Shown: piece after piece, positions 1-64,000 of the stretch
Position numbering within the stretch: position 1 is the first letter of the stretch
Layout: each line of letters opens with the position of its first letter
NCBI GenBank assembly: GCA_026026165.1
Contig: JAPEUD010000002.1
Span: 434,001-498,000 of the forward strand
Direction of reading: 5' to 3'
Length of the DNA stretch: 64,000 bases
DNA from: Sarea resinae
Taxonomy: Eukaryota
The notes under the pieces: model-generated
What the model was told of the DNA's origin: nothing
Database searches by the model: none
The model's input: only the letters and a program-made list of their open reading frames with translations
Translations under genes and position numbers: made by a program

Positions 1-2410
1 GACTAGAGTTGGCTCCTCGTCTTTATCTCTTCGAACGAGTGTGATGTTTTCGCGTACAAGTGGATGCCGTGAGAGATGCGTGTCGATTTCTCCAAGTTCG
101 ATTCTAAAGCCTCGAATCTTGACTTGATCATCTGCGCGCCCAGAACATTCAACATCTCCGGTAGGGGTATACCGTCCGAGATCACCAGTCCTATATAGTC
201 TATCACGAGGACCTTGATAAAACTCTCTCCATGGCTCCGATGTGTTCTGAGCTCTCCTCCGATCCTCTTCAACCCATTTCTGGGGATCCACAAACCATGT
301 CTTGACGAATTTGGTTTCTGTCAGCTCCGGCATTCCCAGGTATCCTTCTGCAAGACCACCAGCGCGGACATAAATCTCCCCAACCTCGCCAACGCCGCAT
401 AATTTCGACCGATCAAAGCGATTGACAACCAGCAGCTGAACATCTTGCATGCCCTTTCCAGCAGGAATAACGTCTTTCATGCTGTCAAGGTAGGTCGAGT
501 CTTGGTTCCAGCTTGGAATCTCATAATAACTCACGGCTCTTTGCGTTTCGGTAGTTCCGTACATGTTCACTACATTTACATTTGGTGCCAAGCGCTGTAG
601 GAGTCGACAATCTCGTTTAATCAAAATATCCCCCACGAAGAAAGCGTGATGCAAAGACGGAAACTCTGCTGTAGCTCCCCCAACCAGGATTTGGCCCATA
701 GCGGGAGTGAGATGGCAGACTGTAGGGCGGTGCTCACGCATCCACTCTGCTAATCTCTCGTTCTGTATGTCTTCTCGAGATGGCACCAGAAGTTGGGCTC
801 CGAGGAATAATGGAGTGAACATGTCTCTCTGAATTGGGTCATGTGCAATGCCACTTAGCATGGTAAAACGATCGTCTTGGTTCAGATGGAATCGCTGGCT
901 CATCCAGGGAAAATAGTAGGCAAGCGAGAAATGGCGTCCCCTGACCCCTTTCGGTCGACCTTCAGAGCCGGATGTGAATGAAAGAGTAGGGGTCGAATCA
1001 GGTCCAACGACTACTCCTGGAGGTTTACCCTTAAGAGACGTCTGCGGTGCAAGCACATCCTGGCCCCCAATCATGCCACCCAGTAACGAACCATCATCTT
1101 TCAAGATGAGGGATGGTACCTCCGCCCGAAGTTCCAGGTTTGTGTCAATAAAAGACCGTACCTTCTCAGAAAGCTCGCCTGCTTCTCGACTAGCCTTCTC
1201 AATGACCACCAGAGCTCGGGGACGAGCAACATCAAGATAGATGTTTTGTCTATCAGGTGGATAGGCAGGATCAATAACGGAGAAAGCAGCGCCAGCTTTC
1301 AGAGCTCCCATAACGGCAACGACCAGATCAACGCCTCGGTGTGCGTAAATCATCACCACTTCGTCCCTCTGAACCCCGGACTGAACAAAATGATGTGCTA
1401 GAATATTTGAAGCTTCGTTGATCTGTTTGTAAGTGAATTGCCGATGAGAGGAGGAACTAGATGCTGTTTCCACGACACACAGTCTTTCTGGATGCTTCTC
1501 AGCGTTCGCTGTAAAAATGTCCTGTATAGCACCCCGGAAGTCGCTCCAGTGTAGATCATTTGTTGGCTCTGGAAGAATGGCCGATTGCGCATCCGTAATC
1601 AGGTTGATTCGGCCCAAGGATTCCTGAGGGTTCAGGGAAGCGAGCTCTACTACTTGGCACAACTGTTGCAGAACAGCAGATATTCTAGCGCTCGAAAAGA
1701 GTCGCTGATTGTAATATGCTCGCAACTCAAAAGGGGCCCCCTGACCGGCTCCATTGCCTCTGCTAGTTTGAGCATCTGCTACCGCGAAGCTAGGTCTTGA
1801 GAGGTATATGACGAGGTCGCTCGTACTCGAAGCACTGGACAAAAGCTCTCGAGAGGGCGCATGTGAAGCCTGGTATAGAGCAAAATGAAAAAGCGTGGGA
1901 GCCTTGTCAGACTTGGATGCGCGCTGGAGATGCGAGACTAAGTCCGATAGCGATACTGGGTCGGCAGAGCAGGCTGTGAATTCCTACAGAGTCATTAGCG
2001 GGCTCCGGGACTAGATCCTGCCCTCTTACCTTGTTCAATCTACCTAGGAGCTCCGTGAAGGGCTCACTTGCTGTCACCGGCGTCCGCACAACAAAAGGGT
2101 TCCCATCTTCAGCACTAGTCCCCAGAGCCACATTCTCGTCTCCGGTTAGTCTGCTCACCAACAATGCCAGCGCCGTAAGCAGAACGGTGAAGGAGGAGTG
2201 AGATTGGTTTCCATCGGTGAGTTCCAGTTGCTGAAGAGCATCCTGAGTACTCTGAGGCAGAGATAAGGTTAGGCAAGCCTCAATTGGCCGTCTGACGGAC
2301 TCTGCTTCGCTTTGGGCAGGCTCCGGGTAATCTCTCGTCAGTGGAGAGACAGTCAGGCTCTTCAGCCGTTCCGCCCAACGGGCGAGAGGCGTGTCAAGAG
2401 AGGAATCCAT
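1..2410 (-). CDS. lys2: L-2-aminoadipate reductase large subunit (NRPS-like A-T-R enzyme); 5' part only, runs off the left edge
   Basis: ATG at 2410 (MDSSLDTPLARWAERL), intron 1984-2029 (GTAAGA...GCTAAT...TAG). The minus frame then stays open and contains adenylation motifs LSFTSGSEGRPKGV, SGIAHDPIQRD, FVGDILIKRDC and VNMYGTTETQRAVS, typical of Lys2. Confidence 0.95.
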
Positions 2411-2624
2411 TGCTCCCAACGTGATAGCGTACGACGGCTACCTCAGGATGCAATGGGTTTTAGAATGTTTTGATTCAGAGTGGGGGAGGGAGGAGGGAAG
2501 GGAGGAGGGAGACGAGGGGCAATGACACACAATCGCACAATCGTAACTTTTCTCTAAATTTCGTATTTCGTACCTGAAATCCGGGGAAGTCTCGCTCCGG
2601 CGTCGGAGTGATAGTGAATAGCGA

Positions 2625-2631
2625 TGACTCA
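2625..2631. promoter_or_regulatory. Gcn4/CpcA (cross-pathway control) element TGACTCA
   Basis: Perfect ATGACTCA about 215 bp upstream of the lys2 ATG; amino-acid biosynthesis genes are classic Gcn4/CpcA targets. Confidence 0.6.
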
Positions 2632-3029
2632 GGACTTAGTAATGCAGCATCGCGTCTCAACGACGGCGGACTCCACTCCCAATTCGAAGTGCTAAGTAGC
2701 GTAGGTACTTCTAAAGTAGCGTCTAGGCTATCCTTACGCCGAAATCGACTTCAAACGTACTCACTCTCTATCCGTCGCAAGACCAAAGGGTCTAAACGTC
2801 GAAACCTCCACTCTTCTGTACTCTATCAGGGCTCTCTCCCGAATCCTTCACAGCGCCTGCTTACGCCTTTGTTCGAATATATGTATTTGCGAATACTGAC
2901 ACGGTAGGAGGCCCTCACTGAGATCTGTATCAACGGGGATCTCACGGGCATCGAGAGGCCAGCCAGCCTGGCCCCTAGCATTCACATCTGCGTCCGCGCC
3001 CCTTGGTCATCACTCCTTTTGACTCGACG

Positions 3030-4925
3030 ATGCCGGTACAACGCACTGTCTTCGGCCAAGTGGTCAGTCTCTCACGCCATATGCCTCCACGAAGGATCAT
3101 CTCGGCTTGCGGTGTTATAGCTTTTTTCGCCGTTGCGACTCTCATCTTCGCCATACCTTCAACCATACCAATACCTTCGAGCCTCTCAGACAGCGGAGTC
3201 CCGCATGTCCCCCATATATCGCGTCCCAAGTTGCCAAGTATCAGCAATCCTTTCCGGGCCATGGCCCATGAACCTCCTGTTCAGGCTAACAGCACGAGTG
3301 GGGAGGCAAAATGGTACAGCGACTGGAAGTGGATGAATCCTTTTTCTTCTTCGATCACGCTGGATGAGGACAGATCGGTTCTACCGCCGCTGTCTAAGAG
3401 GCCACCAATATATACTTTCTACGATACCAGCACCCAAAAGGACGAGGCGTCGCGCGATGCTGAAAGTAAGATCCTGCTGGCATGGAGACGCGCATGGTGG
3501 GCCCAAGGATTTCGACCAGTGGTTCTGGGGAGGCCTGAAGCAATGAACAACCCCTTCTACGAGAGACTCCAAGGGCTGAAGCTTGAGACTGCCATGGAGT
3601 CAGAGCTAGTAAGATGGCTGGCGTGGGGACATATGGGCACAGGCATCCTTGCGAATTGGCTCGCCTTCCCAATGGCCTCCCACGAAGACCACCTACTCAC
3701 CTATCTCCGCCGAGGCGAGTACCCCAAGCTCACGAGATACGAAGGCCTAGGCAGTGGTCTTTTCTGCGGCGAAAAGACTGCCATCAATGCTGCCCTAAAG
3801 AAAGCTCTCGAAAACCCCGATGTCACCCATTCAAAGTCCATCATCGACGCCGTACCTCGAGACGATTTCGATGTCGATCCGGAGCACAGCAGCATTGCCT
3901 TTTACGACGCCACGACCATAACGACCAAATACAAGGTCATCGCCGAGAAACTTGCCATCTCCGGGTCCGAAGGGCTTGCTCTCCTACCGCAACTCATAAA
4001 CTCCCACCTACACACAATCTTCCAAAACGAATTCTCCGAGGGAATCGCCGTACTCCATCCCCTGCCAAAATTTACCACCGCGCTTGTCGAGCCCGCACTC
4101 CAGATTGCGCACCACCTCGCTCAATGCTCCGATTCTCCCATTCCGTCCTCCTGCCCACCCAATCGTCCAAAATGCCGCCCTTGCCTCGCTTCTCACCCCC
4201 TTCCAATCGACAATCCCCCCACCTTTCGCAATACTTCAACTCGCTTCATCATCGCCACCGTACCTCACCCGTACACTCTCACATCCATGACCTCGCAACG
4301 CGAGACTTTGGATGTCCGCTTCATTCGCCGTAATACAGACAGAGACACTTGGATCACTTCTGTCACGAAAGCCCTGCTTGGCACAGGAATGGGCGGGCCC
4401 GGCCGCATCGTTCGTCTGAAAGCCGCAGTGGCATCGGAATGGGGACACGCTCACTCACTCTGGCTTCCTGCTGAGGCCGTCGCAGCTGAATCCGAGTCCC
4501 CATCCGCCCACGATAAGATTCCCGTAGGACTAGACTGGCACTTTGGCTTCACGCTACCTTTAAACGACACCGACAAAGGCCACAGCAACACTCCCGTACC
4601 TGGTCCAGAACGCCAACCTCCAAAACCAGCCCCGAAAGTGCCCCCGCCTTCCCCTTCCGAACTCGCATCCCAGAAAAACCTTCTTGACAAGGCGCGCGCG
4701 GTGCTTGAAGATTCATCAGCACCCAAACGGAGGGTCAGAGCCATGGTCGAAGGGTGGAATCTAGCAGATACAGAAGCATGGCGCTTTGTGCGAGCCTTAA
4801 GAGCCAGAGAGGAAGTGGAGCGACGCAAATGGGAGGAAGAGGAACGGAAGTTCGCCGGTGGTGCAGGAGCGGATGGAGGTGAGGATGAGGGATGGGGCGG
4901 ATGGTTTGACAGGAGGGGAACATGA
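3030..4925 (+). CDS. Conserved fungal type II membrane protein of unknown function (GT32-like remnant, see findings)
   Basis: Intronless ~630 aa ORF (first ATG 3030, alternative 3081). N-terminal hydrophobic anchor IISACGVIAFFAVATLIFAI, then a globular region with PIYTFYD, LLAWRRAWWAQGFRPVVLG, RWLAW and a C-terminal WNLADTEAWRF. Confidence 0.8.
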   Translation: MPVQRTVFGQVVSLSRHMPPRRIISACGVIAFFAVATLIFAIPSTIPIPSSLSDSGVPHVPHISRPKLPSISNPFRAMAHEPPVQANSTSGEAKWYSDWKWMNPFSSSITLDEDRSVLPPLSKRPPIYTFYDTSTQKDEASRDAESKILLAWRRAWWAQGFRPVVLGRPEAMNNPFYERLQGLKLETAMESELVRWLAWGHMGTGILANWLAFPMASHEDHLLTYLRRGEYPKLTRYEGLGSGLFCGEKTAINAALKKALENPDVTHSKSIIDAVPRDDFDVDPEHSSIAFYDATTITTKYKVIAEKLAISGSEGLALLPQLINSHLHTIFQNEFSEGIAVLHPLPKFTTALVEPALQIAHHLAQCSDSPIPSSCPPNRPKCRPCLASHPLPIDNPPTFRNTSTRFIIATVPHPYTLTSMTSQRETLDVRFIRRNTDRDTWITSVTKALLGTGMGGPGRIVRLKAAVASEWGHAHSLWLPAEAVAAESESPSAHDKIPVGLDWHFGFTLPLNDTDKGHSNTPVPGPERQPPKPAPKVPPPSPSELASQKNLLDKARAVLEDSSAPKRRVRAMVEGWNLADTEAWRFVRALRAREEVERRKWEEEERKFAGGAGADGGEDEGWGGWFDRRGT

Positions 4926-5401
4926 TCCATTGATTCAATAGGATTGCTTTCCCTTGTCTTCTTTTCTTGTCTTGGATTCTCGAGCTGTCGTGTAAAGTGT
5001 ATCGCTACGGCGTCTGGCATGGGCATCGGCATCCTGTCATATACTTTCCCTATTCCTCCGTCTCTTTTCCTCTCTCTCTCTCACTGTTCTAATTTGCACA
5101 TTTGTACCTATACCATTATAGAAGAAAATGACAGCACCCTCATACCTAGAAGGTGTGGGGAACATGATCTATCGAGGCTTGGATGGTTCAATCTGGTACT
5201 GACTCTTTCAGGTATTTGTCCTAATAGGTCGCAAGTTGTAAGTCGTAGAGCGTTTTCATATCTATAATATATTGAGACCGTAACTGCAAAGTCTCTTGTA
5301 TATATGCCTTCGTACCTCGCTCAAAAATACCACGACCACGGCAGAATTTGTACCCGCTTTTAGTAATGACGCCTCGGCCCTCAAGGGGAGGCCGGCCTGG
5401 A

Positions 5402-5419
5402 CTTATCGGGGATCCCCGC
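5402..5419. promoter_or_regulatory. UaY/Ppr1-type site TCGG-N6-CCG overlapping an AreA GATA site
   Basis: CTTATCGGGGATCCCCGC: TCGG(5406-5409)-GGATCC-CCGC. CTTATC is GATAAG on the minus strand; a second GATAAG lies at 5485-5490. About 280 bp upstream of hxA. Confidence 0.6.
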
Positions 5420-5692
5420 CAAAACAATAGCGCCGCTCCCCACCAAACACTCAGATATCGGAGATCAGCGGTCGCCATCGCCACGATAAGCAATTATGAC
5501 CTGCACGCCCAGACTAGGGAAATCATATTGTTACTACATACACCCTTTATTAATCTAATTCTTCTTTCTTTGATTCTCTCATTCCTGAAGGAATTCGAAA
5601 AGCATGCTACGCGGATTGCCACATCCAGACAACTCTAGCATTCCGGGGGCGAAACGACGGCATCCACCTCGAAAGCCATCCAAACCCCCAAA

Positions 5693-8600
5693 ATGGCTCC
5701 AGGGCGAATCGAGCCAGCCGTTCCGGCAGAGTCTACTCGTTCTCTATCATCAGTGACGGCGGGCTATGATGATACAATCCGCTTTTATCTCAATGGCACG
5801 AAAGTGGTGCTGGAGTCGATCGATCCCGAGATCACACTGCTGGAGTATCTTCGAGGCATCGGTCTGACGGGGACGAAGCTAGGATGTTCCGAGGGCGGCT
5901 GTGGTGCTTGCACGGTCGTATGTGAAGAATAACTCTGATCACAGGGATCGAAAGACTGACTGCTGTAGGTCGTGTCGCAATACAACCCGACTACCAAGAA
6001 GATCTATCATGCATCCGTCAACGCATGCCTGGCGCCTGTCGTCAGCGTCGATGGGAAACATGTTATTACAGTGGAGGGAATCGGGAATGTCAACCGGCCG
6101 CATCCCACTCAGGAGCGGATAGCATTGGGCAATGGCAGCCAGTGTGGGTTCTGTACGCCTGGCATCGTCATGAGTCTATATGCTCTCTTGCGAAACAATC
6201 CAGAACCTTCCGAACATGATGTAGAAGAAGCTTTTGATGGCAATCTCTGCCGTTGCACTGGATATCGACCGATTCTCGATGCCGCCCATAGTTTTGGTTC
6301 GCAGAAAGCCTGCGGGAAGTCCACAGCTAATGGGGGAAAGGGCTGCTGCATGGAGAATGGCAATAAGGCTGGATGCTGCAAGAAAGCATCGGATGGCGTG
6401 GATGCTGATTCCATGCCCTTCAAGAGATTCACACCTCCCGGGCTCATTAAATACAATCCGGAAACGGAACTCATATTTCCCCCGCCGCTGACGAAGCACC
6501 AATTCAAGCCACTTGCCTTTGGCAATAAACGCAAGAGATGGTTCAGGCCCGTCACCTTGCAACAGCTCCTGGAAATAAAAAGTGCGTATCCATCTGCTAA
6601 AATAATCGGAGGTAGCACAGAAACGCAGATCGAGATCAAATTCAAGTCAATGCAGTATACAGCTTCGGTCTTTGTTGGCGACATACCAGAGTTGAGACAG
6701 TACTCATTCAAGGAAGATCATCTCGAGATTGGTGGCAATGTTATATTGACTGATCTCGAGGACATCGCAAGACAGGCCATTGAGCATTACGGGCCTATCA
6801 AGGGGCAGCCTTTCGCGGCCATCTTAAAGCAACTTCGGTATTTCGCTGGAAGGCAGATTCGAAACGTTGGTACACCCGCTGGCAATCTTGCCACGGCTTC
6901 TCCCATATCTGATCTCAATCCGGTCTTTGTCGCATCCAATGCCGTGCTTATAGCGAAAAGCTTAGACAAGGAGACTAAGATCCCAATGTCTGAGTTTTTC
7001 CAAGGCTATAGAACGACGGCACTTCCTACGGATGCTATCATTGCAAGCTTGCGAATACCTGTCTCCAGCACAAAGGGGGAATTCTTCCAGGCCTATAAAC
7101 AAGCAAAACGACAAGATGACGACATTGCCATCGTAAATGCAGCTCTTCGGCTCTCGTTGAAGGACGATTATACGGTTGAAAGTGCCGATCTGATCTACGG
7201 TGGCATGGCGCCTACCACAATCGCAGCCAAGCAAGCCACATCATATATTCTCGGCAAAAAGCTCACAAATCCTTCCACTCTTGAGGGAGTCATGAATGCT
7301 CTGGAAAAAGACTTCGATCTTCGATTCGGCGTACCTGGTGGTATGGCAATATACCGGAAATCTTTGGCTCTCGGATTCTTTTACAAATTCTACCATGTGG
7401 TTCTTTCGCAACTAGAGGTCAAGGAGTCGGACGTGGATCTGGAAGCTATCGGAGAGATCGAACGAATCATATCGACAGGCAAGAAGGATCATTCCGCTAC
7501 TCTAGCCTATGAACAGCGAGTACTTGGGAAAGCTCAACCACATGTCGCAGCTATGAAGCAATGTACCGGGGAGGCCCAGTATACGGACGATATTCCTTTG
7601 CAAAAGAATGAGCTCTATGGAACCCTTGTGCTCTCTACGAGACCCCATGCGAAGATACTCAGCGTTGACTACTCACCGGCAATGGAATTGCCAGGGGTGG
7701 TGGACTGGGTGGACCACACCGATCTTCCAAGTCCAGAGGCCAATTGGTGGGGAGCGCCGAACTGTGACGAGGTATTCTTCGCCGTCGACGAAGTCTTCAC
7801 CGCCGGCCAGCCCATCGGAATGATCCTTGCTGATTCTGCAAAGCATGCAGAAGCTGCGGCCAAGGTTGTCAAAATCGATTACGAAGATCTACCTGCCATC
7901 TTTACCATAGAGGAAGCCATCGAAAAGGACAGCTTCTTTGACCACTACCGGTACATTAAGAAAGGAGATGTCGAGGATGCTTTCAGCAAGGCTGATCATG
8001 TGTTCTCTGGTGTCACAAGAATGGCTGGACAAGAGCATTTCTATCTGGAAACGAACGCTTGTGTTGTCATCCCCAAACCGGAAGATGGAGAGATTGAGGT
8101 CTACAGCAGTACTCAAAACCCGACGGAGACACAAACTTATATAGCTCAAGTATGCAACGTGTCTGCGAACAAAGTCGTGGCGAAAGTCAAACGACTGGGA
8201 GGTGGGTTTGGAGGCAAGGAAACACGTTCAGTGCAGCTCGCTGCAATTTGTGCCACTGCAGCCCGCAAGAACAAAAAGCCTGTCCGTTGCATGCTCAACC
8301 GGGATGAGGATATGATCATCTCTGGCCAACGACATCCCTTCCTTGGTAGATGGAAAGTAGGTGTCAACAACGACGGAAAAATTGTGGCCCTTGACGCCGA
8401 TGTGTTTAACAATGCAGGGTGGACTCAAGATTTGAGTGGAGCTGTCTGCGATCGGGCGTTATCCCATATCGATGGATGCTACCTCATTCCTAATATCCAC
8501 GTTCGAGGTCGGCTAGCTAAGACTAATACGATGTCGAACACCGCGTTCAGAGGATTCGGCGGTCCGCAGGGGATGTTCATTGCGGAGTCATACATGGAGG

Positions 8601-9959
8601 AAGTGGCAGACCATCTGAAAATGCCGGTCGAAGAATTCCGGCGAATTAACATGTACAGACCCAACGAGATCACGCATTTCAACCAAGAACTCAAAGACTG
8701 GCACGTCCCTTTGATGTACGAACAAGTGCTGCAAGAGGCAGAGTATGACCGAAGACGGAAAGAAATCGACGAGTTTAACAAGACCCATAAGTGGACTAAG
8801 AAGGGGCTTTCTATCATTCCCACGAAATTCGGCATCAGCTTCACGGCAATATTTCTCAATCAAGCCGGTGCCCTCGTCCACATCTACCATGATGGCTCCA
8901 TACTGGTTGCCCACGGTGGCACGGAAATGGGTCAAGGACTGCACACGAAAATGTCGATGATAGCAGCAGAAGCTCTCGGCGTACCCCTCAAAGATGTATT
9001 CATCTCGGAAACCGCCACCAATACCGTAGCTAACACGTCCGCCACCGCGGCTTCGGCATCTAGCGATTTAAATGGTTATGCTATTTTCAATGCCTGCGAA
9101 CAGTTGAACAAGCGTCTGGCCCCATACAGAGAAAAGCTGGGTCCGGACGCCTCGATGAAGGATTTAGCTCACGCCGCATATTTCGACCGCGTGAATTTAT
9201 CCGCGAATGGCCACTACAAGACTCCGGATATCGGCTATGTCTGGGGGCCTAACACAGGCCAAATGTACGGTTTTTCCCATTCCATTACTTTCTCTCTTTC
9301 CTTGTCTTCTCCCCTTCTCCCCACACCGGCCCTTTCTATTCACCATCCCCATTCCTCTGCCTCCGTGCTAAACCTCTGCATACAGGTACTACTACTTCAC
9401 GCAAGGCGTGACCTGCGCCGAAGTGACCATCGACACGCTAACAGGCACCTGGACGTGTCCGCGAGCCGACATCAAAATGGACGTCGGGCGGTCCATCAAC
9501 CCGGCCATCGACTACGGCCAGATCGAAGGCGCCTTCACCCAGGGTCTCGGCCTCTTCACGTGCGAAGAGCCCCTCTGGCACCGCGCCTCGGGCACACTCT
9601 TCACGCGTGGCCCCGGCAACTACAAGATTCCCGGCTTCCGCGACATCCCGCAGGACTGGCGCGTCAGCATCCTCAAAGACGTTGAATGGGCTAATCTCCG
9701 CACGATCCAGCGGTCTCGAGGCGTGGGTGAACCCCCTTTTTTCATGGCGTCGGCCGTCTTCTTTGCCATCCGGGATGCCATCAAGGCCGCGAGGAGACAG
9801 TGGGGTGGTGTTGATGGTGCCGAAGACGGGGTGCTGAGTTTGAGAAGCCCCGCTACGGTTGAGAGGATTAGGTTGGCGTGTGGAGATCCGATCGTGAAAC
9901 GCGCTTGGGTTGAGCCGAGGGAGAGCGAGGACGAGAAGAGTTTCTTTTTGTCTATCTGA
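5693..9959 (+). CDS. hxA: Xanthine dehydrogenase (purine hydroxylase I)
   Basis: join(5693..5917,5969..9264,9386..9959). 2Fe-2S motifs [24 protein letters not shown] and [15 protein letters not shown] domain [15 protein letters not shown]; Moco domain [19 protein letters not shown] and GVGEPP. Confidence 0.97.
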
Positions 9960-10766
9960 TTGCGTTTGCGCTTGGTTTGGTGCCATTTGATGGTTTGGCA
10001 GGGACGGTTGACGACTTTGGAACTTGGTCATGTGCGCAATTTGTACAAGCGAGCAAACATGTTGAAGCCAGTTTGGATTGGAAGTAAATAGATTGGTAGG
10101 TAGATAAAGCGCCAGACCTACATTCGTTTCGATTCGCTCTGTGCATTTCCCTTTTTTTCGGGACCATATTCGTGGCTCTGGCTGTCTGGCTGGCTGTTTG
10201 GCTGTCCGGGCAGTCGAGACTGGTCCCCTCCCTCCCCTTAGCTACCGCCTGCCGGCTTGAAGCTGTTGCTCTTCGCTGCACAAGCCGACTGCCCCCCTGT
10301 CCTTCCCTTCAAGAGGGACAATAAAGCTAGCCACGTTCTTCGCGTTCTGCTTTTGTATGTCTTGGTCTCGTACTTAAATTGGGCACTACAGAGCACGGGC
10401 GTATAACTTGACTTGACTTGCGGGCTTTGGTGGTGGTGACGGGAAGTGCTGATTTGGAGTCGTTCATGAGATGGATCGGTGATTGGAGTTGACATGTGTA
10501 GGCGTTGGTACGATCCCAAACGAGTGATCGGTGAAGCTGTGCGCTTGTGCTGTTCTTTGGTGGTTGATATCCTGTGTTGCCTGAGAAGTCGTTTGTGGGT
10601 TTCTCCATATCGAAAGTCGAGAGATTTTTCCACGAATGCTTGTCCGACGGTTTCTCAAAATCACCTTCGTCCATATGGTCTCGTCATGCGGGAGAAATGT
10701 GTCGCCTCGTCTTTTTCCCGCTCTTCTGTGTCCTTCTCCATTTGGACCGCTTTCATATCCACCCTC

Positions 10767-11470
10767 TCAACCATCTCTACCTTCCTCCATACAGACCCCT
10801 TCCAGTCTCCTCAACCCGTCTAGAACTTCCTTGCCCACCCCAGCAGCACCCGGCCCATTGAACCGTCCGTACCGTAGATCACTTAGGCCAGATACCGTGG
10901 CTTCAATCGAGGCGAGCAGGGTCGAGGCCTCGGTCTCTAGGGACGCGATCTCAGACTCCAGATCAGAAATTGCAGAGGACATCGCGGGAATAAGGGTGGG
11001 GAGTTGATGGTTTGACGCCGGGGCGTGAGACGGGAGATGACTCGTTACGGGGCCAAAGAGCTGTGCGCGCCCGCGTCGTCGGGGTCAGATATGCACTGCA
11101 TGGGTCAAAGATAAGAAGGAGGGGCAACATGTATACGCACTTCCATCTCCATGCGAATCTCACGTCCGTCATTCTCGTCGCCCTGCCCCAGCCCCAGGTC
11201 TCGTCCCGTCTCGGTGAGGCGACGGCGAGCCCGGGCTACCTCGCGCCGCTGCCGATCTCCGCGACGGACTTCGGCCGCGATGTTCTCGATGACTTGGTCC
11301 GTGTCTAGAGCGCGTAGATGTTGGAGCTCATGGTAGAGGTGGGCGATCTGCGGGTGTGATTGCAGCGCGTGCGGGAAGAGGGACGTGAAGCGTTTGAGGG
11401 TGATGATCTGGGGCAGGGGAGCAGGGGGCAGAAGGAAGGATGTGAGGATTTGGGATTCGGTGGGCGGCAT
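10767..11470 (-). CDS. cnl2: Cnl2/Nkp2 family inner kinetochore protein
   Basis: complement join(11141..11470,10767..11060); intron 11061-11140 keeps the frame (EME|LFGPVT...AMSSAISDLESEI). N-terminus MPPTESQILTSFLLPPAPLPQIITL and C-terminal LSDLRYGRF match the family. Confidence 0.8.
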
Positions 11471-11701
11471 GTTTGCAATTGGAAGGAGAAATGAAATGAA
11501 GCTGTGAACGGTGGTGTTGAACGGTAGTGTTGATGACGATATTGTTGATGCTATTACGTCGCGCTGGGCTGGAGGAGGCCGAGGCTAAAGTGGTGATTAC
11601 GGCACGGCAGACGACGCATCATAGCAGTCGCGAAGTCTCGTGTCGATAATAAATCTTTGGAGTGAAGAGCTCGAGCGCATTGATTCGCATTGCAGTGCAG
11701 C

Positions 11702-11736
11702 CAGACAGTCAGACAGCCAGACAGACAGACAGACAG
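11702..11736. repeat. (CAGA)n tetranucleotide microsatellite
   Basis: cagacagtcagacagccagacagacagacagacag in the cnl2/eaf3 divergent intergenic region. Confidence 0.85.
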
Positions 11737-11872
11737 GTCTCCGATAGATCTGCTTCAGACCTCGTTCTCATTCTCAATTCCATCCTCATCGTCAACTGCA
11801 TCTCCACTTCGACCTCAGCTTCATCGCCCTCACCCATCTTCACCATCACCGTCGTCCTCCCGCACGGCCAGG

Positions 11873-13846
11873 ATGGTTTCCTCGTCGCAACCGCTCTACG
11901 CCAAAGATGAGCGGGTGCTCTGCTTCCACCACGACCTTCTCTACGAGGCCAAGGTGCTCGACTCGCGCCTGTCCGATCCCAATGACAAGAAGAGCGCATC
12001 GCAGTATCGGGTCCATTACAAGGGCTGGAAGAATACGTACGTCGTCGCATGTCGCTTCCTTTTGCTTGCTGTCCGTGGGCGTCCGGGGGCGACTCCTTTG
12101 TTCCTGTCTCTTGTTCCAGGGAATTGGTTGTTTTGAGGCTCGTCGCTCATCCCAGCAGCTCTCCCTCGCCTACATCCCGTAATCTACACCTCCACCCTCA
12201 CTCACTCACTCCCTCACTCACTCACTCATGCACTCATTTGCTACCTGCTCACTCACTTACTCCCCTCCCTCCCTCCCTCCCTCACTCATACTCTCTCTCC
12301 ACCGCCTTTTCCCACGAGTAGTTGTCATATGACTCTCCGCCCCCTCCTGTACCCCCTCCTTAAAACCGTCCCTTTCCCACCGTACGCACCGCACCGCACG
12401 ACATGTCCACGAACAAAATCAAGCTAATAGTGCATCCCCCTCGACACAGCTGGGATGACTGGGTGCCGCAGGACCGGCTCAAGAAGCTCACCGAAGAAAA
12501 CAAGGAGCTCGCCAATATCATGAAAAAAGACATGGATGCGCTCCGCAATCGTAGTGCGCCCAAGTCCGTCGTCGCCGGCTCCAAGAAGAAGGCCGCTGGG
12601 TCCGACTTTAGCTCCGCGCGCGGAAGCGAAGAGCGTCATTCTTCCGTCCAGGCTCCCTCTGGTGGGCCCAGGGGCCAGAAGCGTGGTCGTGATTATGAGA
12701 TTGAAAAGGTAAGTCGTCGTCGGTGTTGACGGTGGACCGTCGAGTCTTCGTTTCGTCGCTGTTTGGTCTGTCGTCTCGCTTGTTTGTTGATCCTGGTCGA
12801 CATGATCGTCTTGCACATCATTTATCGTGAACGCTTTCACATTTCTCCAAGCTGCTTGTGTTTCTCGGCCTTTCAATTTTACTTTCCTCGGTCCATAGAC
12901 CATTTCGCATCCTTCATTCTGAACCACCGATTCTATATTATCTGCCTCAAGCGCACGATGTATTCGCGTGTCTCTTTCCAGTCGATGCCCCCGACCTGTC
13001 CTACCCCCACCCCCTCAAGTCTTCCACCCCGCTCTCACCAACTGACTCAACACTCTCAACTCGCAGGAAGAAGCTTTCCATACACGGCCCTCGGTAAGGC
13101 TCAACATCCCAGACCACCTGAAAGCGCTGCTCGTCGACGATTGGGAGAACATTACCAAGAACCTGCAACTGGTACCGCTACCCGCCAAATACCCCGTCAA
13201 CGCGATCCTAGACGCCTACTTCGCGGACGAAGTGTCGAAGCGTCGTGCCGGCAGCGCCGAGGCCGACGTGCTCGAGGAAGTCGTGCATGGTATGAAGGCG
13301 TATTTCGCCGGCTGTCTGGGCCGCATCCTGCTCTATCGTTTCGAGCGCGAGCAATTCTACGAGATTAGGCAACTGTGGGAAACCGCCACGACGGGCGAGT
13401 GGGCCGGCAAGGGCGTTGGCGATTGCTATGGCGCTGAGCATCTGTGTCGCTTGTTTGGTTGGTCCTCCCTTCTCCGTCTCTCCAACCTCCTTTTCGCTTC
13501 CGTCGACTTTGTATCCTTGCCTTTCTGCCTTTCCAATTCTTTCAAATCTCGATTTCCTATCTTTGAAATTCTCCCAACCGCCCACTTTCCACCCTTCTTT
13601 TCTTTACGCACATAAACACACACACACGTAACTAATTTACGCGCCCGACTAATATCTCCTCACACAGTAACAATGCCGGAACTCATCGCACAAACCAACA
13701 TGGACGCGCAATCGGTGCTGAAACTCCGTGACGAGCTCTCCAAGATGACGACCTGGCTCGGCAAGAACAGCTCGCGCTATTTCGCCGACCGATACGAGAA
13801 CGCCACTGTGGATTACATCGAGAAGGCTAGGGGAGGGGGATCATAG
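11873..13846 (+). CDS. eaf3: Chromodomain-MRG protein Eaf3 (NuA4/Rpd3S subunit, MRG15 homologue)
   Basis: join(11873..12036,12450..12708,13067..13457,13668..13846). Chromo barrel ERVLCFHHDLLYEAK...YRVHYKGWKNTWDDWVP; MRG domain LKALLVDDWENITK, LGRILLYRFEREQ, YGAEHLCRLFVTMPELIAQTNMD. Confidence 0.95.
12197..12290. repeat. (CTCA)n/(CCCT)n microsatellite in eaf3 intron 1
   Basis: ctcactcactcactccctcactcactcactca ... ccctccctccctccctcactca. Confidence 0.85.
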
Positions 13847-14432
13847 GCCGGGGATCATAGGTCGAGGATCGTAAGGTCGGCCATCGATCAGTAGGAGTAG
13901 GAGCACGAGCTGAGAGGGATGTTAGGGAGGGGTCGGGACGGGGGCGCAAGAAAAGAGGGAATCAGCGACACATATCTCCTCGGCTCTCCCCCCCTCATTC
14001 ATACATCCAAATAAAGCGATGGGCCCTTACGGTTTCTAACCTCGGTTCAAAAAAAGGCGCAAAACATTTCCGGAAACTGACGATGGGTGGCGGACCGTCA
14101 TCATCATCATCATCTCGGCATTCATTCCATTCCAAACGGCACGGGCCCAAAATCGGGGCAGGCACAGCGGGCGCTGGGGCGGTTTTCTGTACCTTTTTTC
14201 TTTTCTCTTCCTCTGGTGGGGGAAGGGGGCGTCTGAAAGGCGTATATGTGTGGGCGTTTTATCCATGAGCATTTCTCTTCTTTCTTCCTTTCTCCTTTTC
14301 TTTCTTTGCTAGCCGGCATAGCTAGCATAGGCAGTGTCACAGGCCACCTTCGACAGTAAGCACGAGTCCGCCGTCCGCAGTCCGCAGTCCGCAGTTCGTA
14401 CTTTTTCTTCTTTTTCTTCTTTCTTCCCCAGT

Positions 14433-15215
14433 CATGGCATGGCATGGCATGGCATGCCTGGCATCGAAGAACCCCCTCATCCGAGTTCTATGATCAATGA
14501 TCAATGATTCAAAGCGAGAAAGAAAACATCCAAATTTAAACCGAGGCGAGTGTCATCCCCGTGATGTGGATGTCGGTGAGGAAGAGCGCTGCATGTGCTG
14601 GCTGGCTGGCTGGCTGGTTGGATCCGAGCTGCGCTGAGTTGTTGAGGCGGCGGGGAAAGCTCGGTGGGTGGGCCGATTGTGATTCCACTGCTTACTCTAT
14701 TACTCTACTGCCGTTTATCTGTCTGTGTACAGTCAGTTAGTCGGTCAGGCATTTGGTTGGTCTGGCTGGGGTTCTGCATGGGAGATGGGAGTGATGATTT
14801 TTTTCGATGTTTGGGCTTGAGATATCCCTAGGGCAAGCAAGGGTAGAGCCGGGAAGAAGAGAGGAGAGAGGGGCTTGGGCTTGGGCTTGGGCTTTTTCTG
14901 TCATCTGCATAGGTAGATGATTGGTTGGGGGGTAAGGGGGGGCTGTCAGGCTGTTAATGACTTGGCCTACTCTGTATTCTTTCTCATCGATTAGTACACG
15001 CATGACCGATCCTGCTATCCATCCGTCCATCATTCATCTATGTATGCACTAGCACCGCGTTCCGAGACCCCAAAAGCCAAACTTGCCGGTGTAGCTGCCT
15101 TCAGGATGAAGTAGTGGAGAGAGAGATAGTCTTGATTTTGTTTCATACTATCGTGTCCCATCGCATCCCATCATCACCTATCTCAGCCCATCCCGTTCCA
15201 TTCCATTCCGTTCCA
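14433..15215. repeat. Cluster of short tandem repeats: (CATGG)n, (GCTG)n, (GGGCTT)n, (TTCCA)n
   Basis: catggcatggcatggcatggcatg ~14433-14456; gctggctggctggctgg ~14598-14616; gggcttgggcttgggcttgggc ~14872-14893; ttccattccattcc ~15196-15209. Confidence 0.8.
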
Positions 15216-15678
15216 GGTGATTCCCAGACCCCATTGCGCCCGTGATGGGAATGACATCCCACCCGCTTGCATTGCACATGACCAGAAATCCATCCTCAAT
15301 GTGAAATGCAAATTCAAAGGAAAGCAAAGAGATCGTGACGCCTGACGCTTGAAAGGACGCTTCAAATCAATCAATCATCCATTAGCATAGAACCCCGGTT
15401 GTATCGGGGGATGTAGAGGAACGCCATATGCACCGTTGCCAGACCAAATCAGACCCACTCCAAGGGAAAATATGGACAAGGAATTGTAATCGTTTAGTGC
15501 AAAGTTCTTATCTGAGATATGGCCCCTTCTCACTCAGTCCGATGGCCTATGAGATGAGCCGTAAAGTGCAGCCGCGCTCCACGGAAGAGCCTGCTGGAAG
15601 TAATGGGGAGACGTTTCATGATGTGCCAGGGTGATCTGAATAAGGAAAAGTAAATTGAACGTCGTTGGAATCATGCCC

Positions 15679-18600
15679 TCAAAACGTGCCCCAAGACGGG
15701 CCGCGGGAGCTTTCTGCTGCAGGCTGATTTCCAGCGTCGAGCTCCATAGGATCGGGATCTAATACTGCAAACCTCGCGACCTTCTTCTTTCCCTTGTCAG
15801 CGGACGATTTGGTCCGTGCGGGTGGCGGAATATAGATGATATTGTCGCTGTCTGATAATGTTCGCTCATCATTATTTGTTTCCATAGGACGACTCTCGGA
15901 GCCCAACGTTTGATCAAAATCCAAAGTCCTCGTCGCCTTCGCCCTCTTCTTCCGAGTTGGTGGACTCTCACCATGAATATCAATAAGGTCGGCATCCGGG
16001 TCGTCAATAAGAGCTCCATTCCTATTCGGTCGACCGAATACCTGCTGCGGCGTATGCAAGCTAGCCATCTGTCTCGGTCCCTCCATATCCTCAGGCGAAA
16101 CAGGCAAGAGCTTTGCGCTCTGGATGATAGAAGTCATCGGCTTGTCGTCCAGCAGACTCTTCTCTGCGTTCTGATGTTCCACCGTTGACATTGCTTTTCG
16201 GCGTTGCAGCATCTTCTCTTCGAGAGTGCCTTTGAGAATCAGCGTTTCAACGTAGACCGGTCGAGCTTGACCGATCCGATGAGCACGTTTAATCGCTTGG
16301 GCTTCGACGTTAGGTTGCCAGATGGCGTTCACAAAGAATACTCTGCTGGCAGACGACATGTTCAAGCCGTGCGATGCTTGATGCACATCCATGAGAAGTA
16401 CACGGAATGTCTCGGTGGTGTTGAAGGTAACCACATACTGGGATCGTCGCTCGCTCTTCAAACTTTTGGCGTAGATTAAATGCTTTATGTGAAGCAGATC
16501 TAGCGCTTGGGCAATGTACCACTAGTCCCTTCAGTCAGCCCTGGAGACTAAGTAGTATTCCATAATCACTTACAGCAACGTTATCGCCTTCGTAAAACAC
16601 GAGAATCTTCTCTTGTTTGTGTAAAGAAAGTATTTTATCGATAAGATAGCTTAATTTGGCCGACGCAGTACCGCAAATTATCGTCTGGCCGACAGGGGAA
16701 TCCGCTGGAATAAGGGCCTCCGGGCCAGGAGGTCGGGAACGCTTCAAAGCAGACTTGAGATTTTGCGATGAGGATAGATCACCGTTGCTTAACCCCTTTC
16801 CGTGAGATGATTCTTGATGTGATTTGATCCCTTCTAGAGTGCCTGTTGACATCTTTCTATGCGTATCCGTTGGCTCTTGGGCCAGACTAGACTTGGGAAC
16901 CCCTTTCATCTTCGTTCCTTTGACAACACGCTCGGTACTGGCCTGATGATTGGCGGCATACATAGCAGACCAACCCTCTTTCGCCAAACCGTCGCTTGGA
17001 TCGGAGGCATAAAGCTGATTATTGACGTAATTTTGTGCTGAGCAGAGTTGCGTCATACCCATCAATAGTGGGTCTGCCATGCCTTTCCCATCAAGGGCCC
17101 ATTCTTGAGCATTCCCACCGGGCCAATGTTGAAGGAATATTCCTAGCTCGTGGAAGCGGCTGAAAGCGTTCCAACCAGATGAATCCAGTACCAAGTCTCC
17201 TACCACAATTATGTCTTCCAACGCTTGTCGGTCGTGCATATCCAACTTAGTTGATTCTTTAGCTAAATAATCTTTGCTAATCTGAAGCGCGGCTTCAACG
17301 TCGTTGCGTGAAAATCCAGTCCAATAGAAGCCACTTTGTCGAAGATTTGCAATGAGTTGATTGAGTGATTTCTTATTCTTGGGATGAAATAGATAATCCT
17401 CATCTCGACGTTCTGACGTGATGGCATTTGAGGTTAGTACCAAAACGAAAAGGTTGATCGAAAGTCTATCGTAGAACGAAGGCTCCAGATGGATCAGCTG
17501 ATTATAGAGCGGTGGGAGTTTCAGATCTGCCTCAACATCCTCAGGACTGTGTCGTATTATCAGACCTTCCAGTGTTCGTTTCAAGCAAGCCGAATACCCT
17601 TTGAAGCCATGGTCTTTCGTGTCGCGGTAAGACTGATACATATACGTGTTCCAGGCCGGCGGTGCACCGTCCCGTCGTGAGCTCACCCAAGGGCTTATCT
17701 TGAAAAAGTCTATGGCGAGACGGCCAAGCTTTTCGACATCGCTGCGCTCCTGACGCCAAGCGTCGCTGTTGTTGCGAAGTTCGAGAGTGGCTTTTCTTCG
17801 CGCCGGACTGAGATTTGTGACTTCATTTGAAGATTGCTCATGGTCAGGCTTGGAATGCTCATTTGCAGCAAGCTCGACTTCGACACCTATTAGACCCTTG
17901 GTGGGCGTTCCGCTGATGATCCATCGAGAATCTGTCTGTAAGTCAGCCGCCACGAGGACAGCGTGCGACTTCGACCCTGAAGATGCAAAATTGTGGCCCT
18001 CGTCAACAATTAACCTCAGCCAATGGAGCTCCTTCAATGGCGAGTTATATACTTCCTCAGGACGGAAACAATCGCAGTCCTTTTCGCGCGTTCCAGGGAT
18101 ATACGGGCAAAAGCACTTCAGTTGTTTCCCAAGCGGCGCACGGCGACCTTTTGCGTCCTCGCCATCCCGTATTTCGCGTTCGAAACGCGTTCTAGAGAAA
18201 AGAACGACGTCGTATTCCGCAAGTTCTTCGGATGGTGGAAGTCCCTTCTTCGGACTGTCCATGACGAGAACTCTCAAGGCGCCATCCTCCGTATGTTTGT
18301 AGATCTCGTTCTTCCACTGCTGAAGCAGATTAGGAGGCACAATGATCAAAGTTGAAGTGCATAAGCGTATCCTACGGCCGTGGGTCGCCACGGTAGCTCG
18401 ACTTTTACGCAAAGTTGCTTGCGGCGGTCGTATCATATAACTACCAACGTTTTTCTTGATCCTCTCGATGCACTGGCTATAATCATCTCCAAAGCTGCTC
18501 AGCCGCTCAAAGTGGGTTTTCCAAGGGACAGAATGCCTTCCGATAGCGGAGGCAGCCATATCTTGCAGAGAGCCCACTCTTTCTCGGACAGGTGTCAGAT

Positions 18601-19755
18601 CTTCGGAGTGTTCAATAGGAATTCGAGGCCAATAGCCCTTGCTTGCTAAGATTGTTGCTAGGCAAATCAGCGTCTTTCTAATAAGAAGTCAGCACATCGA
18701 GGGCATCTAGATTGAAGAGATTGGGTTCATGCCCTAGGCCCATAGTCTCAGCCAGGATCCCCCCACGGACTTCCTCGTACAGCCGCGGCTCCCTCAATAT
18801 ATCACCGGACTGATAGTCGAAGTAATAGACTGACCCATTGGCAGAGATCGTTGGATGAAGCCGAGGGTCTAATTGAAACTTTGGCATCGATTCCTTCTGA
18901 AGCATCAATGCTGCGGAACGGCATTGGTAAGGGTACAGAGACGTTTTGAGCCCATCAATGAATCCATCACCATCTAGCAGATCAGACATCGCAGCTTGTA
19001 CAAACCTGTCATGGACCCAATGAGGATCTGGCTTTGGCGATGGCATGGTATTGTACAAGTAGTAGAGCGAAGATAGAGATTTGTCGTCAGTTTCGTCTAT
19101 TATATGCTTTGGTGCATATGTCTCACTGTATGTCGCTGCCCAGGAGCTTTTGCAAACGTCGACCTCGCATAGTAAAGCCTTCAGGCATCTTCGAAGACTT
19201 CTGTCCGAGCGTTGGAGAATGCCTCGTCCGACATCATCGGGGAGGATCCAGATCCTTACGGTCACGGCCACGTCCGACTGAAAGGCCGATGCTCTCCTGC
19301 AAAATGCACGAATCCAGCCAGCACGGGCTAGCTTCATCACGCTCTGGCGAAGTGTTTCCTGATTATCCAGGACCAAATAGCTCCAATCTGTGACCTCCTT
19401 CCATGATCCCCGGGCGGGAGTATCACCTTGCCAGCGCATTCTCAAGCTGCCAACCGGGATGTAATTTCCAAGATCAAGCAGGCTCCGTTCTCCGTCCAAT
19501 TTGTCTTGATGGGTGGCTCGGCCATGGCAGTTGCAGAGTACTGACGCTTGAGGATCATCATCATCAACTGGCGAGGTGGGGGTCATTGACGTCGCCGGAC
19601 TCGACCGAGAGCAGGCATCTAGTGTTGCCTTTGACAATCAGCAGAGGCAGGTAGAAGGCGCTCTTCACACATACCGGACTGCCCAAATGCGAGACAATCT
19701 CTTCCCGGTCAGACTGCCCTTCCGTAGAGTATTCACCGCTTAAAGAGTCCCCCAT
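15679..19755 (-). CDS. SNF2-family (Rad5/16-like group) helicase/ATPase
   Basis: complement join(19675..19755,18733..19628,16574..18677,15679..16521). Motifs LYPYQ, GGILAETMGLGKT (needs a GC-AG intron), TLIIVPPNLLQQW, WLRLIVDEGH, RWIISGTP, HGLNMSSASRVFFV, EAQAIKRAHRIGQ. The first exon is less certain. Confidence 0.9.
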
Positions 19756-20307
19756 CTCGACGCCCACAAAGAGAGATCTCAAAAGACAGAGGCTCGGATC
19801 TTTCACTTTCAGAATAGAAGGCCGTTCTGCTAGCTACAGATTCCGGTCATGCTGGGTCCGAGATGCTCGTGAAGAAGCGTCGGGTCATGTAAGTAAACGG
19901 CACCGGCTAGTCGTGAGCTGAGGGAAGAACTCCATGCATGGCAATGAGTGATTTAGAGTCTACCCATGACTCTCATTCTCTATTGAAGAACTGACATGAA
20001 TGGGATGATTGTTGGAATCGTTGAAGCAGCAGCGCATTCATGATCATGAAGCTCTACTCGGTCTATTCAGAGACACGGCCAGGCAAGCCAACCTAAGGTG
20101 ACTACCGCAGTGTAGGTGATTGATAGCCCTGAACTATGTTGATTGGCGGGACGCCTTGACCGCCTTTGTCTTCGCTTCAACTGATACCAATACTGCCCGC
20201 CACCATCACCTCCCGTCTCCGACCCTCGTCTTTGGCCTCACCATCCTCAGTGATCGTTGTCAGAGCTTGCGCGTTGAAGCTTGCTGCACTCAGCTATCAC
20301 AGAGACC

Positions 20308-21305
20308 ATGGCTTTTTCGCCTTCTTCAAGAAACCCAATTCCTGCTGAGCCTCAAGATGAGCCTCCTGAGCTCTCAACAGTCATACCGAGACCTCTAGAT
20401 CCGGCTTCATTTCTTTCTATCATGGCGGATATCTTACGGCTGTATCATTGCCCTCAAGCAGCTTGTTCTTCGATATGTCCCTCTGACATGCTGAAGTCCA
20501 GATGAAACGATTGCCCTCTCCTTCCTCTACCTGAACAGATACAAGCGGTTTTACAACGATCCTGACCAGCATGACGTTTTGGATGCCTACGTTTGTCCTT
20601 CTTTACGCTTCGGCGCCCAATGAGTTCCCACTACTGACACGAGCAAGCTGTGAAGACGCTTTCTCTCGCCGCTCTATCTCTGGCCTCGAAAAGTACCGAA
20701 GCACCACGCCGATTACGCGAACTCCTCCTCGCCGCCTGGCGTCTCCTACAATCTTCCAGTCCAAGAACTCAACCGCTGACCTTTCCTTCGGCGCTGTATG
20801 ATTCCTTACGCTCGTCGCTTGTGCAAGCAGAGCTCATCCTGCTGCGAGCCCTCAAGTTCGAACTGCGGATACCTCTTCCGCTGGAGTTTCTTCCGAGGTA
20901 TATGGATCGGACGATTGGCGATGTCAATGCTGGTCGGGGGGACTGGCGAGGCACAGAAGACTACGAGGCCATGGATAAAGAGTCTCGGGAGGAGTATAAG
21001 ATTGTTGATTTGATGAATACCAACATTGGCAACGCTTGCAGGGTTCAGGTCATCGATGCGTAGGTTGTTGGCTTCGCCATCACGTAATATCAGTTCATCT
21101 GACAGGCCGATCCAGGTGCAAAAATTACCAGTTGGCAAACTTCTTTCCGGCTCGAGCTGTGGCAGCAGCTTGTCTTTATAGGGCGCTTCAGGCTCATCGA
21201 TTGATCGGACCCAATAACGTTACGAAATGGCTCGAAGAAGTCACCAGCGGAAGAGTCGACCGGGCTGATTTTGACGACATACTGGCGGAGCTCGCAAATG
21301 TTTGA
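20308..21305 (+). CDS. Cyclin-like protein (transcriptional cyclin K/L/T-like box)
   Basis: join(20308..20441,20497..20590,20656..21059,21116..21305). Cyclin-box signature LAALSLASKSTEAPRRLRELL ... LVQAELILLRALKFELRIPLP; second box FPARAVAAACLY. Confidence 0.75.
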
Positions 21306-22224
21306 GTGAGATGCCATAACGAGATAGTCTCAAGTCCTCCCCATGCTCAAGGTATCTGTCAGTATGAAGGCGATTGCCGCCTGCTCGGGACCCTCCAGGC
21401 GAGCATTGCCGTGACAGCCCAGTGTCGGTCGTCCCTACCGCATTGACGTCGTATGCCTGAACTACCACAGTAGGCTCCATACATATATCGATTTCCAAGT
21501 AGTGAGCCCGAGCATCATTCATTTTGAGATATGCTGAGAGGCCTTGAAGCTATCCTTCAGGGAGACCCCACAGGAACGGTAATCGTTGCTGTTCTGGCAA
21601 TATGACACCACCATACCGTCTGTTGCTGATGGATACCGGACGAACATTGAATGGCGCCTGGAGCGTGATAAAGCCCTGGTGTTTCTGGGGTCCCTCATAC
21701 GCCCGCCGGAGCGTAGCGGTGTCTCCACCAGTCTCTGATAGATGGCTGAGGCGGAGCGTGTACATCGCTCCTGCCATCTACATCATTCCCATCGAAGAGT
21801 GGAATCCAAGACCACCCGGGCAGTGTTGACATGCTTTGTTTTCCTCTGTATGGCTATCATCACAATTGCATATCTGGCCCTCCACATTGATCGAGGGTCC
21901 TTGAAATATGCTCCGCGTCTCTTCACCCCGTGTAAAAGCTGTCTGTCACTTTCTCAACAATACATCAGACGTCGCATCAGAGCTGGCTGTCGTTATCTTC
22001 ACACAACATCAATGACTGGGTCGGAGCTGTTTCTCATTCTCTTCCATTCGGGATCAGACCTGCCTGTCGCTCACTTCATACCTCACCGCCCGTGGTACTA
22101 CCTGTCGCTCACAAGAATCGTCCATCTTTTCATTCGCATCGCGTTATTTCCATTCGGGTCATAGGCTCTTCTGAATCCGCAACCGCTCTTTAGCTAAACC
22201 TCCACACTTTTGAATACGTATAGC

Positions 22225-23298
22225 ATGCCAAATTCCTCTACATCCCAATTGAAGTGGCAACTGACACGTCCAGATTCTTTCTTTTCCTATCAACACACGA
22301 TCATGGTAAATTCCAGAGACAGTTTCAATTGGGAGACTGGTAGCGATGACCTGATCCTCGCAACATGGATTTTGAAAAGGATTCAATTCTACAAAGAATT
22401 GTTGGAACTCCCTCTCCTTAGTCCGGCCCTTAGACTCGTCGTCCTTCAGGCAAGACAGATATTTCAGGAATGCAAGATACCAAAACCACGTCGAATCACC
22501 GAAACCGAGATCAATAGCCTTTTCGCGTTGGATTATCAGGTCACAGAACGCTGGAATGCAATCTACTCGAATCCCTATATTCATCCCGTTGTCTTCATTG
22601 ATGCGGTTGACGCTCTAAGAAGGGTGCTCTCCACCAAGCTAGTGTTTGACTACTACCCAGGGCATCTTCTGGACGGCGATTTTTCATTAGAAGAAGTGCG
22701 ATTATTACAGGTCTTGGTGGGCGTCGCTTCACAGTGGCCTCCAACACAGCCGACGACTAATTGCACGGAAACTGTGCGCCTCGCTCATCTCCTTATTGAT
22801 GAACTACGGATCGATCGGCTCTATTTACAACGAAGACTGGAATGCATGTTGCATCGCTCCTGGGGAGGAAGCGACATACAACGGGCGATTGAGACGAGCT
22901 CTTGGGGGTGGGTGGCTTTGGTACTATACAACGACCGCTTTCTGCTTGATGCCATCATGCCGAGGACAACCGCGTCCGAAGTCGAAATTTGGCGCGGCAT
23001 CATCAGGATGATGATTGATATTAAGGAGTGTTACTTCGTCTACTTTGAAGACGCAGACCACTGGGCCGTTGACCAGACAGCGGCGGAGTCTTCACTTCAA
23101 CAGCGACAATATCGTTATCCGGATGGTTACCTCCGCCCCGCAGAGCTTTCCAGCTCGAGCATCAACGCCAAAATAACCCAACTCACATTACCATGGCCTA
23201 GAGACATACTGGTTGATGATGTTAGACGGGTCAGAACGCAGCTGCGGTCTAGAACTCCTGCACCTTTGCATTATTGCTGTGAGGTACGAAGGGTGTAA
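22225..23298 (+). CDS. Hypothetical protein, no recognisable family (357 aa from first ATG)
   Basis: Single 1.07 kb stop-free frame with globular, L/R/W-rich composition, not overlapping another gene; no motif recognised. Confidence 0.55.
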   Translation: MPNSSTSQLKWQLTRPDSFFSYQHTIMVNSRDSFNWETGSDDLILATWILKRIQFYKELLELPLLSPALRLVVLQARQIFQECKIPKPRRITETEINSLFALDYQVTERWNAIYSNPYIHPVVFIDAVDALRRVLSTKLVFDYYPGHLLDGDFSLEEVRLLQVLVGVASQWPPTQPTTNCTETVRLAHLLIDELRIDRLYLQRRLECMLHRSWGGSDIQRAIETSSWGWVALVLYNDRFLLDAIMPRTTASEVEIWRGIIRMMIDIKECYFVYFEDADHWAVDQTAAESSLQQRQYRYPDGYLRPAELSSSSINAKITQLTLPWPRDILVDDVRRVRTQLRSRTPAPLHYCCEVRRV

Positions 23299-24128
23299 GG
23301 ACCGCCTTTTTGTTTTCTCGGTTTGCAGCAATGTTGGTATGGGGACCTACTGTTGTGCTAGACTACGCGTTTGGGTAGTACTGAGTCAGGCGGCGCTCGG
23401 TCTGAGGTGGAGGGAATCCATCGCTTATGCCTCGTGTCTTCAAAACATAGATTGGATTAGCTTGGATCAAACTAGATTGGTATAGAGAGCATGGGAATAG
23501 CGCAGCCGAATCACAGCCCCAGACTCCGTTTCTGAGGCCTCTTCGGTTTCCTGTTCTTCAAGGACTTGCCTGCTGGTGCAGACTAAGCCGGCATTGGTCC
23601 TACAAATGAGAAATATAATATCTGTAACCCAAAGTTCTCCCTCTTGGCGCTGTGTCTGCAGACTTATGTTATACATAGCATTACTTTGTTGGGTTAAGAG
23701 ATAGAGATATGCACTAGGCGAGCGTTCAGCGTCCTCATCGTCATCGTCCTCATCAGCAGCAGAGACGAAGAAAGAGAAGTAGAATAGAGCAATTCATCAG
23801 GTTGTCTGAGTGAGATCCTTGACTTCAATAGCTTATTAGGAGGTGGGTAGTGTGGGCGAGAGAGAGAAGGTAATGCTTGAAAAAAGTGAATGGATATATG
23901 AGTCTACAGATAATCTGATAGAAAATGTATGAAATAATCGGATAAGACATCAACAAGAGTCAAAGGACGAAAGATGATCTAATCAAACTGATAAAAGTCC
24001 AGGAGAAAAAAACAGGAAAAAGGAAAAAACAATTAAAATGCTTCAAATCCAACAGCAGGGTTTCTCGAATAACGAACAACGTTGAACGAAGAACGGATCT
24101 TGACAACATGGGCCAGGACTGACGAATG

Positions 24129-27100
24129 CTAACCCCCCCTCACCCCGCTTTCCGCAGCCGCCATACCACCACCAGCAACACCACCACCTCGCTCACCAGC
24201 GACCCCGTCGTCCTCTCGACCGCCAAGCCCTCGCACCCACTCGCCGATCTCGAAGCCCAACCTCCTCAGGGTCTTCTCCTCGACGAGCGCAGCGGTGGGC
24301 ATGCCGATGCCAAGGCCCACCCCCGTGCCGGGGCCATCGCCGTCACCACCACTGGCAGGACCGACGACGACGACCCTGACGACGACGGCGGCGGCATCGG
24401 GCCGGACCTCGACGGCGCCGTAGCGCGCGACCTCGTCGGCCGGGGCCTCTTTGACGTACACGGTGATGTCCGGGCCGACGATGCCGCGCCAGAGCGTCGC
24501 CATCCATTGCCAGTGGTCGGCGGCCGAGTAGGCGTCATGGATCGGAAGGGCCAGCGTCGCGGCGTCCGTGGTGGCTAGTATGTAGGTGTTGAGGAGGACG
24601 ATTGGGGTCGGGGTGGGGTGGGGAGCTGGATAGGCGGTGGGTGAAGGGCGATTGGGGGTAGGGGGCTTGCTTGTGGGCTTGGTGGTGGTGGTGGAGGTCG
24701 TTGTCGTCGGTGTTGTGTGGGGAGCGGAGTTGGGGCTTGAGCGGGAAGGTTTTGGGTTCGTTTGCGGTGGCTTTTCGAGCCTCGGCTGGTGCACGACTAT
24801 GGTCTCTGAGGACGGAATGACGGGCGAGGGGCGAGTGCGGTCGCGGTGAACCATTGGCGTGGTACTAGGATTCGTGGTGGCAGCGGCGGTAGTGGCGGTG
24901 TCAGTCGAAATCGACGAGGCAGCGTTTGTGATGAAGTGGACAATTTCACGCGATTTGGCGTGCCATTCGGCCACGAAACGGAGGTATTGCGCGAAGAGCT
25001 CGCCGCCGTTCTTGCCGTCGTCATCGTGTCCGATGGCATTATCAGCGGAAAAGCCGTCGACGACATTCATCGGCTTATCGCTCTTGTTGTTGTCAACTTG
25101 ATCCTTCTTCTCGCTGGCGGTTCCACGCCGCTGCCACTGTCGCTGCTGACGAACGAATGGATTGTGTGGGCCCTGATCCTCAACTCGGACGAGGTGTTCG
25201 TCGCTCTTGCTGAGATATTTCTCTAACCACTTGACGACGGCGTCTCGAAGCACCTCGTCCGGGCCCTCAACGGCGATGACGGCACCACGGATATTGTTGA
25301 AATGACTACTGCTGGGGCTCAAACGATGTGGTCCAGCACTAGCACCAGGGGGCGATGGCGTGGAAGGCAGAAGCCACTGAGAGAGCACTCGCAGTGGCCG
25401 ACTGATGCGGTTGAGGAGCCGGATTTTATTCAGGAAAGGAATATTCCGGACGACGACCTCGACATCGGCGGATCCGTGCTCGATCAGGGTCGAAGAAGTC
25501 GGTGTCTGCAATAGCGCTAATGATGACGGTGGCGGTGGAGGTTGCGGAGGGCCCATGTAAAGCTGCTGGCCGTGTTCTGCGCCATGCCGATGGACCATAT
25601 CTGGGTGCATGAGGGACTCGCGTCTCCGAGGGAAGGTATACGCCGTTGCGGTGGCCGGCGTGTACGGGCCTGGATGCTTATATTTTCGACGTTTGGGGTC
25701 GGGCGAAAGGGGCGTGGGATTGCCATCGTCGCGGAGACGGGTCTGGGGAACGAGGACGCCGGTTAGGCCTCCACTTTTCGGACTGCCCTGTGGCTGTTGC
25801 TGTTGAGGTTGGAACTGCGGACTATACCGCTGCAAATTAAGCCCCAGTGGATAACGCCGCTGCTGGGGCGGTCCGATAATGGGCGTGTTCATTATAAGGG
25901 TCGGCAGATGGCTTATCGTGCTAGTTGGCGCAGAGGATACGGGCTGGGGGTGGAAATTATGCGTGAAGGGTGTCCGAGGCGTGCTTGGAGCTAGAGCTGT
26001 GATGCTGCGGCCGCCACACTTCGCGCACGGCGTTGTCTGCGCTTGGCTGCTACCTGATGAGGTCGGCGAAGAAGCTGAAGGCGGCGAAAGCAACGTGGTA
26101 TTGTTTGCGGTGTTGTTGGAGCTGCCGCTGCGACGAGGTTTGTAGCGGTAGTCGGGATACGATTGTTGATGGCGGACTTTCTCTTCCTATATTGAGATCT
26201 AGATTAGCACCCCTAGTAAAGGACTCGGAGCAAGGCATTGTCCGATATATTTATGCTGAGACAGTGACCATGCTCACCTCTGCCAGATTCTTCCACTGAT
26301 TTTTGATCTCTGGGGGCTCTGCTTGCCAGCGCTGGCCGATCAATTTCGAGATTTCTGGGTTTGAGAGTCCAGGACGATCAGCCACGAACGTGGACTGAAG
26401 ATGCTGACGATAAAGGATGAAGGCTAGAAGGTTAAGAGAAAGATCACCCCGAGGGGATGAGTCAATCAAAGTCAGTCCGAAGAGTTCTCTTTGTCTGTTC
26501 TATTTCATGTCTAGCGTCCTCAATACCGGCCAGCTAAGAAGAGAACAAAGACATTTCGGATGACAGCCAGAAATAACGACTGCCGGTATGAACAAGAGAA
26601 ATGTGTAACATGACCCCTACCCCACACAGCCCTTTCCCCATCCGTACCCTAGTCTGGGCCGGCGCTGTTTGAAAAATGATTGATAAAAGAAGGGAATGAA
26701 AGAAGGGGCGTAGGCATGCTGCAACTTACCATTTCTAGGCCGAGGTATCTTCGGATCCGGTTGGCATAGGCACACTCTTGTGGGAGAGCCGCTCGCTGAT
26801 TGTGCTAAAGGTGCTGGAGATAGCGCTGAGGTGACCAAAGATACAGCTTGAGGATGAGATTCTTGTTGGCGTGGTGGTGATGATTGTGCGGGAGGTGATG
26901 CTGCCGTCCTTGTCACAGAGGGGACCGACGAGTAAGGCGCCATTGAGGACCGCGGAGAAGGTCCAACAGAATCAGAAAATGTGCTCAACGGCACTCTAGG
27001 TCTCTTTGTTGTAGCCTGTGGCTTTGTCCCTTCGAAATTGTCATTTAAAATTTGGATTACTCCCTTCTCCTTTCTAGAGGCCGCTACAGCAGGCGTTTGC

Positions 27101-27237
27101 CGTCGAGCCTCTGTCTCCTCCTGTCGTCTCAAACTCAGCAAGAAATCAGATTGCTCTCTGCTTCGTGAAGAGGCTTCTGTGATATTGGAGATGCCGCCTT
27201 CGAAACCAGAAAAGGTAGACACTCGCGTCGAGGACAT
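24129..27237 (-). CDS. SOX/MATA-type HMG-box transcription factor (Rox1/Rfg1-like box) with a C-terminal alpha/beta domain
   Basis: complement join(26730..27237,26278..26423,24129..26186). HMG box CLCQPDPKIPRPRN|AFILYRQH...NPEISKLIGQRWQ...WKNLAE|EEKVRHQQSYPDYRYKPRR. An in-frame TGA lies five codons upstream of ATG 27237. Confidence 0.9.
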
Positions 27238-28496
27238 GGAGAGATCTATTCAGGAAATTCCTCTTGTTCCAATTGTTTGCGAAGGAATGCTATTGTTGTC
27301 CGCGAAATCGATTGATGCTTTCGTCTGCTTGAGAGATGATCGAGGTCAAGGAAGACGGCCTCCTTTTCAATGAAGGGCGGAAGAAGGAGGCCACTATCGC
27401 CTTCTCTGTTACCGTCAATTCAGATGGGATTGTTAAATCTGGGAGCCGTCCTCTCAAGTTGTTTGCCTCTGTAATCTCTTTTGATGCACGCGCGTCTGCG
27501 TTTGTGTCAAACCCAATTGAAGAGAGATTTCAAATTGAGCGACATTCACGGATGTGTGCAAACGGGGCGAGGCAAAAATCATTCTGAGCGTCGGAGAAGG
27601 CGGGGATAGAGCAGCCACATTTTCTTTGTCTTCTCGTACGCTGCGGGGAGAGACACGCCGCTTCAATTGTTTCTGCCGGATCATTTGTCAGTTGTTTCTT
27701 TGTCTCTTCATCTCAATAGCTCGGGCTCGTTCATCCATTCCGATCGTGGCCGCCTAACATGCAATGAGTACCACTGAGCGATGACATGCATGATCAATAA
27801 TCAAGCCACGGCTCCGATAGCTGAAAAATAAATAAAATTGACGTCCTACGCGTCTAGCACAACAAGGCCTTCTGTTGTGGGAGCTTCCTACCCAGTCGGA
27901 TGGAAAGAGTCTTACTTGACTGTCCTCATCATGTGAAAATATCATGACATCTCGTCTGAATCTCCTCTACTCCATCGCACCCAACCGAGGAGAAGGATAG
28001 CGATGACTGAGACGAAACGAAACCCTTTCCAAAGGGCGAACAAGGAAAGGCATTTGGTCTACTACAATCCAAAGGCTGCAGGAAGGCGTCATGGCGAGGA
28101 CGTAAGGTGACTATCCGAACTTTGGGATCCGCTTGTTTCTTTGTTCTCGGATGTGGCGAATGGCGGGTAGCGGCACAGAAAAGGCCATGCGCAAGGCAAA
28201 CCACAACAAAGGAAACCGAGGGAGAAACGGGAAAGATGGCGCCAGCGAGGACATAGCACACATGTACTTACTCGTGGGGTATCAAATTCATATTCATCTT
28301 TGGATTTTTGTTTCGATGGATTGGATGTGGAAACGGCTTGCTTCACTCGGTGAAATTCGACTTCGCTTGTCGTCAGAAACCGCCCAAATCGAAAGGATCG
28401 TCTTACGAAGATAAACGAAAAATCAAATCATCGGCGTCTTTAAAAGACAAAGTAGACAGTAGACGCCTGGACGCCTGTATATGCAAATGCTAAAGT

Positions 28497-28543
28497 CATG
28501 AACCATAAACCATGAGACATAAACCATGAGCCATGAACCATGA
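28497..28543. repeat. Degenerate 7-mer tandem repeat (CATRARC)n
   Basis: catgaac cataaac catgaga cataaac catgagc catgaac catgaa. Confidence 0.8.
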
Positions 28544-28668
28544 AAGAGCACTAAAGCGGAATTAATGAGAATTTGCGAGTAGAAGGGAAGAAGTCTCCGA
28601 TTAGATTGCGTGATCAGAAGAGAATGTCCTTGAAGCAAGACAATAGTCGCAAGAACAACGAGCGTTCG

Positions 28669-29930
28669 CTACCTTGTAGATTTTTTGTCCGAATGTAGGT
28701 CAAATAGCTTGGAAGCCCCTTTGACAATCTGCTGTGCGAGTAATTTATTGGCCGCTGCGCTCAGATGCATGTCATCCCTAAGGTAATGGCAGGGTTAACA
28801 GACGTCGAACGAAACAAACAAGGCATCACCAACCTGAAGAGATATTTATCGGGCCGCTTGCATTGGATCTGACCGCCCCTGCTCTCGCCTTCTACATGGT
28901 GCTCTTGATCGCCGCCGCCAATGCATGCGACATGCACATCATCCCACATCGGTTTCTTGGTCCCCCAACCATTTATGTCGTGCTGATGTTGGGAGTGCAT
29001 CTGATGCTCCCGAATCTGATCGATCAGCCAACTCTGCGTGTCGAAGATGTATATAGTGCCATTGGCCCATTCTTGAGCTATAGTATCGAGTTGATTATTC
29101 CACTGCACGACAAGATCAACCGCAAGGCGCTGGGAGTCGGCCCTGAGATCTGTACCCCTTGGCGTGGTTCGGGTGCCGTGCCAGCCTGGCAAGAATGTCG
29201 GGTCGATAACATTCGGGATGATCACTTTAAGATGAGTAGGCCACAGGTTCGCCAGCACGTCTAGTTGTCGAGAAAACTCATCCATACTACTTCTGATCGC
29301 AAGGCTGGCAGCACCCTTTGTTCTCCACTCCGAGTAATGCCAGATATCCCATAAACCGAATTGTATGACGAAGACCGTCCCGTTGCGCTCTGCATCCATG
29401 TCGATATCCGCCGGAACCACTCTTCGCTTTTCGAATTCGCTCCACTGCACGATTTGTGCTTTCAAGTCGGCGAGCGGTTCTACGGTGGGAGGGCCGGAAG
29501 GATTCTCCGAATCGTTCAATATCTTGTTGTAGAGAATAGCCCCATTGTATCCGTCTTGCCACGCATAGGGAAAAGAGCGTGCAAAATTATCATGATGGTC
29601 GCATAGAAGCTGAGGATGGCAGGTCAGCGAGTCAATCTTTTCACGAGTACAGATGCAGAGAAGAACACACACCTCGCTGCAAAACAATTCAGTCCAGACC
29701 TGATCCTTAGCGGCATCTCGAGCAGGCATCAAATCTGCAATTGGAGGGTCTATCGGATATTCTCCATTGTCGCTCCATGAGTTGCCAAAGACTACCAGCC
29801 TGGTTGTTGATTGTCCCCATGCTTTCTTTACTCTTTTAGTAACTCGGTTATATGGTAGGATCCAGGACAAGTAAACAGCACTACATATCGCAACCCCCAG
29901 CAGTGCGTAAACTCGAGTGAAGATCCTCAT
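28669..29930 (-). CDS. SGNH/GDSL-type hydrolase with an N-terminal signal anchor
   Basis: complement join(29673..29930,28834..29609,28669..28777). Block I RLVVFGNSWSDNG, DNFA, block III-like QFGLWD, block V YLFRDDMHL. Confidence 0.8.
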
Positions 29931-30933
29931 GCCAGTCAGGCACGGACTCGGTCGCGGGAGCAACAGATGTCTGTTGTCTCGGAGAGCAGCGTCTGATTCC
30001 TGGAGTCGAGAGCTCGAGCGAGCTCGTCTAATTCTTGAATGCGATTCCTTTATCAAAGCTGGTGCATGGATCTGTTTGCAACTGTGACACAAAGAATGCA
30101 ACGACGGACAGTGCGAACAAAGTGGGGCGATTGTTTCCTGGTCAGCACAGCGCTTGTGTTAAAAACAAAGAAGACAGCGTCCGAGCAGCATGCTGAAGAG
30201 AGGCAGATCATGCAACGTCATAAGCATAACGTGATGCGATCAAGGGCGATATTGATGAAGGGCAAGAGAAAGGGTAGAGGAAGAAAAAAGAATGAGGATA
30301 TGGGGAGTGAGTAGTTGACGGTGCACCGCGCAGTGGCAGTGGGTGGACATTAGCGTTGAGATGGGATCTGCATATCTCCAACATCCGATCCGATAGCCGC
30401 ATGCGCGTGGGACAAACGAGCAAGCTAAGAGGGCCGAGGGCGGCGTTGCGTTGCGGGTAGATCAACCTGGTAATTCTCCCGAGCTCGAGCATGCCGAATC
30501 GTTAATCCTGGTAATACGCAAAACACCAAACTAGAACCTGCGGCGCGAGGGATGACGGGAGAGAACACGGTCGGACAGCATACCAAGACGGATTCAAAAA
30601 GCACTCAAGGGACCAAAGGATGAATCACTTGGTCCTATAGGCTACAGCTTTCCCATCGAATTTATTCTCGCATTTGTCATTCATATACCAACAGATTCAG
30701 CTCCGTTCACGATTTGATTCAGTTCACCACCGTGATACCTATGCACCAGAGGAGATTGCTTAATCTACAGAGACAGATGGCATGAAGCATCAACGTGGTT
30801 TAGTAAGGTAGATACTTTGGACGGTTCACCGTCCGAATTGGACAGGCATGATGCTCTTCTTGGCCCTCAGATGCACGCTCTTAAAATGACAAATATACGC
30901 CGAGAACAAACAACATACAGACATGATTCCAAT

Positions 30934-33446
30934 TCATCTCCTCTTTGATGATGCGGCATTAGGTCGTTTAGCCCGAGGCGCTTCATCTTCGCTCTCTTCT
31001 TCATCCATGGAATCGACATCGTCATGATCAACTTCATCTTCCGATATATCATCACCAGTATCCGCATCCGTATCTTCGGCCTCGTCATCTACTAGATCAT
31101 CCTCGCTGTCGCTCTCATCATCGTCAGAATTAGCAGTGACACCGTTGACGGTCATGGGCATGTCATCTCCGTCATCATCGCTCTCGCTGGCCCGACCTTC
31201 CGCAAAGCCAGCTTCTGAACCCGAACCCTCACTTCCTTCATCATCTTGACCCTCGACATAGATGACACCCTCCTCGTCGTCTTTTTCCTCGAGTCTCGCT
31301 GCTCTGCTAGATGCTTGCATTCGCTTCCTCAGTTGCATCTGAGCATCCAGCATATCCAATTTCCCTTTCAGCGAAAGCAAAGGTTGCAAGCCGGTAGACC
31401 GCTCCTTTACCACTCTATTGAGCGAGCCGAGCTTTCGAATGAGATCCGGCTGACTGGCAAGATACCCGCCGTGTGAGACCAAAGTCCACTGAGCCCAGAC
31501 CATGAGAGATGCAGCTCGGCCGGGTCGCTTATGCAGGCGATCGGAGAGCTTTTCTAGTAAGACTCCAGCCAACGAGGAATCTAGACGCTCAATAGTCGAA
31601 CGGATAGTGGCCAGATCCGTTGTATGTAGGCATGTTTCGAGAAGAGCAATGTCGTTTGTTTTCAACGATTGCGTAAGCACTGTGCCGAGAGAGGTGCCAG
31701 AAGGCAATTGCACTGCTCGAGACGCAGTTGATGGGATAGCCGAGCGAGTCTGAGCATAAGGGTCTTCGAATGTCCCTTCCACATCAATGGGTTCGGAGGC
31801 ATTTGCTCTCACCAGATCACCGAATGAAGGCTCTGCGAAATCTTCATCCTTAGACGATAACTGTACATCCTTCATCTCCGCATCCTCGTTCGATCCAGTG
31901 AGCGCATCTTTGGCAGCCTCCTGCGCTTCTTCATCGCCAGAGCTTTCATATTCACTCTCTTCCTCGTCGCTCGAGATTGCGATAATCTCTCTCTCCTGGT
32001 CAGCCATCTCGACATCTCCGGCTCCAATCCCATCAACCACCACCGCGCGAGACTCGTTCACGTTGCTGTTACCCATATCCTTCACACCATTCATGACAGC
32101 GCCAGCTCCAATGCCTGTGCTCTTCCCTCGCACGATCTCTTTGAGACCTTTGAAAACGAGGGCCCCAGTGATATCATCTTGCCATCTTATTCTTTCAAAA
32201 GAAATGTTAACTCCACCATCACTCCATGCCACTATAAGGTCGTTCTTCTGGAACGCGGCGTTTATCACTGGCACCAGAGTAGCTTTGTCGTCGGGCCTGG
32301 TGATCTTTACGGATGCTTCAGACTTTTTCGTCATCTGACGACGCTTGGACTTCATATTTGATGATGATCCTGACGTCCGTAACTCCCGAAAGCTCTGGAA
32401 AGGGTTTGGGAAAATCTCCACCAATCCGTCTCGATTAACAACAGCAAGAGCTTGTCTCTCTTGCCCATCGAGGAGATCGTCCTCTTCCTCTTCATTCCCA
32501 ATGCTGCTTTCAGAATATAGATTCACTGATTGTACCTCACTTTCCGTATTGAGTGACCCTATCAACTTTTGGCCTTCGACGTCAAACAAATTGAGGAATC
32601 GATCAGAGTCAGAAGAGGTCAGAAAAGCGCCAGATATTTTCGATGAAGAAGGGGAAGAAGTAATGATGGCATGTATCGGAGTTGTCGAAGCCTTGAAAGT
32701 AGGCGTAGGTTCACGTCCAATAGTATCCTGGTTAATCACGTAGGCGACGTGAGAAGCACAGATGACCGAAGGTGCTGTGGGGACTGGTCGAGAAAGGGTG
32801 ATTGCAGTATTGGTGCCAATGGTGAGGACTCTATGGCCTGATTAGAGAAAGAAAAAATAAGAGCACACACGAAAACCTACCGGATGGTCGTGCCCTTGCG
32901 AAGGTCCCATTGAGCAAGTTTTCCTTCTCCACCCAAACTCCATCCTTCTGCGGTAGCGGCACGATTCGTAAATTTGAAATCCCTGATACCCTGCGAGTGA
33001 ACACCCTGTAGTTTTCCAACCACCTTTCCTTCGACGGGAGAGAAAAATACTATTTCATTGTTGTTTGTGCCAAAGGCTACAACTATACCGCCAATGGTGG
33101 AACCATCAGCTTCTGAACCGCGCTTCCTCTTTTTTTTTAGGAGCTGATGGTCCCAGTCAGAACCTTTGCCACCATAATAGCCCCAGTCAAGAGAGTTGAT
33201 CGTTGAATTGGGAGCAGATGCATGCTCACACCGCAAACGACCCGTTACGGTGTCATGGATGCGGAGATGCTGTGATTCCAGACCCTGAATGACCGAAGCA
33301 AAGAGCGAAAGCTGATAGATGGATGGAGAGAATGCGGAACGTATAATGGACGATCTGGATGCCGACTGTGCTGCCGCTGCCGTCGCCGGAGCTGCTCCAG
33401 AAGATATGTTGGACGCTACTCCGCCTGAGGTCTTCTTGGTGACCAT
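30934..33446 (-). CDS. utp5: SSU processome t-UTP subunit Utp5 (WDR43-like)
   Basis: complement join(32881..33446,30934..32830). N-terminal WD40 (HLRIHDT...GRL, LAQWDL), Utp12-type domain SLGTVLTQSLKTND...LLSLKGKLDML, acidic tail. Confidence 0.9.
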
Positions 33447-36431
33447 CTTGCCTCAAGTAGCAAGGTAGAAGACACCCGACCTCGAGGGTAGACTTGTGAT
33501 GACCGATTGACCGAGCAATATGCTACCGGCAAGGGTCGCAGACGTCTTCGGACTGTGCCTTGAAAATGTCGCGCGATTTCCCTGAGTGAAGAGCTTCACT
33601 GCAGTCTCGCAAGTGTCGTGACAGTCCGCCTGGTGTGCAGTAAAATGGGAAAAAAGTTCGTGGAAGAGATACGGCGCTAGTGATTCCGGAGTGCGACTAG
33701 TCCAAGAACGCAAGTTGATATCTGATCCTTCTGATCCTTCTGATCCATCAATCTTCGTAGCCGCGTATAGGGTACCTCACATCGGCGGTATCCGGTCCAG
33801 CCAACAGCTATGCCCAAGGTACCATCAGCAGATAAGGTAATAGGTAACGCTGACTTCCATGTGAGGCAAGATGAAGCCGCTAGATTCGATTTGTTGTTAT
33901 GTTAGTCCTCTAGCCATATATCTTTACCCTGCGATTGCGAGAGGACCATTTGTTTTAGGATGTACTAGAATTGCAAGATGTTTTCCCTCATCAACGTTTC
34001 CTCGTGGCGCGAAGGCGTGACAATGCTATCTGGATGATTAATGCCCATCCATGGACTCTCCGCGTTACATGATATGCACCTTGAGTCCTCCCTTCTCCTC
34101 CGTACTCCAGAGTACTCAGATTGATCAGCCCCTGCCCTACTGCAGAAGATCAGAGGCAAGGGTTCCGTCCATACAGTAGTAAAGCATCTCATGTGCTATT
34201 GAGCAGATACAATTCTGAGCAAGGGCGATTGGGCTCTAATGCACTCGAATGGTGTTAGACGGTTGCCTCAGTAGTGCGTCGGCATGACTGATACAGCAGA
34301 GTACCAGCCTTGCCTTCAGTAACCATGAATGCAGCGCACGTGAGGTACTGTGTACTTCTCCGAGCGGGTCGGTACTGCTTACGACTCAGGTACTACGACT
34401 CGAGTGATAATAGGGGCTAGAGTAGGGGCTACGGTCGTCATTTCGGAGATGCAGCATCAAGCCCACCTCCAGGGCTGCACTGGGCACCTAAGGTAGCCTT
34501 GGAGAGCAGGACTGGACAGCGCCGGGCGGTGAAATGCAGATTCGGCTACCCAGCCAATGAGGGGGCGCACAATAGTGCCGTTCTAGGGTGTGAAGTGGAC
34601 CTCTCTCTCTGTTTTCCCACTAGCGCTAGGACAGAGTGAGGTACTACCTACGGTAGGTAGACACCTGCCGCCAATGCGTCTAAGCCGAATGTCGTTAAAA
34701 GGGTGAGATTGTGGCCCGGGTACATTACAAAAGGCAAACAGCAACCCCCGACCGCCCGATGAATTCTCAAACATCGAAAATTCTGTCGGGTGTGTGTGTG
34801 TCGTCGTACGTCGTCAGTACCAGGTACCTGGAGTAGTTCTTGATTCACCACACAATTACCACGCGGTGCTCGGTACTCGCCCTATCTGCCTGGGTACGCA
34901 GTACCTACCCACTGTTGTACTCCAGGCTTCTCGATACCTGGCCAGACTGCCTGGAGGACAGACGGACAGGCAGGCAGACCACAAATCAGAGACACCCTAC
35001 GCCTTTCCATGAGCAATCGACCAACCGGACACCTATTTCACTTCGCGCACTAGTCGCCAACGTCGACCGTCTACTTAAAGTACTTGCCGTCCCTCGGCTC
35101 AAACTTTGACTGACGACGACACTCTTCTCACCTTAATTACCTCCCAAGCCCTCTGACACCCACACAGTACAACCGTACGGCTGCATCCCCGGGTCCTTAG
35201 CTGCGATTCGCTCCAACGCACCGACCACCAGCATCATCATCCTCCTCCTCATCATCATCACACATCATCAAGCGTCCGGATAACATAACGCGCGCTATCC
35301 AGTGACTTTTCTCCGGTATCGTGCGGCTCTTTCTTGACGCGCCCGCCTTTGGTGATTGTTATCGGTCTTCGGTCGCGCGCATCTGTCGAACTCCGATCCG
35401 AGATCTGATCTCATCTGATATCAAATCTGATTACCCTCTTGGCAGAGCATTCTCTCCATTATTCACGTGTGCTGTGTGATAAGTCGCTTTAAATAGTTGA
35501 CTACCTACATCGCATCGTCAGATCACATTGTATTCCGCATTTACCATTCACTCCGTACAGGCAGCCAATTCGGTCAGGTTCGGATCGGCTTGTGTGGAAA
35601 ACGAGCTCGACGCGTCGCATCCCGCTTGAATCCATCACATTCCTTTCTTGGCATCCCAGCTCCTGGACCTAAAGTCCATCTGTTCGCTTCGCCAGACGGA
35701 TCGTCACGAAAGGTTAATCAGAGCCTCCATCGCGTCAATCCGACCAACCTGAATCATCCTGTCCTGTTCCGCCCATCATTGCTGATCGCTGTGGCAATTC
35801 CACAATCCGCAATTCGCACGCAACAGCAAGCAAGACAAATTCATCAATCACTCGCTCGCCTATTCGCCTGCTGATTGGGGCTGCCCTCTCTACTAAGGAC
35901 TGTCGCTGGTTGCCGACAGACTGAACCCACTCTTCTTCTACATCAAACTCACTTCCATTCCCATAGCTCACCTCATTCATCGCGCTCGTCCGTCGCAACC
36001 TCCCAATTCCTCCCGGTAATCACGTCGCTTCGGCACCACCGCCTGGCACGTGATTACTCCTTCCTTTCATAAGCGAGTCCATCCTTCGACGCCTTTCATA
36101 GGACCGATTCCAGATCTCGCGTCTTGATCCTTCTACTCTTCTATTTTCCTCAATCATTGTCTCGCTCTCCCACTCAAGCCACCCCCACACCGCGTCTCAC
36201 TTTCTCAAAACACGTCATAATCGGGTCGCGTCTCGCGCAAAACTTCACTTTTTCGCTCATAACGGATTGCGCGTGTACCAGCCATCGATCGAGTTGGATC
36301 GAATTGGAAAGTCATCCGTCGCAGATCGCGTCGGCTTCCCGTCGCTAGCTACGCCTGGCGCGCGAAGTCGCCTATATCTGTCGCCAACCGGCGCCTTCCA
36401 CATTCTCAAACTCTTCAACGCCTGACTGTCC

Positions 36432-39367
36432 ATGGCCGTGATGAATTCGCAGCCACTGGACAGCAGTGCTCTTGAGCAGAAGACGATGCCCGTATCATCA
36501 CCTGATAAGATGGCGTTAGATTCAGGTATCGACGGGTGAGTCCATCACTTTCTCCTTTCCTTTAAATGTTCAATGTATTTATGAATCAATCTTTCTCTCA
36601 GTAGTGCAAAACAGAATGACTCTACTCCTGCCACCGCACCTGTTGATTCGTCCGCGCCCATTCCCGAAGCCGCTCCAATCACCCCCGCGGAGAACGTCGA
36701 AAGCCCAGCTGTCAATGGTGTGAGCGCGCTGGTAAACCTTTCCAATGGCCATGCGTCCGATACAGTGTCGCAGCAGACAACGGTACTGGATAATGAAAAG
36801 GAAACGCCAAAGACCAATGCGGAACCTACTCCAGCTGCGGCCACCAAGTTGGACTCGGCCGAGCCTACCGTCTCCGATGCGCCTGCGCCTGCACTAGATC
36901 CAACTGTGGTCAATGCGCGTGAAGCTGATCGCATCATCCCAAATATTTCTGCCTCTGAGCCCAGAGTCTCCGAAGCCTTCGGATCTCTCAATGAAGCCAA
37001 ATCGATCGGAGAAGGCGCAGGCGCCGCAGAGCCGAAGAAAGAGGTGGAATCTCAACCTTCTAGCAACGAAAAGCAACCCGATGTTTTGGAAGATGGTAGC
37101 GTAGTTCAAGCGCCCTCCACAGGGACCGAGGAAGTGGACAAAATGGATACTGCCGAGGACTCTGTGCCTGCTCCTGCGGTCTCGACAACTGAATTACCCC
37201 ATCATCCTGCAGTGCCTGCTCCTGAGGGCAAGGCCGTGGAGACCCCTGTCGATCCCGCTCCCACACCAGCACAGCCTCCTGCTACATCCCTCCATCCTGA
37301 CCGTGAGATGTTAGACGCACCAATCTCTCCTGGCAAGAATGCCCGAGAACGCGAGGACGATGAGCATGAGGATGGACCGGCGTCGAAGCGTACAAAGACC
37401 GACGAGGGCGATGCCTCAGAACCGCAATTCAAAGTCCCAGAACTACCTTCCTCGGCTGTCGCTCCAGGTTTGGCTACTGAAACGTCACCTGCCGTCGTTT
37501 CTGCCGGCTCTGGCGCAGAATCCTCTCAGCATGCTCCTGCCGAGGGTCCGCCCATCACAAAGGCTCAACATAGGTTCCTCCTCAACAGTGTTCGTGTTAT
37601 GAAACGCAGTCGAGATGGTCTTCCTTTTCTGGCGCCCGTTGATCCAATCAAGCTCGCTATTCCATCGTACCCGGAAATCGTCAAAAAGCCCATGGATTTA
37701 TCGACGATGGAGGAAAAGCTCAAGCAGAACAAATATTCTTCAGTCAATGAGTACATTTCCGACTTTCATCAGATTGTCGAGAATACTACGATTTTCAATG
37801 GCATCGAGCACGCTGTCACTAAAGCTGCGCAGAACCTGAAAACGACCTTTAACAAGCAAATGAACAACCTCCCTAAATCCGATGTCGTTGAGCCGAGCCC
37901 TGCTCAGAAGAAGGCCAAGAAGGCTACCGTGCCAAAGGCTCCATCCGCTCGCCGGGAATCGCGTGCTTCAACTGGCACTGCTCGGTCTCCCACTGGGACC
38001 GCTGGGTCTCCCCAGACGTTTGCGCTGGGTCCTCAAGGGTTACCACTCATACGTCGCGACTCCACCGCTGGAGATGGCCGGCCGAAACGGGAAATTCATC
38101 CCCCTCCACCTCGCGACCTACCATATTCGAGCGCCAAGCCAAAGAAGAAGAAGTATCAGCTCGAGTTAAAGTTTTGCGAGGAGGTTATGCGTGAGATGAA
38201 CAAACCGAAGTATCAGCAGGTCGGCTGGCCATTCTATAATCCGGTCGATCCGGTGGCTCTCAACATCCCTCATTATCATAAGATTATCAAGAAGCCTATG
38301 GATCTTGGGACCATCGGTTCTAAATTGAAGAGTGGACAGTACGAGAACGCGAAAGAATTTGAGATTGATATGCGGTTGATGTTTCAAAATTGCTACAAGT
38401 TCAATCCGCCGGCCGACCAAGTCCATCAAATGGGTAAAGAGTTTGAGCATGCCTTTGACAAAAAGTGGGAAACAAAGAAAGAATGGATTGAGGACCATGC
38501 GCCAGCCTCTGGTCCTCAAAGCCCAGGAAGCTCTCCTGAACCAGAAGATGAAGAGGACGATGACGAGCAGGAGGAAGAAGATGAGGAGGAGAACGAGATC
38601 AGCATTCTTCAGAAGCAAATTGCTGCCATGTCCAAGCAAGTAGAGATGATCAGAAAGAAGGCTTCGCCGCCAGCTCCTGTGGCCAAGAAGAGCGCGAAAG
38701 CGTCTAAGCCTGCAAAGAAGAGCAAAAAGAACGCCACGACCGTTACTATTCCGGCTAAGAGTGATAAGAAATCTAAGCCTAAAGCGAAGAAGGAGCGGAT
38801 CCCTTATGTCACATACGAGGAAAAGCAAGAGATCTCCAACCGGATCAACACGCTACCTGAGAACAAGATGGCCACTGCTCTCAAGATTATCCGGGACAAC
38901 ATGCCTAATCTTAAGGTATGTAATGAAATACCCGCGGTTTTGGTCACAAGAACTAACTCTCCCCAGGGTGTTGATGATGAAGAGCTTGAGCTAGACATTG
39001 ATGAACTCTCTAACGAAGTCCTCTACAAGCTTCTTGGCTTTGTACGAAGATATGCGCCAGGTGGCCCGGATGATGATCAGTCAGGCTCAGTTCGTCCTAC
39101 TATCGAATCTGTGCCGAAGGGGAATTCCTCTAAACCAAAGAAGAATAAGCCGATGAGCAAGTATGAACAGGAGGCGAGGATCAGTGAGCTTCAAGGCAGA
39201 CTGAAGGGATTTCAGAACGCCGGCTCTGACGAATCACCCGAACCTAGTAAGTCAGGATCTGACCCCTCATCCTGGCAGCTATTAACATGTTCGCAGCTGG
39301 TCATGGAGGCGGGGAAGAATCAAGCGAAGACGACAGTGATAGCGGTTCTGAGAGTGAGGAAGAGTAG
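36432..39367 (+). CDS. bdf1: BET-family double bromodomain + ET protein Bdf1
   Basis: join(36432..36535,36602..38915,38967..39246,39297..39367). BD1 FLAPVDPIKLAIPSYPEIVKKPMDL, BD2 WPFYNPVDPVALNIPHYHKIIKKPMDL...NCYKFN, ET domain VTYEEKQEIS...ELELDIDEL, SEED tail. Confidence 0.95.
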
Positions 39368-40303
39368 ACTAGTCTTCTTCTGCCTCTATCAAACGTTTCG
39401 AGAATCACTGTACAGTCTCTCGTCAAGTCTTCCGTCAAGTCTTACATCTTGCCTTGTGTCGACAGAGCTCCTACGGCGAATCCTTCTCGATCGGATATTC
39501 TCCTGCGATGGGTTGTTCTGTCTTTATGGACAGAACTGTTGTCCGCCACCTTGGCCGAACCCCAAACCAGCGTCAGCTTCAGCTTCTTCGAAGTTCTTAC
39601 CTTGGTCGCAGAACTTTTAGCTGCGGAAGTCATTTATGTAGATACGCAATTTTCTTCGGCTTCTTGTCACATAGAATCTCTATCGTCTTTTAATATTTCT
39701 TTTTCTTTGGCGATGGTTATGAAAGTCATGAATGGAATGGGCTTTCAGGGATTCTCTCTGCTTTGGGATCTAAGCGGGGCAGCGATGTGATAAGGACGGT
39801 GCTGGAGGGTTTCAAAAGAGCGTTGAGCGTTAGATGTAGCAATATCATATGTACAACAGGAGACGATCCACTTGACCAAATGGGAGTTTCTGTGATAGAT
39901 ATGTGTGCGCAGTATGGTATGGTGAGCGTGAGTCGTGGTGATTCCTTGATATACTTTGGTTTCTATATATTTTCGGTAGGACTTCGAAGTACCCATAGAA
40001 GAACTGAGCCTCCCTCAGGTAACTTTGTACTCCGCACGCAAAATCGGTGAAGGCTAGACCAGAGCAAGGACGTGGGAGCTACTAGTACTACACCCAAAAC
40101 GCGTCGACCATTCATCTTTTGCGACCAGCATAGCTTCCAATTGTCTTGCGTCCGTCTCTACCACCAGGCTCTCGTTCAGCAACCGACCACTATCATCTCA
40201 CCTATCAAGCCATCGAACGAGCCTCAAGTACCCTACATCGAAGCGCATTTTTCCTCCGAACCAGGTGCGACACTCTCGCACGGCAAGTTCACATCTTTCC
40301 GCC

Positions 40304-41870
<1,567 letters not shown>

Positions 41871-42406
41871 ACGCCGGATGCAGAAAATCAAGAAGATCAT
41901 GGGGCGCTCTTTGTCTATCTCTCTGTCTGACTTCAGTGCTGCCGAGATCTTGAATCTCATGGGCGTGGTGGGGTGGGGTTTATTTATTGTGTTTTAGCTA
42001 CGGGTAGGCAATTCAATTTAGATTCATGGGGTGTCGGGATTCGATGCGCGGTGTAGACTGAGTGCTGGGGAGGCGGGAGCGAGACCGAAGCCGAGAGCTC
42101 TGTCGGAGGCGGGCAGCTGGCTAACCCACATCACACACACATCACAGCCAAGCCCTACCAACGAGGGGGCAACCCACCTCTTCTTTCGAACGCTTTGGAC
42201 GAGTGAAGCCATCGTACCATCAGAGACGGACGGCATGCTAGAGCTCGCCCCTTGGCGTCACACAGGCCTCAGCCGTCGAAGCTCTTATGTATCGTTCCCT
42301 TCCCACGCTTCACTCTCTTTCAAACCAGCACAAGGCTACTCAATGAGCAAGCTCACGAGTACTGCGTAAGCCGGCAAGCCAGCAAGCACCGTGAGCACAA
42401 CACACA

Positions 42407-43334
42407 ATGGCGTCGATACCAGATGCCGCCTTCATCGTAGCCATCAGCGGCTGTTCTTCTAGTGGCAAGACCACGCTCGCCCGCATCCTGCGCGACATCT
42501 TCCCCTGCACATGTATTGTGCACGAAGATGACTTTTATAAACCCGACGACCAGTACGTCTTTCGTTGTTGTTATTGCTACTGTTGTTGCTGTGTTTGTTT
42601 TTTATTTTTATGATAATCTGTTGCCACCCATCAAGCCCGCTCTCTAACGTCACGTATGATGAAGGATCCCCATCAAGAACGGCGTGCAGGACTGGGACTG
42701 CGCGGGCGCCATCGACATCCCGCAGCTGACGTCCACATTCGCCCACATCCACGCCGACGGCGAGCTCCCGGCCACGCACCACTCGAAGGAAGACCAGAAC
42801 GCGACGGGGCCGTCTCCAATCGCGGCGCGCGTGCTCGAGGCCCACCAGCGCGCCGTGCGGGAGTGGAGCACGTTCGGCGTCGGCGCGGGCACGCTCGGGG
42901 CCAAGAAATCGCTCGTGCTGCTCGACGGCTTCCTGCTGTACTCGGCGCCCTTCGAGGAGGTGCAGGACTATTTCGACCTGAAGCTGTTCCTGCGCACGAC
43001 GCGGGCGACGCTGAAGGCGCGCCGCGAGGGCCGCGCCGGCTACGTGACGCTCGCGGGTTTCTGGCAGGATCCGCCCGGCTACGTCGACGATGTCGTCTGG
43101 CCCAACTACGAGGCCGATCACGCGTTCTTGTTCGAGGACGGCGACGTCGAGGGCCGCGTCGATAGGGGGGTGGCGCACAAGCAGGAGATCGAGGTTGCGC
43201 CCGGCGTCGGGAATGAGAGTATGGAGGAGCTCGTGAGTTGGGCGGTCGAGCTCATCAAGCATGCGCTTGTCGAGAAGGACAAGAGAAAGATTGGGTTGCA
43301 CACGGATGGCATGATGGTCGATGGTACGAGCTGA
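42407..43334 (+). CDS. nrk1: Nicotinamide riboside kinase
   Basis: join(42407..42552,42665..43334). P-loop ISGCSSSGKTT, HEDDFYK, DWDC, LDGFLLY, RR..R.GYVT..GFWQDPPGY..VVWPNY. Confidence 0.9.
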
Positions 43335-43727
43335 AATGCGATTACGTTGGCATACAAGGAAGGGATTCCGCCTGCGTCGTCAGGAGGCAGTGCCAGATTT
43401 CCGATGCGGTTTGCCTACACCGAGATCGAACGATGGATATCTCGCAAACAATGTAACCTATGAGCTCTCAATGCTGCAATTGGCTATTAAGGGAGCTCTC
43501 GTACGGGACTTGAGATATATTTGCCATTATTCCTTTCATTCACTAGGATCAAGAACGACAACGTCGAGGCCGGCTGAGAGGACAAACAAGGAGCTGGATA
43601 TACAGTTTAGATAAAAAGAAAGAAAAGAAAAAAGCAAAGAGCGCGATGCAGGATGCCCCGGTACCCTTTCCATTGCAATCCATTCCACCCAAAGAAACAA
43701 AAAACGTAGAGACTCCACATCCGCTTC

Positions 43728-44705
43728 CTAACGGAATTTGCTGACGACAACGGCGACGATGAGAAGGACCAGGACTGTGATGATAGCAATAGTAATTATC
43801 CGATTCGTAGCCATCCTGGTAGGCGCAGCAAGTAGCAGCGAGTCAGCCAGGTGTACTTTTTCCCATCGCTCAAACCAAACGCGACAGGGATCGACATTGT
43901 GAATTGTTGGGGATGGGAGGAAAATTACCTACGAGCCATCCCCCTGAGGCGATTGATACTGGTATCGACGTAGCCCTCGCTCTGCTGCAGATTGGCATGG
44001 GTGTGCAGGATGGTCTCGCGCTGGCCGGTCAGGTCGGCCAGGGTGTTACGGCCGATGTCCTCCGTCTCGAGGGCGATGCGATGGCTGTCCTTGAGGCGCT
44101 GGGAGCTGCGGTCGAGGCGCTCGGTGCCGGAGAGCAGCTGTTGGCGCTGTTCGAGGTTGGCGTCGACGCCGTTGGGGTTGTCGCTGTAGCGGCTGCCGAA
44201 CAGCGCGCTGCGGTCGTCGGAGAGCGACTTGAGCTTGCGTTTCGCCACGTCGACGTCGGTCTCGAAGTTGCGGAATCGTTGGTTCGTTTTCGTCCGCGTG
44301 CTTGCGGGGATGTTCTGTTTCTCGATGCGCATCTGGTCGAGCTGGATTGTTCCATCTACATTAGCATGCCGTTGTTGTTGTTGGGGACATAGTGGAGTCT
44401 GGGAGGGCTGGGATTCGTGTGGAGCAGCTCAGATGTCGTGATTCCAGCGCAAGTTGAGAAACTGGGATGGAAAGTGTGACGATGGCTCTCATTTTTGTTG
44501 ATCGCATGGGTAGTGGGGAGCTCACCAGCTCGTTTGCCTCCTCGAGGGCCCGCTCGGCTTGTCGCACGGCCGCCTTTCTGGGTTCGCCGGAGAGCTCGGG
44601 GATCTGGTCGAGCTGCTGGGTCAAGTCGGCCTGGACGAGCTTGAGCTCGGCCTCGTAGCTGGCGAAGAGCTCGGAGCCAGCGTCGGTGTCTAATGGGTTC
44701 GCCAT
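43728..44705 (-). CDS. vti1: Qb-SNARE Vti1
   Basis: complement join(44526..44705,43929..44341,43728..43815). MANPLDTDAGSELFASYE, SNARE motif QRQQLLSGTERL...ETEDIG...QRETI, C-terminal TM MATNRIITIAIITVLVLLIVAVVVSKFR. Confidence 0.95.
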
Positions 44706-45373
44706 TGTGAGGGAGGAATGCGGTGGGATTTAGGCAGCGGGGAACAGAGGAGAGGAAGACGATGCGCGGCGGGTATGTCGGTCGTCTGTTGAAAGGAGGA
44801 GAGGAAGGTGGTGATGTGGCTGCTTATCTTCCGGAAGAGGTCGTGAGGGTCAATTACGGTGGTTGTCCATTGAACGCTGACGGCTGACGACGGTGCCTGT
44901 TGGTGATGGCGATGGCGATGGAGATGGCGTTACAGCGTGAACGGTCAGGATGACTACGGCTGCCGAAGCGGCCAGGTACGAACACCAATGACGCACACCC
45001 GCACATGCTTCACTTTCACTCATCAGGAACAACAACAACAAACCTGGAAATCACTGACGTTGCGCAACTTGAGCAATACATGATGGGCAGCGGAAGTCTG
45101 AACCCATTCTACGGATGCCTCCAGTCTCGATCGATCTCATTGCTGCCAGGATATTCTCAAATCATTCATCGTCGTTGCGTGCTTGGAGCAGGGATCAGAA
45201 GCAGATCCCGCCTTGCAGAAAGTCTACGCATCATCACCAGCACGGCTTACATTCCTTGAGGCTTGACCCCACCGCTTCCACGTTGACCCTTCAACATTTC
45301 TCACACCACTGACATATCAGCAACTGACCGCAGCTGTTTCTCTCTTCTCGACTTTCGAGTCGAATTAATACCC

Positions 45374-47082
45374 ATGCACAAGAAAAGGGTGGCCATTGTC
45401 GGCAGTGGCTGCGCAGGCTTAGGCGCGCTCTGGGCCCTTCGTCGTACCGGCCACGAAGTTCATCTCTACGAAGCCGCCGACCGACTGGGCGGCCACACCA
45501 ACACCGTGACCTTTCACCATGGAGACGACCAGGTCGAAGTCGACACGGGCTTCATCGTGTTCAACACTGCCACATACCGTCAGTATTCTCGCTAGATTCC
45601 GCGCATCGCATAAAGCCAGGCGCTCATTCTCCGTAGCAAACTTCATTGCCTTTCTCAAAGAAATTGGGGTTCCTATTACCCCTACCGAGATGACCTTTGG
45701 CGTCTCGAGAGATCAGGGAGCGTTTGAATGGGCGGGCACCTCGTTGTCGGCTGTGTTTGCGCAGCGATCGAACATCTTCCGGCCGAGCATGTGGCGGATG
45801 CTTTTCGACATCATCCGGTTCAATCAGTTCGCCTTGGACCTTCTATCGGAGTCCAGTGGTGAAGACACGGATTTGACCATAGGCGAATACCTCGACCGAG
45901 AAGGATATTCTCAGAGCTTCCGAGACGACTATCTAATACCCATGACAGCCGCCGTCTGGAGCACCAGTCCTGACAAGTGCGCTTTGGAATTTCCTGCCGT
46001 CACACTCGTTCGCTTCCTATGGAATCACCATCTTCTGAGCACTATCAGCGCCAGACCGCAATGGCTGACCATCAAAGGCGGAGCTCAACAATACATAGAT
46101 GCCGTGATGAAAGACTTTCCCAAGAGCAACTCACATCTGAATTGTCCAATCCAGTCTCTGCGCAATGACTCAATTGGCAAGGTCGTGCTTACATTGCCGG
46201 ATGGTTCAGAAGAGACTTTCGATCATGTCATCTTGGCCACCCACGGTGATCAGGCCTTGGACATCATCCGCGACAGCGCCACGCGAGAAGAGAAAGACAT
46301 TCTCGACGCCTTTAAGACAAGCCCCAACGTTGCAGTCATGCACTCGGATCTCAAGGTACGCCACATCAGACCGCCTCCCCACTCTGTCCACTGTATCCAG
46401 TCTTGAGTGCTGCCCCCCATCCACCCTCCATTTTCCTCGCACGTATCTACACCCTCTCTCATCTAGTCACCATGCCAACTCCCCCAAACAGCTAATGCCC
46501 CGTCGCCCCGTCGCCTGGTCCGCCTGGAACTACCTAACGCAGACCCTGCCCACCTCACCATCCACCTCCACATCCCCACGCAGTCCCCCACAAGTCTCCC
46601 TAACCTACAACATGAACACCCTCCAACACATCCCGACGGCCAAATACGGGCCCGTCCTCGTGACGCTGAATCCGCCCTTCGCGCCCGCCGCAGACAAGAC
46701 CGCCTACACAACCACGTACGCGCACCCGCTGTACAACGCGGCCGCGATTCGGGCCCAGCAACACCTCGCGCGCATCCAGGACACGCGCGGCATCGGCTAC
46801 GCGGGCGCCTGGACCAAGTTCGGCTTTCACGAGGATGGCTTCACGAGCGGGCTCCGGGCCGCTGGAGTCCCGGCCTTGGGCGGCACCGTCGGCTTTGAGG
46901 TCGTGGATGCCGAGTTTGTCAGGGGCAGGGAGCCGGGCACGAGGGGCTGCGCGAGGGAGTCGCTGAGGCGTTTGATTGCGGGCGTCCAGGGTCTGATTTG
47001 GCTGGTCGGTTGGCTGGTGGGCTTGTTCTCGGGCCAGGGAGTTGCGGCTCGGGAGAGGGAGAAGGTGCGGAAAGTGCAGTAG
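45374..47082 (+). CDS. FAD-dependent oxidoreductase, amine-oxidase superfamily (COG2907-type)
   Basis: join(45374..45578,45637..46355,46492..47082). Dinucleotide fold [58 protein letters not shown]. Confidence 0.9.
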
Positions 47083-47292
47083 AGAGGACAGAAGTATGGA
47101 GAGAGAGAGGAAGACACAGATAGATGCTGGCTATGAAGCCAAATGCTGGCAGGTTGACATCAAATACCTAGATTCAAGAAGAAAAAGATACCTCGCATTC
47201 ATTTTCTCATGTCGCTGTCTTTCAGGTCTTCGGTTTCTCAATATGCTCAGTTAGATATTTGGTAAGATAGATAAAGTACATGTATTTTCATT

Positions 47293-49645
47293 TCATTTCA
47301 ACAACAAGCCCTTGACATCGGCGACGGCGACCCTAGCGCCCTTCTTCAGCGTGGCCTTCTTGTCGGCCTCGCGAAAGGGGTCGAAGGCGTCGAGGCCGTC
47401 GCGGGCCTGGATGGCCAAGGTCTCGTAGCCGCCGCGGATGACGCGGTTGACCTCGCGCGGGCTCAGCGTCTTCATGCGCGACTGGCCCTTTTCGCTCGCG
47501 AGCAGGTCTGTGTAGTGGGCGGAGACGGCGACGAGGGTGTCGATGGCGTTGGTGGCGGCGCGCTGGGCGGCCAGGTCGTAGGCGTCGCGGAAGCGCACGA
47601 GCGTGTCGCCCGCCTCGACGAGCTTGTAGAAGAGGTCGTCGTACGAGGCCGCGTCCGGGAGGAAGGCGTCGCCCGCCGAGAGCGCAAAGGCGATCACGTT
47701 GACGAGCCCGTCGAGCAGCCGTCCGACGTCGCTGAGCGGTTTGATGTCCGCCGCGTACGTCGTCAGGAAGCGGATGAGCGAGAGCAGAGACCGCCAGAGC
47801 TCGGACCAGTGGTAGGCTGTTGTGGGAGATGGTGGGTCGAGGGTCAGATGCGGCCGAAGTGTGTGGTGGACGGGGGGAAGCAGGGGTTGGAACATGTAAA
47901 GACATACCTAGTCGGATGCGAGATCTCGTGAGGAAGGAGATTATACGTAAGAGGAGGCCGACACAGTTACTTGGCCAGCAGCGTTAGCCTTCAGGCACCG
48001 GGTATCAGGCGTAAAGACGAGCTTACCTGTACAGGACTACGTCAAGACGTCGGCGTAAGTTGTGGTTGATTCCGTCAATCATGGTGTCGAGGATTGCGCC
48101 AGCCAGGACGCGCTCGCCTCGGATCAGGGGCAGATACGGTTGTCTTTGTCGACATAGCCGGACAGGTATCTTGCTCTCGTCGCTACAGATGCGCTTGCAG
48201 AGGACTGGGTCCTCGACGAGGATCTGAAGGATGAATAGGTTGAGGTAGACGTAAAAGGACGATCGAGTAGACCGGTGGGCATGTTGTAGGAGGTACGAGG
48301 TGAAAGAAAGGAACCCTCCAAAAGCGCTTTCTCCCTGCTTCTCCTCCGCTGGTAGTGATACAAGATTGAAGCAAAACAGCTTATTTGCGTGCACAAAATC
48401 ATACGCCGACAATAGCACTGCTGCTTCTGGGCCGGGTCTGCAGAGGTCAGTCAAATCAGCTGCTCGGTGAAGAGATGAATAGACTCACAATTCCGCAAAG
48501 AGAACCTTTGCAACGTCCGGGTTCGGAGCTTGCTGCGGCTTTGTGCTCGATGTCAACGCACCCAAACCCAACATGGACAATGTGCCACCAAAACTCCATC
48601 CCTCGGGCAGGTCGTCCTGAACGGCGACATATCCGTCCCTGAGTGACGAGCACGTAGATCCTACACATCTGACTATTCTTTGTATCGTAGCTTCATTGAC
48701 GAAGTCATCCAGTCGTAGCCGGTAAGGGTTTTGAAATTCGAATTTGTTATAATTGGCCAAAAGGCCGAGGAGAACGAAAGGCTCAAATGCTCGAGAATGG
48801 GTATCAGAATCTTGAATGTACTGGAACAGGTGAGCGTTGAGTGGTCACAGAGAGAAGGCGGATACCGACCTTCATGAGAGAAGGGAAGAGATCGCGATGT
48901 GTGAAATATGAGATGAGACCGGTCTGATATGCGCCCGAGGTCACGGAAAGAGCCACTTCGACAGCTTTCTGGCGGAGTTCCACTACACCGGTCAGCCTCG
49001 TCGACGACACCCTCTACTGGCCACTTACGAGTCCTGCCATTCCGAATGATGACATCCAATGCGCCGACAAACTCTGTGAAGATCGAGTCCGCCAGGTCGA
49101 GTCCAGCGAGTACGGAGATGATGTCGGAGCTCGGGTTGGTGTATTTCTTGGTCAGGACGCTGCCTAGGAAGACTGTCAAGGTCTGGCTTGTGAGCCTATG
49201 GGGGCCTGTGAGCGGGGGTCCAGATGGCCGGCTTACATCGAGTGCTATCTCATCTGAGGGAGCGGCGCCGACTTTGATGCGATGGATTGCGCGAGAGAAG
49301 AGCTGCCGGGTTTGCGCCTGTGGTTGAAGATCAGCCAACAGCAATGGGGCGATGGACATGTGCGTCTCTGACCTGCTGGTGGAGAAGCTCGTCTGCACTT
49401 CGGTCGGCAAGAATATGCTGCAGATTGGCCTTGTCGGGCTTCAGCAGAAAGAATTCTTGCCAGAAGCCCTCGGACTTTTCTAGATCATGGTCATCCTAGA
49501 AGATGATCAGTTATCCCTTTCTCCTTGCTCATGACGAGCGTGCGAGTGCGTGCGTGCGAACCTCGAAGAGAACCTCATAGAGCTGAACGATCTTGGGCTG
49601 AAAGGTCTCTGGTCTGGCTTCCTGCGTGAGCGGAGATGGATCCAT
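47293..49645 (-). CDS. ARMH3/C10orf76 (UPF0668, DUF1741) armadillo-like protein
   Basis: Eight exons: 49562..49645, 49237..49495, 49029..49182, 48870..48982, 48489..48820, 48027..48437, 47908..47969, 47293..47816 (all GT-AG, frame kept). PKIVQLYE, FWQEFFLL, LLANYNKFEFQNPY, YHWSELW..L, GDAFLP..SYDDLFYKL. Confidence 0.85.
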
Positions 49646-49986
49646 GTCATGGGCCTAGGGTCGGGATGAGAATGAGGACGAGGACGAGGACGAAGGCGAG
49701 AACGATGAGACGGGCATTGGATCAATTAATTCAGTCCAGAGGGTTTGGTGTCACAGTCCCTTCGGACACTTGTAGCTGGCTGTCTGTCACGGCCGACTGG
49801 TATGTGCGCATTCGAGATGACTGATTGATTGATCGATCGACTGACGACGACAGATACGCGTCCGGACGGGAAAGTGAATTGATGGCACTCGACACTGGGC
49901 TCGACACTCGACGCGGGAATGGCAAGTGGACGCTGCCGACGTCCTCCAACCGGCTCGGGTTGCCCTGTCCGCTCACGACCGCCACG

Positions 49987-50064
49987 GGTCACGTGCTACC
50001 CATCAGCCTTCCCCGACGAGTCTTGATCCGGGAGATATGATCATCCGGACACGCGCACGTGACC
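49987..50064. promoter_or_regulatory. Pair of inverted GTCACGTG E-boxes (Cbf1/bHLH-type)
   Basis: GGTCACGTGC at 49987-49996 and its exact reverse complement GCACGTGACC at 50055-50064, in the ARMH3/isa1 divergent promoter. Confidence 0.5.
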
Positions 50065-50267
50065 AACATGACCATTTGGATCCATGCATGCAACCAACGT
50101 GGCGATCATGAGATCAATAAGGTACCTACGTAGTACTACATACTCCGATAATGAGATCAATGATGGATCACTCTGCACTCTTCATGTACTCCGGAGTATG
50201 TACTCGGTAGTATGCAGTACAATCAGTCAACCGCGAGAAGACTCGTGGGGTCGTGGAGACCGCCTTT

Positions 50268-50289
50268 CCAATGCCGCCCCCCTCATTGG
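50268..50289. promoter_or_regulatory. Overlapping double CBC:HapX motif (CCAAT-N12-ATTGG)
   Basis: CCAAT GCCGCCCCCCTC ATTGG satisfies CSAAT-N12-RWT on both strands; about 310 bp upstream of isa1. Confidence 0.7.
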
Positions 50290-50600
50290 CCCTCCACCGC
50301 CCTGATGAGCTCGGCTGTTCATCGTCGACCACACTACCAGGTACCGGAGCAAAGTACCTTTCTGGCTGGTAATGCAACGGCGTCAGTGAACGCACATCCA
50401 TGAATCCCGTCTGTCCATCCATCCATCACCAGAATCATCCGACTCTCCTCTCTTCTCTCTCCCAACAGAATCACCTCCCTTTTATATCTTGTACCGTCCA
50501 TCCATCTCCCCTCCTCTCCTCTCCCTTCCTCTTCTCTCGCGCACGCATCAGATCACTTCGACCGCTCTTTGTCTGCCGCCGTCGCAGCTCCACTGCCGCC

Positions 50601-51451
50601 ATGTCGTTGTCCAGCCGCTTGGCCGTTCCGTTGACATCATCCACCACCATGATGCTCAAAGTCGCCTCCGCACCCGCCACCTCTACCGCAGCACGCCCAT
50701 CGTCACATCTCTTCCGCACATTCTCGTCGTCGGGCCCCATCCGATTATCGTCGAAGCGCCAGCTGCAGACCGCCACCGCGCACCGTCCGCAGTCTCTCGG
50801 CCCGACCCCACCGCCACCTCGAAACACAGGCGTGCCGGACACGTCGATAGCCGGAGGCATTCCAGAGGTCAACGACACGAGACCGCCGAGGCTGACGGGA
50901 CAACGCGAGACGCCGTTGACGGCGGGTTCCGACCAGAACTCAAGCGTCAGTGTGACGGAGAACGAAGCGCAGAAGACGAAGCCAGCATCCACAGTATCCA
51001 CTTCAACCGCCACCCCCGCCGCCGACTCTTCGCCCGCTCCGTCCAAGCCGAGAAGAAGCAAGCTCCGCCCGCGAAAGGCCGCCATGACTCTGACTCCTAC
51101 TGCAACCACCCAGTTGCGTCGTCTGCTCTCCCAACCCGACCCGAAACTGATCCGAGTGGGCGTCAAGAACCGGGGCTGTTCCGGCTTGGCCTATCACCTC
51201 GAATATGTCGAGAAGCCGGGCAAGTTTGATGAGGCGGTGGAACAGGACGGTGTCAAGGTGCTCATTGACTCCAAGGCGCTATTCAGCATCATCGGCAGCG
51301 AGATGGACTGGGTCGAAGACAAATTAAATCAGAGATTCGTCTTCCGAAACCCGAACATTAGTACGTCTCTTTTATCCCATCACATCCTTTTCGATACTAA
51401 CAATCACTCTCAGAGGAGCAATGCGGCTGCGGCGAATCATTCATGGTATAG
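50601..51451 (+). CDS. isa1: Mitochondrial iron-sulfur cluster assembly protein Isa1
   Basis: join(50601..51360,51414..51451). S/R-rich presequence, GVKNRGCSGLAY, IDSKALFSIIGSEMDW, F.NPNIKEQCGCGESFMV. Confidence 0.95.
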
Positions 51452-51681
51452 GGGCATTTGAAGCTATCAGCGCATCATGACGATCTGGAGCATTAGTCAG
51501 ACCACATTTTCACGCATGCATCGGCGTTTCGGCATCGGCGTTGGGGGGCGTTTCCTTTATCCACTATCATTCACATATAGATATTTGCACACTCACAGGA
51601 CCTCCCTGAGCCTTTTTTGGCCGGAGACATGTATTTGTATAAATCCACGATTCGATCTACTACTAGTGAATCTCTTTCCGT

Positions 51682-52471
51682 CTAATACACTCCGGGTACG
51701 AAATCCAACACCCTGGCACCGACCACGATGCCGTCCAGACTCTTGACGAACCCCAGATGGGCGGGATCCTTGTGCACGTAGTAGGCCCTGTCCTCTTCGC
51801 TCTCGAACTCGACGACGAAGCCGTGCGTCAGACCTCCCTGTGGCATTGCAGTGGAATCGATCAACCAGGTGAACTCGCTGCTGCACTGAAAAGAAGAAGA
51901 AAAAGCGCAGCGGGGGCGCGGCGAGGTTTGACACGGATCAGAGTAGCAAAGCAATGGAAGAGCTTCGAGAGACGAAGGAAACCGGTGTACATCTATTACG
52001 TACCTGCATCCCCTCGGGACTGTTATCTTTGCCTCCGACCGAGGACCGTATGTAGGGTTTCTGCGTCGTGGGGTGGACACATTGCGTGCGCAGGCCCAGC
52101 ATGCGATTGCATGTCTGTTGGGGTCGGGTCAGTTGGCATCCCGTTGATCCTGTACTATCAGGCACGTCGCTCGTGCTATCGCGGCCTTACTGAGGCCGCA
52201 GATCCGATCGGGGCGACGGAGAAGAAAGGGAGGTTATATGTGGGGGGTTGAGGAGAGGGGGTTCAACGCACGTCTTGGATGACTTCCGGAGCCGTGTCCG
52301 CTTTGAACTAGAGTCGACCGCCCCGTGGCGTGCAGCGTCAGAAAATGGTGTATGGACATGGGACTAGGACTACGAGGATCGAGAGAGAGAGGGAACGTTT
52401 TATCTCGAGGTAGGTAGGGCGAAGACGGAGGTGGTGAGTACCTCGAAGAGCACGATATGTACGATAGCCAT
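51682..52471 (-). CDS. Stress-responsive A/B barrel (Dabb) protein
   Basis: complement join(52442..52471,52272..52307,52004..52114,51682..51837): MAIVHIVLFE|FKADTAPEVIQD|TCNRMLGL...GGKDNSPEGMQ|GGLTHGFVVEFESEEDRAYYVHKDPAH...VLDF. Confidence 0.85.
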
Positions 52472-52958
52472 GTCTCTTGTTTTGCTTCAGGTCCTTTCGG
52501 GAGGACGACTGTGCAGAGACGGCAGAATATAAGTAGGAAGGGAAGAGAGAGGTAGGGATAGATTTCAGTGCGAGCCGGGTTCGAGAGGCGCGTGGGATTT
52601 GGTGGAATGGTGGAGGGTAGACAGGTGCCTTTTCTCTGATATTGCTATGAAATTGATTGATCGGGTGCTTTTGTGAGGGGGATCGAGGCTTCGATTGTCT
52701 GTGTGCGGCGTGTTGATTATTGATCATTTCTTCGTCTGTCTGCCCGTCCACTCTCGTGTGGGAGCGGCATGTCAGACGTCATGGGCTAGCCGCAGCCGCC
52801 GTGGTACATTTACTACGTACACCGAGTGTTCGTACGAAGTACATACATCGATGCGACCGCCGATCTCGACTCCGAACCTCCAATCCACCACCGCGCGCGC
52901 GCACCCAGATGGCCACGCCAGAACAGCAGCATCTCGAAAGCACCAGCAAGCAACCAGC

Positions 52959-53362
52959 ATGATGGCGGCGCCGTCATCGACCCTGAGCTCCTCAACCACA
53001 ACCCCCACATCCACGCCCGCCCCGCTCCTTTTGATCATCCGCTTCACGACCTCGGCGCCCGACCTCCCTCTCCCGATCACCGCGCCATCCACAACCACCA
53101 CCCTGTCCCTCAAACGGCTGATCCGATCACACCTGCCCGCGGAGACATGCACCCATCGACTCCGCCTCATCCACGCCGGCCGCGTGCTGCCGGACATCAG
53201 CACGCTGTCCAGTGCGCTGAGACTGCCTCCGCCGCCGCCGCCATCGGCAGCCTCTTTCCAGCGGTCGAGCGATGCCAAGGGGAAGGGAAAGGCGAGCGTC
53301 CTGGGGGACGAGGGAATCCTCTTCGGCCGCGAGGCGGGGGATGAGAAGGGAGGCCGGAAGCC

Positions 53363-53401
<39 letters not shown>

Positions 53402-54101
53402 CGTCTACATCCACTGCTCGATCGGCGACGCGCTCACGGCCTCAGAGCTGGCGGCCGAAACGGCGGCCGAAGAAGCAGCCGTAGCACGCATGCGCGGCCT
53501 TTCGTCGTCCTCGAGCACAGACGCCGACCACCTGGCCGCTAGCGCCCAAGACGGCCGCCGCGCACACGACAACAAGCCAGCCGACCAAGCCCTCGACGAA
53601 AGCCAGACGACGACGACGACTGGGACCGCGACAAACAGGACCACGACGGCGCCCGCGCCCCGCGGCTTCGACCGCCTCCTCACCGCCGGCTTCACCCCGC
53701 AGGAGATCCTGACGCTGCGCTCCCAGTTCCTGGCCCTGACGGCGCACACGCACACGCCGGACACGATGCCGTCGCCGAGCGAGATGCGGGTCCTGGAGGA
53801 CCGATGGATCGACGAGTCCGTGAACGCAGACGGCGGCATCGGCGGCAGTGGCGGTGGTGGTGGCTTAGCAACCGGTAATGGGGCCGGCGCCACCACGGGC
53901 GCGGGCGGCGGGCCCGACGACATGCAGGCCGGCGGCCTCGACGACATGCTCTGGGGCAACCTGATGGGGTTCTTCTGGCCGCTGGGCGCCGTCGTGTGGT
54001 TGTTGCGCGAAGAGGGCGTCTGGAGCAAGCGCCGCCAGATCGCCGTCTTCACGGGGTTTTTGGTCAATGTCGCTTTTAGCGTCTTGAGGGTGACGTCGTA
54101 G
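52959..54101 (+). CDS. dsc3: DSC E3 ubiquitin ligase complex subunit Dsc3 (DUF2407 ubiquitin-like + C-terminal TM)
   Basis: IRFTTSAPDLPL, RLRLIHAGRVL, VYIHCSIGD, PRGFDRLL.AGFT..EI..LRSQF, LEDRWID, G.LMGFFW and a C-terminal hydrophobic segment; intronless. Confidence 0.85.
53364..53399 (+). repeat. (CAG)12 coding trinucleotide repeat (polyQ in Dsc3)
   Basis: Pure CAG run encoding Q12. Confidence 0.95.
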
Positions 54102-54116
54102 GGCTGGCTACATATG

Positions 54117-54645
54117 TTGCGTGCGTGCGTGCGTCGTCGTCGTCGTCGTGTGTGTGTGCGTGTGTGTTGGGGGGCTGGGGGGAATGGGGGCGAGAGGGGA
54201 CCTGTTCTGGACCAAAGAAAATTAAAAGAAGGCACAGAGCTGATGTCGCATCCGACGACTGCATTCTCGAACCTAATCGCTTCTTGATATTTGATCAATC
54301 GACCCAATCCACCGACTGAAAACGGACCCAGAGCTGGGACTGATACTGGAACTGGAACTGGAATTGGAACTGGAACTGGAACTGGAAGTAGAACGAGAAC
54401 AAGAACTGGAGTTGGAGTTGGAGTCGGCGGCAGAGGCAGAGTTCGGGCGTTCTGGTGGGCTTTTTTTTTTTTGGCGGATTCCCTTTCTTCCATCCTATGA
54501 TCTTCTTTGATCCTGTTGGACTTTTTGGTGCTTGATCTATTCGGCGGCATGGCGTAGCATGAGGGCATAGGTTAATAGCATAGCATAGCAAGGTAGCAAA
54601 GCATAGCACAGTATAGCACAGTATAGCACAGTATAGGATAGCACA
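54117..54645. repeat. Microsatellite cluster downstream of dsc3: (GTGC)n, (GTC)n, (GT)n, (GGAACT)n, (TAGCA)n/(GTATAGCACA)n
   Basis: gtgcgtgcgtgc, gtcgtcgtc and gtgtgt ~54117-54166; ggaactggaactggaattggaact ~54348-54423; tagcatagcatagc and gtatagcacagtatagcaca ~54576-54645. Confidence 0.85.
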
Positions 54646-55131
54646 GCGAGGCGTCAATACCCCCTCTCCTCCCTTTTTCCTCTCTTTTTTTTTAGTATAG
54701 CTAAATAAACCCAGTATCACGAGTCATGGGCGTAAATGGTCCAGCTCGCCAACTTCACATCACCGCGTGCACGCGTGAGAGATCGCATGTATATATTATT
54801 CTATATCAATCGCCCCAAAGAATCTCTGTGATAGAGAATGAAGAATGAGAACGAGGAAGCCCCCCTGTTGCGCCTGCAATGCTTTCGATGCCCTCCAAGA
54901 TCCAACCGTTCATCAGTCCATCCCTGAGTCGCTCCCTCTCCTGGTTACATGCGCTTCTGTGGAAACGTACAGGTGGTTACTCATAGAGTAGTCTGGACCA
55001 CTTATGCCGGCTCCCTGCGCTGAGAAAGGGGCTTATAGATGATTGCATCACCCTCTTCGGCGCTCTATTTTCCCATGCTATTGATTGCGAGACTAATGTT
55101 GCCGATGTTGTGCACATCGATCAGAAAAGAC

Positions 55132-56417
55132 CTAGATCCTATTCTGCTGCCTGTTAAGCTCGTCCCTGAAAGCATTCTGGCCCCTGGGCGCGGCGTTGTC
55201 GCTATAGTCCGGGACGGTAGGACTAGCAACCAGACTACCAAGACTGTCATGCTGAGCGTGGCCTGGGCGGCGCGGAGGCATGTTGTGGTCGTCGAACTCG
55301 TCTCCAAGAGGATCGGCAGCCAGCACAGGCTCGATCTCGTGCTCATTGAGCTGGATGGCGCCGTTCTTGCCCCCGCGCATACGTTGGCGGCGCGACTTGC
55401 CGATGCCGTAGCCCTTGTTGCGGCGGCCCATGACGTTGCCGAGGCCGATATGGCGGGTCCTACGCATGCCGATCATGAGGCCCAGAACCACGAGGGCGCA
55501 GAAGCCGAGGGTGACGGGCAGGCCGACGACGAGGCCAAGGTGGTTCGGCGCATTCGTCTTCGGCGTCGGCGGATAGTGACTGGGAGAGGGCGTTTCCAAC
55601 ATGATGGTGGCACCTTCGACGATGTTGGGCTTGGAATTGGGGGCGGGGTTTAGCTCGACCAGGTAGAAGGTCAAGTTGTTCGAGTCCTCGCCTTGAAGCC
55701 AAGCCTTGTCCATCTTGATCGTTGTGTAGCCGTAGGAGTTTCGGATCTGTGACGACGAATAGGCGTTGGCGCCGCCTTTCGAGGCGTTGGCGTAATTCAG
55801 CTCGACAGTGACAGTCGAGTTAAGTGGGAAGGCATCCGCATCCCAGGTGACTGGGCAAGAAAGCGTCAGATTTTCGGATCTTGGGCTGTTGAATAGAGTG
55901 CTTTCATACCATAATACGTCTGCCCTGGATTGTATACACTTCCATTGTTTGGCAGACAAAAAGGTGCCAAGGGACCTGTGGCCTCGTGGCATGCGGGAAA
56001 GTTGCCGCTCAGTTTTGGTGGCGGGGTAAAAGTAGACTGTGAGCTTGCCACCGTCGAGCTCGGGGTGTTTGCAACGCTTGAGCTCGCGGTGCTGGCGGCT
56101 TTTGATTTATCGGCTGCGGATGAAGAGACACCCGACGCAGAAGACGCAACGGCGGTGGCACTGGTAGTAGCAGAGACCGAGGAGGCTAGATAGACGCCGT
56201 ATTAGCTCTTCGTGGCTCCATCTTGAAAGCAGCAGTGATCCGTTGTGGGACAGATTGCATATGCCAAAATGCGACCTGCATCATCAGGAGAACCAAGAGG
56301 CTTACAATCTGCCCGTCTGATAGCCGGTCCAGCAGAGACCCCGTGGCCGGTCAACAGTGAGCTCAAGGCGGCCAAGACAGTGAGAGTGGTGGAGAGAGTG
56401 ACCGAGGTGGGATACAT
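55132..56417 (-). CDS. Type I membrane protein, Psg1/YKL077W (DUF4448)-like
   Basis: complement join(56306..56417,55910..56185,55132..55850). Signal peptide, S/T-rich stalk, FPAC...APFCLP, GQTYYVTWD, NSYGY, single TM, cytosolic GYGIGKSRRQR and NAFRDEL.RQ. Confidence 0.7.
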
Positions 56418-57210
56418 ATTGGCTGTGGACACGCGACGCGACTGTACGCCCGAAGGAGCTGCTCCCAGTCGCCTGCGTCTGCAGAATGCAATTGACCGAG
56501 TGGGGTGGAAAAGAGTGTGAGGCTGGAGAAGGCCAAAGGAAAGAAAGAAGGGACGGCAAAGAGAGCAAGAGAGTGAATGAAGGGCAAGGCGAAATGGTTG
56601 AAAGTGGCCGTGACGGGTGGCAGCCCGAGGTGAGGGATCACAGCTTCCCGAAAGGGTACAATGCTATGACCTCGGTGTCGGTCGGGGTAGTACTCGTACG
56701 CGGAGTACTTGTCTCGACGCGGGGCAGCGCATACTCTGTCGAGGTACTCTCAGCTGGTCTCAGGGGAAGCCCTTTGATTACAGTGATTGCCTTACCTCAG
56801 CGGGCCAATTTCCTCTTTGTTCCGGCGCTGCGTTCATTGCGACCCCAACCGGCCGTAGTATCTGGCACTACCGAGTACGGTCATCCAATGTAATTACCTC
56901 TGTATACGGATACGGAGTACCTACTCTGTACTCCTGGAGGGGAGCTCTCTGCTCTCTGCTCTCTGCTTACCTACGACTTGTTCCATCCACACCCATCCTC
57001 GACCCGCTTCCTCTCTTCCTCTCTCTCTCTCTCCCTCCTCACCATCTTTCTTGTCGTTCCTTGAATCGTCCCCGCCCGTCGTATACCCTGAGTCGGCCCT
57101 GCTATATCTTTTTAATTGCCATTCTCCCGTCAGCCCGCCACCGCTGAGATTCGTGCTTGTTATACCCGATTCGTCATCGACTCCGCAGAGACCACCTTTC
57201 CACTGTCACA

Positions 57211-58128
57211 ATGCGTGTCTCCGCCTCTCTCGTTGTAGCGCTTTCCACGCTCGCCGTCGCGCAAGAGCAGAACCCCCTGAATGATATTGGCGACAAGCTC
57301 AAGGGATGGTTCGAGAAGGTGCAGTCCTATGTCCCTGCGGCGCCATCAGCGCCAGTCGACGCCGGCGCTGCCAAGGTTGCTGAGGTGAAGACTGTGCCGC
57401 TCACGTTGGAGAATTGGCGCGAGACCTTGACGCCGAGCGCTTCGGCGACGAGCGAGGGCCCAGAGGAGTGGATGGTCTACATCACTGGCGGCAATAAAAC
57501 CTGCTACGGGATGTGTGGTGAAGCTGACAAGGCCTGGAATGTTAGTCGATGTTATTCCTTTGTGGCGATCTGCAGAAGCTAACGCATGTGCAGGAGTCTG
57601 TCGCTCTTCTCTCCGCGCAGTTGCACCCACCGCATCTTGGATCAATCAACTGCGATGAGCAGCCTGTTCTTTGCAACTCTTGGGCGGCCGGAAACCCGTC
57701 CATCTACCATATTCTTCTTCCCGCTCCCGTTGAGGACCAATCCAAGCCAGCGACGACCATTCGCATCTTCGGACTGAACCGCACTTCTGTTTCGCCCACG
57801 GAAATTGCCAAGATCCACACCTCTTACGAGGAGACCGAGCCTTATGAGGGCGTCTTCCATCCTTTTGATGGAGTCCTAGCTCAGAATGGACTTGCCGTGC
57901 CTCTTGGATATTTCCTATGGGCATTCGCGTTGATTCCAAGCTGGGCATTCATGCTGGGCATCAGTTTCTTTAGCAGGACTATCATGTAAGTGTATTATGC
58001 ATTCCACGTGGCAGAAATGTCCGATAGCGAATTCGCTAACATCGAATTAAAGGGGCCGAAGACAGGCGCCAAATGCCAGGGCCGGGGGTGCGGCACCAGC
58101 AGGAGCGACACCTGGAGACGCGCGCTAG
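57211..58128 (+). CDS. Secretory-pathway thioredoxin-fold membrane protein (TMX-like) with CxxxC
   Basis: join(57211..57540,57594..57985,58053..58128). Signal peptide, LTLENWR, EEWMVYITGGNKTCYGMC...AWNES, INCDEQPVLCNSW...PSIY, C-terminal TM segment. Confidence 0.75.
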
Positions 58129-58318
58129 AGAGGAATTTTTTTTTTTTTGGATAGGAGCGATTCTGATGGTCTAGATATCTATTGTAATTCTTGTGTAAGA
58201 AAATTATGGAGTAGGCTATTCCGATGGCTTAATGCCCTTTTGCTATTTGAGCTATGCTGTGCTTTGCCCACATTGTGACGATTGCATTGTTCTAACTCTC
58301 ACCTCCCCCTCGCAGCTC

Positions 58319-59876
58319 TCATGGCAGCTCCTGCAGCTTCTCATTTCCCTCTCTTCGCTCCGCTGCTCTGTCCCACTTCTCTTGTGGAACCCCCTTTGCA
58401 GCTTTCCCTTTTTTGTTTTTCTTCGCCTTTGGACGTTTCATTTTCTTCGGTCTTGGAGCGTCTGCATCACCACGCTCTTGCTTTAGTTTCTTCGATCGAG
58501 GACCACTTTCATCGCTGCACTCTTCTTTGACTCTCTTCGCTCCAGGACCGTCCTCGTCGCCTTCTTCTTCCTTGACTTGTAGGTCGTCCTCATCACCGCC
58601 CTCTTCATCCACCACGAGCCTACCGTCAGCAGCATTGGCGTTGCTCACTAAAGCGAAAGAGGTCCACGGACCACAGTAGACGTTTATGATTGACCTTCCT
58701 TCGCCAAGGCCGAGATTTACATGCATCCAGTCCTCGGCGAATTTCTTCGCACCAGCTCCTAGCTGGCCATTGACACCACGACCGGCGGCGAACAAACGTC
58801 CATCGCACGTGAGCACGACGATATGCCCGTCTCCTACAGCAACATCGGCAATATCCACTCCGCCGTCGATATCCACGAGGGCGACCTTCTCTCCCTCGTC
58901 AGAGGATGGTGGGAGGGCTTTGATTCTGTTGCTTTCACCTGGCCTTCCGCCCCAAACATAGAGGTCGTTGTCCTTTGAAAGTGCTGCGGTAATCCAGCCC
59001 CCGGAGGAGATCTTCTTGATTGGAATGCCCCCCAGGACTTCGACTGGTCCGGGCCTCGTAGCGGGGGATTCAGGCGTGATGTCGCGGCCAAGGTGGTTAT
59101 GTCGGGCGTCGCCCCAGGTGTAGACTACGCCACTCTCTGTCAGAGCCGTGAAAGCTGTTTGGTTGGCTTCGAGCTGTATGATGCGCTCAGGAAACTTCAA
59201 ATCTTCATCCTTTTTTATCCCACCACCGCAGTATATGTACACCGCGTGAGATCCTGGGTCATCGCTCTGATGCACCCAATGCCCATCTTCCGGGTTACAT
59301 TGTCCTACATTAGTTCAGTCAGTAACTGTATCCTTTGACAGCGAATCTTCGAGATCCACTTACCGACATAGTAAGCCACGCGTTCATTCCCTGCGACAGC
59401 AAGACAATGGCCTGGGTACCCGGTCATGACTCGACCCCCTCTTTCATCGCGACAAATGGCCATGCAGAACTCATCTTCCCCACTGCTGTTCTCGTGCTCA
59501 GTTGGGCCTTCAAGGACTACGGTTTGTCCATTAGCCAACAGCCCCGCGTAGATACTAGCATCGCCTCCTGCAATTGACACCACGGTCGACTCGTGGGGTG
59601 GAGCAGTACGATCGTCTCTATCGTTGGTCTTATGGCCTTGGAGAATGATTTCGCCATCGATTTCCACTAGACAATTAGTGTTCAGCTTGAGCCACGAACA
59701 CTGAAGTTACCCTAGTAAGCCATACCAAAAGTGTTGGCCCATCCCGAACAGAGTAGTCTGATGGTCTTGGCAGAGAGGACCTGTGTAAACCTGTGGAGGT
59801 CTTTGTTCTTGTATTTCTTTTGGCGTTTGAGATTCAACTGATTGTGGGCATTGAAGCCACAAGCGTAGAGCTCCAT
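58319..59876 (-). CDS. RCC1/BLIP-II repeat protein
   Basis: complement join(59726..59876,59364..59666,58319..59304); an alternative donor at 59710 gives the same frame. MELYACGFNAHNQL, ALTESGVVYTWG, ALSKDNDLYVWG, VAVGDGHIVVLT.DGRLFAAGRGVNGQLG; acidic/basic tail. Confidence 0.85.
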
Positions 59877-60798
59877 GATGAGGTCAGTGGTGGAAGGCGG
59901 CCAGTCTTCGTGCTCGAGGTGGACGTGAAGGCCTCCTTGACCGACTGAAAGCAGTAGTAGTGGAATCTGCGATACTATCTGCCCATTGAAAGATCTGCTA
60001 CCACGGACGACATTCTTTCGAGTGTGAAGAAGGATCGAGTGGATGCTTCACCTGGCAGGCATCCAGGGAGCGAACATGTTAAGGACAGAGATAGAGATAC
60101 ACCAGGTACGATCATAAATTCCCAGAGGAGCAGAGCATGACAAGCTCGTCTCTTCCTGCACAGATATACTGAACAAGGTGATGAGTTGTATCGGTCGCCC
60201 GGTGGCTACGGTTTAAATTCGATCGTGTGAATCTCCCATCCCCTTCTTTACCTTAAGCATTCAGGCGTCCAAACGACGAAGTGTCCTTTTGCATCGACAT
60301 ATGGTAACACTTCCATATTCTCTCACTTCATCTGATGATTGCGCTTGCTATGCATCATGCGCCATCCACCACCAAAGGATGTGCATTTAGCCACTAATAG
60401 TCGAGAGTCGAGACTCCTCTCATATGGATCGCTGGCGATTTACACCTACATAGTTTGGGGATCCCGGAGATAGGATAAACTCAGGAGACTAGCGGAGATC
60501 CGCTAAGACTATCAATCGCTGCCCAGGGGCTGGTCTTGTCTGCCCCTCTGACAAATATCGTGCATGAATGGTTTCCTATTACTCGGCATATTATCAACTG
60601 GTATATCTTCCCCCATGCATACCGTGCGCGAGTACTGACTAAATGAAGTTGACACTGCGGGGCTGTTGTGCTATGTCCTCGTCATGATATAAATATATCC
60701 GTACCTTGCTCTCAATGAATATCTGATAAAATTTCTACGCTGCTCTCAATCGTCGTTGCGTCATTCTTTCCAGATATTTTGAAGTCCTCTTTATCAAA

Positions 60799-61803
60799 AT
60801 GTCAAAGGTCAAAACTGTCCATGTCCCGCATCTGGGTGGCATTGATGCTGGCTATCAAATGCCGCACCCCTACGACCCCTCAAAACCTACACTGGTTCTC
60901 GTGAACAGTTTCACCACGTCCAGCTATTTCTATTCTTCGCAGTTCGCGAACAAAGAATTGACAGACACGGTGAATCTACTTGCCATTGAGCTGCTGGGTC
61001 ATGGCGCAACGAGGACCAAGTCGGAACAGTTTACCTATTGGGACACTGCGATTATGAATATTCAGGTTTTGGATGCCTTGCACATTGAAAAGGCCTTTGT
61101 TCTGGGAACAAGTCAGGGTGGCTGGATCACTGCCAGGATGGCACTGCTGGCCCCAGAAAAGGTGAGAATGCGATCAGTCCCCATACTCTGTCGATCGCCT
61201 AATCTGGACGGAGTAGATTGAAGGCATCATTCCTCTTGGCACCTCTATGGACTCGGAGTCTGAACGCACTCGCAAGCTGGGTTGTTGGGATATTCGAGAG
61301 GGTACGGCGATCCTTGAGGCTGTGACGACTACGAAGAGCACACCCGACTTCGAACCCGCTGACGAGTACTGCAACGTCCTGATCCAAATCGGCTGGGGTC
61401 CGCAGTGTGACCAAGGCCTTAAAGAGTTCTGGACCAAGACGATCAAGACCAATTACCAAGGGGACAACGGCCGGAAAAGACTCAGAATGGCTGCTATCAG
61501 CCTCAAAGAACGGGATGGGCTCCATGAGAGGCTCTTTGATATTCGATGCCCGGTCATGTGGCTACACGTCAGTCATCCTATCCGCATCGACCTATCGACC
61601 TCGACCTTAGACTGACTTTTTCGCAGGGCAACAGCGACGTCGTCTACTCGGTAGCAAACGCAGAGGAGGAGATCAAACTGTTTGTCAACTCTCCAGATGC
61701 CCAGCTCCGCATAGTCAAGGATGGGCAGCATTTTCTGAGTGCATCTCACCCGGAGGAGATCGACCGGGCCGTGATTGAGTTTGTGACCAAATATCATAAG
61801 TAA
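60799..61803 (+). CDS. Alpha/beta-fold hydrolase
   Basis: join(60799..61161,61217..61567,61627..61803). IELLGHG.T, nucleophile elbow GTSQGG, IRCPVMWLHGNSDVVY, GQHFL; TATAAATA at 60688-60695. Confidence 0.9.
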
Positions 61804-62014
61804 TGTCTAGATGAACATGTGGAACAAATCTCGATTGAAGAATGCCAGTATTCTCTATCGTCCACAATAAGTATACACATCGGATTTAGATGAGCACCAG
61901 AATATATATGTACTGCACAGATCTCCCGAAAATCAGCTTTCTAATTCATACAAAGACGGGTGTGAACTCCCAGAGACAACACCATAAATTAACATGGAAA
62001 GATTCAGCCCAAGC

Positions 62015-62692
62015 TTATAGGGTTACACGGCTTTTCGGTGGCGCAGGCTGCTCCTCCATAAAAGCAGCCCCACTGTTCACATCCATCCGGTCCTCTTCCT
62101 CGGCCTGCCGTTCATTCTCATCCAGTTCGCGGTCAAATTCTGCAATTTCCTGCTTCAGCTCCGTCTCACTGACTGGCTTTCCCTCACTCGAAAGCATCGC
62201 TGGTGCCTCCTCGGACAAGCCCAACTTCCTCCGTTCCTCTGCAAACTTCTCCTGCACCGTCTTTGTCTGCATGAGTCTCCACCGCAGCCGCCACCCCTCC
62301 ATGCCCAATTCCTTCAGCCTCATCGGCTTTTCGCCCAGGAGATACTCGTCGAGTCCACCGACCTTGTCGATCGTCCTCAGCACCCTGATCGAGAGCCGGA
62401 GTCGTATGGGTCGCTGAAGAGCGACCGAGTAGAGCTTCTTGCGCTGGATGTTCGGGCGGAAGCGTCGCCGGGTCTTGATTTCCGTATCATCGCTGACGTT
62501 GTTTCCGTATCGGATACGCTGACCGCCGTAGAGACCGAAATTGGATTGCTTGTACCATTGTGAGGGCCCGTAGGGGTATGGAGGCACGTTTCGGTGCTTG
62601 TATGCGAGGAGATTGTCGGAGCGTCGGGCAAGGTTTGATGAAGTCGAAGAGAAAGCACGGAGGAAGGTGAGAGAAGGTGGACGGATTGACAT
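62015..62692 (-). CDS. mrpl24: Mitochondrial ribosomal protein bL28m
   Basis: Presequence, then YPYG...YKQSNFGLYGG..I.YGN.VS...KTRRRFRPNI, VLRTIDKVGGLDEYL. Confidence 0.93.
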   Translation of the reverse strand: MSIRPPSLTFLRAFSSTSSNLARRSDNLLAYKHRNVPPYPYGPSQWYKQSNFGLYGGQRIRYGNNVSDDTEIKTRRRFRPNIQRKKLYSVALQRPIRLRLSIRVLRTIDKVGGLDEYLLGEKPMRLKELGMEGWRLRWRLMQTKTVQEKFAEERRKLGLSEEAPAMLSSEGKPVSETELKQEIAEFDRELDENERQAEEEDRMDVNSGAAFMEEQPAPPKSRVTL

Positions 62693-62909
62693 GGTGGCGG
62701 ATGAGATTGTGAGAGGACTGCCGTTGATATCAGCTGGGTGGAGGCACGTCGAGCGGTTGAGTCGTCGAAGGTAGAAAGTGAAGGTCGCGCTCGAAGATGA
62801 AGATTGGATGAAGATGTTGCAGCCCGAGATCTGTTTCTCGGATTATTATTTTCTCCGTCTGCCGAGCGTTGCGGAGCGGGATGGATCTAATGTAAACACC
62901 AAAACCAAC

Positions 62910-64000
62910 ATGGAAACTTCCATGACCGTCCCATCCACAGCGGCCAGTGAAGGATATTCGAAAATGTTACCACCAGTTGATCCTGCAGTCCTGGCCAAGA
63001 ATCCCCAATTTGAGAAATTGTATAAGCAATTGATTTCCTCGAAGCTCAATCCAGATGGATCCACCAAAGGTTCCAGCGCGCAAGAGTCTCGGGATGCTAT
63101 CAAAGAAGTGAGCACGGCCACGGCTTTCGTAGGTACTATATGTGCAGTGTCCAGCGGCTAATTGCAAGCGCAGGAGATGAAAAATGCCGAGGAGGAAGCA
63201 GCAAAATGTCATATCATACGAACGTCTCTGAAGGCTATTACTGTCCGAGCAGACGAGCTCCCCAACGAGGTATACATGGCCCAGCGCAATCGCTCTCATT
63301 CCGAAAGCTTGCTGACGGCTAATAGCTTTTAGATGTCATTGAGATTGTGGCGACACAGCTGAACTCGTCTCTTTCAGCCGAAGAGCGCGAACTATTGGAA
63401 GAAGACGTAGAGTATTTCCTGGTAAGCTGATGACGCTCAACATGTGTGTACGAAGTCAATCCTCATCCATCGTCAAGGACCACTTGCACGCCGTAGGCAA
63501 AACACTCTCGTCGCACATCTCCGAGCTCTCGCTGCAAGTCGCCAAGGTTGCGCATCCAGAAGGTATCCCTCCCTACTCGTCTCAAGCCCTTACAGACCGT
63601 TTCCGGATCCATGAATTGTCATCGCTCATATACCTCCGCAGAAACCAAACCTCAAATGCTCGCCGTCGCTGCCAAAAACCTCCCAGGGGAGATTTTAGCC
63701 CGTCGACAGGCGATTATAGAGAAGCAGGACAGTGTGGTGACGCAACGAATCGAGCTTGTCAACCTGGCAACCAAGGTCCTGGCTGCGCATCGCGAGCTCC
63801 AGGAGACGACTATCCGCGTGCTGGAGCAGACGAAGCATGGGAGCGTTTCAAGAGCTGCCAAGGCACGTGCAGAGCACCTCGCTGTTGTCGCGGAGGGTAT
63901 GGATGCTAAGCTAAGGTGCGTGGAAGTCCTCATTCCAATTGTAGCCCTTGTGCTCCGTTTGTTGCTTTCCTATTGTTTCGCCAGTAGCTATCTTCTCTCT
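62910..64000 (+). CDS. Coiled-coil protein, possibly augmin subunit HAUS4-like; 3' truncated by the window edge
   Basis: ATG 62910 or 62964; MLPPVDPAVLAKNPQFEKLYKQL...LNPDGST. Introns begin at 63108, 63270 and 63422; downstream coiled coil LEQTKHGSVSRAAKARAEHLAVVAEGMDAKL. The family call is from memory. Confidence 0.55.

Follow-up and report, generated by a model that had tools for sequence, protein, structure and literature searches.

An HMG-box protein of Sarea resinae with a predicted, apparently non-catalytic thymidylate-kinase-like domain

The DNA analysed here, a stretch of 64,000 nucleotides from Sarea resinae (contig JAPEUD010000002.1, positions 434,001 to 498,000; hereafter, the window), carries a gene whose product joins an HMG box, by way of a long disordered linker, to a C-terminal region of ordered segments. 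A preliminary description, made from the sequence alone, read these segments as a thymidylate kinase (TMPK) or nucleoside monophosphate (NMP) kinase fold that has lost its catalytic motifs, and suggested nucleotide sensing or dimerization as its role. The locus raises the question of whether this region does descend from a thymidylate kinase and, if so, what use a transcription factor may have for a dead enzyme. The answer that we consider probable is that the protein is a MATA/SOX-type HMG-box factor with a catalytically dead thymidylate-kinase descendant, which would be kept as a structural module, most likely one that brings two copies of the factor together.

The gene and its HMG box

The gene lies on the minus strand and has three exons (27237..24132), which encode an HMG-box protein of 903 residues; the product of the spliced exon model is identical to the 903-residue Sarea resinae database protein P0003, and this database gene model is the basis for the splice sites used and for keeping the low-complexity inserts in the protein. 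Exon 1 (26730..27237, minus strand; residues 1-169 and one further base) runs from the ATG at 27237-27235 to a GTAAGT donor at 26729, and encodes a disordered N-terminus, a conserved CxC (26761-26769) and the start of the HMG box. The middle of the box is encoded by exon 2 (26278..26423, minus strand; residues 170-218), which is bounded by an acceptor AG at 26425-26424 and a GTGAGC donor at 26277 and whose open reading frame piece is recognized by the Pfam HMG_box model with an E value of 6.1e-13. Exon 3 (24132..26186, minus strand; residues 219-903) is an open frame of 685 codons, closed by a stop at 24131-24129, and contributes the end of the box, the disordered linker and the thymidylate-kinase-like domain; its GC content is 0.57-0.63, as compared with 0.43-0.52 in the flanks. 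That the inserts within the domain (see below) could be unrecognized introns seems the less likely reading: they keep the reading frame, variable inserts interrupt the relatives at the same three positions, and the protein as annotated contains them. A SNF2-type helicase gene (15.7-19.6 kb) and a Utp12-family gene (30.9-33.4 kb) are found in the neighbourhood, together with unnamed frames at 22.2-23.3 kb and 28.8-30.2 kb; for the neighbouring genes in the window, no connection to the HMG-box/kinase-like gene was seen.

The complete HMG box (26145..26748, minus strand; residues 164-232 of P0003), with two introns inside it, is matched by PF00505 with an E value of 1.3e-20 and 74 bits, against a gathering cut-off of 25.4, over positions 1-69 of the 69 in the profile. 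SRY and SOX9/17 were the best sequence matches of the box in a profile search of the PDB, in which SRY, SOX9, SOX17, SOX11 and SOX2 had E values of 1e-17 to 1e-13, and HMGB1 of about 4e-08 and weaker. By these matches, the box is of the sequence-specific MATA/SOX type and not of the HMGB type. Four conserved cysteines flank it, in a CxC before the box and a CxxC after it (26016..26027, minus strand); of the family proteins that contain the start of the HMG box, 92/92 have the CxC and 90/92 the CxxC.

The same kind of HMG box is found in the Rox1 / Rfg1 / PaHMG8 / FGSG_05151 group and, judging from the type of box and from the names in the sources, the family is probably orthologous to the Rox1/PaHMG8 group. 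Yeast Rox1 is a short protein and is not known to have such a C-terminal domain. PaHMG8 is listed as a Rox1 orthologue with no additional domain recognized, and its deletion leads to female sterility (PMC3730723); in Fusarium, the orthologue is among the targets of MAT, and the phenotype of its deletion is mild (PMC11708053; PMC4559316). In excerpts of these three papers the kinase-like domain is unmentioned for the Rox1/PaHMG8 group and, going by the domain table of one of them (PMC3730723), regulators of this type have so far been treated as featureless beyond the HMG box. They belong to the mating and fruiting-body networks of filamentous ascomycetes. We found no description of an HMG box joined to a dead thymidylate-kinase-like domain in the literature, and the preliminary description knew of none either.

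Layout and predicted fold of the C-terminal domain

The three segments on which the preliminary description was based are present in the minus-strand translation of 24132-26186: RGAVIAVEGPD with the next helix at 25289..25212, PIVLLNTYILATTDA at 24605..24561 and DHWQWMATLWRGIVGPDITVYV at 24518..24453. Low-complexity inserts of 58, 105 and 27 residues do separate the segments, the 105-residue insert is T/P-rich (T 26, P 23, S 14), and the span originally given for the domain (24230-25290) agrees with a core at 25289..24225. Two AlphaFold2 models were used, one of the tail of the window protein (model 1; pLDDT 85-95 in the conserved blocks, 68 overall) and one of the compact homologue P0169 (model 2; pLDDT 89.7, pTM 0.87).

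The core opens with strand 1 (residues 50-55 in P0002; pLDDT 91-95) and the degenerate P-loop RGAVIAVEGPD (25257..25289, minus strand), in which Gly-x-Asp is present and GK[S/T] is absent. In place of the helix-2/NMP-binding region there is insert 1 (25002..25175, minus strand), with 58 residues here and 12 in P0169, which is variable, of low occupancy and low conservation, and mostly modelled with low confidence (pLDDT 45-69). It is followed by a long helix (ELFAQYLRFVAEWHAKSREIVHFITNA; 24921..25001, minus strand; helix 140-173, pLDDT 85-92) with a nearly invariant W-H, and by insert 2 (24606..24920, minus strand), 105 T/P/S-rich residues that are predicted to be disordered (pLDDT 47-62) and have a counterpart of 24 residues in P0169. 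Strand 3, with the degenerate DRY, and helix 4 (24561..24605, minus strand; strand 275-280, helix 284-294) lead to the best-conserved block, composed of the helix DHWQWMATLWRG, GPD and strand 4 (24453..24518, minus strand), with invariant H, W, Q, W, A, W and R. A short helix and a beta-hairpin (24363..24422, minus strand; H331-337, E340-343, E348-354) then replace the LID and the helix 7/8 region, and beyond the 27 residues of insert 3 (24282-24362, minus strand) the core ends in a C-terminal helix (EEKTLRRLGFEIGEWVRGL; 24225..24281, minus strand; helix 385-402, pLDDT 88-95), with conserved R, R, F, E, E and R, the nearly invariant R246, R247, F250, E251, E254 and R257 of P0169. The folded unit probably also takes in a two-helix extension upstream of the kinase-like core (ADVEVVVRNIPFLNKIRLLNRISRPL; 25469..25392, minus strand), which is conserved in the family consensus; its equivalent in P0169 (residues 14-37) is modelled as two helices with pLDDT 97-98, and the extension falls outside the ranges aligned to thymidylate kinases and has a pLDDT of about 40 in the window's own model.

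Thymidylate kinases came top in four fold searches, made with two aligners and both models, in agreement with the TMPK/NMP-kinase fold that had been proposed, together with this check, in advance. Among 48,161 PDB representative chains searched with VIA-align, ranks 1-7 were thymidylate kinases with either model, at Z 12.6-9.3 for model 1 (148-163 residues aligned, rmsd 3.3-4.5) and Z 14.0-10.5 for model 2 (7fgq over 158/190 residues at rmsd 2.7); deoxynucleoside kinases followed as the second family, at Z 9.0 and 8.6, respectively. Foldseek against the PDB gave thymidylate kinases as 44/45 of the matches listed for model 1 (E 0.05-1.1) and as 43/44 of those listed for model 2, with eight model 2 matches at E<=1e-3 and human TMPK as the best (1.7e-4). 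In the predicted models, the domain has the three-layer alpha/beta fold of thymidylate kinases, with a five-stranded parallel sheet and their order of helices. The likeness to thymidylate kinase (PF02223; Tmk / Cdc8 / DTYMK) extends over nearly the whole chain, and the differences include the three disordered inserts, the two-helix extension in front and the fusion to an HMG box. The kinase motifs also occur in the order claimed for them, that is, Gly-x-Asp at strand 1, the aromatic residue at strand 3 and the helix-GPD-strand 4 block. Language-model features, used as a lead only, had their nearest named clusters all in PF02223 (0.89-0.90).

Sequence methods are blind to this link. Pfam gave no match on the window tail at E<=1, PF02223 was found in 0/49 family members at E<=10, and in those 49 members and seven full-length relatives Pfam returned only HMG families and scattered chance matches. 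A PDB profile search with alignment A1 returned HMG boxes only, among the best 60 of 65 matches; with alignment A2, made without the HMG box, it returned two matches, both to designed proteins, and no kinase. When E. coli Tmk was used as the target, alone or as a 20-sequence alignment, hhalign paired 21 columns at probabilities of 2.6% and 1.8%, which is not significant; the sole stretch paired was the helix-GPD-strand 4 block, with Tmk residues 119-142, its homologous place. The 120 homologues of E. coli Tmk that were listed are all enterobacterial, and because they are 82-99% identical they do not make a deep kinase profile for hhalign. The domain is below the detection limit of Pfam and of profile searches, and descent from a thymidylate kinase therefore rests on the predicted structure and on short motifs.

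Conservation of the family and loss of catalytic elements

The family has 606 representatives (50%-identity clusters) at E<=1e-3, 473 of which are at E<=1e-30; the inspected listing, also for an intact P-loop, ends before the 133 representatives at E 1e-30 to 1e-3. All named matches are from Pezizomycotina. The three segments are the best-conserved blocks of the 606-representative family and are not due to chance. Invariant in 120 sequences are R48, D299, Y301, H306, W307, Q308, W309, A311, W314 and R315 (P0002 numbering).

In thymidylate kinases the P-loop has the motif GX4GK[S/T], and an Asp in the loop is described as unique to these enzymes among NMP kinases (PMC3169407). The claimed loss of GK[S/T] holds throughout the sequences inspected, G.{0,1}K[ST] being found in the 12 residues after strand 1 in 0/238 of them; the position of the P-loop Asp in the same 238 sequences is D in 159, N in 33 and E in 19. 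The DR of DRY is likewise lost: in the family alignment D occurs in 0/105 and R in 14/105 sequences, the D column is P in 71/105, and the window reads N-T-Y. The aromatic residue of the motif is kept in 105/105 (F 55, Y 49, W 1). If the strands are taken as equivalent, the stretch from strand 4 to the strand after it measures ten mostly acidic residues in P0169 and about 42 residues in E. coli Tmk, where it contains the LID residues K148 to R158 (PMC3169407). The Lys-Ser/Thr of Walker A, the Asp-Arg of DRY and the LID are absent family-wide. From these losses we infer that the domain has given up both ATP binding and phosphate transfer; the missing motifs predict that dTMP kinase activity is absent and, with the LID and the helix-2 region gone as well, canonical nucleotide binding looks unlikely. 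If the models are right, a transcription factor appears to have taken over an ancient enzyme of nucleotide metabolism for a non-enzymatic use.

Possible roles of the domain

In the explanation that we favour, the domain would have been retained as a structural module after the loss of ATP binding and phosphate transfer, two copies of the factor would pair through the ancestral dimer surface of the kinase, formed by the long W-H helix and the DHWQWMATLWRG helix, and the HMG boxes, tethered by long disordered linkers, would engage DNA as a pair. A comparable accessory module is the dimerization domain of group E SOX proteins, through which an HMG-box factor binds DNA in dimeric form, as is proposed for the kinase-like domain; the SOX module differs in being a short helical segment adjoining the HMG box, in having no enzyme ancestry and in occurring in animals. 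Dimers in one common arrangement are typical of thymidylate kinases (PMC3169407), and the same helices are in the predicted two-fold interface of the domain.

Complex prediction with two copies of P0169 residues 12-262, run without an alignment, gave a median of 0.34 as compared with 0.00 for the best of three controls, with one of the three runs at 0.01, and the pass may be a memory of solved structures because thymidylate-kinase dimers have already been solved. The mark used was reached by 21/30 proteins solved as one-chain pairs and by 0/23 solved as single chains; for eukaryotes, it was reached by 17/29 pairs but by 1/7 of those without an older solved relative, and by 0/30 single chains. 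The runs had a contact agreement of at least 77% and a partner pLDDT of at least 64, and the predicted interface includes P0169 residues 103-116, in the long W-H helix that makes up one half of it, and W185, T188, M189, R191 and G192. Conservation at the 15 interface residues does not exceed that of the remaining structured positions (mean entropy 1.68 vs 1.83; permutation p = 0.31). The prediction lends weak in-silico support to a role of the domain in dimerization. The cluster of invariant residues, polar and aromatic ones (D-x-Y, D-H-W-Q-W, W-R), exceeds what a simple dimer surface needs, so that a site for a partner or a ligand in the remnant pocket is possible.

The partner could be another protein. 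The guanylate-kinase-like domains of MAGUKs and of calcium-channel beta subunits have an NMP kinase fold, have lost catalysis and serve as binding modules, an event of the same kind as that proposed here, with the differences that they are of guanylate kinase origin, belong to animal scaffold proteins and bind peptides in the old GMP site. A MAGUK-like docking module, with a co-repressor or, by way of the ancestral dimer surface, a genuine thymidylate kinase as possible partners, strikes us as unlikely but plausible: the predicted self-interface, being the ancestral kinase dimer surface, could equally accept a kinase paralogue, charged residues are conserved on the C-terminal helix and on the DHWQW helix, and the beta-subunit domains are among the weaker structural neighbours (Z 6.7-7.1). 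Few NMP kinase folds are known to have been recycled as non-catalytic modules, and the domain of the HMG-box protein would supply an example derived from thymidylate kinase.

The conserved cluster also bears on whether the remnant nucleoside-monophosphate pocket still takes up a small molecule, be it a thymidine nucleotide or some other, and so gates the factor. In P0169, D175, Y177, H182, W183, W190 and D197 are invariant and W114, H115 and D165 nearly so; the best-conserved residues are polar and aromatic ones for which a dimer surface alone would have no need, and the kinase-specific Asp of the P-loop is mostly kept. Transcription regulators fused to P-loop kinases do exist. NadR, a bacterial regulator with helix-turn-helix, adenylyltransferase and ribosylnicotinamide kinase domains, also combines DNA binding with a P-loop kinase fold and is among the structural neighbours of the domain (Z 8.1-8.4); it differs in being bacterial, in the kinase family and the DNA-binding domain, and in that its kinase domain is active and binds its ligand. 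However, the domain lacks the Lys-Ser/Thr of Walker A, the Arg of DRY and the LID, and where the kinases have helix 2, between strand 2 and the long helix, there is a variable insert with a length of 12 to 58 residues; the canonical phosphate contacts are therefore largely gone, and we regard a ligand sensor as doubtful. A more specific proposal, that the dead kinase domain reads the thymidine-nucleotide state of the cell, either via the remnant pocket or by pairing with a genuine thymidylate kinase, we consider improbable; if true, sexual development in filamentous ascomycetes would have a regulator that is coupled directly to the supply of DNA precursors.

Convergence, or a generic alpha/beta sandwich of the P-loop NTPase type that does not descend specifically from a thymidylate kinase, would fit the failure of sequence methods to find a link and the many P-loop kinases at Z 6-9. 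Against it, thymidylate kinases occupy ranks 1-7 in both VIA-align searches with nearly the whole kinase chain covered, and three kinase motifs, including the kinase-specific Asp, occur in the same order; the gap to the next family is 1.9 Z units with model 2 (10.5 at rank 7 vs 8.6) and only 0.3 with model 1 (9.3 vs 9.0). We judge this explanation very unlikely. That the domain is still an enzyme, with a non-canonical active site to which the invariant Asp, His and Arg residues might point, is scarcely credible, given that every sequence examined lacks the three catalytic elements of the fold.

For the Rox1/PaHMG8-type regulators, a second functional handle would be provided by this conserved folded domain, which has some 220 residues in its core, recurs in hundreds of sequence clusters and probably derives from an enzyme of nucleotide metabolism. 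Dimerization, partner docking and nucleotide sensing become hypotheses for which a construct to purify and the residues to mutate are defined, and the domain is absent from Pfam and could therefore be registered there as a new family.

The gene, its neighbourhood and its family

Read directly from the DNA, the thymidylate-kinase-like domain lies within the last exon of a three-exon gene on the minus strand. Exon 1 (27237..26730, 508 bases) runs up to a donor site, GTAAGT, at 26729; exon 2 (26423..26278, 146 bases) has an AG at 26425-26424 before it and a GTGAGC donor at 26277 after it; and exon 3 (26186..24132, 2055 bases) is preceded by an AG at 26188-26187. Together these exons make 903 codons, and the spliced product is identical to a 903-residue database protein, 'MAG: hypothetical protein M1819_002189 [Sarea resinae]', from a species that its taxonomy record places in the Sareomycetes, Pezizomycotina. 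The G+C content is 0.57-0.63 in exon 3 versus 0.43-0.52 in the flanks. The HMG box occupies residues 164-232 (PF00505, E 1.3e-20), and the solved proteins nearest to it by sequence, in a profile search of PDB sequences, are SRY and SOX proteins; the 685 residues encoded by exon 3 gave no Pfam match at E≤1.

Two cysteine motifs accompany the box on the minus strand: a CxC (26761-26769), at most 14 residues before the box in all 92 family proteins that hold the box start, and a CxxC (26016-26027), about 90-96 residues past the box start in 90 of the 92. These four conserved cysteines could form a putative zinc site clamping both ends of the box. The linker between the box and the kinase-like domain (roughly 25480-26140, minus strand) is long and mostly disordered, and the family consensus shows two short conserved stretches in it, S-P-x-P-D-x-K-R-R-R, likely a nuclear localisation signal, and D-x-S-L-R-L-P-P-L-Q-T. 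The neighbours examined (15679-33452) comprise a SNF2-type helicase gene (15679-19637, minus; SNF2-rel_dom E 4.9e-22, Helicase_C E 1.6e-07), a pair of long open frames lacking a Pfam match (22198-23298, plus, and 28761-30158, minus) and a Utp12-family gene (30934-33452, minus; E 2.7e-25); no mating-type locus genes were seen among them.

The three segments on which the preliminary description had rested its assignment were all found, in the order claimed, at 25289..25212, 24605..24561 and 24518..24453, and the ordered segments are indeed separated by low-complexity inserts, which are 58, 105 and 27 residues long; the longest contains 26 T, 23 P and 14 S. With residues 240-660 of the exon-3 translation as query, 124 homologues were found at E≤1e-3, and a profile search across 1.84 billion representative cluster sequences gave 606 proteins at E≤1e-3 (473 at E≤1e-30); with so many relatives, the segments are not a chance likeness. 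The best 120 of the 124 homologues, taken from the top of the ranking, were aligned: the quoted segments are conserved, fully occupied blocks, and the inserts are variable and poorly occupied. Among the columns without any variation are the R of R-G-A-V-I-A, the D-x-Y preceding the third segment and, within the latter, H, W, Q, W, A, W and R.

Named matches include, by taxonomy records, Sareomycetes, Candelariomycetes and Geoglossomycetes; others, judging by genus, we take to be Lecanoromycetes, Leotiomycetes, Eurotiomycetes, Dothideomycetes and Sordariomycetes. None of the named matches among the best 120 of the 124 homologues falls outside the Pezizomycotina, and the module, which has no Pfam family, is kept across leotiomyceta classes of that group. 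The HMG box is present in 71 of the 120 aligned sequences; the remaining 49 begin downstream of it and are mostly short gene calls on small contigs, one being a fragment of the window's own protein. No DNA-binding domain other than the HMG box was seen among the family proteins examined. The Didymella exigua homologue (1043 aa) has a GDSL-lipase match at residues 45-360 ahead of its HMG box (514-582), probably two genes merged by the gene model. The homologue from Chlorociboria aeruginascens, whose only Pfam match is the HMG box, is named 'Nucleoside-triphosphate phosphatase' in its source; because of this name, an automatic pipeline may have sensed an NTPase likeness.

Predicted fold and probable kinship with thymidylate kinase

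The relationship to thymidylate kinase is invisible to sequence methods. PF02223, the thymidylate kinase family, had no match in 49 family members with the threshold relaxed to E≤10, and profile searches of PDB sequences with family alignments found no kinases. Aligned by hhalign with E. coli Tmk (NC_000913), the family alignment matched at one place only, over 21 columns and with 2.6% probability; against an alignment of 20 enterobacterial relatives (82-99% identical to Tmk among the matches listed) the probability was 1.8%. This match, not significant at 1.8-2.6%, falls where the third motif had been placed, pairing W-M-A-T-L-W-R-G-I-V-G-P-D-I-T-V-Y-V with the Tmk stretch 119-142, whose last residues are P-D-L-T-L-Y-L. 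A protein-language-model look-up gave PF02223 as the nearest named clusters (0.89-0.90), a lead only by the tool's calibration.

Structure was predicted with AlphaFold2 for the window's last 433 residues, using the 120-sequence alignment (model 1; mean pLDDT 68, with 85-95 in the conserved blocks and 37-62 in the inserts), and for P0169, a naturally compact family member of 269 residues from the cluster-representative search, as first row of a 105-sequence alignment (model 2; mean pLDDT 89.7, pTM 0.87). The two models agree in the succession of elements: a strand, a helix, a second strand and a long helix, then a third strand, two helices and a fourth strand, and finally a short helix, a hairpin and a C-terminal helix. 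A segment ahead of this core (25469..25392, minus strand; P0169 residues 14-37; consensus S-V-E-A-M-V-M-x-I-P-x-x-N-K-I-K-V-L-x-K-I-S-P-P-L) is of low confidence in model 1 and forms two helices at pLDDT 97-98 in model 2, so that it would belong to the folded unit; thymidylate kinases lack an equivalent.

Each model was compared by VIA-align, with no prefilter, with 48,161 PDB representatives. For model 1, thymidylate kinases filled ranks 1-7 (Z 12.6-9.3, with 13-18% identity and an rmsd of 3.3-4.5 Å over 148-163 aligned residues), followed by deoxynucleoside kinases (Z 9.0 and 8.7); for model 2, ranks 1-7 were again all thymidylate kinases (Z 14.0-10.5; next family 8.6), the top match being that of Brugia malayi (7fgq; 158 of 190 residues, 2.7 Å). 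The alignments cover the kinase chain almost entirely. In the full PDB, Foldseek found nothing at E≤1e-3 for model 1, with its long disordered loops, yet 44 of the 45 rows listed for it (E 0.05-1.1) are thymidylate kinases; model 2 gave eight matches at E≤1e-3, the best to human thymidylate kinase (2xx3, 1.7e-4), with thymidylate kinases in 43 of the 44 rows listed. The predicted structures, with thymidylate kinases at the top of both searches, thus support the fold that had been claimed. Descent from thymidylate kinase, which finds no support in sequence statistics, is likely on these models.

Loss of the catalytic motifs

The P-loop motif of thymidylate kinases is described as GX4GKS/T, its Asp as unique to them among NMP kinases, and the basic LID residues of E. 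coli Tmk as running from K148 to R158 (PMC3169407). We counted the P-loop in 251 family proteins, among them three entries for the window's own protein or its parts; 238 matched the strand-1 pattern and the other 13 were left out. A G followed, after zero or one residue, by K and S/T occurs in none of the 238 within the 12 residues following strand 1, bearing out the proposed loss; at the position of the Asp, 159 sequences have D, 33 have N and 19 have E. The DR of DRY is likewise largely lost: in the 105-sequence alignment the Asp column is never Asp (Pro in 71), Arg persists at its position in 14 sequences, and the aromatic column holds F in 55, Y in 49 and W in one; the window's counterpart is N-T-Y. 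In the LID region model 2 has 10 residues, of acidic consensus, from strand 4 to the next strand, whereas about 42 separate P-D-L-T-L-Y-L-D-V from I-H-T-I-D-A in E. coli Tmk, if the strands are equivalent as they appear to be. Where kinases have helix 2, after strand 2 and ahead of the long helix, the family has instead a variable insert (12 residues in P0169, 58 in the window). With the P-loop GK[S/T], an intact DRY, the LID and helix 2 all missing, the domain as modelled retains no complete element for ATP binding or phosphate transfer in any sequence examined, and is a predicted pseudoenzyme. On the predicted structures there is good support for both the fold and the disappearance of the catalytic motifs. 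The fusion of an HMG-box factor to an apparently dead thymidylate-kinase-like domain, as first described, is confirmed as an observation and supported as an interpretation: a pseudo-NMP-kinase module, likely from thymidylate kinase, on a transcription factor.

Known systems and possible role

NMP-kinase folds have been recycled as non-catalytic binding modules in the guanylate-kinase-like domains of MAGUK proteins, which are the nearest known kind; among regulators, the bacterial NadR, with a DNA-binding domain joined to a P-loop kinase fold, offers a comparison. No description of an HMG box joined to a thymidylate-kinase-like domain was found in full-text searches of openly readable papers. 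By HMG-box type the protein groups with Rox1, Rfg1 and PaHMG8, presumably as an orthologue. PaHMG8 (Pa_6_4110; NCU03481 in Neurospora) appears as a Rox1 orthologue, with no additional domain where it is listed, and its deletion causes female sterility (PMC3730723). The Fusarium graminearum orthologue, FGSG_05151, is described as a MAT locus target with a mild or absent deletion phenotype (PMC4559316, PMC11708053).

Thymidylate kinases are described as typically dimers of one shared arrangement (PMC3169407), the monomer-monomer interface of the human enzyme being helix 3 (PMC8679000). When two copies of P0169 residues 12-262 were modelled as a complex, the median score was 0.34 (runs 0.01, 0.36 and 0.34; best of three controls 0.00), with at least 77% contact agreement between runs and partner pLDDT of at least 64. 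The mark for this score was attained by 21 of 30 solved one-chain pairs and 0 of 23 solved single chains and, in eukaryotes, by 17 of 29 pairs and 0 of 30 single chains (one of seven pairs lacking an older solved relative); since kinase dimers are already solved, the score may mirror likeness only. The domain would dimerise through a kinase-type interface formed by the long W-H helix (P0169 residues 103-116) and the D-H-W-Q-W-M-A-T-L-W-R-G helix (F174, W185, T188, M189, R191 and G192). Taken together, the 15 residues of the interface show no extra conservation relative to other structured positions (entropy 1.68 vs 1.83, p = 0.31); seven are conserved at 88-100% and the others are variable. 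Dimerisation may be the likeliest single role, at a chance we put only slightly above even because the score may reflect likeness and the interface set is not extra conserved. Invariant polar or aromatic residues (D175, Y177, H182, W183, W190 and D197) lie outside the predicted interface, as does the also conserved last helix, R-R-x-x-F-E; the conserved polar and aromatic residues suggest a further putative binding site, which could accommodate a protein partner or a ligand.
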